Shown piece after piece: positions 1 through 51,223 of a stretch of DNA of 51,223 nucleotides. The DNA lies in contig JAGVGJ010000029.1 in assembly GCA_020057115.1 (NCBI GenBank), positions 1 to 51,223 of the forward strand. Direction: 5' to 3'. The notes beneath the pieces were generated by a model. That model did not search any database. It saw only the letters and a program-made list of their open reading frames with translations, and was not told the origin of the DNA. The DNA is from Candidatus Omnitrophota bacterium. Its GTDB lineage: Bacteria; Omnitrophota; Gorgyraeia; 2-01-FULL-45-10. The position numbers were made by a program, and so were the translations under genes. Position 1 is the stretch's first letter. Every line of letters starts with the position of its first letter.

Positions 1-90
1 GGCTATTCCTCCTTGCCGTATATTATAATCTGTTACCTATGTCCCAAGTCTAGTTTGTTACCTATGATACCAGTTTGTACCATCCTGCAG

Positions 91-220
91 GCCCTCGAAG
101 GGTGGGGTGTCCTGGAGCGACGTCGAAGGCCGCGATCTTTCAACGAAGATCGCGGCCTTCCGAGCGAGCTTTCCTCTGGAAAGTGAGCGTTCGCGTAAGG
201 ACACCCCACCCGAAGAGGGC
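91..220 (+). repeat. Structured palindromic repeat element, copy 1 (possible ncRNA or MITE-like element)
   Basis: The closing stem is GCCCTC-GAA-GGGTGGGGTGTCC ... GGACACCCCACCC-GAA-GAGGGC. Internal hairpins are GAAGGCCGCGATCTT/AAGATCGCGGCCTTC and CTTTCC/GGAAAG. It is homologous to 26851..26989 on the other strand and more distantly to 27111..27306. Confidence 0.7.
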
Positions 221-293
221 TCACGAAAGACCCACCCCAAAAGGTCCGACAGCCTTCACGGGAAGGAAAATTCTACCCTGAAGTTTAAGAATG

Positions 294-1160
294 CTATTTT
301 TTGACCGCGTAGACAGTCATGATGTCCTTCAGATCCACGGACATCCTGAGGTTCTTTAGGGGGGTGGCCGATATGGCCTTGTGGATGGCTTTTGTCAATA
401 TGAACGGATAATACATGGCAAGGCTTGAGGTAAGGTATCCAAGGGTGAAATGACTACCCTCCTTCTCGATCTTAAGGATCTTAAACCCCGCCTTATCCAG
501 CAACAGGTTCATGGTATTCTTGGAGAAATACGAGAGATGCTGGGTCGTATTATAAAGGTGCCAATACTTGCCGCAGGCCTTGGCAAAGAAACTTTCTACA
601 TCACCCGTGGTCATCACGAGAAGCCCGTCATCTTTCATGATGCGGCCGGCCTCCTTCAGGTCCTCTATCGGATCGACCAGATGCTCGACCACATCCCACA
701 TCGTTACAACGTCAAAATACTTATCCTGGAAACCTGCGTCCTTGAGCGTTCCGGTCCTTACGGGGAGCCCGAAGCGGTCTGTCGCATACGAAGAGGCGTA
801 TTCCGAAAGCTCCACGCCCGCGACTTCCCACTCGCGATTGGCGACATTAAGGAAGAACCCGGCGGCGCATCCTACGTCGAGGATCCTGCCCTTCCCGGGC
901 TTGAGATCGACGATCTTCTTGAGACGCCTTTCGGCATTAAACGTCATGGCGCGCTCTTCGAGCATGTAATCGGAGTAGCTTGTTCCCATGCCTTCGGACC
1001 TGAAATATTTCTCCCCGTAAAACTCTTTAAGGTGCGCGTGGCTCGGATCGGCATTGGTGAACTCGAGGCCGCATGATTTGCATTTCACGACGTCAAGATC
1101 GTCTTTTCTGAAGAGTATCCTGGAATCTTTTGAGGAACAGATACGGCAGGGTATTATCAC
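294..1160 (-). CDS. Class I SAM-dependent methyltransferase with N-terminal CxxC..CxxC zinc ribbon
   Basis: N-terminus is CRICSS...CKSCG. The SAM-binding motif ILDVGCAAGFFL is present, followed by DVVTMWDVVEHL. Stop overlaps the upstream GT2 gene by 4 nt. Confidence 0.8.
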   Translation of the reverse strand: MIIPCRICSSKDSRILFRKDDLDVVKCKSCGLEFTNADPSHAHLKEFYGEKYFRSEGMGTSYSDYMLEERAMTFNAERRLKKIVDLKPGKGRILDVGCAAGFFLNVANREWEVAGVELSEYASSYATDRFGLPVRTGTLKDAGFQDKYFDVVTMWDVVEHLVDPIEDLKEAGRIMKDDGLLVMTTGDVESFFAKACGKYWHLYNTTQHLSYFSKNTMNLLLDKAGFKILKIEKEGSHFTLGYLTSSLAMYYPFILTKAIHKAISATPLKNLRMSVDLKDIMTVYAVKK

Positions 1161-2128
1161 TTTTTTATTACCTGTTTTACTCTGTAAACGCGCCTGTCGC
1201 TTACCTTGAAATATATCTTCGAATTTATCTCGGCCAGTATGCCGAATACTATGAACTGCAGTCCGACCAGCATGAGAAATACGGAGAATAGCAGCATGGC
1301 GCTATGGTCTCTTATCGTATTTATTATGCGCACGCACCAGAGTAAGAGCATCCATGCAGATATTGCGAACCCCGAGAAGAAGAGCGCCAGCCCTACGGAG
1401 CCGAACATGCGCAGGGGTTTGGCCATGTAGCTTATGACAAATTTAAGCATGATAATGTCGAGGAGCACCGGCCAGAAACGCTTGATGCCGTAATTTGACT
1501 TGCCTTTGGCCCTGTTGATATTCTTTATAGGTATCTCGATGATGGAGGCGCCCATGTCATTGGCAAGCGCGGGTATATACCTGTGGTAATCGCCGAATAA
1601 CTCGATATTTTTTATGAATTCCTTGCGGTAGGCCTTGTATGTCGTCCCGAAATCATGAATATCGACGCCGGAAACTTTCTGGAGCATCCTGTTCGCTATC
1701 CTGGAAGGCAGCCTTCTTATCAGAAAATTGTCCACCCTCACCTTACGCCAGCCGCTCACTATATCGTACCCGGCCTCGATCTGTTCCATAAATAACGGGA
1801 GATCTGCCGGATCATGCTGCAGGTCGCCGTCCATGGATATTATGATATCGCCTGTCGCCTTGTCGAACCCTGCGGAGAGAGCCGAGCTCTGCCCGTAGTT
1901 CCTGGCGAGCTGGATGACGGTGACTCGCTCATCCTTATTCGCGATATCCGTCATGATCTCGAGAGTTCTGTCCTTCGAACCATCGTCGATGAATATCATC
2001 TCGTAAGGCTTCTTGAACTTCTCGACCTCCGCCTTGAGCCTCGCGTAAAGCTCGAGCGCGTTCGTCTCTTCGTTATATAACGGGACTACCAGTGATATGT
2101 ATGGATCGTTTGTCATTTTTTTATCCAC
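1157..2128 (-). CDS. Family 2 glycosyltransferase (polyprenyl-phosphate glycosyltransferase-like, C-terminal TM helices)
   Basis: ISLVVPLYNEE, IFIDDGSKDRT and SMDGDLQHDP (DxD region) are present. Two hydrophobic helices lie at the C-terminus, as in ArnC/DPM1-like GT2 enzymes. Confidence 0.8.
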   Translation of the reverse strand: MDKKMTNDPYISLVVPLYNEETNALELYARLKAEVEKFKKPYEMIFIDDGSKDRTLEIMTDIANKDERVTVIQLARNYGQSSALSAGFDKATGDIIISMDGDLQHDPADLPLFMEQIEAGYDIVSGWRKVRVDNFLIRRLPSRIANRMLQKVSGVDIHDFGTTYKAYRKEFIKNIELFGDYHRYIPALANDMGASIIEIPIKNINRAKGKSNYGIKRFWPVLLDIIMLKFVISYMAKPLRMFGSVGLALFFSGFAISAWMLLLWCVRIINTIRDHSAMLLFSVFLMLVGLQFIVFGILAEINSKIYFKVSDRRVYRVKQVIKK

Positions 2129-4011
2129 TTATTATACCACATCTGAGCGATAAACAATGCCCAAATCTTCCTTCCATTATCCATCTTCCCGGAAAAATGG
2201 TCTTTAAGGAGCCCGTCGATAAACTGATAATTGAACAACCCGTCCTTTTCGACTGTCGACTTTTCGAATGTCTCCAAAAGACTGTCTTTAAGTCCGGTCT
2301 TGAACCAGCTGCCGACAGGGACCGCAAAACCATGCTTCTTCTTATTGATTATCTCATCCGGCAAGAGACCCTTAAGCGCCTCTTTCATGATATGCTTGGT
2401 CCTTAAACCCTTCAGCTTCAGCTCGTTAGGCACGGTGCCGGCAAAATCGCCCATCTCTTTGTCGAGGAACGGGGCCCGCACTTCAAGGCTTGTCGCCATG
2501 CTGGCCCTGTCGACTTTAGTCAATATGTCGTCGGGAAGATACGTCTTTATATATAAATATTCGACCTTATCCAGGTCGGATATGTCCTTGAAATTGTCAA
2601 AATGCGCGATAGACTCGCTATAGATATTGCGCGGATCAAAAAGCGCCTGGTCCTGAGAGTCGCGGAATAAAAGTCTCTGCTCATCCGGAGGAAATGACCC
2701 TATCCATGTCTGGTGGCGGATCGGGCCGGGGCAATTGACGCCTCTCAAGAACCGCATCGCCTTGAACTGGAGGCTCAGGTAATTGGATCCTCCCGGCAGT
2801 ATCTTCGGAGAGATCTCGGCCAATTTTTTCAAAGGCCGCGGCAGCACGTCATAGAAGCTTGCAAGCCTGTGCGCGACAAAAGAGGGATAGCCCATGAAGA
2901 GCTCGTCTCCCCCGTCCCCTCCGAGCGCCACAGTCACATGCTCCCTGGTAAAAGCCGATACGAGATATGTGGGTATTATCGATGAATCGGCGAAAGGCTC
3001 GTCTATGATATCCAGTATCTTGGGCAGGACCTCCATCATCATGTCGCCATCGACGATCTTCACGTGATGGTCGGTCTTGAAGTGGCGCGCGACAAGGCTG
3101 GCGGAATCAGCCTCATCATATGACTTCTCCTTAAAGCCTATGGAGAATGTCTTGATGTCCGACGGGTCCATCAAGGTCGACATCATAGCCACTACGGCGC
3201 TTGAGTCTATTCCGCCTGATAAAAAAACGCCTAGCGGCACATCGCTTATCAACCGCTTCCTGACGGATTCGCGCAACAGTTCCAGGAAGATATTCTTGGT
3301 CAGTTCGAAATTGCTCTTTCTGTGGGGATCAACATTAAAGTGGAAATCCCAGTAGCGGCGCTTCGTCAGATCGCCGTCCTTGAGAAGAAGATAATGGCCG
3401 GGCTCCAGTTTGCATATCCCCTTTATTATGGTCGAGGGCGAAGGTATGTAGTCATGGGCGAGATATTTGCCAAGAGCGAGCCTATCGACATCCATCTTGA
3501 CTTCGGGGTGTTTATATAAAGATTTGAGTTCCGAGGCAAAGATGAATGTCTTACCGAAAGTAGCATAATATAGCGGCTTCTTGCCGAACCTGTCCCGTGC
3601 GAGGAACAGGCTCTTGTTCCTGTCATCCCATATGGCCAGCGCGAACATGCCGTTAAACTTGTCCAGACAAGCCGGCCCCCACTCCTTATAAGCCTTGAGG
3701 ACGACTTCGGTATCGGATTGGGTAGTGAATGAATGGCCGCGGTTTATAAGCTCCGTCCTGAGCTCAAAGAAATTATAGACTTCGCCGTTATAGACTATTG
3801 TAAGGGACTTGTTCTCGTCGGAGATAGGCTGGTGGCCGTGGGCAAGGTCGATGATGGAGAGCCTGCGGTGTCCCAATGCCACATTATCCTTTATGTGGAA
3901 ACCTTCGTCGTCGGGACCGCGATGACGGATAGCGCACATCATATCTTTTAAGACAGCGCTATCCTGAATGGGTCTTTTGTCTATATTGAGATAACCGCAG
4001 ATACCGCACAT
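2113..4011 (-). CDS. asnB: Asparagine synthase (glutamine-hydrolysing) family amidotransferase
   Basis: MCGI N-terminal nucleophile (Ntn GATase II). SGGIDSS PP-loop. 632 aa. It sits inside a glycan cluster, so a sugar-amidating role is possible. Confidence 0.85.
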   Translation of the reverse strand: MCGICGYLNIDKRPIQDSAVLKDMMCAIRHRGPDDEGFHIKDNVALGHRRLSIIDLAHGHQPISDENKSLTIVYNGEVYNFFELRTELINRGHSFTTQSDTEVVLKAYKEWGPACLDKFNGMFALAIWDDRNKSLFLARDRFGKKPLYYATFGKTFIFASELKSLYKHPEVKMDVDRLALGKYLAHDYIPSPSTIIKGICKLEPGHYLLLKDGDLTKRRYWDFHFNVDPHRKSNFELTKNIFLELLRESVRKRLISDVPLGVFLSGGIDSSAVVAMMSTLMDPSDIKTFSIGFKEKSYDEADSASLVARHFKTDHHVKIVDGDMMMEVLPKILDIIDEPFADSSIIPTYLVSAFTREHVTVALGGDGGDELFMGYPSFVAHRLASFYDVLPRPLKKLAEISPKILPGGSNYLSLQFKAMRFLRGVNCPGPIRHQTWIGSFPPDEQRLLFRDSQDQALFDPRNIYSESIAHFDNFKDISDLDKVEYLYIKTYLPDDILTKVDRASMATSLEVRAPFLDKEMGDFAGTVPNELKLKGLRTKHIMKEALKGLLPDEIINKKKHGFAVPVGSWFKTGLKDSLLETFEKSTVEKDGLFNYQFIDGLLKDHFSGKMDNGRKIWALFIAQMWYNKWIKK

Positions 4012-4029
4012 AGATTTGCTGTTGGCCTT

Positions 4030-4956
4030 TTATTTGAATGAGGGGATCGTGTTCTCGAGGCCTTCCTCTATCTGGACCTTGGGATGCCACTTAAGGAGCC
4101 TTTTCGCCTTCCCGATATCGGGGCAGCGGACCTTCGGGTCATCGACGGGAAGGACTTCATAGACGATCTTACTTTCCGAGCCGGTAAGTCTTATTATCAG
4201 TTTCGCGAGTTTTAAAAGCGACATCTCGTTCGGATTGCCTATATTGACAGGCTCGTGCTCTTTCGACAAGAGAAGTTTGTATATCCCGGCTATCAGGTCT
4301 GATGCATAGCAGAAACTTCTCGTCTGCTTTCCGGAACCATACATAGTTATGGGCCTGTCTTTAAGCGCCTGCGAGAGAAAGTTCGGTATCGCGCGGCCGT
4401 CATTGCCGCGCATCCTGGGGCCGTATGTATTGAATATCCGGACTATCTTCGTATCGACGCTGTGATAACGGTTATACGCCATCGTGATCGCCTCGGCGAA
4501 ACGCTTCGCTTCGTCATACACGCCGCGCGGGCCGATAGGGTTGACATTGCCCCAGTACTTTTCTGGCTGAGGATTTACAAGCGGGTCGCCGTAAACTTCG
4601 CTCGTCGAGGCGAGGAGGAATTTACACCTCTTGGCAAGGGCAAGACCAAGAGCATTGTGCGTGCCGAGGGCGCCGACTTTTAGGGTCGGGATCGGATATT
4701 TCAAATAATCAGCAGGGCTTGCCGGAGACGCAAAATGGAGTATCGCGAAAAGGTCGCCCTTAAGATCGATATATTCGGTGACATTATGTTTTATGAATTT
4801 GAAGTCTTTGTTCTTCAGGTTGTGGGCGATATTCTTCATCTTTCCCGTCAGAAGATTATCCATGACTATTACCTGATAACCTTTCGAGAGGAAGAGATCG
4901 GATAGATGCGAGCCTATGAACCCGGCGCCGCCGGTGATAAGAACGCGTTTTTTCAT
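4030..4956 (-). CDS. UDP-glucuronate decarboxylase (UDP-xylose synthase)-like SDR
   Basis: [12 protein letters not shown] Rossmann motif. STSEVYG and YDEAKR catalytic motifs typical of the UXS/ArnA-decarboxylase family. Confidence 0.7.
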
Positions 4957-5897
4957 TTAGATTTGCCTTTTTTCAGGAACCACTCAGCTGTGCGATTCAG
5001 GCCCTCTTCGAACTTGACCAGCTTCTTCATCCCCAACCGCCTCTTCATTTTGCTCACATTGGCATAGGTGGTCCTGACATCGCCGCGCCTCTTAGGCGCG
5101 AACTTCGGTCTTATATTCGTCCCGAGGATCTTATTGAGTATCCTTACTATATCAAGCACCGATATCGACATGCCGCAAGCTACATTAAAGACTTCCCCGG
5201 ATATCCCGGGCACCACGCAGGCCCTCAAATTCGCCTGGACAACATTACCTACATAAGTAAAGTCCCTGGCCTGTTTGCCGTCCCACTCTACTATGGGCTG
5301 GTTTCCCTTAGCCATTGCAAATAGAAAGGCCGGAACGACCGCGGAATATTTGGATTCGGGGTTCTGCCTTGGGCCGAATACATTAAAATACCTTAAAGAC
5401 ACTGTCTCTAGGCCGAATGTCTCCGAAAATGTTACGCAATAGTTCTCTGCGGCCAGTTTAGAGACGCCGTAAGGCGATATGGGACTGGGATAGTCGGTCT
5501 CGACCTGCGGGAAGCGCTTCACGTCGCCATATGCCGAGCTCGAAGAAGCGTATACCACGCGCTTTACCCCGAACTTCTTGGCTGCCATGAGGAGATTGAG
5601 CGTGCCGGAAATATTTATGTCATTTGTCGTGAAAGGATCGTCCACGGATTTCGGGACCGAACGCAAGGCCGCTTGATGTATAACGTAATCTACGCCCTTA
5701 AGGGCCTTTGCGAGCGCCCTCTGATCCCTGATGTCGCCCTTCACAAGCTTTATCTTATTCTTAAAAGGCGCTAGATTCTCTTTTTTGCCTGTGATGAAAC
5801 TGTCCAGGACAACCACCTTCTGTCCGCGCTTTACCAGCTCCTCAACGATGTTAGAGCCTATGAACCCGGCGCCGCCGGTAACCAGATATTTAGCCAT
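4953..5897 (-). CDS. NAD-dependent nucleotide-sugar epimerase (WbpP/TviC-like UDP-GlcNAc(A) 4-epimerase)
   Basis: [23 protein letters not shown] and YGVSKL (SYK triad) are present. It is adjacent to a TviB/WbpA-like dehydrogenase. Confidence 0.65.
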
Positions 5898-5918
5898 ATT
5901 CTCCTCTGTTGTGACCTT

Positions 5919-7223
5919 TTACAGCCTTACGATATTTTTTCTGTTGCTTATACCTTTAAGCGTGTTCCTTGTATCAACCACAACCCTGGCATTCTTCGCT
6001 ATCATTCCGTATTCAAGCCCGGTGTGGTCTGTGATTATGACCACGCAGTCCGCTGACTTCACCGCGTCTTTGGTCAGGGCTACGGATTTCAAATTTATGT
6101 CATTCCATTTTAGATACGGCAACAACGGGTCATGGTAAGAGACCTTGGCGCCTTTTTTATCCAAAAGCTCGATTATCTCAAGGGCCGGGGATTCGCGCAG
6201 GTCTTTTACATCCTTCTTGTAAGCCGCGCCTATGCACAATACCTTCGAGCCCTTCAGCGGCTTGTTGCGGGAGTTTAAAGCGCCTATCACTTTATCGACG
6301 ACATAGTGCGGCATCTGCGAATTGACATGAGAAGCCAGGTCTATGAAGCGCGCCTCAAAACCATGCCCTCTCGCCTTCCATGAAAGATATATCGGGTCGA
6401 CCGGTATGCAATGCCCGCCTACGCCGGGCCCGGGATAGAAAGGCATGAAACCGTATGGCTTGGTCTTTGCCGCATCTATGACCTCCCAGGCGTCTATGCC
6501 AAGCTTGTCGCACATGAGCAGTATTTCATTCACGAGGCCTATATTCACTATGCGGAAGGTGTTCTCAAGAAGCTTCACCATCTCCGCCACTTTTGCCGAC
6601 GACACCGGAACGATCTTTTCTATCACCTGCTCATAGAGAGCCTTGGCAAGCTCCGTTGATCCCGCAGAGATCCCGCCTATGATCTTCGGGGTGTTCTCAG
6701 TCTTATATTTATCATTACCCGGGTCTATCCTCTCGGGAGAGAATGCCAGGAAGAAGTCTTTCCCCTCTTTCATCCCTTCCGATTCAAGCACCGGAAGCAT
6801 CACCTCTTCCGTAGTCCCGGGATATGTCGTCGATTCAAGCACCACGATCTGTCCGCGCTTCATATATCTCTTGATGTTCTCAACGGCAGCTACGATGTAT
6901 GAGACATCCGGCTCCTTGGTCTTGTTGAGAGGCGTCGGAACGCATATGATAACAGCGTCGCATTCTTTTATCACGCTGAAATCGGTCGTGGCGACCATCA
7001 TCTTTGACTTCGTCACTTCCGTCATGTCCTTTACGGGAACGTCGAGTATGTATGTCACGCCTTTATTGACACGGCTCACCCTGTCCTTGTCGATATCTAT
7101 GCCATATACCTTGAACCCGCCCTTCGCGAAAGTGACTGCGAGCGGGAGGCCGACGTAACCCAGGCCTATGATCCCGACCTTCGCCTTTCGGTTGAGTATC
7201 TTATCCTTCAATTCCTTGATCAT
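5919..7223 (-). CDS. UDP-N-acetyl-hexosamine 6-dehydrogenase (WbpA/TviB/WecC family)
   Basis: KVGIIGLGYVGLPLA and GGHCIPVDP catalytic Cys motif. I moved the start to the internal ATG at 7223 (MIKELKDK) because AAGGAAAGGAAG lies just upstream. The track ORF begins at 7280. Confidence 0.8.
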   Translation of the reverse strand: MIKELKDKILNRKAKVGIIGLGYVGLPLAVTFAKGGFKVYGIDIDKDRVSRVNKGVTYILDVPVKDMTEVTKSKMMVATTDFSVIKECDAVIICVPTPLNKTKEPDVSYIVAAVENIKRYMKRGQIVVLESTTYPGTTEEVMLPVLESEGMKEGKDFFLAFSPERIDPGNDKYKTENTPKIIGGISAGSTELAKALYEQVIEKIVPVSSAKVAEMVKLLENTFRIVNIGLVNEILLMCDKLGIDAWEVIDAAKTKPYGFMPFYPGPGVGGHCIPVDPIYLSWKARGHGFEARFIDLASHVNSQMPHYVVDKVIGALNSRNKPLKGSKVLCIGAAYKKDVKDLRESPALEIIELLDKKGAKVSYHDPLLPYLKWNDINLKSVALTKDAVKSADCVVIITDHTGLEYGMIAKNARVVVDTRNTLKGISNRKNIVRL

Positions 7224-7246
7224 GACTCTTCCTTTCCTTAAAAAAT

Positions 7247-8149
7247 TTAAGAGAGATATTCTTTTAACGCGCGATCCCACGCGCGCATATCATATCCTGT
7301 AAACTTTTTGAATTTAGCACAATCCATGACTGACATAGCCGGGCGTTTCGCCGGCCTTCGGAGCTCTTTCGATGATATTGGGATTACCTTCGTCTTTGAG
7401 CCAGCCAATCTCAGTATCTTCTTCGCGTACTCGCACCAGGACACAGCTCCCGAATTCGAAACATGATATATTCCGTGTTGCGTGTTGCGTGTTGCGTGTT
7501 GCGTAAAAAATTTATCCAGCAATGCGTGGATCGCTTCCGCCAGGTCTTTGGTAAATGTCGGAGAACCGACCTGGTCATCCACAACCTTCAGGACCTTTTC
7601 TGTCTTCGCCTTTGCGATGATGGTGTCTACGAAATTCTTGCCGTTCTTACCATAAAGCCAGCTTGTGCGAATGATGAAGTAATTTTTCAATATATTCTTT
7701 ATGGCGAGCTCACCTTTAAGCTTCGAATCGCCATAAATGCTGAGCGGCGCAGGCCTGTCTGATTCTTTATAAGGCGCATTTTTCTTGCCGTTAAATACAA
7801 AATCGGTGCTTATGAACACCATGACAGCATTTACATTTTTGCAGGCAAGGGTAACATTCTTAGCGCCTTCAGCGTTTACTTTATAAGCTTTCTTCGGTTC
7901 CCTTTCGCACCCGTCGACATCCGTGTAAGCCGCCGCATGTATCACTGCATCCGGCTTTACCTTCGCAATCGCCGCCATCACGGCATTTTTATCCGTAATA
8001 TCACATTCTATAAATCTATGCACTACGGACTTCGGACTACGAACTACGTCAGCCCCTGTCAGTTCGTAATCCTTCTTCAATTCCTGTGAAAGATCGATCC
8101 CGAGCATTCCGCTCGAGCCTGTTATCAATATTTTATATTTTTTCGGCAT
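7247..8149 (-). CDS. rfbD: dTDP-4-dehydrorhamnose reductase
   Basis: ILITGSSGMLG and YGDSKLKGE are present, and the gene is next to rfbB. Start taken at MPKKYK (8149) rather than 8170. It contains two 4x7-nt repeat arrays (7475..7502, 8022..8049). Confidence 0.85.
   Translation of the reverse strand: MPKKYKILITGSSGMLGIDLSQELKKDYELTGADVVRSPKSVVHRFIECDITDKNAVMAAIAKVKPDAVIHAAAYTDVDGCEREPKKAYKVNAEGAKNVTLACKNVNAVMVFISTDFVFNGKKNAPYKESDRPAPLSIYGDSKLKGELAIKNILKNYFIIRTSWLYGKNGKNFVDTIIAKAKTEKVLKVVDDQVGSPTFTKDLAEAIHALLDKFFTQHATRNTQHGIYHVSNSGAVSWCEYAKKILRLAGSKTKVIPISSKELRRPAKRPAMSVMDCAKFKKFTGYDMRAWDRALKEYLS
7475..7502. repeat. Tandem heptamer array (GTGTTGC)x4, followed by GTAAAAAATTTAT
   Basis: Four perfect units, counted directly. 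It lies inside rfbD and encodes ..[10 protein letters not shown]... Confidence 0.95.
8022..8049. repeat. Degenerate heptamer array ACTACGG/ACTTCGG/ACTACGA/ACTACGT (4 units)
   Basis: Counted directly. It lies inside the rfbD N-terminal region and encodes ..VVRSPKSVVH... Confidence 0.8.
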
Positions 8150-9105
8150 GCGACCAGTTTTTCCCACCACTGCTGGTTATTCTTATACCAGTCTATCGTG
8201 AGCTCAAGCGCCTTTTTAAAATCGTGTCTCGGAGCCCATCCCAGCTCTCTTATTTTCGAAATGTCCAGAGAATAGCGCCTGTCATGACCGGGTCTATCTT
8301 TTACGAACTCGATCATGCTCTTGTCCTTGCCCATCGTCTCCAGGATATAAGTCGTGAGCTCCATGTTGGTTATCTCTTTGCCGCCGCCGATATTATATAT
8401 CTCGCCGTCTTTACCTTTATGTATAACGACGTCTATCGCCTCGCAATTATCCGTGACGAAGAGCCAATCCCTCATGTTCATTCCGTCCCCGTACATGGGA
8501 ACTTTTTTACCGTGAAGGACATTAGATACGAAGAGAGGTATGACCTTCTCGGGATATTGATACGGCCCGAAATTGTTGGAGCTCCTGGTTATGACTACAG
8601 GAAGCCCGAAGGTGATGAAGTATGACCTGGCAAGGAGGTCACCCGAAGCTTTTGACGCCGAATAAGGACTGTTCGGCTTGAGAGGATCCGTCTCTCTGAA
8701 CGAGCCGTCGAGGATACTGCCATACACCTCGTCGGTCGATATCTGGATATAGCGCGATATGGAGAACTTCTTTGCGGCCTCCAAGAGCGCATAGGTCCCG
8801 AAAACATTCGTCCTGACGAAACTCGCAGGGTCCTCGATCGATCTGTCGACATGCGTCTCAGCTGCGAAATTCACGATGATGTCGCAATCCTTTACAAGCT
8901 TATTTACAAATTCCTCGTCGGCGATATCGCCTTTCGCGAACACGTAATTCTTATTCTTCTCGATATCTTTCAGATTATCGAGATTACCGCAGTAGGTCAG
9001 CTTATCCAGGTTCGTTATGCGGTAATCCTTGTATTTGGCAAGGATGTGCCTGATAAAATTGGAGCCGATGAACCCGGCCCCGCCCGTAACGAGTATTCTC
9101 TTCAT
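8125..9105 (-). CDS. rfbB: dTDP-glucose 4,6-dehydratase
   Basis: [19 protein letters not shown] and YSASKA motifs. 326 aa. Confidence 0.9.
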   Translation of the reverse strand: MKRILVTGGAGFIGSNFIRHILAKYKDYRITNLDKLTYCGNLDNLKDIEKNKNYVFAKGDIADEEFVNKLVKDCDIIVNFAAETHVDRSIEDPASFVRTNVFGTYALLEAAKKFSISRYIQISTDEVYGSILDGSFRETDPLKPNSPYSASKASGDLLARSYFITFGLPVVITRSSNNFGPYQYPEKVIPLFVSNVLHGKKVPMYGDGMNMRDWLFVTDNCEAIDVVIHKGKDGEIYNIGGGKEITNMELTTYILETMGKDKSMIEFVKDRPGHDRRYSLDISKIRELGWAPRHDFKKALELTIDWYKNNQQWWEKLVACRKNIKY

Positions 9106-9119
9106 GGGATATCCCGGTA

Positions 9120-9860
9120 TTACGTTTTACGCTTACGGCCTGAATCTTTTGCAACGAGGTTATTGGCTCTCAACAATGAATCGAATGTCCCGGAATCCGT
9201 CCACCAGCCGCCGAGGATGCCGTATGTGATCTCGCCCTTCTTGATATAAGCGTTATTCACATCCGTTATCTCCAGCTCCCCGCGCTTGGACGGCCTCAAA
9301 TTCTTCACTATGTCAAAGACCTGGTTATCATACATATAGATCCCCGTGACCGCATAATCTGACTTGGGTTTTCTGGGCTTCTCTTCGATCGCAACTATCT
9401 TCCCCTCTTTGAGCTCGGCAACGCCGAACCTCTCCGGGTCAGAGACCTTTTTCAAGAGGAGCTTCGCGCCCCTGGGCTCTTTCCTAAAATCATCGACATA
9501 CTTCTTGATGCTCTTCTGTATGATATTGTCTCCCAGCATAACGACGATCTTGTCATTGCCGGCAAAGTGCTTTGCAAGGCCTAAAGCTTCGGCGATCCCG
9601 CCCTCGCCTTCCTGGTATGCGTAGTTTATGTGGTTTAGGCCAAATTCGGAGCCATTGCCGAGAAGCCTTAAGAAATCTCCGGCATTCCTGCCGCCTGTGA
9701 CGATCAATATCTCCTCGATACCCGCTCCGACCAGAGTCTCGAGGGGATAATATATCATGGGCTTACAATATATCGGCAATAGGTGCTTATTGGTTATCTT
9801 CGTAAGCGGCGAAAGCCTCGTCCCGAGGCCTCCTGCCAGTATTACGCCCTTAATAGCCAT
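9120..9860 (-). CDS. rfbA: Glucose-1-phosphate thymidylyltransferase (short form)
   Basis: GVILAGGLGTRLSPLTKITNKHLLPIYCKPMIYYPLETL closely follows the RmlA N-terminal signature. Confidence 0.8.
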   Translation of the reverse strand: MAIKGVILAGGLGTRLSPLTKITNKHLLPIYCKPMIYYPLETLVGAGIEEILIVTGGRNAGDFLRLLGNGSEFGLNHINYAYQEGEGGIAEALGLAKHFAGNDKIVVMLGDNIIQKSIKKYVDDFRKEPRGAKLLLKKVSDPERFGVAELKEGKIVAIEEKPRKPKSDYAVTGIYMYDNQVFDIVKNLRPSKRGELEITDVNNAYIKKGEITYGILGGWWTDSGTFDSLLRANNLVAKDSGRKRKT

Positions 9861-9863
9861 GGC

Positions 9864-10310
9864 CTACCTCCTCCAGTCGTACGGGATCTCATTGTCAAAT
9901 GCGTCGAGCCTGTATTCATCGGGATTCTTCGGGTCATAGGTTTCCGTGGGGGTATTTATGACCACCGCCTCAACGTCGCTTACGCATTTAAAACCATGGT
10001 ACACTTCTTTCGGTATCACGATAAGCATCGGGTCCTCAAGACTTACCACAAAATCATTGACCTCTTTATAGGTCGGAGAATCAGGTCTTGCGTCATAGAG
10101 AGCGAGTTTCATTTTTCCGCTTATACACGTAAAGTGGTCATCCTGTTTCTTGTGATAATGCCATGCCTTCACGACGCCCGGCTTTGCCGTAGTCATGTAG
10201 ACCTGCCCGAACTTCTTGAAGAAAGGATCGTCGGAGCGCATGATCTCCATGAGCCGGCCGCGATCATCGGGAATTATCTTAAGTTTTTTTACATGAACCC
10301 CCTGGATCAT
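9864..10310 (-). CDS. rfbC: dTDP-4-dehydrorhamnose 3,5-epimerase-like cupin (short RmlC family)
   Basis: DDRGRLMEI, KAWHYHKKQDDHF and VYHGF cupin motifs. It completes an rmlABCD set, and its ATG overlaps the ugd stop. Confidence 0.65.
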   Translation of the reverse strand: MIQGVHVKKLKIIPDDRGRLMEIMRSDDPFFKKFGQVYMTTAKPGVVKAWHYHKKQDDHFTCISGKMKLALYDARPDSPTYKEVNDFVVSLEDPMLIVIPKEVYHGFKCVSDVEAVVINTPTETYDPKNPDEYRLDAFDNEIPYDWRR

Positions 10311-11605
10311 TATCTTCTCCCTATGCCGGTATATTTGAAACCGAGTTTCTTCATCTCCGCTGGGTCATAGATGTTCCTGCCATCTATGATATTCGGCTGC
10401 CTCATCAGCTTCTTTATCTTTGAGAAATCGAGTTCTTTGAACTCATTCCATTCTGTGGCTATCACAAGGCAGTCGCTGTCCTTGGCAACCTCGTATGGGT
10501 TCTTGCAGAATTTTACGCTCTTCTTAAAAACCTCTTTAGTCCGCTCCATCGCCGCAGGGTCATAGGCCTTTACATTGACGCCTTCTTTTTTGAGCAGCTC
10601 TATGATATCCAGGGGCGGCGAATATCTTATGTCGTCGGTATTAGGCTTAAAGGCAAGGCCCAGGATGCCGACCGTCTTGCCGGGGAGGTTCCAGAGCATC
10701 TCCTCGATCTTCTTCAGGACCATCTTCTTCTGATCCAGGTTCACGCTCTCGACCTCTTTCAATATGCCGAAATCATATCCGGCCTTCTCCGCTATCCTTA
10801 TGAATGCCGAGAGATCCTTGGGGAAACAAAAACCTCCGAATCCTATCCCCGCATTCAGGAATTTGTCCCCTATGCGCTTATCGAGCCCTATTCCTCTGGC
10901 AACCTCGTTCACGTCAGTGCCCAGCTTATCGCAAATATTGGCTATAGAATTTATGAAAGATATCTTCATCGCCAGGAATGAATTCGACGCGTGTTTTATG
11001 AGCTCGGCCGCCTTTATGTCGGTAACGACTATGGGCGCCTTGAGCGGCCTGTACAGCTCGGTCAGTATCTCGCGGGCCTTTTTGGACTTCACGCCTATCA
11101 CCACCCTGTCGGGGTTCATGAAGTCATCTATGGCGGAGCCTTCTTTCAGGAATTCGGGATTTGACGCTACGTCGAAAGGTATATTGCGCTTATTGAAGAC
11201 TTTTATTGTATTCTCCACCCATTCGCCGGTATTGACAGGGACGGTAGATTTCTCGACTACCAGACGGTAGGAAGGCATGGAAACTGCTATCTCTTTTGCT
11301 ACGGTCTCGACGAAGCTTAGATCCGCCTCGCCGTTATCTTTGGGAGGGGTGCCTACGCAGATGAATATGACTTCCGACTTCTTTACGCTCTGGCGAAGGT
11401 CCATGCTGAAGGATAGCTTCCGCGCCTTGACGTTACGCCTTATTATCTCCTCAAGGCCCGGCTCGTATATCGGCACGATACCCTTATGGAGTTTCTTTAT
11501 CTTGGACTCGTCATTATCCACGCATATGACGCGGTTGCCGAGATCGGCGAAACATGCGCCTGAGACCAGCCCCACGTAGCCGGAACCGACTATGCATATA
11601 TTCAT
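10310..11605 (-). CDS. ugd: UDP-glucose 6-dehydrogenase
   Basis: ICIVGSGYVGLVSG and GFGGFCFPKD catalytic Cys motif. Start moved to 11605 (MNICIVG). GGAG lies 6 nt upstream, and the track start at 11626 would fall at or just downstream of the predicted -10 box. Confidence 0.9.
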   Translation of the reverse strand: MNICIVGSGYVGLVSGACFADLGNRVICVDNDESKIKKLHKGIVPIYEPGLEEIIRRNVKARKLSFSMDLRQSVKKSEVIFICVGTPPKDNGEADLSFVETVAKEIAVSMPSYRLVVEKSTVPVNTGEWVENTIKVFNKRNIPFDVASNPEFLKEGSAIDDFMNPDRVVIGVKSKKAREILTELYRPLKAPIVVTDIKAAELIKHASNSFLAMKISFINSIANICDKLGTDVNEVARGIGLDKRIGDKFLNAGIGFGGFCFPKDLSAFIRIAEKAGYDFGILKEVESVNLDQKKMVLKKIEEMLWNLPGKTVGILGLAFKPNTDDIRYSPPLDIIELLKKEGVNVKAYDPAAMERTKEVFKKSVKFCKNPYEVAKDSDCLVIATEWNEFKELDFSKIKKLMRQPNIIDGRNIYDPAEMKKLGFKYTGIGRR

Positions 11606-11629
11606 ATAATCTCCATATAAATTCATGAG

Positions 11630-11659
11630 ATTATATCATGTAATTATTATGCATTACAA
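11630..11659 (-). promoter_or_regulatory. Sigma70-like promoter for ugd (TTGTAA-18 nt-TATAAT)
   Basis: The minus strand reads TTGTAA tgcataataattacatga TATAAT, about 25 nt upstream of the 11605 start. Confidence 0.45.
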
Positions 11660-11678
11660 GAGAAAAAGGGGCGGCTTG

Positions 11679-13913
11679 CTAGCTGCCTTCCGTGCCGAAT
11701 CTCGGGCGGGAATAGGTGCGTCTCAACCCTATAGGATAATCCGGGAATGCCTTGAGGCGCATTATGAACCATAAGGTCTGGTCATTATTATTGCGGACGC
11801 CGTAGGTGAACTCGGCCATCCAGCAGTGGAGGTCCCTGTAAATAGTGGTCTCCCACTCCTCAAAAGACATGTTGTCGAGATTGAACTGGCTGTATACCCT
11901 GGCCCTCCAAACATCATTGAACTTGTACATGATAGCCGAGGTTATAAGGTTCACAAAAGTGCCTGTCGTGTTCTCATACTTGTATCCCGCGCCGAGCGAC
12001 CACTTGTCGCCGCCGTTACCAACGATATCGACGCTGGCTGTATCTACCATGTACTTCTTCGTATTCACGGTCATCTTTGATAATGTATACAGCCACGGAT
12101 ACGGCACCATCTCGAGCTGGAAATTAACGCCGTTAAACTTGTTGCTCTTCAATTCCAGCTCGCCCTTGTTAAGCCTGAACTGATAGTCGGTGCTGATTAT
12201 CAATGTAGCGAGATCTACCGACTTCAACTCGCCGCCCTGCATCCTTTTGGTCTGCAGCTTATTCTCGATCGCAAGCGATATCCCGTTCTGGGCGCTTAAG
12301 GCGTCTATCGCGTCAAACTGCATAAGATTGGCCGGGTCGATCGTGGGCTGGTGAATAAAATAATAATTAGCCGTGGGAGTAATGACATGCCTTAATTTAT
12401 TTATGTCCAGCCCGAGCCAGTTCGTATTGAAATTGTAGGTCTTGTAGAATTTTGTGGAATTGTTCAGCCCTGCATTTAAAGACCCTCTTACGAGGTTCGT
12501 GTCGCCCCACGCGTTCCTGGAATAATATGTCTGCTCTGTTCCGACATAAGGCGTCGCGTTCCAGAACTTGAACAGCCTTGCCGCGTAAGATACCTGGTTA
12601 TAACTGTCAAATCTTATGACATTCAAGTCCTTCTGCGACGGGACGGCGCTTGCGAACGTCTCGTTCAGATACACGCCGCTAGCGTGGCCAGTGTAGTAGA
12701 GCGGCAGTTTCTTATTTATCCGGAAATTCTTTATGTCTATCTTATATTCCGGAAGCCTTTCAACGACAGTATAGAACTTGTCGAACCGCTTCCTGATGAG
12801 GAACTCGGTGGTATAGTCCGGTTTTGTAGTTACCAGCGATATGTAGTTATAATCCTGCGGGTCCTGTATCTCCTCGAACTCCTTGTAGAAGTAGTCCTTT
12901 ATGACATCCGGGTCGCTCAACTTGTTGAATTCAAGGACAAGGCTCGAATCCGTCTCTTTGGGCATGTCCCAGCGCTGTCTCACCTGGACACGATATCGGT
13001 TCCTCACCGGAAGATCCGGATCACGGTCCGCTGTAAGCCAGTCATTCTCATCCGCCAGATAAAACTTGGTCGCGATATTCCCTACCTTCTTGGTGTTCCA
13101 GTACGCATTGACGCCGCCGGCCGGCCCCTTCTTGGTCCTGTAATCGAACAGGATGTCCCCGCGCAAGTCGTCGGTGAACTGGTATCTGTAGGCGGACAAT
13201 AGATAATACCCCCAGTCCTTGCCTTTTCCGGCTATGAGGGTCATGTTCATCTTTTTGGTGTCCCGCAGCGGCTGGATATAATACGGCAGGTAGAACACGG
13301 GAAGGTTCCCGACATAGAATACTATGTTCCTTGCCACAACTTTATCGCCGAGATATATCTTTACCTGCTTCGACTGGACGCGATAGTGAGGATGCTCGTA
13401 ATCGCAAGTGGTGACATAGCCCTTCTGGAGCTCGAATTCCTTATCCGTTACCTTCTTTATATCAGCCGCTTTCCCGTAGAATGGCTTGGCATTAAGATAA
13501 CCGTTAAGCACACTACCCTTCTGGGTGTCGAAATTATAATTTATCCTGTCACCGGTGAAATAAGCGCCGTCTTTCTGCCTGACCCTGACATTCCCTTCGG
13601 CTATCGCCTCGCGCGTGTCCAGATACACGGTCACCGTGTCGCAGGTCAGCGTCACGCCCTTATACTCTATAGAGATATTGCCGGATCCGAGGACCTTCTT
13701 CTTGTCCTGGAAGTATTCCACCTTATCGCCGTTGACGATTATGGGTTCTTTTGATTTTGGAAGGGGCGATGGGGTGTCGCCGGCGCTCGCCACCGGAGCC
13801 GATGTAGTGGCTAAAAGACTTAACAATACAAAACTGCATGTCAGCTTTTTAACTGATAGCTTTTTCCTATACGCTATACGCAACACGCAACACGCAACAC
13901 TATTTAGGAACAT
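11679..13913 (-). CDS. lptD: LPS-assembly outer-membrane protein LptD (OstA family)
   Basis: Signal peptide ..[15 protein letters not shown]. OstA-like N-domain ([33 protein letters not shown]). Large beta-barrel rich in aromatic/Gly residues. The exact start is uncertain; a TTG at MRIAYRKK is possible. Confidence 0.8.
13873..13900. repeat. Heptamer array GCTATAC + (GCAACAC)x3, the reverse complement of the GTGTTGC array
   Basis: Counted directly. It spans the tal stop codon and lptD codons 5-14. Confidence 0.9.
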
Positions 13914-14544
13914 TCTGCCAATCTTTCAGGAATCTTTCAACGCCTATATCCGTAAGCGGATGCTTGACGAGGGCCATGATCACGTTATAAGGAACGGTCG
14001 CTATGTCGGCTCCTATCTTCGCAGCCTCAAGGACATGCACGGGGTTGCGGACGCTGGCCACTATTATCTCGGTCTTGAATTTATAATTATTATATATGAT
14101 CTTGATGTCCCTGATGAGATCCATCCCGACCTGGCTTATATCGTCGAGCCTTCCTATGAAGGGGCTGACATATGTGGCGCCTGCCTTTGCCGCGAGGAGC
14201 GCCTGCGTCGGAGAGAAGCAGAGCGTCACGTTAGTCTTGATGCCTTCCCTGGAAAGCACCTTCGTGGCCTTCAGCCCTTCGGCCGTAAGCGGTATCTTTA
14301 TCACTATGTTCTTGTGGATCTTAGCTAAGGGCCTGGCCTCTTTTACCATATCGTCCGCCTTGAGGCTTACGACCTCTGCAGATATGGGCCCGTCGACGAT
14401 CGCGCATATCTCTTTTACCACTTCGATGAAATCCCTGCCCTCTTTTGCGATCAAGGTCGGGTTAGTGGTAACGCCGTCGATGACGCCGAGCGAATTCGCT
14501 TCGCGTATCTCGTTAATATTTGCTGTATCTATGAAAAGTTTCAT
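13900..14544 (-). CDS. tal: Fructose-6-phosphate aldolase / short-form transaldolase
   Basis: [13 protein letters not shown].., GVTTNPTL and KIPLTAEGL (Schiff-base Lys region). 214 aa. The 34-aa N-terminal extension of the track ORF is read-through of the repeat element. Confidence 0.85.
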
Positions 14545-14558
14545 GCCTTCTCCATGTA

Positions 14559-14642
14559 GGGGCAAGGGGCCAGGGTCAAGTGTCCAGTAAAATCGAAATT
14601 TTATATTTTTATATTGGACCCTGGACCCCTGACCCTTGCCCC
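14559..14642. repeat. Heptad palindromic element: 28-nt arm (4x7) - 28-nt AT-rich spacer - 28-nt inverted arm
   Basis: Left arm is GGGGCAA GGGGCCA GGGTCAA GTGTCCA. Spacer starts GTAAAA. Right arm is TGGACCC TGGACCC CTGACCC TTGCCCC. By my count 23/28 arm positions are complementary. Confidence 0.9.
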
Positions 14643-14668
14643 CCACTTTATTGCCCTAAATTATACTA

Positions 14669-16063
14669 CTATTTCTTATATTCACAAACAATATTTTTTC
14701 CCGATTTCTTGGCCATGTAGAGCGCGGCATCGGCCGTCTCTATCATGCCCCTGGAATCGGAGGTGTCTTCAGGATATACGGACATGCCTATGCTGACGGT
14801 TATCTTAAGCTTCTCGTCATAAGCCTTGAAGATGTTGTCCTCCACTCTCTTACGTATTCTTTCGGCGACAAGGCGCGCGCCCTCTCTCGTGGTCTCGGGC
14901 AATACCAGCGCGAACTCCTCCCCGCCGTAACGCGAGGCGAGGTCTATCTCGCGTATAGAGTCCTTCATAATGCGCCCGGTCTCTTTTAAGACCACGTCCC
15001 CTACGAGGTGGCCGTAAGTGTCATTGCATTTCTTGAAGTCATCGATATCTATCATCAAAAATACGAACTTGAATTTATATCTCTTCGACCTGTAGAGCTC
15101 TTCGTTGAATCGCTCCATGAAGTACCGCCTTACGAAAAGCCCTGTAAGGCCGTCCGTTAGCGCAAGCTCCTCAACGGTCTCGTACAAGAGGACCTTCTTT
15201 ATCTCCAGGGCGAACTGCGCCGACAATATGACCAGTTTTCCCAGATCCGTCTTCGGCATGTTCTCGACCGTAAGTATGGCGACCATCTTATTTTCGCTCA
15301 AGAGCGGTATCGCGGCGAACTCATTTATCTCGTCTTCGAGCGCGAGATCCGTGAACGCCGCCGGGTCGGCGTCCCTGGTAAGGTGAGTGACCTTCCTGTC
15401 ATCCGACAGCATCTTTATGAGCGCTTCGTGGTCGGTCTTATTGCGCCTCTCGCCCGCCGGAGGCTCCAGCCATATCGAATACGCCCTGTCGAGACGCGCG
15501 GCAGGGTGGTCCCATTTAAGTATCACCAGCTCGCACCTCCTGAAAGTGAAATTATCCTTTAAGAATACTCCGAGCACGTTGAATATGTCCTCGAACTTCA
15601 GGCTCTCGGACATCTGCTTGGTTATCTCGTAAAGACTTATTATCTTAAGCTCTTTATCCCGAACATCATTCTCGAAACTTACCAGCCTTTCGAATTCCCT
15701 GACCTTATCCCGCTTCGCGGTCTCGGCCTTGGCGATCGTTTCCTCCCAATCCTTATTGAGCCTCTCCGCGAAACTCTTATAAGCGAAAGTGGCGAATAGA
15801 AGCGAACCGAAAGTGACTATCGGCATGGCCGCATTAAGGCCGTCGATCTCGTAGACCGCGGTAAAGACAGGATAGAGAATGCATGTGAATGCGGCCGCGA
15901 AAAATAATAGGAATCTTTTCGTGCAGAGATACGCGGCCGCGGCTATCGGGAACAGGAATATGTTCACGTAGCCGAACGCTAGCCCCCCTTTCGAATAGAC
16001 CGCGTGAAAGACGAGCATGATGAGAACGGCTGAGGCAGTATACATCGCTTCTATTTTGCGCAA
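14669..16063 (-). CDS. Membrane-anchored diguanylate cyclase (TM - GAF-like - GGDEF)
   Basis: The N-terminus has multiple TM helices. RYGGEEF active site with an REID (RxxD) I-site 5 residues upstream. Confidence 0.85.
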   Translation of the reverse strand: MRKIEAMYTASAVLIMLVFHAVYSKGGLAFGYVNIFLFPIAAAAYLCTKRFLLFFAAAFTCILYPVFTAVYEIDGLNAAMPIVTFGSLLFATFAYKSFAERLNKDWEETIAKAETAKRDKVREFERLVSFENDVRDKELKIISLYEITKQMSESLKFEDIFNVLGVFLKDNFTFRRCELVILKWDHPAARLDRAYSIWLEPPAGERRNKTDHEALIKMLSDDRKVTHLTRDADPAAFTDLALEDEINEFAAIPLLSENKMVAILTVENMPKTDLGKLVILSAQFALEIKKVLLYETVEELALTDGLTGLFVRRYFMERFNEELYRSKRYKFKFVFLMIDIDDFKKCNDTYGHLVGDVVLKETGRIMKDSIREIDLASRYGGEEFALVLPETTREGARLVAERIRKRVEDNIFKAYDEKLKITVSIGMSVYPEDTSDSRGMIETADAALYMAKKSGKNIVCEYKK

Positions 16064-17481
16064 ACCTTGTTCCTCCCGGCCGCTTTAGCCTTATAAAGCC
16101 TGTCGTCGGCTATCTTAATCAACTCTTCCTCCAGTATCGCGTCTTCCGGGTAACTTGAAACGCCTATCGACACTGTCACGTGCGCCTTGTGCCTCCTCAA
16201 AGTAAGCGGCTCATCCTGTATGCTCTCGCGTATCGATTCGGCCTCGTCGGACGCCTTCGCTTTGTCGAGGCCTATCATGAGGATGGCCATCTCCTCGCCT
16301 CCGTAACGCGCTACGATATCGCCCTCCCTTACCTTGGAGCTTATGTTCCTGGCCATGTGGCGCAGGACGAGATCTCCCGCGGTATGGCCGTATTTATCAT
16401 TATAATCCTTAAAATGGTCGATATCGAGTATGAGAAGCGACAGCTTTCCCTTCTTCCTCGCTGCGCGCTTCAGCTCTTCCTGGAAACGCTCCATAAAATA
16501 TCTCCTCACCGCAAGCCCCGTGAGGCCGTCCTTGATGGCCAGCTCCTGGGTCCGCGAATATAGCATCGCATTCTGTATCGCGACACCGCCCAGGTCCGCC
16601 ACGATGTCCAAAAGCCTTAAGTCATCATGGGTATAGATCGCCTCATTAATGCTGTCTACTCTTAAGATGCCTATAACCTTATTCTCGCTTACTATAGGAG
16701 TCTCAATAAGTGACTTGAAGCTCTCTTTAGCCGCCTCAATATTGTCGGCCGAGAACCTGAAGTCTTTGGCTATATCCTCGATGACGAGAGACTTCCTTTG
16801 CCTCAGCACCCAGTGATCGAATATATCGCCCTTCTTCGCCATCACTTTCGACACCCCGTCCGAAGCTGACAGGACGAGCTCCTGCTTCTTCGCATCGACC
16901 AGGAAGAGGAGCACCCTGCCGGATTTCTTTATCGTAGCGGCAGTCTTCTCTATTATCAGGTTATTGATATTCTCCAGGACCAGATCCGTGCTCAACACCT
17001 CGGCCACTTCCTTCACCGAAGAATATCTCTCGAGTTTCTCCTCGAGGGACTCGACATATATCTTGTCCTTGGCCATGTTGGCAGAGAGGACGTTTATCTC
17101 TTCGGAGAGTTTCTCGGACTTGAGCAGGTAGAGCTGGACGATCTTGCTTTTCATGTTCAGATAAACATACCCGACGAAAGCTGTTGCGATAAATGAGAGT
17201 AAAAATACGGAAGAGGCGCCGTAATAACCGGACTTGAGGCTTATCCATACGGAAACGACAAGCGCAAGCGCCGTTATCGGAATGCCGCCGAACTCCCTGA
17301 ATGCGACCCATCCGAACAGGATGACCGCATTGAAGAAAGAGAGAGTGGAGAGATAGGTATTGAGCTGGAGGCCTGCTTTAGGGTCGATCTTAAGGGATAT
17401 TTGAAATAAAAGATAGGATGTCAGGACCAGTAATGCTATTGATAGGATTCCCAGAAAAGATCTTCCGCGGAAAAGCGCCAT
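16051..17481 (-). CDS. Membrane-anchored GAF-GGDEF protein with variant GGEEM motif
   Basis: TM N-terminus, coiled-coil, GAF-like region. RYGGEEM with an REGD I-site. It overlaps the downstream cyclase by 13 nt. Confidence 0.8.
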   Translation of the reverse strand: MALFRGRSFLGILSIALLVLTSYLLFQISLKIDPKAGLQLNTYLSTLSFFNAVILFGWVAFREFGGIPITALALVVSVWISLKSGYYGASSVFLLSFIATAFVGYVYLNMKSKIVQLYLLKSEKLSEEINVLSANMAKDKIYVESLEEKLERYSSVKEVAEVLSTDLVLENINNLIIEKTAATIKKSGRVLLFLVDAKKQELVLSASDGVSKVMAKKGDIFDHWVLRQRKSLVIEDIAKDFRFSADNIEAAKESFKSLIETPIVSENKVIGILRVDSINEAIYTHDDLRLLDIVADLGGVAIQNAMLYSRTQELAIKDGLTGLAVRRYFMERFQEELKRAARKKGKLSLLILDIDHFKDYNDKYGHTAGDLVLRHMARNISSKVREGDIVARYGGEEMAILMIGLDKAKASDEAESIRESIQDEPLTLRRHKAHVTVSIGVSSYPEDAILEEELIKIADDRLYKAKAAGRNKVCAK

Positions 17482-17491
17482 TTAGTTCAGC

Positions 17492-18595
17492 CTAAATGAT
17501 CGTGATGTCCGTGTCTTTGTCGAAAAAGTGCACTTTCGACATGTCTAAGACAAGGTCCATGTCCTGATTTATAGCCGGCTTGTCATGGCCGCCGACCTTC
17601 GCCACAAGCGAGTTCTTTCCTGTGTTCAGATAAATATACGCTTCCGAACCCATGGGCTCTATGACCTCACAGGTCGCTTTTATGGTATTCTCCGGCGGCG
17701 CTTCGGAAACAAATAGCTTGTCGTAGATATCTTCCGGCCTTATGCCGAATATCACCTCTTTGCCGAAATAGGGCGCCATCACCTTCGCCATCGCATCGAT
17801 GATCTTGACCTGGAAGGTCCCTTCATTGAAATAGAGCTTGCCATCTTTCTTTATTACGGGGCCTTTGACGAAGTTCATAGGCGGGCTGCCTATAAAACCT
17901 GCGACGAATTTGTTCACCGGCTTATCGAAGAGCGTGATCGGATCGGCTATCTGCTGGATAAGCCCGTCCTTCATGACCACTATTCTGCTGCCCATGGTCA
18001 TGGCCTCTATCTGGTCATGCGTGACATATATCATCGTGGTCTGGAGCCTCATGTGGAGTTTCTTTATCTCGGTCCTCATGAGGACGCGCATCTTTGCGTC
18101 GAGATTGGAGAGCGGTTCGTCAAAGAGGAATACAAGGGGCTTTCTAACTATCGCTCTGCCAACGGCGACCCTCTGCATCTGGCCGCCCGAGAGCTCTCTG
18201 GGCTTTCTGTGGAGGAGTTTTTCTATCCCGAGTATGCTGGCTGCCTCCTGGACCCTTGCCTCTATCTCGGCTTTCGGATATTTCCTTAGCCGCAGGCCGA
18301 ATGCCATATTCTCGTAGACAGTCATGTGGGGGTAGAGGGCGTAGTTCTGGAAGACCATTGCGATGTCCCTGTCTTTCGGCGGGACATTATTTACCAGCTG
18401 GTCGCCGATATATACCTGGCCTTCGGTAGCATCCTCAAGGCCGGCTATTATCCTTAAAGTGGTGGATTTCCCGCATCCGGAAGGGCCTACAAATACTACG
18501 AATTCCTTGGATTCTATTCCGAGATTGATATCTTTGATAGCGTAGATATTGCCCGGGAAGACTTTTGAAATATTTTTTAAACTTACTTGTGCCAT
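17492..18595 (-). CDS. ABC transporter ATP-binding protein, MalK/UgpC/MsmX family
   Basis: GPSGCGKST Walker A, LSGGQMQR signature, LFDEPLSNLD Walker B, and a C-terminal regulatory (TOBE-like) domain. Confidence 0.9.
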   Translation of the reverse strand: MAQVSLKNISKVFPGNIYAIKDINLGIESKEFVVFVGPSGCGKSTTLRIIAGLEDATEGQVYIGDQLVNNVPPKDRDIAMVFQNYALYPHMTVYENMAFGLRLRKYPKAEIEARVQEAASILGIEKLLHRKPRELSGGQMQRVAVGRAIVRKPLVFLFDEPLSNLDAKMRVLMRTEIKKLHMRLQTTMIYVTHDQIEAMTMGSRIVVMKDGLIQQIADPITLFDKPVNKFVAGFIGSPPMNFVKGPVIKKDGKLYFNEGTFQVKIIDAMAKVMAPYFGKEVIFGIRPEDIYDKLFVSEAPPENTIKATCEVIEPMGSEAYIYLNTGKNSLVAKVGGHDKPAINQDMDLVLDMSKVHFFDKDTDITII

Positions 18596-18649
18596 AAGCC
18601 GCCTGATTTCATCGTAATTTAATAAAAACTCGATCGAGATCCTATTGCG

Positions 18650-19492
18650 CTAAAAATAACCCAAGAGTTTGGTGAGCTCGGCCTTCATGGTCTTGCGGTG
18701 CATGATCATGTCTATGAGGCCATGCTCAAGCATGAATTCCGACCTCTGGAAACCTGGCGGAAGTTTTTGTCTTATGGTCTGTTCTATTACTCTGGGACCG
18801 GTAAATCCTATCAATGCCTTAGGCTCGGCTATTATAAGGTCGCCGAGAGAGGCGAAGCTTGCCATGATGCCGGCCATTGTCGGATTTGTAAGTACCGAAA
18901 GGAACAGGCCCCCTGCGGCATTATGCCTGGCGAGCGCTGCGGATGTCTTTGCCATCTGCATCAAAGAGAACAACCCTTCATACATTCTTGCCCCGCCGCC
19001 CGAACCTGACACTATTATGATCGGAATGCGCTCTTTCGTTGAGCGCTCTATCGCGCGCGTCAACTTCTCCCCTACTACGGAACCCATCGAGCCCATTATA
19101 AATCTGGAGTCTGTGACGCCGAGGATCACGGGTTTGCCGTTCATCAGCCCCTCGCCCGTCACGACAGCGTCCTTTAAGCCGGTCAATTCCCGGTCCTTCT
19201 TAAGCTTCTCTATATAGGTCTTCGGCCCTTCGAATCCGAGCGGATCGAGAGACTCCATGTCGGCGTCCATCTCTTTAAAGGTGCCTTCGTCCGTAAGGAG
19301 CTTCACCCTCTCCAGGGCGGTCAGCGTAAAATGGAAATTACACTTAGGGCAGACCTTGAGGTTCTCGTCCAGCTTCTTATTGTAGATAAGATCGCCGCAC
19401 TCCTCGCATTTGCTCCACAGGTCGCTGGGGATAGAGTTCTTCTTTGCGATCTTTACTATGGTATATTTGGGTTTTCTGGGGAATAATTGCAA
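18650..19492 (-). CDS. accD: Acetyl-CoA carboxylase carboxyltransferase beta subunit
   Basis: CEECGD...CPKCNFH zinc ribbon followed by the carboxyltransferase domain (GGARMYEG). Confidence 0.9.
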   Translation of the reverse strand: MQLFPRKPKYTIVKIAKKNSIPSDLWSKCEECGDLIYNKKLDENLKVCPKCNFHFTLTALERVKLLTDEGTFKEMDADMESLDPLGFEGPKTYIEKLKKDRELTGLKDAVVTGEGLMNGKPVILGVTDSRFIMGSMGSVVGEKLTRAIERSTKERIPIIIVSGSGGGARMYEGLFSLMQMAKTSAALARHNAAGGLFLSVLTNPTMAGIMASFASLGDLIIAEPKALIGFTGPRVIEQTIRQKLPPGFQRSEFMLEHGLIDMIMHRKTMKAELTKLLGYF

Positions 19493-19511
19493 TCGGTACC
19501 TCGTGTTGAAG

Positions 19512-20147
19512 TTACTTTTTCAGAAGTTCTTTCGCCTTGTCCACCGCTGTCGCAGCGTCTTTGGCGTATCCGTCCGCGCCTATGGAATCGGCAAATTCCT
19601 GCGTAACAGGCGCTCCTCCGACGATTATCTTTACTTTATCACGAAGCCCTGAATCTTTCAAGGACTTAATAGTCTCCTTCATGGCGCCCATGGACGTGGT
19701 TAATAGCGATGACATGGCCACTATATCGACATTCCCGCTCTTAACGGAATCTACGAATTTCTCCACAGGGACATCTATCCCCAGGTCCTGTATGGCAAAG
19801 CAGCTCCCTTTAAGCATCATGCTCACTATATTCTTCCCTATGTCATGAAGATCGCCCTTTACCGTGCCGATAACTACCCTGCCGAGCGGTTTTATCCCGT
19901 GCTTCACGAAATGCGGTTCGAGGACCGCGACTCCCGCGTGCATGGCCTTGGCGGATATCAGCACCTCCGGTATGAAGACCTCGTTGTTCTTGAACTTCTT
20001 ACCTATGACTTCCATGCTGGATACGAGCCCTTCGTCCAGTATCCGCTTTATGTCCATACCTTCGTCAAGGGCTTGCTGGGTGAGCTTGGCTACGGTCGCG
20101 CTATTGCCTTTAAAGAGCGCCTCTCTTATAGAATTCAATATCTCCAC
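19512..20147 (-). CDS. Corrinoid (B12)-binding protein, methyltransferase-cognate type
   Basis: Helical cap domain followed by GDLHDIGKNIV (DxHxxG), SSLLTT and IIVGGAP motifs. Confidence 0.8.
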   Translation of the reverse strand: MEILNSIREALFKGNSATVAKLTQQALDEGMDIKRILDEGLVSSMEVIGKKFKNNEVFIPEVLISAKAMHAGVAVLEPHFVKHGIKPLGRVVIGTVKGDLHDIGKNIVSMMLKGSCFAIQDLGIDVPVEKFVDSVKSGNVDIVAMSSLLTTSMGAMKETIKSLKDSGLRDKVKIIVGGAPVTQEFADSIGADGYAKDAATAVDKAKELLKK

Positions 20148-20161
20148 TCATCCCTCCGCTT

Positions 20162-21436
20162 TTAGTCCAGTTTATTTATGACAAGGCCTGACGCCGGCTT
20201 CGGATAAAAATAGGTAGCCTTCTTCGGCATGCATTCTCCGAGCTTCGCTACGGCCTTTATCTGCGATACCTTTGTCGGATTAAGCATGAACGCCACCCTG
20301 GCCATGCCTTTATCGACCGAAAGCTTGGCCTCGCCGGCATCTTTCGTATATTCTATATTACCGTCCTCATCCTTTATGCCGAGAAGGTGCTTAAAAACAA
20401 AGTGGTGGAGTACCGCGACATCGAGGCTCTTCCAGTCTTTGGACTTATCTTTCATGGCCCTGCCGGCGGCCGGCCTGTCTTTTAATTTGAGGAGATATAG
20501 TTTGCCGCTCATATACATGCCGAATACGCACGAGGCGGAAGACTCGCGCATCTTCGCAAGAAGAAGGAGCTTGCTTGCCGCTTTTTCTATAGAAAAATAT
20601 CCGCCGAGCGAATCCAATATGCCCTGAAGCTTGAGGGAGCCGATATCCTTGACCATCCTGTGCGTCGGAAGGACTGTCAGCATCTTCTCGTCAGAGCCGA
20701 CAAAATAGGCCATCATATACTTTGCATTGGCCCTAAGCGCGCCGAAAGCATTCTTCTTGGCCTGGCGGCAGTAAGTCCGCGCAACCTCATAGCGGTGGTG
20801 GCCATCGGCAATGAATATGCTCTTATCCTTCATGAGCTTCTTCAAGGCGTCTATGTCACGACGGTCTGTCAGCCTCCAGACTTTGTGCATCGATCCATCA
20901 TAAGTAATATCTATGAAGGGCCTGGCCTTAAAAGCTTTTTTTAGCACTTTAAGCACTTTGCTGGATTTATCGTCATACAGTACGAAGATCGGGCTTAAGT
21001 TCGCCCTGACTTCCCTCATCAGGTCAAGCCTGTCCACCTTTGGAGCCGAAAGCGTATTCTCGTGCGGTAATATCTTCTTGCCCGTCATGTCAAGCTCTAT
21101 CAGGCTTATAAAACCTATTCTGTCGACGGGCTTGCCGCAATCTTCATATCTTTGAGAATAGACATACACGGCCTCGCCGGTATCCCGGACGAGGACATCT
21201 GAGGCGAGCCATGACCTGAAGAACCTGCCTGCCCGCGTATATCTGTTATTTTTTGAAGTGTCGAAACTTTTTATCTTGTTCAAGATGAGCCGAACGACAT
21301 TATTGGGGTGGCGCCTATAGAGCTCATCCTGCATCTTCTTGGGTATTATGTCATAGGGCGGGGCGACGACTTTGGAGATATCCTTCACCTTGTCTTTATT
21401 GTAGATGAATCCCTTAAAAGGCTTTATATTCGGCAT
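20162..21436 (-). CDS. DUF1015 family protein
   Basis: The N-terminus IKPFKGFIYN...VVAPPYDIIP and FIADGHHRY are as I remember DUF1015. Confidence 0.7.
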   Translation of the reverse strand: MPNIKPFKGFIYNKDKVKDISKVVAPPYDIIPKKMQDELYRRHPNNVVRLILNKIKSFDTSKNNRYTRAGRFFRSWLASDVLVRDTGEAVYVYSQRYEDCGKPVDRIGFISLIELDMTGKKILPHENTLSAPKVDRLDLMREVRANLSPIFVLYDDKSSKVLKVLKKAFKARPFIDITYDGSMHKVWRLTDRRDIDALKKLMKDKSIFIADGHHRYEVARTYCRQAKKNAFGALRANAKYMMAYFVGSDEKMLTVLPTHRMVKDIGSLKLQGILDSLGGYFSIEKAASKLLLLAKMRESSASCVFGMYMSGKLYLLKLKDRPAAGRAMKDKSKDWKSLDVAVLHHFVFKHLLGIKDEDGNIEYTKDAGEAKLSVDKGMARVAFMLNPTKVSQIKAVAKLGECMPKKATYFYPKPASGLVINKLD

Positions 21437-21830
21437 TGTCCTTACTCTCTTTCCTATATACGAATGTCAGGGCGGCGGCGCTCGACCCCAAAAAGTCGAA
21501 GATAAAGTCGAAGAAATCGCAATCCCGTGTCTTTACAAATCCCTGGTGCCATTCGTCAGAAGCCGCGTAGAGCGCGCATAAGATGATAGACAAAACCATG
21601 GCTTTTGTCAAACTCATATTTGGGAATGAGTCTGAGAACGCCCTTATCATCAGGTATCCCAGTATAAAATATTCTACGAAATGGGCTATCTTGTCTAATG
21701 AGAACCTGTTAAGGTGCGGGATCTTGTCCCCTCCGAGCGACGAGAGATAGAATATAAGGACCATCCAGTTGACGAGCGGAAGCCAGTCGGCGAGGAGCGT
21801 GACCCATACTTTCTTTGCGATGTTCTTCAC
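21414..21830 (-). CDS. VanZ family membrane protein
   Basis: DKIAHFVEYFILGYL and SDEWHQGF..R..D..D motifs. Four hydrophobic segments. Confidence 0.7.
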   Translation of the reverse strand: MKNIAKKVWVTLLADWLPLVNWMVLIFYLSSLGGDKIPHLNRFSLDKIAHFVEYFILGYLMIRAFSDSFPNMSLTKAMVLSIILCALYAASDEWHQGFVKTRDCDFFDFIFDFLGSSAAALTFVYRKESKDNAEYKAF

Positions 21831-21831
21831 G

Positions 21832-22092
21832 CTATTTCCCGGATTGACAGCCTTTGCAGCCGTCGGATTTGCCGCAGGGTGGGGTTTTGTGGTCGGATCC
21901 GCCGGATTTTTTTCTCTTGTAATCGTTCTCGTAGAAACCGCTGCCCTTAAATATTATACCGCCGCCGGCACCCATGAGGCGCACGACATGCCCCTTGCAT
22001 TTCGGGCAATCGTTTATCGGTTCATCTTTCATGCTCTGAAAAAGGTCGAACTTGTGGCCGCACTTTTCACATTCGTATTCGTAGGTTGGCAT
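21832..22092 (-). CDS. FmdB-family zinc-ribbon protein
   Basis: MPTYEYECEKCGHKF...CPKCKG (CxxC..CxxC). Confidence 0.8.
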   Translation of the reverse strand: MPTYEYECEKCGHKFDLFQSMKDEPINDCPKCKGHVVRLMGAGGGIIFKGSGFYENDYKRKKSGGSDHKTPPCGKSDGCKGCQSGK

Positions 22093-22116
22093 TCTGCTCC
22101 TTGCTAATTAATGCTA

Positions 22117-22200
22117 GGGTCCAGGGGCTAGGGTCAAGGGTCCAGTAAAAACAAATTTTTATATTTACATACCGGACCCTGGACCCCTGCCCCTTGACCC
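22117..22200. repeat. Heptad palindromic element, second full copy (28-28-28 nt)
   Basis: Left arm is GGGTCCA GGGGCTA GGGTCAA GGGTCCA. Spacer is GTAAAAACAAATTTTTATATTTACATAC. Right arm is CGGACCC TGGACCC CTGCCCC TTGACCC. Same orientation as 14559..14642. Confidence 0.9.
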
Positions 22201-22203
22201 TTT

Positions 22204-23376
22204 CTATCTAAACATCCTTCTCATCTTCTCCATAAATGACTTCGATAACGGGCCCGCCTGTTGGCCTGAAACCTTTGCGAATTCCTTCAATGCAGCCTTC
22301 TGTTCGGCATTAAGGTCGGTCGGCACGTCTACCTGGACCTTCACAAGCTCGTCGCCTTTTCCGTAATCATGAAGATGCGCGATGCCTTTGCCCTTCAAGC
22401 GGAATGTCCGGCCGCTCTGGGTGCCGGCGGGTATCTTCATCATGACCTTACCTTCCAGGGTCGGCACTTCTATCTCGCCGCCGAATACGGCCGTCGTGAA
22501 GCTTATCGGGACTTCACAGGAAAGGTCTGAATCGTGTCTCTCAAATATCTCATTATGGCTGACATGTAGGATCAGGTAGAGGTCCCCTCTCGGCCCGCCT
22601 CGCTCGCCCGCCTCGCCTTCGCCGTGCACTCTCAAGCGCGAACCGGAATCTACCCCGGGAGGTATCTTGACCTTTATGCTTCTTTTAAGCTTTACCCTTC
22701 CCCTGCCGCCGCATGTAGGGCACGGGGTTTTTATGCTCTCGCCCTCGCCTGCGCACTTGGGGCAGGTCCTGGCCATAGTAAAGAAACCGCTCTGTGTCAC
22801 CACCTGGCCCCTGCCGCCGCATGTCGAACAGCGCTCTTTCTTGGTGCCTGGCTTCGCGCCCGAGCCGCCGCAATCCTCGCAAGTCTCGTGGCGCGGTATC
22901 AATATCGTCTTCTCGACGCCGAATGCAGCATCCTCCAGGCTTATCTCAAGTTCATACTGCAGATCCGACCCTCTTCTTACGCCGCCTCGCTTCGGGCCGC
23001 CGCGCATGTCATAGCCGCCGCCGAATATATCCTCGCCGAATCCGAAACCTCTTAATATATCGTTCAGATTGATCCCGATATCATTCAGGTCGTCAGAATG
23101 GTGGAAGTCCTCCCATGTGAACCCGCCCTTATGGAAAGCCCCTTCGACGCCGGCATGGCCGTACTGGTCGTAGTTGGCCTTCTTCTTCGAGTCTATCAGG
23201 ACCTCGTAGGCCTCGGACATCTCTTTGAATTTCTCCTCGGCTTCTTTCTTCTTGTCGGGAGTGACCCTGTCCGGATGATACTTCAAGGCGAGATTCCTGT
23301 ATGCCTTCTTTATCTCCTCAGGTGTAGCGCTCTTCGAAATGCCGAGAACCTCGTAATAATCACGTTTATCAGCCAT
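22204..23376 (-). CDS. dnaJ: Molecular chaperone DnaJ
   Basis: J domain with HPD (KYHPDR), G/F region, four CxxCxGxG zinc-finger repeats. Confidence 0.95.
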
Positions 23377-23385
23377 TAAATAATA

Positions 23386-25311
23386 TTACTTCTTACCTTT
23401 CTTGTCATCCTTATCCTCAGCCGTGAAATCCGCGTCGATGACTTCGTCCGAACCGCCTTGCGGCTGTTCCGGTCCCGGCCTCGCGGCATCTTCGGAGCTT
23501 CCTCCGCCTTGGGCCGCATCGCTCTTGCCTTTGGATGCCTCGGCCTGCTTCTTATACACCTCTTCGCCGAGCTTCTGCGACGCCTTTGAGAGCTCTTCCA
23601 TCGCCTTCTTCATCTTGTCAGCGTCTTTGCCCTTGAGCGTCTCGCGGAGCTCTTTTATCTTCTCTTCGATATTCTTCTTATCGGCATCGCTTACCTTATC
23701 GCCATACTCCTTGAGCGCCTTTTCAGTGGCGTAAGCGAGCGTGTCGGCCTGATTTCTCGTCTCGACTTCCTCTTTGAGCTTCGTATCCTCGCCGGCGAAC
23801 TTCTCGGCCTCTTTGACGAACTTATCGATATCTTCCTTGGAGAGTTTTCTCGGAGCTGTGATCTTTATGGACTGCTCTTTGCCCGTTCCAAGGTCTTTGG
23901 CATTAACGTGGACGATGCCATTGGCGTCTATGTCGAATGTTACCTCTATCTGCGGCATACCGCGGGGAGCCGGAGGCATCCCGACAAGGTCAAAACGCCC
24001 GAGCTCGACGTTATCATTCGCCATCTGGCGCTCGCCCTGGAGCACGCGTATTGTAACGGCCGTCTGGTTATCGGCGGCGGTCGAGAATATCCGGCTCTTC
24101 CTGGTGGGAACGGTGGTATTCCTCTCTATAAGCTTTGTGCACACGCCGCCGAGGGTTTCGAGGCCGAGCGAAAGAGGCGTGACGTCGAGCAAGAGCACGT
24201 CCTTCGCTTCGCCCTTTATGATCGCAGCCTGTATGGCCGCTCCGAGGGCAACGCATTCCATCGGGTCGACCCCGCGCTCTATCTTCTTGCCCACATAATC
24301 TTCTACGAACTTCTGGACGATCGGCATCCTTGTGGGGCCGCCGACCAGGATCACCTTGTTTATGTCCTTTGCCGTGATCTTTGCGTCGCCGATCGCTTGT
24401 TCGATCGGATGCTTGCAGCGGTCGATTATCGGAGAGACAAGCTCTTCGAGCTTGGCGCGGTTTATCGTCATGGTGAGGTGCTTGGGGCCGGTCTGGTCAG
24501 CCGTTATGAACGGAAGATTGAGGTCCGTCGTGACGGTGCTTGAGAGCTCGACTTTTGCCTTCTCGGCAGCTTCCCTTACGCGCTGGATGGCCATCTTGTC
24601 ATTCTTAAGATCTATGCCGGTATCTTTCTTGAACTCCTTGACGATATAATCGACAAGGATATTGTCCATGTCGGTCCCGCCGAGCTGCGTATCGCCTGAC
24701 GTCGACTGTACTTCGAAAGTAGCTGCCTTATGCTCATCGTCCCAGCCCATTTCGAGTATCGTGACGTCTAGCGTGCCGCCGCCTAAGTCAAATACCATGA
24801 TCTTCTGCTCTTTGCCGGCCTTATCAAGCCCGTAAGCCAGACATGCCGCCGTCGGCTCGTTTATTATCCTCAACACCTTAAGGCCCGCTATCTCGCCGGC
24901 ATCCTTGGTAGCCTGGCGCTGGTTGTCGTTAAAATAGGCCGGGCATGTGATGACAACCTCATTCACCTGGTCGCCAAGATAGGCTTCGGCATCCTGTTTT
25001 ATCTTCTGCAGTATGAATGCGGATATCTGCTGTGGGGTATACTCTTTGCCGTATACTTTATATTTGAAATCCGTGCCCATCTTCCTCTTGGCGGCGAATA
25101 TCGTGCCTTCGGGATTGATCGATGCCTGGCGCTTTGCCGGTTCCCCGACCAGCTTCTGGCCGTCCTTCGTGAATGCTACGAAAGACGGGAATGCCTTGCC
25201 GCTCGCAACGCCTGCCCCTTCCGCCGAAGGTATTATCACCGGACGCCCTGCTTCCATATATGCTGCCGCTGAATTCGATGTGCCTAAGTCTATGCCTATC
25301 ACTTTTGCCAT
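23386..25311 (-). CDS. dnaK: Molecular chaperone DnaK (Hsp70)
   Basis: [18 protein letters not shown] and canonical Hsp70 sequence throughout. Confidence 0.97.
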
Positions 25312-25346
25312 ATCACCCTCCTATTGTATAAATAATAACCTATGTT

Positions 25347-25426
25347 TTAGTTCTTAGTTTTTAGATCTTAGTTCATAGTAAATTCGTTTTCCTATCACCT
25401 AAGAACTAAGATCTATGATCTAATAA
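25347..25426. repeat. Heptad inverted-repeat element between grpE and dnaK
   Basis: Left array is TTAGTTC TTAGTTT TTAGATC TTAGTTC. Right array is CTAAGAA CTAAGAT CTATGAT CTAATAA. There is a perfect 13-bp stem (25362..25374 with 25403..25415) and a 28-nt loop starting ATAGTAAA. Confidence 0.85.
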
Positions 25427-26008
25427 CTATGACTTTCGTTTTACGACTCGCACCATCGCCGGCCTCAAGAGCTTTCCGCTCAGCCTGTAGCCGGGCTTCA
25501 ACTCTGCCACTATCAAACCGTCTTCCTTATCTTGAGACTCTTCCGTTTCGACCGGCTCGTGAAAATGCGGGTCGAACTTCTCTCCCACCGTCTTTATCCG
25601 TTCCACGCCGATATCTTTCATGAACTTCTGTATCAGGCCGTGTATCATGTCCACGCCTTCCTGCACCGCCTTGAAATCCTTCGCCTCTTTTATGTGCTTC
25701 TCCGACATCTCAAGCGAATCGAGTATCGGCAGGAAGTCGAGTATGAATCCCTCGTTGGCGTATTTCATGAATTCGACTTTATCTTTCTCAAGGCGCCTGC
25801 GGGCATTCTCGAACTCGGCATGAGTCCTTAAGAATTTATCGCGAAGCTCGGCTACCTCTTTAGACTGATTGAGAAGCTCGTCATATTCTTTCTTCGATAT
25901 AGCTATCTTCTCTTCGGCCTCAGGATGGATCCCGGCCTCTTTCTCTCTCTCAGGCCCGACCTCAGGCGGCTTGTGACCATCATTTTTATTGTGATTATCT
26001 TTTGTCAT
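25427..26008 (-). CDS. grpE: Nucleotide exchange factor GrpE
   Basis: Coiled-coil N-terminus, AEFENARRR motif, position between hrcA and dnaK. Confidence 0.9.
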   Translation of the reverse strand: MTKDNHNKNDGHKPPEVGPEREKEAGIHPEAEEKIAISKKEYDELLNQSKEVAELRDKFLRTHAEFENARRRLEKDKVEFMKYANEGFILDFLPILDSLEMSEKHIKEAKDFKAVQEGVDMIHGLIQKFMKDIGVERIKTVGEKFDPHFHEPVETEESQDKEDGLIVAELKPGYRLSGKLLRPAMVRVVKRKS

Positions 26009-26010
26009 AA

Positions 26011-26748
26011 TTAGACTCCTATTTCATCCAATACGCCTGAAACAGTCTCTGCCATCAGTTCTATGGTCGGTATGACCTTATCGTAGAGCATCCGTTTCGG
26101 CCCTATGACGCCCAGCCTCCCGGAAGATTTGCCTTTGACCCTGTAGCCGCATGTTACGATGCTACAGTCCGAGAGATCGGAAGACTTTAGCTCTTTTCCT
26201 ATATGTATGGTCAGGTCATTGGTGCTGAAGTCATCGTTCAGAAGACGCAAAAGCGCCCTCTTCTCTTCCATATACCTCAAGAGACTGTGTATCTTGGCAA
26301 AGTCCTTGAACTCCGGCTGTTCGATGATGTGACTTGCCCCGTCCATATAGACCTTCTGGTATCCCGGATATAGCGATATCCCGACATAATTGGTAAGATT
26401 GGATATGAGATGCGATGTCGTCTCAAGGATGCCCTCGAGCGACCTCATCGCAAGGCGGTACTGCTCGCTTATCATCCTTACGGTCTCTTCATTGACCTTT
26501 CGGATGCGCATGAGGCTGTTTATATAATAGCGGTAACCTTTGTCCGTAGGCATCCTCCCTGCGGAGGTATGGGGATGGGCGATAAAGCCCAGATCCTCGA
26601 GATCGGCCATGATATTCCGTATGGTCGCGCTTGAGAGATCGAGTTTCTTCGAGACAAATCTTGAGCCGACAGGCTCAGCCGTCTCTATATACTCTTTTAT
26701 GATTATCCCCAGCACTTCTTCGTGCCGCTTCTTGAAATCCGGCTGCAT
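26011..26748 (-). CDS. hrcA: Heat-inducible transcription repressor HrcA (unusually short, 245 aa)
   Basis: Winged-helix N-terminus (EPVGSRFVSKKL..SSATIRNIMADLEDLGFI..HTSAGRMPTDKGYRYY). C-terminal GVIGPKRMLYDKVIP. A CIRCE operator lies upstream. Confidence 0.85.
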   Translation of the reverse strand: MQPDFKKRHEEVLGIIIKEYIETAEPVGSRFVSKKLDLSSATIRNIMADLEDLGFIAHPHTSAGRMPTDKGYRYYINSLMRIRKVNEETVRMISEQYRLAMRSLEGILETTSHLISNLTNYVGISLYPGYQKVYMDGASHIIEQPEFKDFAKIHSLLRYMEEKRALLRLLNDDFSTNDLTIHIGKELKSSDLSDCSIVTCGYRVKGKSSGRLGVIGPKRMLYDKVIPTIELMAETVSGVLDEIGV

Positions 26749-26770
26749 TATTTATGCCCCCTAAAAATGA

Positions 26771-26797
26771 TTAGCACTCAGCCTTAATGAGTGCTAA
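26771..26797 (-). promoter_or_regulatory. CIRCE operator (TTAGCACTC-N9-GAGTGCTAA)
   Basis: Perfect match to the consensus inverted repeat, 22 nt upstream of the hrcA start codon. Confidence 0.95.
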
Positions 26798-26800
26798 ATC

Positions 26801-26828
26801 AGTTTATCATATAGAGAAATATTGTCAA
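26801..26828 (-). promoter_or_regulatory. Sigma70-like promoter of the hrcA-grpE-dnaK-dnaJ operon (TTGACA-16 nt-TAAACT)
   Basis: The minus strand reads TTGACA atatttctctatatga TAAACT gat TTAGCACTC. Confidence 0.6.
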
Positions 26829-26850
26829 TATTTTTCGGGTACTAGCTTCT

Positions 26851-26989
26851 CCCCCCTCTCAGGGTGGTAAGGGTGTCTTACAGCGAACGTTCACTTTCCA
26901 GAGGAAAGTTCACTCGGAAGATCGCTAAATTCGTTGTAATTTAGCGATCTTCGACGTCGCTTCCAGACACCCTTACCACCCCTCGGGGG
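26851..26989 (-). repeat. Structured palindromic repeat element, copy 2
   Basis: Its reverse complement aligns with 91..220. The junction strands are nearly identical (TGGA(A)GCGACGTCGAAG.., ..CTTCCGAG(C/T)GA(G/A)CTTTCCTCTGGAAAGTGA(G/A)CGTTCGC). Hairpin A has a different sequence but stays self-complementary. Confidence 0.75.
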
Positions 26990-27110
26990 CCCCGCCACGA
27001 GGACCAAAAAATCTGGGGAGTGGAAACTGATTCACTATTTCGAGTAAAACTGATGGGTGATGGAAAAAAGCAAAAAAGTGGAGCATCGCTATGGACCAAA
27101 GCTGTGGAGT

Positions 27111-27306
27111 GGCGGCCCGCTGGGGTGGGTCTGGAGCGGCCGTTGAAAAATTTTGATACCTTATGCCGGTTTAGTAAGGCCGGACAAATCTGTCAATAGC
27201 TTTCTTTATAGTCCGGGTTGGCCGGCCATCAAAATTTTTCCGGAGTGAGTGAGGATGGCTAATCCGAACGAACGTCAAGCGACAGACCTACCCCAGAAGG
27301 GCCGCC
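27111..27306 (+). repeat. Structured palindromic repeat element, diverged and expanded copy 3
   Basis: The closing stem is GGCGGCCC-GCTGGGGTGGGTCTG ... CAGACCTACCCCAG-AAGGGCCGCC. CTGGAGCG and TTCCGGAGTGAG junction strings are shared with copies 1 and 2. Its internal hairpin is much longer. Confidence 0.55.
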
Positions 27307-27310
27307 CTGA

Positions 27311-28558
27311 TTACTTGCTCTCGAGGATCTCTTTGATGCGGAGCGGGACTTCGGCTTCGATGAGAACGCTGTCGCCTTTATATTCGCGGCTTATGACGCG
27401 GCCATTTTCGTAGATAAGATTCAGAGTCTTGGCATCCGACTGTGGGATCTCTATCTTTACGGTAGCCATGAGGCTCGCTATATGCGGCAGAATGCTGTTT
27501 ATAAGGCCTTCGAGCCCTTCCTTCTTAAGCGCCGATACGGCGACCGAAGCATTAAACGCGTTCTTCGCCCTCTGTATCACGATAGGGTCGCTGACTATAT
27601 CGATCTTATTAAGGACTGTGATCATGGTCTTATCCTTGGCCCCGATCTCTTCAAGCACCTTATAGACAGCGTCAGACTGTTCCATCGCCTTCGGATGGCT
27701 TATATCTACAAGATGAAGCAATATGTCGGATTCCACGACTTCTTCAAGCGTCGCCTTGAATGCTTCGACCAGATGGTGAGGAAGGTCTGTCACGAACCCG
27801 ACCGTATCAACGAACAATAGTTTCTGCTTATTGGGCAATACGAACTTCCTGATGGTCGGATCAAGGGTCGCGAACAATTTATCCTGCGTCACGACCTTGG
27901 AATTGGTAAGCGCGTTCAAAAGAGTGGACTTGCCTACGTTCGTATATCCTACTATGGCTATCGTAAGTATGGAAAAACGCGTCCTCTTCTTTCTCATCAT
28001 GGCCCGGCGTTTCGAGAGGTCCTCTAGCTCATCTTTGAGCTTTGATATCCTTGTTTTGATGCGGCGCCTGTCAACTTCGAGCTTCTGCTCACCCGGGCCG
28101 ACAGTCCCTATGCCGCCTCCCTGCCTCGACAGCTGTATCCCCTTGCCTGTAAGGCGCGGCAAGAGATACGTGAGCTGAGCAAGCTCGACCTGGAGCTTGC
28201 CTTCATTTGTATGTGCTCGCCGGGCGAATATATCGAGTATTAACTGTGACCTGTCAATGGTCTTGGTCTTTATTACCTCTTCCAGGTTCTTCTGCTGGCT
28301 GCCGCTCAGATCATTGTTGAAAATGACAAGGCCTATCCTCTCGTCCGCACAGATCTTGGCTATTTCCTCGGCCTTGCCTATACCTATATACTGAGCTGCC
28401 GACAGCTCATGCCTGTGAACGATCATCTCCTTGGCGACCTTGGCGCCTACTGAACGCGCAAGCTCTTTCAGTTCTTGAGATCGCTCTTCCGCGCTCCATG
28501 CTTCCCTTTTGCCTAAATCCACAGTGACTAGTAATGCCTTCTCCATTTGTCCTTTCAT
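27311..28558 (-). CDS. hflX: GTPase HflX
   Basis: HflX N-domain, then G domain with GYTNVGKSTLLN (G1), DTVGF (G3) and NKID (G4). Confidence 0.9.
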   Translation of the reverse strand: MKGQMEKALLVTVDLGKREAWSAEERSQELKELARSVGAKVAKEMIVHRHELSAAQYIGIGKAEEIAKICADERIGLVIFNNDLSGSQQKNLEEVIKTKTIDRSQLILDIFARRAHTNEGKLQVELAQLTYLLPRLTGKGIQLSRQGGGIGTVGPGEQKLEVDRRRIKTRISKLKDELEDLSKRRAMMRKKRTRFSILTIAIVGYTNVGKSTLLNALTNSKVVTQDKLFATLDPTIRKFVLPNKQKLLFVDTVGFVTDLPHHLVEAFKATLEEVVESDILLHLVDISHPKAMEQSDAVYKVLEEIGAKDKTMITVLNKIDIVSDPIVIQRAKNAFNASVAVSALKKEGLEGLINSILPHIASLMATVKIEIPQSDAKTLNLIYENGRVISREYKGDSVLIEAEVPLRIKEILESK

Positions 28559-28647
28559 GTGTCATTGCGAGGAGGCGCTAAGCGCCGACGAAGCAACCTG
28601 TCAATGGCAAGTTTATAGATTGCTTCGGCCCTTCGGGCCTCGCAATG
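28559..28647. repeat. Long imperfect hairpin (GTCATTGCGAGG ... CCTCGCAATGAC)
   Basis: The outer 12-bp arms are perfectly complementary. An inner GAAGCAA/TTGCTTC pair is also present. The hairpin spans the miaA stop and the hflX upstream region. Confidence 0.75.
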
Positions 28648-29563
28648 ACATGCACACCTTCTCGATGATCTCCAAGTCATTCTGCTTAGTCACATCGAAC
28701 CACCTGATCCGCTTGTCCGCCCTGAACCATGTCAACTGCCTCTTAGCAAAATTCCTGGTATTTTTTTTGAGCATCTCTTTTGCGGCATCAAGATCATAAG
28801 CGCCGTCAAGATATCCTGCGATCTCTTTATATCCTAGCACAGCCTGCGCGGTCTTAGACAGTTTCTTTTTCTTAAGCCTCTTAACCTCTGTAATGGCTCC
28901 GGAGTCGAGCATTTTATCGACGCGCTTATCTGTATTTTTATAGATAACCCCGCGCGGCGCGGTCAGGCCGAATATCATTATATCATACTTATCCTTCAGG
29001 CCCTTTGTCATAGATTTAAGCTCTGTCATAGTCTTGCCTGTCTGGTGATATATTTCAAGGGCTCTTATTATGCGCCTTGCGTCATTCGGATGGATCAAGC
29101 CAGCGGCATCAGGGTCTATGCGAGCCAGCCTTCCATGCAATTCCGGGCTTCCGCGTTTTAAGGCAAGTCCGTACATTTTTTTGCGGAATTTCTCATCAGC
29201 TTCCGGGGACGGGAACAGACCATCAATGAGCGCTTTCACGTAAAGACCGCTTCCCCCGACCACTATCGGCGCCTTTTTATGTTTAAACGCTGATGCTATG
29301 GCTCTTATCGCTGATCTTCTGAATATCGCAACACTATACTCTTTTTTTGGGTCTAACATGCCCACAAAGCGGTGGGTGGTGTTTCTGCGCTCTTTCCGAG
29401 CCGGCGCCTGGCTTATAATATCCACACCTTTATAGACTTGCATGGAGTCTGCGGAGATTATTTCACCGTTTATCCGGCGGGCAAGCTTTACAGCTAAGCG
29501 GGTCTTTCCTATGGCGGTAGGTCCTACTATGAATACGACGGTTGGTCTTTTATTGGCAGGCAT
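28613..29563 (-). CDS. miaA: tRNA dimethylallyltransferase
   Basis: IVGPTAIGKT P-loop and canonical MiaA sequence. Start chosen at MPANKRP (29563); ATGs at 29584 and 29629 are alternatives. Confidence 0.85.
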   Translation of the reverse strand: MPANKRPTVVFIVGPTAIGKTRLAVKLARRINGEIISADSMQVYKGVDIISQAPARKERRNTTHRFVGMLDPKKEYSVAIFRRSAIRAIASAFKHKKAPIVVGGSGLYVKALIDGLFPSPEADEKFRKKMYGLALKRGSPELHGRLARIDPDAAGLIHPNDARRIIRALEIYHQTGKTMTELKSMTKGLKDKYDIMIFGLTAPRGVIYKNTDKRVDKMLDSGAITEVKRLKKKKLSKTAQAVLGYKEIAGYLDGAYDLDAAKEMLKKNTRNFAKRQLTWFRADKRIRWFDVTKQNDLEIIEKVCMSLRGPKGRSNL

Positions 29564-30449
29564 CGCCTGAACATATCCTGGCATTATAGCCGCGGCCTTT
29601 AAGGTCTGAGGCCGTCTTCTCGGCCTCATTCTTCCAGCTGAATCTTCCCACTTTCACTCTATACATGCCGTCTTCAGCCGCTTTGGCATAATCGACAAAG
29701 GTTTCATAGCCATCCCCTGTAAGCTTATGGCTCAATTTTTCGGCATTATATTTGCTCTTAAAGGATCCGACCTGGACAGAGAAGCGGCTGCCCTGTCCGG
29801 ATAAAGGCTCTTTCAGAGACTGCGTATCATGATTTGGCTCTGCTTCCGCTGTCGCGACCCGGCAATAGCCTGGCCTCGGTATCATACGGGATTCGAAACT
29901 TAAAGGCGCCATCTTTCTGGACTTATCAAAATAAAATTCGGCCCTGTCGTTTATGCCAGACTTTCTGTAACAGCACCCTATCCTGTAATAGACAAGCGCC
30001 AGATTTTTATCATTCGGGAATTCCGACAAAATGCCCTCGTAGCTTTTTGTGGCATTTCCAATATTGCCTTCAAGAAAATAGGCATCGCCTATCCCGATAT
30101 AAGAATCGAATTTGCGGCCTGACCTGGAATATTTAGATATAACGGTATTAAAGTCGCTCCTTGCGGCATCAAATTTTCCCAGCTTTAACTCGGCAAGGCC
30201 TCTTTCGTAATAAAGCTCTTCGCGTCCGGAGGATCTGGAATCTATCAATTTTGTGGCGTCGCTTACGATCTTATTATAGTTTCCTTCAAGAAGCGCCCGT
30301 TCCATCTTTGGGTCAATGGCGTTTTCATATCTCGCCTCGGAAATAGATGAGAAAACTGCCACGAGAAGAATGGCCAAAAATATGTATGATATTTTTAGCT
30401 TTATTCCCGTTATCTGGACCCCGGACCCTGGACCCTGGACCCTGCTCAT
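29550..30449 (-). CDS. TPR-repeat / SPOR-domain (peptidoglycan-binding) protein
   Basis: Signal/anchor helix, TPR-like repeats, C-terminal SPOR (FSVQVGSFKSKYNAEKL...YRVKVGRF). The ATG overlaps the miaB stop as ATGA. Confidence 0.75.
   Translation of the reverse strand: MSRVQGPGSGVQITGIKLKISYIFLAILLVAVFSSISEARYENAIDPKMERALLEGNYNKIVSDATKLIDSRSSGREELYYERGLAELKLGKFDAARSDFNTVISKYSRSGRKFDSYIGIGDAYFLEGNIGNATKSYEGILSEFPNDKNLALVYYRIGCCYRKSGINDRAEFYFDKSRKMAPLSFESRMIPRPGYCRVATAEAEPNHDTQSLKEPLSGQGSRFSVQVGSFKSKYNAEKLSHKLTGDGYETFVDYAKAAEDGMYRVKVGRFSWKNEAEKTASDLKGRGYNARICSGDACQ
30415..30442. repeat. Heptamer array TGGACCC CGGACCC TGGACCC TGGACCC (half heptad element)
   Basis: Counted directly. It forms codons 3-12 of the SPOR gene, just after the miaB stop. 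Confidence 0.9.
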
Positions 30450-31840
30450 GTCATTCTCCCGATCAATGTATGCGGCTTCACCGACTCTATCTTCACTTCC
30501 ACAAGCTTTCCCGTTAATTTCTTCGGACCTTGGAATATCGTATTCTTATTCGTCCGTGTCCTTCCCGATAAAAGGGATGGCTGCCTTTCAGAAGGACCGT
30601 CAACAAGGACTTGTACTATTTTACCACACGTCTCCTCATTTCGCTTCCGTGATATTTCACGCTGAAGGACCATCAGCATCTCAAGCCTCTCCTGCTTTAA
30701 GGCCTCGGAAACATCGTCAATAAGCTCAGCGGATCTTGCAGGCGGCCTCGATGAATATTTGAACGTAAAAGCGCCGTCAAAGCCCACTTCTTTCATGAGG
30801 TCAACTGTGTCATTGAAATCTCGATCCGATTCCGAAGGAAACCCAGCTATAATATCCGTCGTAATGCTTCCACCCGGAACAAACTTCTTATATTCTTCTA
30901 CCAGCTTCAGATATTTAGCGCGGGCATAGTTGCGGTTCATGAGCTTTAATATCCTATCCGAGCCGGATTGGATAGGAAGATGCAGATGCTCGCATATCTT
31001 ATCAAGATCCCTCATCGCTTTAAACAGCTCTACATGCGCATCCTTCGGGTGGCTTGTCATGAAGCGTATGCGTTCTATGCCCTTTATGCCATTGATTTTT
31101 TGAAGCAATTCAGCAAACCCTGTCTTTATATTTTTCCTGGACCCTGGACCCTGGACCCTGGACCCTTTATACGAATTTACGTTCTGGCCAAGCAGGGTTA
31201 CCTCTTTATACCCTCTCCCGGCAAGATCATTAACTTCTCTTACTATATCCTCTATATCACGAGAGCGCTCCCTGCCGCGCACATACGGCACAATGCAATA
31301 TGAGCAATAATTATCGCACCCCTCGCCTATCGAAACAAATGCTTTGAATTTGTTCTCCCTGTAAGACGGAAAGAGCTCGGGCCTCTTATCGTCGACTTTA
31401 TCGACCGCAACCATGGAGCATCTGTCTTTCAATACATCTTTTATCATCCGCGGTAAGTCGCTCTCATTGCCTGGGCCACAGACTATATCAAGCACCGGAA
31501 GTCGCTCCAGCATTTTAGACTTATGATTCTGAGCTGTGCATCCTATCAAACCTATAACAAGCCTCGGCCGTTTCTTCTTCTCGAGCTTTAGGTCAGCTAT
31601 ATTGCTTATAAGCCTGTCTTCAGCGTGCTCTCTCACTGAGCAAGAATTAAAAAGTATTATATCTGCCTTCTCCGCAGACTCTGCCCGCGTAAATCCGTTA
31701 TCAATAAGCAGGCCCATAACGAATTCCGAATCACGGATATTCATCTGGCATCCGAAGGTGCGCAACAGTATACGCTTTCCCTGACCGGGCTTCCCTTCGG
31801 ATTTGCCTGCTTTGTCGTCGTTTCGCTCTTTTTCTGCCAT
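30446..31840 (-). CDS. miaB: tRNA-2-methylthio-N6-dimethylallyladenosine synthase
   Basis: TFGCQMN UPF0004 motif, radical-SAM CDNYCSYC, and a TRAM C-terminus. Confidence 0.9.
   Translation of the reverse strand: MAEKERNDDKAGKSEGKPGQGKRILLRTFGCQMNIRDSEFVMGLLIDNGFTRAESAEKADIILFNSCSVREHAEDRLISNIADLKLEKKKRPRLVIGLIGCTAQNHKSKMLERLPVLDIVCGPGNESDLPRMIKDVLKDRCSMVAVDKVDDKRPELFPSYRENKFKAFVSIGEGCDNYCSYCIVPYVRGRERSRDIEDIVREVNDLAGRGYKEVTLLGQNVNSYKGSRVQGPGSRKNIKTGFAELLQKINGIKGIERIRFMTSHPKDAHVELFKAMRDLDKICEHLHLPIQSGSDRILKLMNRNYARAKYLKLVEEYKKFVPGGSITTDIIAGFPSESDRDFNDTVDLMKEVGFDGAFTFKYSSRPPARSAELIDDVSEALKQERLEMLMVLQREISRKRNEETCGKIVQVLVDGPSERQPSLLSGRTRTNKNTIFQGPKKLTGKLVEVKIESVKPHTLIGRMT
31138..31165. repeat. 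Perfect heptamer array (TGGACCC)x4 inside miaB, preceded by TTTATATTTTT
   Basis: Counted directly. It encodes ..GSRVQGPGS.. in the linker after NVNSYKG. Confidence 0.95.
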
Positions 31841-33420
31841 TTTAACCCCTCTTCATAACACATTTTCCAAGGTTCATTAATATCAACCTTGACGATCTCT
31901 GTATTTTGAATGTAGATGCCCTTAAATATTATCCTCATGAACGTTTTGATGAGGTAATCCATCTTCTCGGTATTCGGATTGCTCCGAAGACAAAGTAAAA
32001 AGTCCTGCGTCGCTTTGACCAGATTCACGGAGTTGCGCTTCTCAAGAATCTTCAACTGAATCGACTTAACATCCTGCCGGAACCTTTTCTCCTCATTCCT
32101 TAAAAGCTCGGCCCGATCCTTATAGATATCAATATTGATCTTGTCCTCCGAGAAAACTTCGTAAAGCCCCTTCTGCTTCTCAAGATTCTTGCTTAGATCC
32201 TTCTCTTTCGCTTCCAAATCTTCAATGAACTTCTGCTCCGGCTCGGTAGCAGTTAACTTTATTACGTCGCTCAACTCTTCGATGACATGCAAGTTTTTGC
32301 TGATGGTATCGATGATGTCCCAAACCTGCTTGTTAATGACGTCAGCCTTAACGTATTTATTATTACATTTGACATACGAAACGCCCAAAGATGAACAGCA
32401 ATACCACGGCCGTCTCATCTTGGTACGATGATTGCACGTCAACATCAGCCCGCGATAATTGCGGCCGCATTCATTGCACTTTAAAACTCCGGACAGATGA
32501 TAAACATTATTTTTGAACCTCACCACAGAATTGGTGCGATTACGCGCCAGAAGTTTCTGCGCGGCATCATGCATCTCTTGAGTAATAATCGGCTCGTGCG
32601 CATTCGGAACTTCAATGATCTTGGACGGGTCATTATTGACATACCGGTATCCCTTGCCTTCGCCGTTTTTCGTTTTGGTCTTAGTATCGTAATGCCGTCT
32701 ATTCCAAACGATCGTCCCCAAATACACTTTGCTGTGCAGAATATCGGAAATGAATTTGCCGTAAAACCTGCCGCCTTGTCTTGCCGCAACTCCGAGATGA
32801 TAATAATGCCCGGCGATCTGGGCAGTGCCTTTGCCATTTAAATACTGATCAAAAATATCTTTGACGATTTTTGCTTCTTCGGGATAGATTTCCAGCTTCT
32901 TGATTTCCTTATTATAACGATAGCCGTATGGCGCATACCGCGCGCCTTGCCAATGACCTCTCTTAACGCCAACCACCATTCCCGGAAACACCCTCTCGAC
33001 TAAACGATTACGTTCAAACTCCGCGCAACTGCCCAGCATCTGAATCGCCATTTTACCGGCGCTGGATGTGGTATCGAACGGCTCAGTCGCCGATTTATAC
33101 CCGATGCCCAGCGAATCAACCTCCTCAAGTAGTCCTAACAGATCCTTAAGCCGACGGCTTAGGCGATCCTGCTTATATACCAAGATCAGATCAAACTGCT
33201 TATTGCGTGCGTCAAACAAAAGTCTCTGCAACGCCGGTCTGTCCATATTGCCGCCGGAATAACCGTCATCCATATAAACATCCCGGCCCGACATACTACA
33301 AAAGACATCCCAACCGAAGTTTTTCGCGTATTGCAAAAGATATGTCCTCTGCACCTCCAGCGAATAACCTTCGCGCGCCTGATCCTCTGTGCTCACTCTC
33401 GTATATAACGCTACTCTCAT
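31741..33420 (-). CDS. Large serine recombinase (integrase)
   Basis: The resolvase catalytic N-terminus is MRVALYTRVSTEDQ. A recombinase domain and a Cys-rich zinc-ribbon region (CNECG...C) follow, then a coiled-coil. 559 aa. Confidence 0.9.
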   Translation of the reverse strand: MRVALYTRVSTEDQAREGYSLEVQRTYLLQYAKNFGWDVFCSMSGRDVYMDDGYSGGNMDRPALQRLLFDARNKQFDLILVYKQDRLSRRLKDLLGLLEEVDSLGIGYKSATEPFDTTSSAGKMAIQMLGSCAEFERNRLVERVFPGMVVGVKRGHWQGARYAPYGYRYNKEIKKLEIYPEEAKIVKDIFDQYLNGKGTAQIAGHYYHLGVAARQGGRFYGKFISDILHSKVYLGTIVWNRRHYDTKTKTKNGEGKGYRYVNNDPSKIIEVPNAHEPIITQEMHDAAQKLLARNRTNSVVRFKNNVYHLSGVLKCNECGRNYRGLMLTCNHRTKMRRPWYCCSSLGVSYVKCNNKYVKADVINKQVWDIIDTISKNLHVIEELSDVIKLTATEPEQKFIEDLEAKEKDLSKNLEKQKGLYEVFSEDKINIDIYKDRAELLRNEEKRFRQDVKSIQLKILEKRNSVNLVKATQDFLLCLRSNPNTEKMDYLIKTFMRIIFKGIYIQNTEIVKVDINEPWKMCYEEGLKWQKKSETTTKQANPKGSPVRESVYCCAPSDAR

Positions 33421-33421
33421 C

Positions 33422-33607
33422 TTATCCTTTTAATGTCTCCCGCCATTCTTTAATCTTGGCGATACACTCGTCCGTAAACACCGGCCAGTCCTTGTAATCA
33501 CGCTTGGGCTTAACCCAACCCTTGCGGATCCAATTGATCATAGTCTGCCGGTGCACGCCCAGCAATTTTGCCGTCTCTGTCATGGTGTAAGTTTTCATAT
33601 TTGGCAC
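33422..33607 (-). CDS. Excisionase-family / MerR-like HTH DNA-binding protein
   Basis: TMTETAKLLGVHRQTMINWIRKGWV. It ends 1 nt before the integrase start. Confidence 0.7.
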   Translation of the reverse strand: MPNMKTYTMTETAKLLGVHRQTMINWIRKGWVKPKRDYKDWPVFTDECIAKIKEWRETLKG

Positions 33608-33646
33608 CTTTGTCTAATGGTGTCCAGTATACCGTATTATACAACC

Positions 33647-33844
33647 CTATACAAGCGGTTTCTTCTCCAAGTCATAACAATTTAAGAACATCCTCGACAT
33701 CAACTCTACGCCTTCATCAAAGGATTTACGAGCCTCTCGAATTTCGACGCTGGACAGACCCCGATCCTTCAGCTTTATCTCTAAAGCGTCCCAGCCTCGC
33801 GGCGTGACTACAGCTTCAATGATTGTGCTCGCTACCTTGATCAT
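33647..33844 (-). CDS. Hypothetical small protein
   Basis: The ORF is co-oriented with the island genes. No motif recognised. Confidence 0.35.
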   Translation of the reverse strand: MIKVASTIIEAVVTPRGWDALEIKLKDRGLSSVEIREARKSFDEGVELMSRMFLNCYDLEKKPLV

Positions 33845-34019
33845 ATTTTTCTACGTCAATAGGACATTCGGACATCGCAAATGTCCGGTTTTGTCGTGTT
33901 CTTAAGCACAAAAACGGCCCATACGACCACGACACGACATTTTCAAAATCCGACATCACTCACAGACTTCGCCTCGCCCGACCCGCGGCCGACACCCCTC
34001 CCGAAGGACCCGCCGATAG

Positions 34020-34320
34020 GTTTGTGAGCAATGTGAGGCTAAAATCCCTATCCTCACACCTGCCATGCTTGAGGCGCTATGTGCGCCTCTTCCTATATAT
34101 TTATTGATTTCTAAAAAGAGAGGGAATTTAGCCTCACAAACCTCACAAAAACTTATAACCCCTTGATGACTGTAGGCTTGACCTTGTGAGCACGCCTGTG
34201 AGCAAGCGTGAGCACTCGTGAGCAAACTCACACTTTCAGAACGGCCGGTCACTGTCCACCTCCGCGCGATCCTCACAAAGCACGCCCCTGCTCACACCTT
34301 CCTCACGCCCCTCCTCACAC
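34020..34320. repeat. Iteron cluster with AT-rich segment (putative replication origin of the element)
   Basis: GTGAGCA occurs at 34186, 34198, 34208 and 34218 (12/10/10-nt spacing). Further GTGAGCA/GTGAGGC copies lie at 34024 and 34033. Inverted (C/G)CTCAC(A/G) copies lie at 34052, 34132, 34141, 34271, 34290, 34301 and 34313. An AT-rich stretch spans 34091..34130. Confidence 0.6.
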
Positions 34321-36602
34321 GACTTTGACTCGGTTCTTCTGATAGTAAAAAGTCTCCGGCCAGTGCCGGGTTCGCGCTTGTCCTTCTTCACGATATCGAC
34401 TCCGACATTGCGCATGACCGGCGCAATACGCAGTAACTCCGTTGAAAGCCACTTAGCGGTCTTGGGCATGCCTTTCTCATCGTCGTCATTGTGGGTTACC
34501 TCATGCAAAAGCTCAGCGGCCGACCCCTCCCAATAGCCTGCGTGTTTGTCCATTAGCTCGATCAGCCTTTTAGCAAACGTGCTGTCGTCCGCAGTGTCCT
34601 GCCATTTTCGATCTACAGACTCCTGATACTTTTTGAAAAACTCATCCTGCGAATAACCAAGCACCTCTGCCAGAGCGCCTCCCCACTGGGCGAAATCCGA
34701 CATTCGAAACTTCTCATGTCCGGTAATTTGCGAAACAGTATTCATGGCTTTTGAAATGGCAGTAAAGAATCCACCCAGAATCCCGGGAAGCTCACATTGC
34801 CATTCGTCTTCCATGGTTTTCTCAGCGCGACTCTTCTTCAAAACCGGAATGTCAAAGATGATGGCCCGGTCAAGCAGATCGGCCCGCCACAAGGACGTGC
34901 CGATACCATTCAAAACAAAACACCGCCTGTAAGAGCGAATAAACTCATCGTCATTGGTATAAAGGCATCGCTTCATATCGCCTTCACCCGTAACGCCACG
35001 GCATAGAAAGTCGCTGAACCACTCGTGAATTTTAGAAATATTGTCAAAGGTACTAATCCAGTGCTTTTCCGCAGTCATCTGCGCTTGCTCCAATTCTTTG
35101 GGAGTTGAGATCAGCATGACTTTGGAAGGATCGCCCAAACCTTTGATCTTGCGAGAATTGTTCGATTTGCCGGAGCCCTGCTCACCGGTCTGGCTTAAAA
35201 TGACATGCGGAATATTCGGAATGAAAAATGATGCGATGGCAACCATGAAAAGACAATAATCATCAAGGTTCACATTACAGAAACGTAAGATCGCCTTAGG
35301 ATCCCCACCCTTAACCGGAATCACCTGCTCTGCTTGATGTTGATAACGCCTGAATATTGGCGGTAACGGCATAACGTCCCAGCCGGTCTCATCGATTACC
35401 ACGCCGCGATAATCCGGGGTCGTAAGGTCATAATAGATTTTCCCGCCATGCCAGCCAACGCGATTAAATAGCTCCACCTGCCGAGCACTGCCACAGCGCG
35501 CCTCAACCTGAATCCGCGCTTGATTAAGAGATTCGCTTTTCGGCGGCACCCCAAACCTCTCACGAAACCGCGTCGCCTTCCAATTCCTGAAGCGGACACT
35601 TGAAGTAAGACACACCTCAAAATGGCTTTCCACCGGAAGCACCACGAATGCGTTGCCATGCTGATCGCGAAAGAAATCCTTAATGTTCTCCTCGCAATCG
35701 CGGGTAATAATCTCGCCTTGCGTGAGCTTAGCCTTAGCAACCGGCCCCGGAACGCCATTGCCTCCATAAACCTCCCGGCACCCGCTGATAGCCTTCTCAA
35801 TAACCGACTGGCCATAAGTCCGGCCATCACCAAAATGCTTCTCATCCCACTTGGGCCGCATGAGTCCGGACTGGCGAAAGAGCGAATCCATAAGCCCGGC
35901 GTCTTTACCCGTCCAAAAGGCCAGCTTGTTGCCAAGAGCAAAATCTGCTTCGCTTTGAGATGGATAATCGTTTTGCCACTGGCCGGAATAGAGCCGCTGA
36001 AACCTCTCCGCGTCTTGGCTTTTTGCAATTACGGAAAGAATATCGTCCGCTGGCCCTTTATCTACAAACCGGCTGAATATAGTTTTAAGCGCATTAGTAC
36101 ACTCGTTAAGTTCAGCCGGATAATCCGTAAGCCGGTTGCCGGTTACAGTAAAGAACCTGCCCTTGGTATAAATCTCAAGCCCGATCTTTGATATCTTGCA
36201 GGCCCGAGCGATCGAACCTCTGCAAAGAATATGAATACCGGTGCCGCTGGGCGAGTATTCAGAATACGAATTGAGTGCTTTTAGGATTTCCAAAGCATAC
36301 GGCGCGATCACGCCGTCTTTAACGCAGTGGTCAATATCCACGCCCACATAAGGCGGTTGAAACATAAAGCCAACACCCGCGTATCCGCGCTGACTCACCA
36401 GATCAACGGCAGTCTGATAATCTGTCCATGTGCTGGGATCGTTACTTTTGGCAGGACGTCCGGTCAGGACGTTCATAGGGACTTTATCAATGCGGTCTTT
36501 GTTACGCCTGAGCTGATATCCAACCCAGCTCGGTAGCTTAAGTAATTCCTGCGGTATGATCTCTTCCATTTTTCTCTTCTCTTTTCTTCTCTCGTCTTCC
36601 AT
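34236..36602 (-). CDS. Bifunctional AEP primase-polymerase / P-loop helicase (phage-plasmid primase type)
   Basis: Prim-Pol motifs are GVGFMF..VGVDIDHC and SPSGTGIHILC. The SQSEADFALGNKLAFWTG..LFRQSGLMRPKWDE motif is also present. Walker A is GEQGSGKS. Confidence 0.8.
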   Translation of the reverse strand: MEDERRKEKRKMEEIIPQELLKLPSWVGYQLRRNKDRIDKVPMNVLTGRPAKSNDPSTWTDYQTAVDLVSQRGYAGVGFMFQPPYVGVDIDHCVKDGVIAPYALEILKALNSYSEYSPSGTGIHILCRGSIARACKISKIGLEIYTKGRFFTVTGNRLTDYPAELNECTNALKTIFSRFVDKGPADDILSVIAKSQDAERFQRLYSGQWQNDYPSQSEADFALGNKLAFWTGKDAGLMDSLFRQSGLMRPKWDEKHFGDGRTYGQSVIEKAISGCREVYGGNGVPGPVAKAKLTQGEIITRDCEENIKDFFRDQHGNAFVVLPVESHFEVCLTSSVRFRNWKATRFRERFGVPPKSESLNQARIQVEARCGSARQVELFNRVGWHGGKIYYDLTTPDYRGVVIDETGWDVMPLPPIFRRYQHQAEQVIPVKGGDPKAILRFCNVNLDDYCLFMVAIASFFIPNIPHVILSQTGEQGSGKSNNSRKIKGLGDPSKVMLISTPKELEQAQMTAEKHWISTFDNISKIHEWFSDFLCRGVTGEGDMKRCLYTNDDEFIRSYRRCFVLNGIGTSLWRADLLDRAIIFDIPVLKKSRAEKTMEDEWQCELPGILGGFFTAISKAMNTVSQITGHEKFRMSDFAQWGGALAEVLGYSQDEFFKKYQESVDRKWQDTADDSTFAKRLIELMDKHAGYWEGSAAELLHEVTHNDDDEKGMPKTAKWLSTELLRIAPVMRNVGVDIVKKDKREPGTGRRLFTIRRTESKSCEEGREEGVSRGVLCEDRAEVDSDRPF

Positions 36603-36604
36603 TT

Positions 36605-36835
36605 TTAAACTCCGTTTTGAAATAGGTAATCCTTAACCCTCCGGTAACAATCAAACAGCTTGCGCGCCTCCGAATCGGCGAAAAACTCTTCGCATGCCTT
36701 ATGCACGGCCGGAATATCGTCAAACAGGATCCTCTTGAGCCGCCCCGATCCCTCAATGCCCTTCATAGCAAACCCGCAAGAGAGCAAATACGTAGCCAGA
36801 TAGAGATTCCCTGCCTCAAAGCACTTGTCTTTCAT
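36605..36835 (-). CDS. Small protein, DUF5659-like
   Basis: LYLATYLLSCGFAMKGIE resembles DUF5659 proteins as I remember them. It lies immediately upstream of the primase. Confidence 0.4.
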   Translation of the reverse strand: MKDKCFEAGNLYLATYLLSCGFAMKGIEGSGRLKRILFDDIPAVHKACEEFFADSEARKLFDCYRRVKDYLFQNGV

Positions 36836-37175
36836 AGTTTCACTGCCTCCTACTAGCTACATACGACAACTTTTGGAAATATGACGAAAAATTCTTTCAC
36901 TATTTTCACTCCATGCCCCTCTATATGCTATATACGCAAGAATCTGGAAACCTGCCGGAAATATTTTCACTTTCTTCACTCCAACCAGCACGTCATCCTG
37001 AGCGAAGCGAAGGATCTCTCTAATCGTATATTCCGGATTTTTCCGAAAAGTGTCGGAACTTTTTTGTCCCTCACCGAAGTTATTACGTTTTTAGGCTCAA
37101 AGTTTCGCACCCTGCCGTAACTTTTTCTTCCCAATGCGTATATACAGCCTTTTTTGCCAAAGTGTCCCACCCCAT

Positions 37176-37216
37176 AAAAAGAAAAAAACCATTTCCCGCC
37201 AGTCGACTGGAAATGG
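37176..37216 (-). terminator. Rho-independent terminator downstream of the DUF4238-like gene
   Basis: The minus strand reads CCATTTCC-agtcgactggcg-GGAAATGG followed by TTTTTTTCTTTTT. Confidence 0.7.
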
Positions 37217-37366
37217 CTTTCTGCAAAACGGTAACAGTGATCAGCTGTCCCGCGAGTCTGTCTTGATCTTACAACAACGGATTATTTTGACAATGGGGTC
37301 GTTACTACAAATTGGTAATAATTCGAAGGAGGAAATTTAAGCAGAATTTACGCAGAGCAGGAAAAA

Positions 37367-39841
37367 CTATTGGCTTTCATTAGCGGATTCATCATATTTG
37401 ATAAACATCGCCATCGGTACTGATTTTAAGTAATTAATACTTCCGTAAGACAGTAACAGTCGATGAATAGCATTAACTCCAAATCCTCCCGGAGGGATAA
37501 CGCAATTAAGACGTCCCTTGAAAATAGCGACAGGAATATCGGGTGTATTTTTCCTGCTCTGTTTTTGAATCAAATCAAACTCCATAAGCAATTTCTTATG
37601 AGCTCCCACGAGCTCATTCGATAAGATGGGGACAAGCCCATTTATCCGATCTGGATCACATCCCTCCTGCACGGATGCATTGATTCTTCTCAATATATCT
37701 CTGACCAACCCCAACTTTCCGGTCTTACGTATTTGTAAATTTTGCACAGGATTTATTTCAAAAACCATATCGAGCTCGTTCATACATTTGGATAATGGGT
37801 CCCAAGGTGATCCCCGTAATATATCAACAGGATTAACCGCCGCATTAATTTCGCCCCACCTATGCAAATTGTCGGTATACAGAATAGAACCTGTAATCTG
37901 TGCCAAGAAGAACCCGAGTTCAAAATTTGGAGAAAGATGCGATATAAGAAATTGCCCACCTTTTTCTCCACGCGCAACTGGTTGCAATAAAGCTAAAGGA
38001 TCTTCCGCTTGCTTCTTCTTCATATATTCCAGTGTACTTTTTACCTGTTCATCTGACAATTCTGGTAAAGCAGTCTTAATGTTTCGTCTCAAGCTGTCAT
38101 CAGGCATTGCCATCCAGCTTCTTTTAAAATCATCTTTGGTTAATTCCTCCATTGGTTTCATGTGTGCCGGATCTGGTTTCCAATCCTTTAAGCGCGCCTT
38201 TGCCATATCCCAAATTTGCTGTCTGAGAGAGTGATTGAATGTGCAGGGATCAGGTATCAAATTTACAATCCCTGCTTCTATGAATGGCGCAAGTTGCATC
38301 AACAACAATACGTTTTTCAATGTTTCTTGTTTATATTGGCCCGGCGACTCCACGGGACTAAATTCAGGTTTTACATATGCCGGATTCATAAATGGGTTAA
38401 TAACTATAATCTCATCAAAATATAACGAAAAACTTGCTACGTTTCTCAGAATTATCCGAGGATCAATTAAGCCAGAATACAGAGCTCGAAATATTTTATT
38501 GTCTGGTCGAGGCAACATATTCACAACATTTGTTTCTGGCGGCCATAGGCAACCAAACGCTCCATGGATATCTTTTACCTGTTTATCACTCAACTCTTTA
38601 CGCACGTCATCCCATGTTTTCCCTTTGGCCAAACCAAGAATATTAACAACCATCTCGATAAACATCAGGTTTCTTTCGCGAATACTGCGTACTGTAGTTA
38701 TTGGGCGATCGGCTGGAGCTTTGTCTCGACAACATTTTTTATATTTTTTCCCACTGCCGCATATACATGGCTCATTTACTCCAATCTTGCCTGTTCTGGC
38801 CGGTTTCTTTAGATATGATAGATCACCTACGGTGCGACCAAACTCATCTTGATAATGAGTGGATCCGTCTTCATATCCGATGTACATCTCTCCACCAAAA
38901 TGCCATAGCTCATTCTTTGGTGGCAACAGTATCTTTCCAAGCTCTGCCCAATTACCGCAGACATCATGTTCGGGATATAGCCATTTTTTATTGCCAGCGG
39001 CGATATAGCGACGCGCCCTAGCTTTCAAAATATAATTGATTGCTCCCACATCCTCTGGCTTAAGCTTGCGCGACCGAATCATTGTGTCGATACGCGAAAT
39101 TGTTTGCCCAAAATTCCGAGCATTGGTTCTATTAGTAAGCAAATCTGTATTCCGAGGATCACGGGCATACTCTAAATTGGTAAGGATTAAACACCGGTTA
39201 AGATCGAGTGGGACAATTGTTTGCGAGCCCTTGAAGGAAATAGAAGGTTCCTCTGGATACTTACAATAATCAGAGTCTGGAGGACAGGCTGGATTATATA
39301 TAGTTACGGGATGGTCAGTTATTATAAATTTCACGTCAGAATCTTCGGCAGAAACTATTTCTCGCACCGCCTCGACCCACATCGTGCAATGCATTTGACG
39401 AAGCTGTTGCATCTCAAGCATAAGCTGAAGTTGAGTCAAGCGTGGGTATTTAGTTTTTATCCAGTCAAGCCCCTTTGGCGTTCTTATCTTTTGTGCATCC
39501 AAGTACTCAAAGAACTTATTAAATAAGTCGTGCAACTTCGCCATGTCATTATCAATGATGGCGCGAACAGAGGCAGACCCCGCTGAGTCTATAGCCCCGA
39601 ATAAAAATCTTTCTATTTCATCATTCTTTAGGCCAAAGAAGGACGTTGTATAAAGATCCTTTTCCAAAAAACACTGATTAGGCCCCCATCGACAGCAGTC
39701 ATGAAGCGGTATCACCCGCCCATCTGATAAAGTTCGTTTTTCCGGGCAAAGATCCACATAATAAAACGATGTACCTCCGGAAGGAAGGAATCGCTTTTGG
39801 TACCAAACTGGAACATAGTGATTTCGTCTAGTAATTTTCAT
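37367..39841 (-). CDS. Large DUF4238-like protein with internal SEC-C motif and an uncharacterised ~450-aa C-terminal region
   Basis: The N-terminal RRNHYVPVWYQKRFL matches the HYVPxFYL-type start of DUF4238. CICGSGKKYKKCC is a SEC-C metal-binding motif. I recognise nothing in the remainder. Confidence 0.6.
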   Translation of the reverse strand: MKITRRNHYVPVWYQKRFLPSGGTSFYYVDLCPEKRTLSDGRVIPLHDCCRWGPNQCFLEKDLYTTSFFGLKNDEIERFLFGAIDSAGSASVRAIIDNDMAKLHDLFNKFFEYLDAQKIRTPKGLDWIKTKYPRLTQLQLMLEMQQLRQMHCTMWVEAVREIVSAEDSDVKFIITDHPVTIYNPACPPDSDYCKYPEEPSISFKGSQTIVPLDLNRCLILTNLEYARDPRNTDLLTNRTNARNFGQTISRIDTMIRSRKLKPEDVGAINYILKARARRYIAAGNKKWLYPEHDVCGNWAELGKILLPPKNELWHFGGEMYIGYEDGSTHYQDEFGRTVGDLSYLKKPARTGKIGVNEPCICGSGKKYKKCCRDKAPADRPITTVRSIRERNLMFIEMVVNILGLAKGKTWDDVRKELSDKQVKDIHGAFGCLWPPETNVVNMLPRPDNKIFRALYSGLIDPRIILRNVASFSLYFDEIIVINPFMNPAYVKPEFSPVESPGQYKQETLKNVLLLMQLAPFIEAGIVNLIPDPCTFNHSLRQQIWDMAKARLKDWKPDPAHMKPMEELTKDDFKRSWMAMPDDSLRRNIKTALPELSDEQVKSTLEYMKKKQAEDPLALLQPVARGEKGGQFLISHLSPNFELGFFLAQITGSILYTDNLHRWGEINAAVNPVDILRGSPWDPLSKCMNELDMVFEINPVQNLQIRKTGKLGLVRDILRRINASVQEGCDPDRINGLVPILSNELVGAHKKLLMEFDLIQKQSRKNTPDIPVAIFKGRLNCVIPPGGFGVNAIHRLLLSYGSINYLKSVPMAMFIKYDESANESQ

Positions 39842-39982
39842 AATGAATTGAAAACTTTCTTAGGAAGGGATCGATGCGAGGAAAACGATGCTGACTATTT
39901 GTAATAAAAATTCATTTACTCATATGCCCCGGTCGGCCCTTTTATTTTGCTCTATTACAATCATCTGCATGCTTATATATCC

Positions 39983-40285
39983 AATGACGCGACACACTCC
40001 ATCCTGCTTCTGACCATTTTTGTGGGCTACGGAATACGCTCGAATGATCGAATCCGGCCAAGCCAAGAACGAAAGCGACCTTGCCCGCAAGGTCGGCATC
40101 TCCCGAGTCCCCGGATATGGCAATATACGAGCCTTCTAGGGCTTAATGCCACCCTTGTGCAGGCCGTCGAAGCACTGGGCGATCCCATGCCCAAACGCAC
40201 CATAACCGAGAGGCAACTGCGACAGATGCTTAAAGATACCAAAGAGCAAGAAATCTTTACAAGAAAACTTCGAGAAATAGCATAG
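39983..40285 (+). pseudogene. ParB-like HTH gene remnant (truncated and frameshifted)
   Basis: Two frames join to give ..EYARMIESGQAKNESDLARKVGISRV/RIWQYTSLLGLNATLVQAVEAL..ITERQLRQML... This resembles the ParB HTH region. The frames switch at the C-run near 40112. There is no N-terminal domain. Confidence 0.35.
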
Positions 40286-40287
40286 GT

Positions 40288-41277
40288 TCACACACTGCAA
40301 AGAAACCAATAACCATCTTTCTGGAACGTTTTCCCGTTTGTAAAATCCCTAGCAAACATTTCATTCTCGATAAATACTTCAACCTGTTTATCTACGGGAT
40401 AGATATGAATATTGCCGCATTGATTATTTGTAAAATACGGCAGATCCCGATATTGCCAAGCTGAATAAGCTAAATGCTCACTTGGAGCACAGCCAAAAAA
40501 AGATATACGTGGTTTTACTACATCCAAAAAAGAATAATCTCTATCTGATTTGCGGCCATGGTGCGGCGCAAATAAAACCGCGGCATTTTTTACTGAGTCC
40601 TTGTGATTCTTCAAAATATACCCCCAAGTATTATCATTTGAATCACCTGGAAATATTATTTGTCCGGCAGAACTGCGATAAGAGATAACATATGAAGCAT
40701 CATTTATGTCCCCGCTTTCATTAGCGGATGCGATTAATGCATCATGTGGTGAAATAATAGAAAGATAATCGCCATGCCCTTCGCCTTGATCATTATCCGC
40801 ACTCCAGTATTTACCATGCGAACTTGCTCTTGGTGAAACCACGTTTACAGATGATACCTTACCGTTGATAATATTTTCATAACATTCCCAATCTTCTTTC
40901 CTGAAATCAGTTTCTTTCTCAAAATCTGGGGGTTCTCTTCTAGCGCCACAATCCCAAAAATTATGAACCGCTTTCTCAGAAAATAATCGGTCAAGACCAT
41001 CCATGTGATCCATATCCGGATGAGTCAAAACAAAGCGCCAAATTTCGGATAATCCACGTGATGACAAATATGTTATTGGATTTGTAGGATTATCTCGCAT
41101 TCCATAGTCTCCTGGAATCTTTTGCGAGTAGGAAGACTCCCTCATCTTATCCAAGAATGATTTTTCCTCAAGATTGCCACAACAAATATCGATCATGGTT
41201 GCCCGGCCACTTGACCGTTCGATGATAAAACAATCTCCCTGTTTAACATTAAGACAATGAATCTTCGGATCCGGCAT
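40288..41277 (-). CDS. ComEC-type metallo-beta-lactamase-fold hydrolase (329 aa)
   Basis: IHCLNVKQGDCFIIE, LTHPDMDHMDGL (HxDxDH) and LFAPHHGRKSD. Its start overlaps the preceding TM gene by 29 nt. Confidence 0.75.
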   Translation of the reverse strand: MPDPKIHCLNVKQGDCFIIERSSGRATMIDICCGNLEEKSFLDKMRESSYSQKIPGDYGMRDNPTNPITYLSSRGLSEIWRFVLTHPDMDHMDGLDRLFSEKAVHNFWDCGARREPPDFEKETDFRKEDWECYENIINGKVSSVNVVSPRASSHGKYWSADNDQGEGHGDYLSIISPHDALIASANESGDINDASYVISYRSSAGQIIFPGDSNDNTWGYILKNHKDSVKNAAVLFAPHHGRKSDRDYSFLDVVKPRISFFGCAPSEHLAYSAWQYRDLPYFTNNQCGNIHIYPVDKQVEVFIENEMFARDFTNGKTFQKDGYWFLCSV

Positions 41278-41728
41278 TTTTGCTGTCCTTGTTAGCAGTA
41301 CGACTTTTCTTAATACCCCAAGTCACCTGAGCTATATCTTCGATTTTCTCGACAAATTTATCTACGTTAAGTCCTGCCGCGAATGCAAAAGCATAAAAAG
41401 CAAGATTAGATGGGGATTCGACCTGTTTCGCTTCTAACATTATTAATCCGGCCTTTAGAAAGAGAAAACTCGCGGCTCCACAGATAAAACTAGTAAGCGG
41501 ACGAAGAAAGTACCAAGGATACCAAACCTCACTCCATCGCTGAAAAACCGAAGCGTTCAGATATACCCCCCTTAAACAATACAAAACACCGCCTATGCCA
41601 CCGGAAATACTACACATCAAAACGAGTTGAACTGTTTCTGGCATGATGATCTTTTTCTGGATCAACGCCCACAAAGCTATAGCATACAAAGCTAGAATAA
41701 AGATTAAATATGCTGATACCTTTTTCAT
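41249..41728 (-). CDS. Small integral membrane protein (about 4 TM helices)
   Basis: The start is taken at MKKVSAYLIF (41728), with GGAGGTG upstream. This lies 14 nt after the stop of the preceding gene. It has four hydrophobic segments and a charged C-terminal tail. Confidence 0.6.
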   Translation of the reverse strand: MKKVSAYLIFILALYAIALWALIQKKIIMPETVQLVLMCSISGGIGGVLYCLRGVYLNASVFQRWSEVWYPWYFLRPLTSFICGAASFLFLKAGLIMLEAKQVESPSNLAFYAFAFAAGLNVDKFVEKIEDIAQVTWGIKKSRTANKDSKNAGSEDSLS

Positions 41729-41741
41729 ACACACCTCCGGA

Positions 41742-43139
41742 TTATGTCTTATACCCATTGACAACGAATATCTTCGTAATATCGAGCTTCTTCTTTTTAT
41801 TATGAACTCTGCAACGGAGTAGATGCGTCCCTTCGAAAGCAACGTCGCGTCCGAATGTCAACTTGTCAGTCTTTTCACTCTTATCTTTATAATATATCTC
41901 TTGGTGACTATGATGCTCCCCAATTCCACCATTTGAAACCTCCCACCATACATCAACTTGGTCATAAGGATCGAGCAGGCCACCATGAGCATTCGCCATA
42001 AATTTCAAGGATGACTTAATCGGGAAATATTCACCGGATTTTTTATTTGTTACACTCCCATTAAAAGTCATCTGGCACGAAATATCAAATGTTGGGCTAC
42101 CGCTACCACCGCGGCTATAAAATCTACTTGGGGTGACAGTCCATTTGCCATCGCTATCTATAAAGCCAGAAAAATGGTCTTTTTCCTTTGTAGTATAAAC
42201 TTGCCTATTAGTAGCTTTATTTTTGTAAATAGCCAGAGCCTCAGAATTGGGATGATGAAAGTGGTCATAATCACCGCACGAGATCAAAACAATGTCAGGG
42301 GAAATATGATCAATGTGATCAAGGTATGTCGTTTCCGGATTAGCTTCTATATCTATATGTTCATTTTGCGTCTCATCGGTAAAGAATGACCTCGAGCCAT
42401 GATGGCTTGCCAATAAGATACTTGTTTTTAAGATCCCAGACTCATTAAAACCTGGGATGATCTTTTCTTTCCATGCTTTCCAATCAGAATCGCTTGTCAG
42501 CAACAATGAACGCCCAGCATAGTGAATAGATAAAACCAATGCTTCCGTATGTTGAATCTTTGCTTTTTCAACAAGGGAAGCCTTTTCCGGCATATATTCA
42601 GATGAGCTGAGACAATAAATTTGCGCACCACCATAACTTTGAATCGACGTGGTGTTCGGAACCGGAACAAAAACAGCGCTATCCCCATACTGATCCATCA
42701 ATGTTCGGCGTAGTCGCATGTAATACTGATAATCTGCGTCTTGGGTGGTTTCACCGCTTCGACCGGAATCCCATATTGATTTAATTTCAAAAACATCATA
42801 AACATCACAGAGCCCCCGATAATGATCGAGATCCCTATGCGAATTCACATAAATATCGACCCATTGGACGTTCTGTTTCTTTGACGTATCGTAACGACTG
42901 GGTATGTGCTGTCCTAAAAATTTTATTATGGCATCTTTATCGTCTTGAATTACGTTACAATCATAGAGCATGGTTGTTTTGTCAGGGAACACAATCAAAA
43001 CCATTAACCCCTCGCCAACGTTTAATACATGAAAAGATAACGGATTCTTTTCCGATGAGGTATAGAAAGCTAAGGGCTGAAAATATTTCTGAGCGGCTTC
43101 TTTAGCCATTTTTAACAAATCCGTTAATAATTTATCCAA
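41742..43139 (-). CDS. ComEC-type metallo-beta-lactamase-fold hydrolase with beta-rich C-terminal extension (465 aa)
   Basis: FHVLNVGEGLMVLIV, NSHRDLDHYRGL and LLASHHGSRSF. It is paralogous to 40288..41277. The TTG start has GAGAGG 5 nt upstream and lies 12 nt after the ygjP stop. Confidence 0.7.
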   Translation of the reverse strand: MDKLLTDLLKMAKEAAQKYFQPLAFYTSSEKNPLSFHVLNVGEGLMVLIVFPDKTTMLYDCNVIQDDKDAIIKFLGQHIPSRYDTSKKQNVQWVDIYVNSHRDLDHYRGLCDVYDVFEIKSIWDSGRSGETTQDADYQYYMRLRRTLMDQYGDSAVFVPVPNTTSIQSYGGAQIYCLSSSEYMPEKASLVEKAKIQHTEALVLSIHYAGRSLLLTSDSDWKAWKEKIIPGFNESGILKTSILLASHHGSRSFFTDETQNEHIDIEANPETTYLDHIDHISPDIVLISCGDYDHFHHPNSEALAIYKNKATNRQVYTTKEKDHFSGFIDSDGKWTVTPSRFYSRGGSGSPTFDISCQMTFNGSVTNKKSGEYFPIKSSLKFMANAHGGLLDPYDQVDVWWEVSNGGIGEHHSHQEIYYKDKSEKTDKLTFGRDVAFEGTHLLRCRVHNKKKKLDITKIFVVNGYKT

Positions 43140-43151
43140 AGTAACCTCTCA

Positions 43152-43862
43152 TCAAATCACAACCCTTTCCAGCCTTGCCTTGCGTTTCTCCCAATCCGGC
43201 ATGACCAGCGAAAGAAAGTTATAAAACTGCCTCGTATGATTGGGATATTTCAAATGGCACATCTCGTGCATAATCACGTATTCAATACAATGCGAGGGCG
43301 CCTTGATTAGCTCGGTATTCAATCCGATCCTGCCTTTAGTGTGAACGCAACTACCCCAGCGTGATTTCATAGATTTGACATCGATAGCCGGAAGTTTTAT
43401 GCCGTATTTTTCAAGCCGTTCATGACATCGCTCGGTGATCACGGCAAACATCTGCTGAGCGCGAGCACGATACCATTCATATACCAATCTTTTGGTTCGC
43501 GGTCGGCTGTCTGTCCGCAGGGAATAGACGAAAATATATTTACCCTTTAATTTGACATCCTGTTTCTTGGCCAGCATCACCTTTAATCGATACTGCCGTC
43601 CGTAATAATAATGTGTTTCACCGCTAATAAATTGCCTTGGCGGTTCCTTGGGCATATATGACTTGAAGTAATTAATTTGTCTCACGATCCACGAAGCGCG
43701 CCTCTGAACCTTGCGCAGTACCTTTTCGATCGAAAAGGTATGCGGTGCGCTTACACCTACGGACATATCCGGCATTACGCTGATCCTCAATGCTTTTCGG
43801 GGCTTCTGTTCAAGCGAGAAACGGATTGTTTTCTGTCCAAAGGCAACTGCGTGCTCTGTCAT
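43152..43862 (-). CDS. YgjP-like M48-family zinc metallopeptidase (DUF45)
   Basis: RWGSC...HEMCHLKYPNH (HExxH). It overlaps the hsdR stop by 4 nt. Confidence 0.8.
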   Translation of the reverse strand: MTEHAVAFGQKTIRFSLEQKPRKALRISVMPDMSVGVSAPHTFSIEKVLRKVQRRASWIVRQINYFKSYMPKEPPRQFISGETHYYYGRQYRLKVMLAKKQDVKLKGKYIFVYSLRTDSRPRTKRLVYEWYRARAQQMFAVITERCHERLEKYGIKLPAIDVKSMKSRWGSCVHTKGRIGLNTELIKAPSHCIEYVIMHEMCHLKYPNHTRQFYNFLSLVMPDWEKRKARLERVVI

Positions 43863-46800
43863 TTTGCGTACCTTCGCTTAGCAATATTGATGATCTTTTC
43901 CATAATAAGGTCAATCTCTTCGTAACTTAGGCCGAGCTTTGTCTTATCAGCGAGATAGTCTTCGATCTCGTTAAGCATTTTATTCTGGATATCTGTCTTA
44001 AGGTGCCAATCCACCACGATGTTGCCCTGAATAATCGCATCGATATCGATAGCGATCTTGGCCGAAACGCCTTTGTCGTTGTTGCGCTGGTTTACGGACT
44101 CATAAACAACTCCATAAAACGCCTTTGCCACATCCTTATCCTGCAAGATATCTGGTATATCCGTATCCTTGCGATCTCGAACGGCCTCCATGATTTCCTT
44201 AGCTGTTAGAAAATACTGCGCATCGGTGATTCGCGCCAGCCTGTAATCGTCAATAGCTTTCTTTAATAGATTGGAGAATTTTTCATAGAATACTGGGTCT
44301 TCATCATACTTTTCTTCGATTGTCCGCTTTGTCCTATGGGCTATCATGTCCGCTTTTGCGGCCTCACCGACAGCCTTCGTGACTTCCTTCTGGAAACTCT
44401 CCTTGTCGAAAATATTCACCGGGTCGGTGATTTTGATAACTTCATCCGAGCTGACGTAGGTGTTTAGCAGTTTTTGGATTTTATCCTCATACTCCTTGAA
44501 GTCGACAACCTCAGCATAGCGTTTTTTGACTGACATCCGCAATTTCTGGAAGAACTTAAAATCATCTTTATATTTACTAATCTGCTTCTCCGGCACTTCT
44601 TCGTAAAACTTCTCTGATGAAAGTGCGATGCTCAGCGTTTTCGAGAAGGCTGTCAACCTCTCGTAAAATTTATGTCTGAGCTCTTCATCAAACAAGAACC
44701 GTTCATATTCTTCCTCGTCACGCCGATTCTTAATCTCTTTAAAGATGTCCCACAGATCAGCATATTTCTGAGGAAGGGTTTTTACTTCCTCTGCAACATT
44801 AAGCAGTATGCCTTCCAAGTCCTCCTTATCAAAACCGGATAGCTCCTCATACGCGGTTAATGCAAGATCAAGCTCTCCAAGAATGCCGTAGTAATCCACA
44901 ATAAACCCGTAGTCTTTGCCTTCATGAATACGGTTAACCCGAGCAATGGCCTGTAGAAGGGTGTGTTCCTTCATGGATTTGGCAATATAGAGAACCGTAT
45001 TCCGAGGCGCATCAAAACCTGTCAGTAGCTTCTCAACAACGATCAGGATCTCCGGCTGTTCCGAGTGCTTAAACGATGCGATGACCTGCTTGTTATATTC
45101 TGTTTCACTGCCAAAGCGTTTCAGTATGTTCTTCCAAAACTTTACGACATCTTCCGTGGGCTCCTCGTAAACATCCTCATAACCCTCGCGCTCATCGGGT
45201 GCCGAAATAACAACCTCAGAAGAAACCTTACCAATCTCATCAAGACACTTCTTGAACTTCAATGCCGCGGCCTTGGAATCAGTTGCGATCTGCGCTTTAA
45301 AGCCTGTACCTTGCCAGTTTTTGCTGTAGTGTTCACTTACGTCGTAAGCGATCATGAAAATCTTCTGATCGGTAAGATTGAGCTTTTCGATTTTGCTAAA
45401 TTTACGTTTAAGATCGATAACCTGTTTCTCTGATAAATCCTTACAAACCCGCTCAAACCATGTGTCAATCGGCTTCTGATCTACATCCTGAATGACATGA
45501 CGTCCCTCATAAAGCAAGGGAACAACTGCCTTGTCTTCAACTGCATCGTTAATGGTGTAAACTGGCTGAATAAACCCGCCAAACTTTTCTGCTGTACTTT
45601 TTTCACTCTTGAGTAGAGGTGTGCCGGTAAAGCCTATGTAGCAAGCATTGGGCAAAACCTTTTTCATTAAGGCGTGGGCGATGCCGTACTGGCTTCTATG
45701 GCTTTCATCTACCAGAACAAAAATATTCTCCGACATGACTTCCACAGAACGCTTATTGAGACCCGCTTGAAACTTATCCAACACGGATGTAATTATCGAC
45801 TTTTTATTTTTATCTAAAATCTCCATTAAATGAGCGCCTGTTTTGGCCTTTTCCGGCTCCATCCCGCAATGCTTAAACGTATCGCAAATTTGCTGATCCA
45901 GATCGATCCTGTCGGTAACAATAACAATTCTTGGATTGGGGATAGACGGACAAAGAGCCAATGCCTTGGCCAGCATAACCATTGTAATAGACTTACCGCT
46001 TCCCTGAGTGTGCCAGATTACCCCACCTTTGCGCTTGCCCTCCTGATATTGAGAAACGCGCTCAATCGTATTTTTGACTGCGAAATACTGCTGATGCCGG
46101 GCAATCTTTTTCTCACCGCAGTCATAAATGACAAACTGACGGCTCAGCTCCAGCAAGCGATCCGGCTTCAACAGAGAGTAAATGGCTCGGTCTTGATTAG
46201 TGACCAGACGTCCTTCAGACTCAATCGAATCAAAATAGCGCCTGACATACTGGAAGCGTGAAGCAAAGAGTTTGTCCTTAGTATCGAGGGATAACGGTTT
46301 ATTGACCAAACTCTTAACCTCTGTCTCAAAATCTTCCTTCTCCTTCCAGACTGCCCAAAATTTATCAGCTGTACCGGCGGTGCCGTACTTAGCTTCGTTC
46401 TTACTGACCGCCATAAGCACTTGTGAATAGACAAAAAGACCCGGGATAAATTCATCAGTTTGATTGCGAAGGTTCTGAGAAATAGCTTCCTTTATGGGTT
46501 CTTTAATATCCGGGCATTTGCATTCAATGACCACGAAGGGAATACCATTTACAAAAAGGACAAGATCCGGACGACGATGCGCCTTTCCATCAGACTGCAT
46601 AACCTCGAACTCTTCCGTAACGTGAAAGACGTTCTTGTCGAGATTATCCCAATCAATAAACTTGAGATCAAAGCTTTTGGTATTCCCAAGGATCGTCTCC
46701 TCAAAGCTCTTACCAAGCGACAGCAGGTCATAAATCTTTTCATTCGTGCGGATAAGCCCATCATAGGGAATATTTTTTAACGTGCTGATCGCGTTCGTAA

Positions 46801-47020
46801 TGTTGTTATTGGAAAATGAATATTCGCCCCCCTTATATAAGATCGTATTGATCTGATGCAGTTGCTTTTCGAGGATAGCCTCAAGAATTACGTTCGACGT
46901 TTTCCCACCGCGAGCAATAAGCGCTTCCTCTGGGGTAAGGTAAGTATATCCGAGGTTAATCAGCAACTGTAACGCCGGAACCTGTGAAATATGATCTTCC
47001 TTAAATGACGGCGTATCCAT
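43859..47020 (-). CDS. hsdR: Type I restriction endonuclease subunit R
   Basis: N-terminal nuclease region (PDLVLFVNGIPFVVIECK), SF2 motor (HTQGSGKS, VDESHRSQ), 1053 aa. Confidence 0.9.
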   Translation of the reverse strand: MDTPSFKEDHISQVPALQLLINLGYTYLTPEEALIARGGKTSNVILEAILEKQLHQINTILYKGGEYSFSNNNITNAISTLKNIPYDGLIRTNEKIYDLLSLGKSFEETILGNTKSFDLKFIDWDNLDKNVFHVTEEFEVMQSDGKAHRRPDLVLFVNGIPFVVIECKCPDIKEPIKEAISQNLRNQTDEFIPGLFVYSQVLMAVSKNEAKYGTAGTADKFWAVWKEKEDFETEVKSLVNKPLSLDTKDKLFASRFQYVRRYFDSIESEGRLVTNQDRAIYSLLKPDRLLELSRQFVIYDCGEKKIARHQQYFAVKNTIERVSQYQEGKRKGGVIWHTQGSGKSITMVMLAKALALCPSIPNPRIVIVTDRIDLDQQICDTFKHCGMEPEKAKTGAHLMEILDKNKKSIITSVLDKFQAGLNKRSVEVMSENIFVLVDESHRSQYGIAHALMKKVLPNACYIGFTGTPLLKSEKSTAEKFGGFIQPVYTINDAVEDKAVVPLLYEGRHVIQDVDQKPIDTWFERVCKDLSEKQVIDLKRKFSKIEKLNLTDQKIFMIAYDVSEHYSKNWQGTGFKAQIATDSKAAALKFKKCLDEIGKVSSEVVISAPDEREGYEDVYEEPTEDVVKFWKNILKRFGSETEYNKQVIASFKHSEQPEILIVVEKLLTGFDAPRNTVLYIAKSMKEHTLLQAIARVNRIHEGKDYGFIVDYYGILGELDLALTAYEELSGFDKEDLEGILLNVAEEVKTLPQKYADLWDIFKEIKNRRDEEEYERFLFDEELRHKFYERLTAFSKTLSIALSSEKFYEEVPEKQISKYKDDFKFFQKLRMSVKKRYAEVVDFKEYEDKIQKLLNTYVSSDEVIKITDPVNIFDKESFQKEVTKAVGEAAKADMIAHRTKRTIEEKYDEDPVFYEKFSNLLKKAIDDYRLARITDAQYFLTAKEIMEAVRDRKDTDIPDILQDKDVAKAFYGVVYESVNQRNNDKGVSAKIAIDIDAIIQGNIVVDWHLKTDIQNKMLNEIEDYLADKTKLGLSYEEIDLIMEKIINIAKRRYAK

Positions 47021-48066
47021 TATTTCTCCCCGTCCTTGTGAGTAATTCTTTTAATTTCCTTATCGAAATCACTCTCATAAATCTTATCCTGAATTACGCT
47101 GTATTTATCAAACTCGGCCTCTGCAAATGCTTTGGCGATCTCAGCGCTGACTTTGCCGGGATTATCAAGGATCTCCTTCTCATTGAACCGTAAAAAAGAA
47201 TCCAACTTCTTGATCCAGTCGTTCATATACATGACTTTTCGGTTCTGGGCCTGCAATTCCGCATAATCCAGATACAAGGAAACAATCCGGTTGAGAATAT
47301 TTAGCTCTGCTTCCTTCAAATAATTCTTGGCGATTGAAACATCTGTTTTACGGATACGCCCTTCCGGAGAATTCTTCCATGAAGTAAGCCCCATATTTTG
47401 TTTACTGCTATCCGCGCGGTGACGAATGATCTCCGCGGCCGTTTGCCTGCTGATGGCCCAATGCAATTTGTTTTGAACGGTTGCGAAAAACAGCTTTGTT
47501 TCCTCGCTGTCTTTCTCATAATCTGCGCTACATTGCGAATAAATATCTGTGACTTTCTGATAAAAGCGCCGTTCGCTTGAGCGGATATCGCGGATCCGCG
47601 CCAATTGCTCTTCAAAATAATCTTTACCAAAAATATTGTTGGGATTTTTCAGACGCTCATCATCCATGGTAAAACCTTTAATGATGTATTCTTTCAAGCG
47701 TTCAGTCGCCCAGATACGAAATAAGGTGGCCTGCTTTGAACTGACACGGTACCCCACCGAAAGAATGGCATCCAGATTGTAAAACTCTACACTCCTCGTT
47801 ACCCGCCTTGCGCCCTCGGTTTGAACTTGTGCAATTTTTGCACAGGTTGAATTCTGATCCAGTTCACCTTCCTTGAATATATTCTGGAGATGCTTGGTTA
47901 CCACGCTTCTTTCCACGCCAAAAAGATCCGCAATCTTCGCCTGAGTCAGCCAGATATTTTCGTTACGCAAGAAAATCTCAACTTTAACCTTGCCGTTGGG
48001 CGTGGTGTAAAGCAGAAATTCCGTAAAACTGTTATTGGGAACTATATCATATTTCTTTTTACTCAT
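47020..48066 (-). CDS. rhuM: RhuM-family protein
   Basis: VKVEIFLRNENIWLTQAKIADLFGVERSVVTKHLQNIFKEGEL...YNLDAILSVGYRVSSKQATLFRIWA is the characteristic RhuM sequence. Confidence 0.8.
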   Translation of the reverse strand: MSKKKYDIVPNNSFTEFLLYTTPNGKVKVEIFLRNENIWLTQAKIADLFGVERSVVTKHLQNIFKEGELDQNSTCAKIAQVQTEGARRVTRSVEFYNLDAILSVGYRVSSKQATLFRIWATERLKEYIIKGFTMDDERLKNPNNIFGKDYFEEQLARIRDIRSSERRFYQKVTDIYSQCSADYEKDSEETKLFFATVQNKLHWAISRQTAAEIIRHRADSSKQNMGLTSWKNSPEGRIRKTDVSIAKNYLKEAELNILNRIVSLYLDYAELQAQNRKVMYMNDWIKKLDSFLRFNEKEILDNPGKVSAEIAKAFAEAEFDKYSVIQDKIYESDFDKEIKRITHKDGEK

Positions 48067-49244
48067 TGCCTTGCCTCCTTCACCCTAATCTTGCCGGTTA
48101 AAAGTTTTTGCATAAGACTTTTTTTCTGACTTTTTAAAATATCAAGCGTCGAAGATAGAATTTCAAGCTCGTTATCCGCAGATAAAAGAATTTTTGCAAT
48201 TTTCTTCTGTTCCTTTTCATCTGCTGGAAACACAAGTGGCAATTTTTTTATATCATTGCTATTCACCGCAGTAAACGTACTGCCCTGAGCATAGCTATTC
48301 CATTGCGTTTCAAAAGAAAGCAGAAATTGGTATAAATACTCGTTGTCAATTTTTTCACCTCTGATTGCGCACACGCCTCTACCAATACATGCCTCGTGCA
48401 TGCATTTTGCAATTGTGCCCACAGGAGCCCTAACCGACATGATAATATCTCCTATATAAGCTCTCTTAGTTATTTGCTTTGTGTATGTCGTGGGGAATGT
48501 CTTTCGATCTTTACAATCTCCGTTTCCCTGTATTAAAGGTAAGCCAGCACGGTCTTCGTTATAAAATTCTGAGCTTGGTGATTGCCCCATATTTATTTTT
48601 GCGACTTGCCCTAAAGACGTTCTCTCAAGCCGCTTACCGTTAAATTCCTTAAACCGCATCGTGCCGGTCAATAATTTCTGCATCAGACCTTTTTTGAGGT
48701 TGGTCTTGGCGTTTATAAGCTTACTCAATGTATCAATCGCTTGATCCCATGTTAATATGACCTCCGCGATTACTTTTTGCTCCTCTACCGGAGGCATAAT
48801 AAACTGAAGATGCGAGAAGTCTTTTCGATCCAGTACACGGTTTCTGCCAGCACCACCGGGTGAAATAATCCCAAGGTTATAAACAAGTCTTTTCGACGGT
48901 ATTAAATATCGGAAGAATTCCGGAACAACCACATTTCGATCAAAAACATATGTCGGGAAACGATGTGATACTAAAGCGCCTTCATCGCTTTTATTTACAA
49001 GAGCAACCGCGCCCTCCCAAGCAAAGGTAATATTTACGATAAGATCATCTTTTTCCACTGCAAAAAGGGTTTCCATCATAACCTTGTCCGGATTCTCAAC
49101 TTCACGAACAAAAGTTCCCTTGCAGTGGCTACGAATACCTAAAGAGCGATACTTGACCTTAGGTTTGTCAACCCCGCGAGGAGTGAATTTGAGAAAATCT
49201 TTAATCTCGAGCTCTTGCCAGCCTCGAGGGATAGTTCGCGCCAT
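48063..49244 (-). CDS. hsdS: Type I restriction-modification specificity subunit
   Basis: Two target-recognition halves, each ending in the conserved helix KKGLMQKLLTG / KKSLMQKLLTG. Confidence 0.85.
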   Translation of the reverse strand: MARTIPRGWQELEIKDFLKFTPRGVDKPKVKYRSLGIRSHCKGTFVREVENPDKVMMETLFAVEKDDLIVNITFAWEGAVALVNKSDEGALVSHRFPTYVFDRNVVVPEFFRYLIPSKRLVYNLGIISPGGAGRNRVLDRKDFSHLQFIMPPVEEQKVIAEVILTWDQAIDTLSKLINAKTNLKKGLMQKLLTGTMRFKEFNGKRLERTSLGQVAKINMGQSPSSEFYNEDRAGLPLIQGNGDCKDRKTFPTTYTKQITKRAYIGDIIMSVRAPVGTIAKCMHEACIGRGVCAIRGEKIDNEYLYQFLLSFETQWNSYAQGSTFTAVNSNDIKKLPLVFPADEKEQKKIAKILLSADNELEILSSTLDILKSQKKSLMQKLLTGKIRVKEARQ

Positions 49245-49245
49245 A

Positions 49246-50745
49246 TTAAAACCCCAGTTCCTTTAAGTGCCCCGCCATTTCTTTTTGCACACCAGAGAGT
49301 TCTTTTTCCAATACTTCGATTTCTTTTTGAGTTTTTGCGATATCAACCGCTTCTTCTTCCTCAAATATATCCACGTAGCGAGGAATATTAAGGTTAAATT
49401 CATTTTCCTTAATCTCGTCCAATGTCGCCCGATATGAATATTTTTCATTCGTTTTGTATTCTTTATACGTCCGCATGATCTTCTCAATATCCTCCGGACG
49501 AAGTTTGTTTTGAGTTTTATCTTTTTCAAACTCACGACTGGCATCGATAAAAAGCAGGTCTTTCGTTTTACGACCTTTCTTAAAGAAGAGAACAGCTACA
49601 GGAATACTCACTCCATAAAATAGATTTGGGGGTAAACCAATCACGGCATCAAGAATATTCTCCTCAACAAATTTCTGACGTATAACACCCTCAGCGCCAC
49701 CTCTAAATAACACGCCATGAGGCACAATAACTGCCACCCTGCCTGACTCATTCATAGTCTCGACCATGTGGGTCACAAAGGCATAATCGCCCTTACTCTT
49801 TGGGGGCACGCCACGGTGGAAACGCCTAAACTTATCTGCCCCGGCATTCTCTGCGCCCCATTTGTCGAGAGAAAAAGGAGGATTTGCAGTAACTATATCA
49901 AACTTCGTCAGACTATCGTTCTCGATGAGCTTGGGATTATTAAGCGTATCGCCCCACTCAACCCGGGCGTTGTCGATCCCATGCAAAAACATATTCATCA
50001 TACAAAGAGCCCATGTGCTTCCATTGCTCTCTTGTCCGTATAGCGAGAAATTATGATCCTTAACTTCTTTGGATACCTGTATCAATAAGGATCCGGAACC
50101 GCATGCCGGATCACAAATACGCTCGCCCGATTTCGGGGCAAGCAGTTTCGCCAATAAAACAGATACTTGTTCAGGCGTATAGAACTCACCACCCTTTTTG
50201 CCTGCACCGCTGGCAAATTTTTCAATAAGAAACTGGTACGTGTCTCCAATGATATCCGCATTGCCGATCTTTGCAGATCTCAAATCCATACGCTCATCAG
50301 CAAAATCCTCAATTAAATGTTTGAGGCGTTTGTTGCGGTCTTTGGTCTGACCAAGGTTTGACTCAGAATTAAAATCGATGTTACGGAAAACGCCCTCGAG
50401 CTTGGCTTTGTTGGCTTCTTCAATACCTTCCAGCGCCAGATTGATAATTTCTCCGATGTTGCTGGCGTCTCGCTTACCATAGATGTAGTCAAAATCACAA
50501 TTCTCAGGCAGAACGAACCGCTCGCGCTCCATTTTCCGTTTAATGCGCACAGGATCGCTACCATGCTCTTTTTGGTATTGCTCTTTTTTGTCCTTCCACT
50601 GGTCGCTTAAATATTTAAGGAAGAGAAATACAAGAATATAATTCTTGTATTCAGATGGATCCACAACGCCGCGGAAAGTATCGCAAGCCTTCCACGCAAC
50701 CGCGTTTATTTCATCCTGATTAGTTTTACCGTTAGCCATGAACAA
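49246..50745 (-). CDS. hsdM: Type I restriction-modification DNA methyltransferase subunit
   Basis: HsdM N-domain, DPACGSGS (SAM motif I), ANPPF (motif IV). Confidence 0.9.
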   Translation of the reverse strand: MFMANGKTNQDEINAVAWKACDTFRGVVDPSEYKNYILVFLFLKYLSDQWKDKKEQYQKEHGSDPVRIKRKMERERFVLPENCDFDYIYGKRDASNIGEIINLALEGIEEANKAKLEGVFRNIDFNSESNLGQTKDRNKRLKHLIEDFADERMDLRSAKIGNADIIGDTYQFLIEKFASGAGKKGGEFYTPEQVSVLLAKLLAPKSGERICDPACGSGSLLIQVSKEVKDHNFSLYGQESNGSTWALCMMNMFLHGIDNARVEWGDTLNNPKLIENDSLTKFDIVTANPPFSLDKWGAENAGADKFRRFHRGVPPKSKGDYAFVTHMVETMNESGRVAVIVPHGVLFRGGAEGVIRQKFVEENILDAVIGLPPNLFYGVSIPVAVLFFKKGRKTKDLLFIDASREFEKDKTQNKLRPEDIEKIMRTYKEYKTNEKYSYRATLDEIKENEFNLNIPRYVDIFEEEEAVDIAKTQKEIEVLEKELSGVQKEMAGHLKELGF

Positions 50746-50769
50746 CCTCCTATTATTAAAAGTAGAAAT

Positions 50770-51087
50770 CTATTTCTCGTTTATTATTTCCATGCATTTA
50801 TCAATGAATACATCGCACTTGTCATCTGACACGCTCAATCCCTGACGGCACAGCCACTCACCAAATTCATTCTCTATTTTTTCACGGAGAGTAAGCGGCC
50901 GCTTAGTAGTTGACGTTTCAGCCTCTACTGCGCTTGACGAATCCCTACGGCGGGCGCTTGATTTTTCTATATCCTTATCGTACCGCTTTTTGAAATCCGC
51001 TAATTCTGACATCATATCGCCAATGCACGCACACCCGATGACGCTTTGCAGTTTCTCAAAACATTTGTCGTGCGATTTTTTCTTCAT
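50770..51087 (-). CDS. Hypothetical protein
   Basis: The ORF is co-oriented with hsdM and lies 24 nt upstream of it. No motif recognised. Confidence 0.35.
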   Translation of the reverse strand: MKKKSHDKCFEKLQSVIGCACIGDMMSELADFKKRYDKDIEKSSARRRDSSSAVEAETSTTKRPLTLREKIENEFGEWLCRQGLSVSDDKCDVFIDKCMEIINEK

Positions 51088-51223
51088 ATACCAACCTTTG
51101 ATTACTTTGAAATCACGCCCAGTAGTGTATATCTTCAGACCTTTTTGGACACTTCAGCGCTATTTAGATTTGCACTTTGATACTCGTCTGGGTCATTGTT
51201 TTGGTTAATATTTCTACCTTCCA

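Follow-up and report, generated by a model that had tools for sequence, protein, structure and literature searches.

The window, i.e. the whole stretch of 51,223 nt that was analysed, contains three tightly packed genes on the minus strand. The open reading frames of 465, 159 and 329 aa that had been proposed for them in an initial annotation were confirmed. The first gene, g1 (43139..41742), starts with a TTG and encodes an MBL-fold hydrolase of 465 aa with a C-terminal AGS-C domain. The second gene, g2 (41728..41249), encodes a membrane protein with three to four TM helices, which has 159 aa when it is read from its ATG; the mechanically derived ORF starts at an upstream TTG and has 197 aa. 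The third gene, g3 (41277..40288), encodes a stand-alone MBL-fold hydrolase of 329 aa. The overlap of 29 nt between g2 and g3 was found as annotated, while the gap between g1 and g2 had been given as 14 nt and was counted as 13 nt. This gap contains a GGAGG sequence, and no promoter was found between g1 and g2.

The region upstream of g1 is occupied by a type I restriction-modification (R-M) operon on the same strand (43152..50745), the genes of which were assigned by Pfam matches. These are hsdM (49246-50745), hsdS (48063-49244), rhuM (47020-48066, RhuM), hsdR (43859-47020) and a gene for a YgjP-like peptidase (43152-43862), which lies directly upstream of g1. The junction between the latter two comprises only 12 nt (43140..43151). 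The stop codon of the ygjP-like gene is located at 43154-43152, it is followed by GAGAGG at 43150-43145, and then by the TTG of g1, exactly as had been annotated. A promoter-like site upstream of g1 was searched for on the minus strand and was not found. The short junction and this result indicate that g1-g2-g3 are co-transcribed with hsdM-hsdS-rhuM-hsdR-ygjP. A terminator-like hairpin (40076..40095, minus strand) about 190 nt 3' of the g3 stop is the probable end of the operon. A large serine recombinase is also encoded in the window, and other neighbours with Pfam matches are a DUF4238 and SEC-C protein and an NrS-1-like primase-polymerase. The E1-E2 PADLOC matches on the DUF4238 protein cover only the SEC-C motif, and it was rejected as a Cap2/3. 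The three genes thereby close the R-M operon, and the island that carries them also has the serine recombinase. The defence and mobile setting that had been described initially was corroborated, also by related loci, at which other R-M systems, integrases, a conjugative element and toxin-antitoxin genes were seen.

The catalytic MBL core of g1 (42120..43052, minus strand) spans residues ~30-340. Its HxDxDH motif consists of H101, D103, D105 and H106, and these residues as well as H197, D217, H246 and H247 were invariant in an alignment of 24 g1 homologues. In g3 the motif is formed by H86, D88, D90 and H91, and the HH by H239 and H240; across 32 g3-type proteins H86, D90, H91, D212, H239 and H240 were at least 90% conserved. 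The MBL motifs quoted in the initial annotation coincide with the conserved positions in the alignments of both groups of homologues. For g1, 275 homologues were found, mostly full-length (445-465 aa), and for g3 936 homologues of about 326-332 aa. The two proteins are related (23% identity over 246 aa, E 7e-6), but to call them clearly paralogous was an overstatement, as they belong to different subfamilies.

Foldseek and PADLOC searches, which had been proposed with the initial annotation, were both run. The AF2 model of g1 had a pLDDT of 86 and a pTM of 0.88, and its top Foldseek match was the ComEC MBL domain 9ic4 (E 1.4e-15, TMt 0.81). The next-best folds were a phosphocholine esterase and RNA-processing MBLs; the structural matches of the core included the MBL domains of Pce and CPSF73. 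Weak profile matches of the g1 core to Lactamase_B_2, ComEC_Rec2 and 6A-MBL_enzyme were observed, and also g3 gave weak ComEC and 6A-MBL profile matches. In PADLOC, g3 matched PDC-M48B (PDLC04673) at 8.8e-27. The best PDB sequence matches of both proteins were to ComEC. The MBL cores are nearest to the ComEC nuclease domain, that of g1 by fold and sequence and that of g3 by sequence.

The beta-rich C-terminal extension of g1 (residues ~348-463; 41751..42098, minus strand), which had been noticed already in the initial annotation, is real, and it was identified as an AGS-C domain. It was modelled with nine strands and a pLDDT above 90, and is a beta sandwich of the Ig-like type, in which the motifs WEVSNGG and HLLRC are conserved; some residues of the domain are invariant in the alignment. 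The match to Pfam PF18134 had an E value of 1.2e-6 and 29 bits, compared with a gathering score of 26.7, and the Foldseek match was PDB 9ard, the AGS-C domain of the Pycsar protein PycC (E 8e-5). The PADLOC matches of g1 to CBASS 'Cyclase' models were confined to residues 358-459, the AGS-C part. The g1-type AGS-C is a small subfamily of its own, with 43 matches among 1.84 billion representatives, and a cyclase domain was absent from all 20 of the 20 scanned proteins that carry it. A role of AGS-C as a phage-specificity domain has been suggested (bioRxiv 10.1101/2023.05.21.541620).

About four TM helices had been predicted for g2. The AF2 model indeed contains four helices (residues 2-23, 31-61, 67-99 and 108-137); three of them are strongly hydrophobic, and the fourth is weaker and amphipathic. 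The C-terminal amphipathic helix is conserved (AGLNVDKF...WGIKKSR). The family has 632 homologues, with 53-97% identity among the matches listed, and its invariant features include a GGxGG motif, R53, W72, Y73, R76, P77, K92, E99 and D123. A match to g2 was found neither in Pfam, NCBIfam or PHROGs nor in PADLOC (nothing at E 0.01 or below), and the model did not yield a fold match. Of 5,426 complete E. coli genomes, 36 contain a member of the family, and members are also encoded by 180 plasmids in PLSDB. In Klebsiella and E. coli, plasmid-borne g2-family genes have genes for MBL, E2-E1-JAB and WYL proteins as neighbours. WYL-domain proteins have reportedly also been counted among the neighbours of the Csx27 family.

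Related loci were compared on the basis of crude gene calls (choice of the longest ORF, Kyte-Doolittle TM counts). The g2-family gene adjoined an MBL gene in 65 of 70 loci. The order TM gene, then MBL gene, as in g2-g3, was found in 36 g2-family loci, and also there the g3-type gene often overlapped with the upstream TM gene. A g2-g3-type pair stood alone in about 32 loci, and one locus of this type was placed after glutamate synthase genes. In at least 15 loci the order was MBL, E2-E1-JAB (Cap2/3-like) and g2-family TM gene, and these loci were assigned to the 6A-MBL system. AGS-C was looked for in 80 g2-centred loci and was not found. Of 35 loci with g1 homologues, 28 encode a small membrane protein no more than two genes away if a strict rule is applied, and inspection raised this number to about 32. 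At 13-14 of these 35 loci a second, short MBL was present. The membrane partners of the g1 homologues belong to several families, most of which have no detectable homology to one another. A Csx27-like gene adjoins the g1 homologue in two loci (L016 and L022, 3e-9), and in Clostridia the genes beside g1 homologues matched PDC-M48A (~1e-15 to 1e-17) and PDC-M48B (5.5e-43).

The MBL-4TM-MBL triplet had initially been put forward as a conserved unit, and this was not borne out. The exact order was found only in L001, an Omnitrophota MAG of the same lineage, and in L009, where the flanking genes are very divergent. MBL-TM-MBL arrangements with a first MBL that is not fused to AGS-C occur in L058, L065, L115 and L120. 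What is conserved and recurs is a single MBL in combination with a single small membrane protein, not the exact triplet, and the membrane protein is regarded as an obligate partner. In L001, hsdR, ygjP, g1, g2 and g3 were inherited as one block with 90% identity, which ends at position 40031 of the window, and the type I R-M operon was inherited together with g1-g3 (84-90% identity). In L002 the block is decaying, g1 is broken and g3 is deleted. A co-oriented type I R-M system directly upstream was found in the window and L001, and also in L011, L142 and L147.

The module g1-g2-g3 is probably defensive. Our preferred reading, which we consider to be fairly probable, is that it is an anti-mobile-element defence module of a family 'MBL hydrolase plus small membrane protein', to which also 6A-MBL and PDC-M48 belong. 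Together, g2 and g3 are the canonical pair of a membrane protein followed by an MBL, with overlapping genes, and g1 is a second MBL enzyme, for which g2 probably also serves as the membrane partner. The two enzymes g1 and g3 would be cytoplasmic, metal-dependent phosphodiesterases of the ComEC type, most likely DNases. The g2 protein may hold or control both of them at the inner membrane face, and its C-terminal amphipathic helix, which is conserved and would be cytoplasmic, probably mediates this. Upon infection, a phage cue would switch on DNA hydrolysis. This cue might be sensed by g2 at the membrane, by the AGS-C domain of g1, for which such a role has been proposed in type I CBASS and Pycsar, or by both. 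The target would be phage DNA that is entering or being replicated, and possibly also host DNA, in which case the infection would be aborted. The initial view of nuclease effectors with a membrane partner appears plausible, because related defence MBLs, HamM and VcMBL, are proven DNases (PMC12799240, PMC12642450).

The roles could also be reversed in a CBASS-like manner, so that the MBLs would sense and signal, and the small membrane protein would be a membrane-damaging effector of abortive infection. With an MBL in the place of the cyclase, three architectures would result, i.e., enzyme and TM effector (type I-like), enzyme-AGS-C and TM effector, and enzyme, Cap2/3 and TM effector (6A-MBL, type II-like). 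In other systems AGS-C occurs as a fusion with CD-NTases of type I CBASS and with Pycsar cyclases, in operons with 2TM or 4TM effectors. The membrane partners of g1 homologues are drawn from at least five families, one of them the Csx27-like family, and such an exchange is typical for effectors. Furthermore, 7 of 8 MBL proteins of 6A-MBL end with a Gly, as expected of a Cap2-conjugated substrate, and invariant charged and Gly-rich positions lie within the g2 helices. However, MBL enzymes hydrolyse and are not nucleotide synthases, and among their homologues in defence systems the MBL itself is the lethal effector, acting as a DNase. In addition, g2 is too small for a ligand-binding domain, and it has neither fold nor sequence similarity to any known pore former. 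Reversed roles are regarded as rather unlikely, and just as doubtful is the broader proposal that MBL-TM modules are a parallel CBASS/Pycsar-style branch, with a ComEC-like hydrolase instead of the nucleotide cyclase. Such a branch would reuse the accessory logic, with AGS-C in its 'type I' (g1) and Cap2/3 acting on the C-terminal Gly in its 'type II' (6A-MBL). The small membrane effectors would be interchangeable, and the window would hold a composite of two enzymes and one effector. If this were true, a hydrolase would signal to a four-helix protein without a ligand domain, by contact or by a hydrolysis product, which would be a new signalling principle.

A chance neighbourhood of two independent systems, with g2-g3 as a complete pair and g1 as an orphan that has lost its partner or works alone, is improbable. 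It is true that the g2-g3-type pair often stands alone, and that g1 homologues elsewhere have partners of their own with undetectable homology to g2 (hhalign probability at most 1.4%). In L009 the g1 homologue even follows directly after a C1-type membrane gene, with overlapping start and stop, and the g2-type gene there has a short MBL of its own as partner. But the 13-nt gap between g1 and g2 has an RBS and no promoter, g1 homologues without an adjacent membrane protein are almost never seen, MBL-TM-MBL arrangements recur in 13-14 of the 35 g1-family loci and in the four loci without AGS-C, and g1, g2 and g3 were inherited together in L001. Somewhat less probable still is a device for DNA uptake or processing, in which the membrane protein would be a small ssDNA channel and the MBLs, which are of the ComEC type, would degrade one strand. 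According to papers citing Makarova et al. 2019, the 4TM protein Csx27 is linked to natural-transformation operons, and ssDNA channels encoded together with such components were proposed for Csx27-family membrane proteins; the title of that study names a ubiquitin signalling network, which would fit the plasmid neighbours of the g2 family. On the other hand, inspection of the window and of related loci pointed to no further competence genes, the N-terminal sequences of g1 and g3, read directly, have no signal peptides, g2 is not detectably homologous to Csx27, the module is part of an R-M operon on a mobile island, and its Cap2/3-containing relative is reported to be anti-phage.

If the preferred reading of a defence module is correct, g1-g2-g3 would be a minimal, Cap2/3-free form of the 6A-MBL family, and the unannotated g2-type membrane protein would be the common denominator of this family. 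Since the MBL-AGS-C fusion puts AGS-C outside cyclases, it offers an independent way to learn which cue the domain recognises, a question that also concerns type I CBASS and Pycsar. With the module one could also decide between two ideas, namely that defence MBLs are always DNase effectors, or that MBLs can act upstream of a membrane effector. As PADLOC and NCBIfam have no g2 model, such systems are currently under-called.

Initially, the architecture had not been matched to a named system. This had to be revised, due to the PDC-M48B match of g3 and the links of the g2 family to 6A-MBL. PDC-M48 is a PADLOC candidate, and thus a prediction, and a literature search did not reveal a paper naming it. 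Its two-gene logic, with a small membrane protein (A) and an MBL (B), is the same as that of g2-g3. In contrast, the MBL-AGS-C protein g1 is no part of PDC-M48 and matches PDC-M48B only weakly (about 1e-5), and a comparison of the g2 family with the PDC-M48A-type family by hhalign showed no relation (probability 0.3%).

With ComEC/Rec2, g1 and g3 share the HxDxDH-type metal site. They differ from it, as they are soluble stand-alone proteins without the OB domain and without the multi-TM competence domain, the absence of which had been noted initially, and their TIGR00361 matches are confined to the MBL part (29.5 and 25 bits versus a cut-off of 190). Type I CBASS and Pycsar also have a C-terminal Ig-like AGS-C domain on the enzyme, and like the g1 family they combine pairing with a small membrane protein and partner swapping. 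However, the enzymatic part of g1 is an MBL hydrolase instead of a nucleotidyltransferase or cyclase, and profile searches with g1, g2 and g3 revealed neither a CD-NTase domain nor that of a nucleotide cyclase. The protease-activated MBL nucleases (Hachiman HamM, AVAST type 1, Lamassu, DRT) contain ComEC-like MBLs as well, and the MBLs of the window and their relatives match the LmuA, RTasMBL and Avs1a MBL models, weakly in the case of g1 (4e-5) and g3 (9.8e-9). The partner of HamM, Avs1a and LmuA-associated enzymes is a trypsin-, caspase- or subtilisin-like protease and not a membrane protein; no such protease was found at the window, and none was reported at L142 and L147. The YgjP-like metallopeptidase was rejected as a protease activator, as it belongs to a different peptidase class. 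Csx27, an accessory of type VI-B1 CRISPR, is like g2 a small four-helix membrane protein that occurs with ComEC-type components, and, as far as citing papers and the title of the 2019 study indicate, its family has neighbours that overlap with those of the g2 family (ComEC-like MBL, E2-E1-JAB, WYL). At the sequence level, g2 had no match to the PADLOC Csx27 model, and the hhalign probability was 1.4%.

The closest comparison is with 6A-MBL, a reported anti-phage system that is attributed to van den Berg et al. 2024 and is listed among anti-jumbo-phage systems. NCBIfam equivalog cut-offs are 220 bits for its MBL-fold enzyme (NF058524) and 320 bits for cap2_3 (NF058523). Two loci were tested, L057 and L091, and both passed (401 and 436 bits, 557 and 543 bits, respectively). 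In both loci the next gene encodes a g2-family protein, which is 66% and 57% identical to g2; this neighbourhood is an observation of the present analysis, not a published criterion. Differences are that g1 (42.7 bits) and g3 (28.1 bits) are below the NF058524 cut-off, that AGS-C is absent from the 6A-MBL enzymes, and that a search from 31.7 kb to the window end revealed no E2-E1-JAB gene (cap2_3). Weak profile matches place g1 and g3 in the same clade of ComEC-like MBL enzymes as 6A-MBL. The module g1-g2-g3 is a variant of membrane-protein-plus-MBL modules, of which 6A-MBL is the ubiquitin-like-regulated version.

The three genes of the module were re-read as open reading frames, and their placement on the minus strand was as given in the initial annotation. 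The first gene, g1 (43139..41742), encodes a protein of 465 aa with a ComEC-type metallo-beta-lactamase (MBL) fold, g2 (41728..41249) encodes a membrane protein of 159 aa, and g3 (41277..40288) encodes a stand-alone MBL of 329 aa. Direct reading of the DNA confirmed that g1 starts with a TTG 12 nt past the stop (at 43152) of a YgjP-like metallopeptidase gene (43152-43862, minus strand), which lies between hsdR and g1, and that a GAGAGG is present within these 12 nt. The annotated overlap of 29 nt between g2 and g3 was also found, but the gap between g1 and g2 has 13 nt instead of 14 nt and contains a GGAGG. No promoter-like site was found on the minus strand upstream of g1, and a terminator-like hairpin is present about 190 nt past g3 (40095-40076, minus strand). 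The three genes therefore seem to form the end of an operon that begins with hsdM-hsdS-rhuM-hsdR-ygjP, and the identities of these upstream genes were confirmed with Pfam. An ORF of 112 aa that is convergent to g3 (39947-40285, plus strand) has no family match and overlaps the hairpin as well as the end (40031) of a block shared with the related locus L001, and it is probably not a gene.

The assignment of g1 and g3 as ComEC-type MBLs was supported by sequence searches for both proteins and, for g1, also by fold. In the predicted structure of g1 (pLDDT 86, pTM 0.88), residues ~30-340 form the MBL fold. The top PDB match of this core in Foldseek came from ComEC (9ic4, beta-lactamase-like domain; E 1.4e-15, TMt 0.81), followed by the phosphocholine esterase Pce and then by PNGM-1 and CPSF73. 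The two proteins had been annotated as clearly paralogous; they are indeed homologous, but only distantly so (23% identity, E 7e-6). The metal-site residues of g1 were invariant across 24 homologues and those of the g3 type were at least 90% conserved across 32 proteins, and thus both are probably active ComEC-type MBL hydrolases. A role in beta-lactam resistance was rejected, as the blaAHM matches reached 28.9 bits at a cut-off of 590.

The beta-rich extension at the C-terminus of g1, which had been noted from the sequence, was also found in this analysis (residues 348-463), and it was identified as an AGS-C domain. Pfam PF18134 matched the g1 C-terminus above the gathering score, the CBASS cyclase models of PADLOC matched g1 in this region only, and Foldseek matched it to the Ig-like AGS-C of the Pycsar cyclase PycC (9ard, E 8e-5). 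AGS-C has been described as an Ig-like domain of ~18 kDa that is fused to ~40% of type I CBASS CD-NTases and also to Pycsar cyclases; its proposed role is the tuning of phage sensing, and the effectors in the respective operons are mostly 2TM or 4TM proteins (bioRxiv 10.1101/2023.05.21.541620). With the AGS-C of g1 alone as query, 43 hits were obtained among 1.84 billion representatives. Twenty of these were scanned with Pfam, and the AGS-C-positive ones had MBL domains, while the remainder were generic Ig-repeat proteins or fragments. A cyclase domain was not found in any of the 20, and thus it is the Pfam profile, together with the structural match to 9ard, that ties this domain to the AGS-C of cyclases. 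Judged by these searches, the g1-type AGS-C is a small separate subfamily.

The structure of g2 was also predicted. As annotated, the protein has about four helices, which comprise residues 2-23, 31-61, 67-99 and 108-137 of the model. Searches against Pfam, NCBIfam, PADLOC and PHROGs yielded only sub-threshold noise, e.g., PHO4, and the best E value of the model against the PDB was ~1. The g2 family is nevertheless large and well conserved, with 632 homologues and 53-97% identity among the matches listed. Gly-rich and charged positions are invariant, and a C-terminal amphipathic helix is kept. No g2 homologue was found in phage records, and IMG/VR (2.9 million contigs) contained three g2 relatives and one distant relative of g1. 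The module is not a phage gene set, and collections of phage sequences contain hardly any members of the family.

The gene neighborhoods were analyzed with 56 loci around g1 relatives, 80 loci around g2 relatives and additional loci from exact-protein look-ups. Genes in these loci were called mechanically, and numbers of transmembrane helices are Kyte-Doolittle estimates. The MBL-TM-MBL triplet (TM, small membrane-protein gene) did not prove to be the conserved unit. The exact order g1-TM-g3 was limited to the lineage of the window, represented by L001, and to L009 from Neomarinimicrobiota, in which the order is MBL374, TM, MBL-AGS-C, g2-type TM and a divergent MBL of 285 aa. The stretch from hsdR to a point shortly beyond g3 is 90% identical between the window and L001, which derives from a Candidatus Omnitrophota MAG. 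The module is decaying in another MAG of the Omnitrophota (L002:7971-10670): g1 is split into two ORFs, g2 is intact, and a deletion of ~1 kb, equivalent to window positions 41286-40253, has removed most of g3. Inheritance and loss of the module resemble those of an accessory defence gene set.

A small membrane protein was encoded within two genes of MBL-AGS-C in 28 of 35 loci under a strict rule, and in about 32 of the 35 upon inspection. Of the 35 loci, 13-14 also encode a second, shorter MBL, and the usual gene order is then short MBL, TM, MBL-AGS-C. The membrane partners belong to at least five families for which hhalign detected no homology with the g2 family (probability at most 1.4%); one of them is the PADLOC family PDC-M48A (1e-15 to 1e-17) and another is Csx27-like (3e-9). 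In an hhalign comparison of six membrane-partner families the g2 family was unrelated to the other five, and weak links (probability 62-80%) were seen among the PDC-M48A-type, Csx27-like and C6 families only. Of 70 loci with a g2-family gene, in turn, 65 have an MBL next to it. In 36 loci this MBL is g3-like and directly downstream, and its start often overlaps the stop of the membrane-protein gene, as it does in the window. Four loci (L058, L065, L115, L120) contain an MBL-TM-MBL triplet in which the first MBL has no AGS-C. A membrane partner is obligatory across the MBL module family. In two Gastranaerophilales loci (L016:9330-9995, L022:9324-9992) a 4TM gene adjoins MBL-AGS-C in convergent orientation, and its product matches Csx27, a type VI-B CRISPR accessory protein (3e-9). 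According to citing papers, Makarova et al. 2019 found an association of the 4TM protein Csx27 with operons for natural transformation, and the title of that paper refers to the ubiquitin signalling network.

At least 15 loci of g2 relatives have the order MBL (~390 aa), E2-E1-JAB fusion and g2-family gene. In two of them, L057:2470-6450 and L091:2386-6453, the MBL matched NF058524 with 401 and 436 bits (cut-off 220), and the fusion protein matched NF058523 with 557 and 543 bits (cut-off 320). By these profile matches, the architecture, which is present in ~13 further loci, is that of the 6A-MBL anti-phage system. The third gene of the two loci encodes a g2-family protein that is 66% and 57% identical to g2 of the window, respectively, and models for this protein are lacking in both NCBIfam and PADLOC. 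A C-terminal Gly is present in seven of eight MBL proteins from 6A-MBL loci. For P. aeruginosa, 6A-MBL is listed as one of the systems against jumbo phages, and van den Berg et al. 2024 are credited with it. PLSDB contains 180 plasmids, mostly from Klebsiella, that carry a g2 homologue with 51% identity. The gene arrangement was read in one of them (L141, Klebsiella plasmid pBckp091-1, 82336-94698), in which an operon of MBL and E2-E1-JAB is divergent from a WYL-domain gene and a g2-family gene. Among 5,426 complete genomes of E. coli, 36 had this cluster as well (hits H16-H21). PGAP labels this MBL as 'ComEC/Rec2 family competence protein' or 'hypothetical protein'.

The genomic context of the module was also analyzed. 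Left of 31.7 kb the window contains the housekeeping genes dnaJ, dnaK, grpE, hrcA, hflX, miaA and miaB. A gene for a large CcrB/XisF-like serine recombinase (559 aa, 31741-33420) abuts miaB (30446-31840), and from there to the contig end the GC content drops from ~0.50 to 0.42, so that the island spans ~31.7 kb to the contig end. No tRNA was found in the window. Apart from the module, this stretch encodes an NrS-1-like primase-polymerase (788 aa, after the recombinase within 31741-36602), a DUF4238 protein with SEC-C motif (824 aa, 37367-39841) and the type I R-M system, in the operon of which a RhuM-family gene (47020-48066; PADLOC PDC-S05, 1e-151) lies between hsdS and hsdR. L001 has other sequence in place of the RhuM region. 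DUF4238 genes were also seen within a few kb of MBL-AGS-C in four distantly related loci (L010:10037-10801, L014:4170-4907, L035:2817-4985, L142:13590-14648). Despite this recurrence, the DUF4238/SEC-C gene adjoining the module was rejected as a component, because it is missing from L001; possibly it is an independent gene of the defence island. The YgjP-like peptidase was rejected as an activating protease, as it is kept only in the window lineage and none was reported at other R-M-linked loci.

In three distantly related loci (L011, L142:2334-10368, L147:1-9332) a type I R-M operon is directly upstream of, and co-oriented with, MBL-TM-MBL-AGS-C genes, which in L142 begin 3 nt past hsdS. The linkage may be functional or may be mere clustering in defence islands. 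Other related loci contain MmeI-like or MvaI/BcnI R-M genes, integrases, a conjugative element, MqsA/SocA, HNH or LexA-like repressors, and in one case genes for glutamate synthase precede a g2-g3-type locus. The LexA-like repressor (LexA DNA-binding domain and S24 peptidase, 59-67% identity between loci) is encoded upstream of both AGS-C-type and g2-g3-type modules (L003:6002-6637, L004:6394-7023, L146:6282-6905, L058:533-1156) and is absent from the window. Its position suggests that some of the modules may be regulated in response to damage.

We regard as the probable mode of action that g1 and g3 would be DNases, as are the related defence MBLs HamM and VcMBL, the latter being Zn-dependent and acting on dsDNA (PMC12799240, PMC12642450). 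The membrane protein g2 would tether or gate these enzymes at the membrane, and a phage cue would be read by AGS-C and/or g2. The main rival retains the defence function and reverses the roles, i.e., the MBL would be the sensor enzyme and the membrane protein the effector. It is favored by a three-fold parallel to CBASS, namely AGS-C, Cap2/3 with the C-terminal Gly, and swapped TM partners, and we judge it unlikely, yet the most serious competitor of the DNase model.

Two further readings have lower probabilities. That the module consists of two adjacent independent systems is improbable, and a DNA-uptake device is the least probable of the four readings.

Taken together, three features appear to be undescribed in the searchable literature: the fusion of an MBL to AGS-C, the role of the g2 family as a common membrane component, and the two-enzyme composite within a type I R-M operon. 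The kind of system is known. The PADLOC candidate PDC-M48, which was not named by any paper found in a literature search, consists of a membrane protein (A) and an MBL (B). The module is like it in g3, which matches component B (8.8e-27), but not in g2, which does not match PDC-M48A, and thus a PADLOC run would probably not call the system. As precedents, anti-phage activity has been reported for 6A-MBL, PDC-M48 has been predicted, and Csx27 had, by the accounts of citing papers, been associated with ComEC-type natural-transformation components in 2019.
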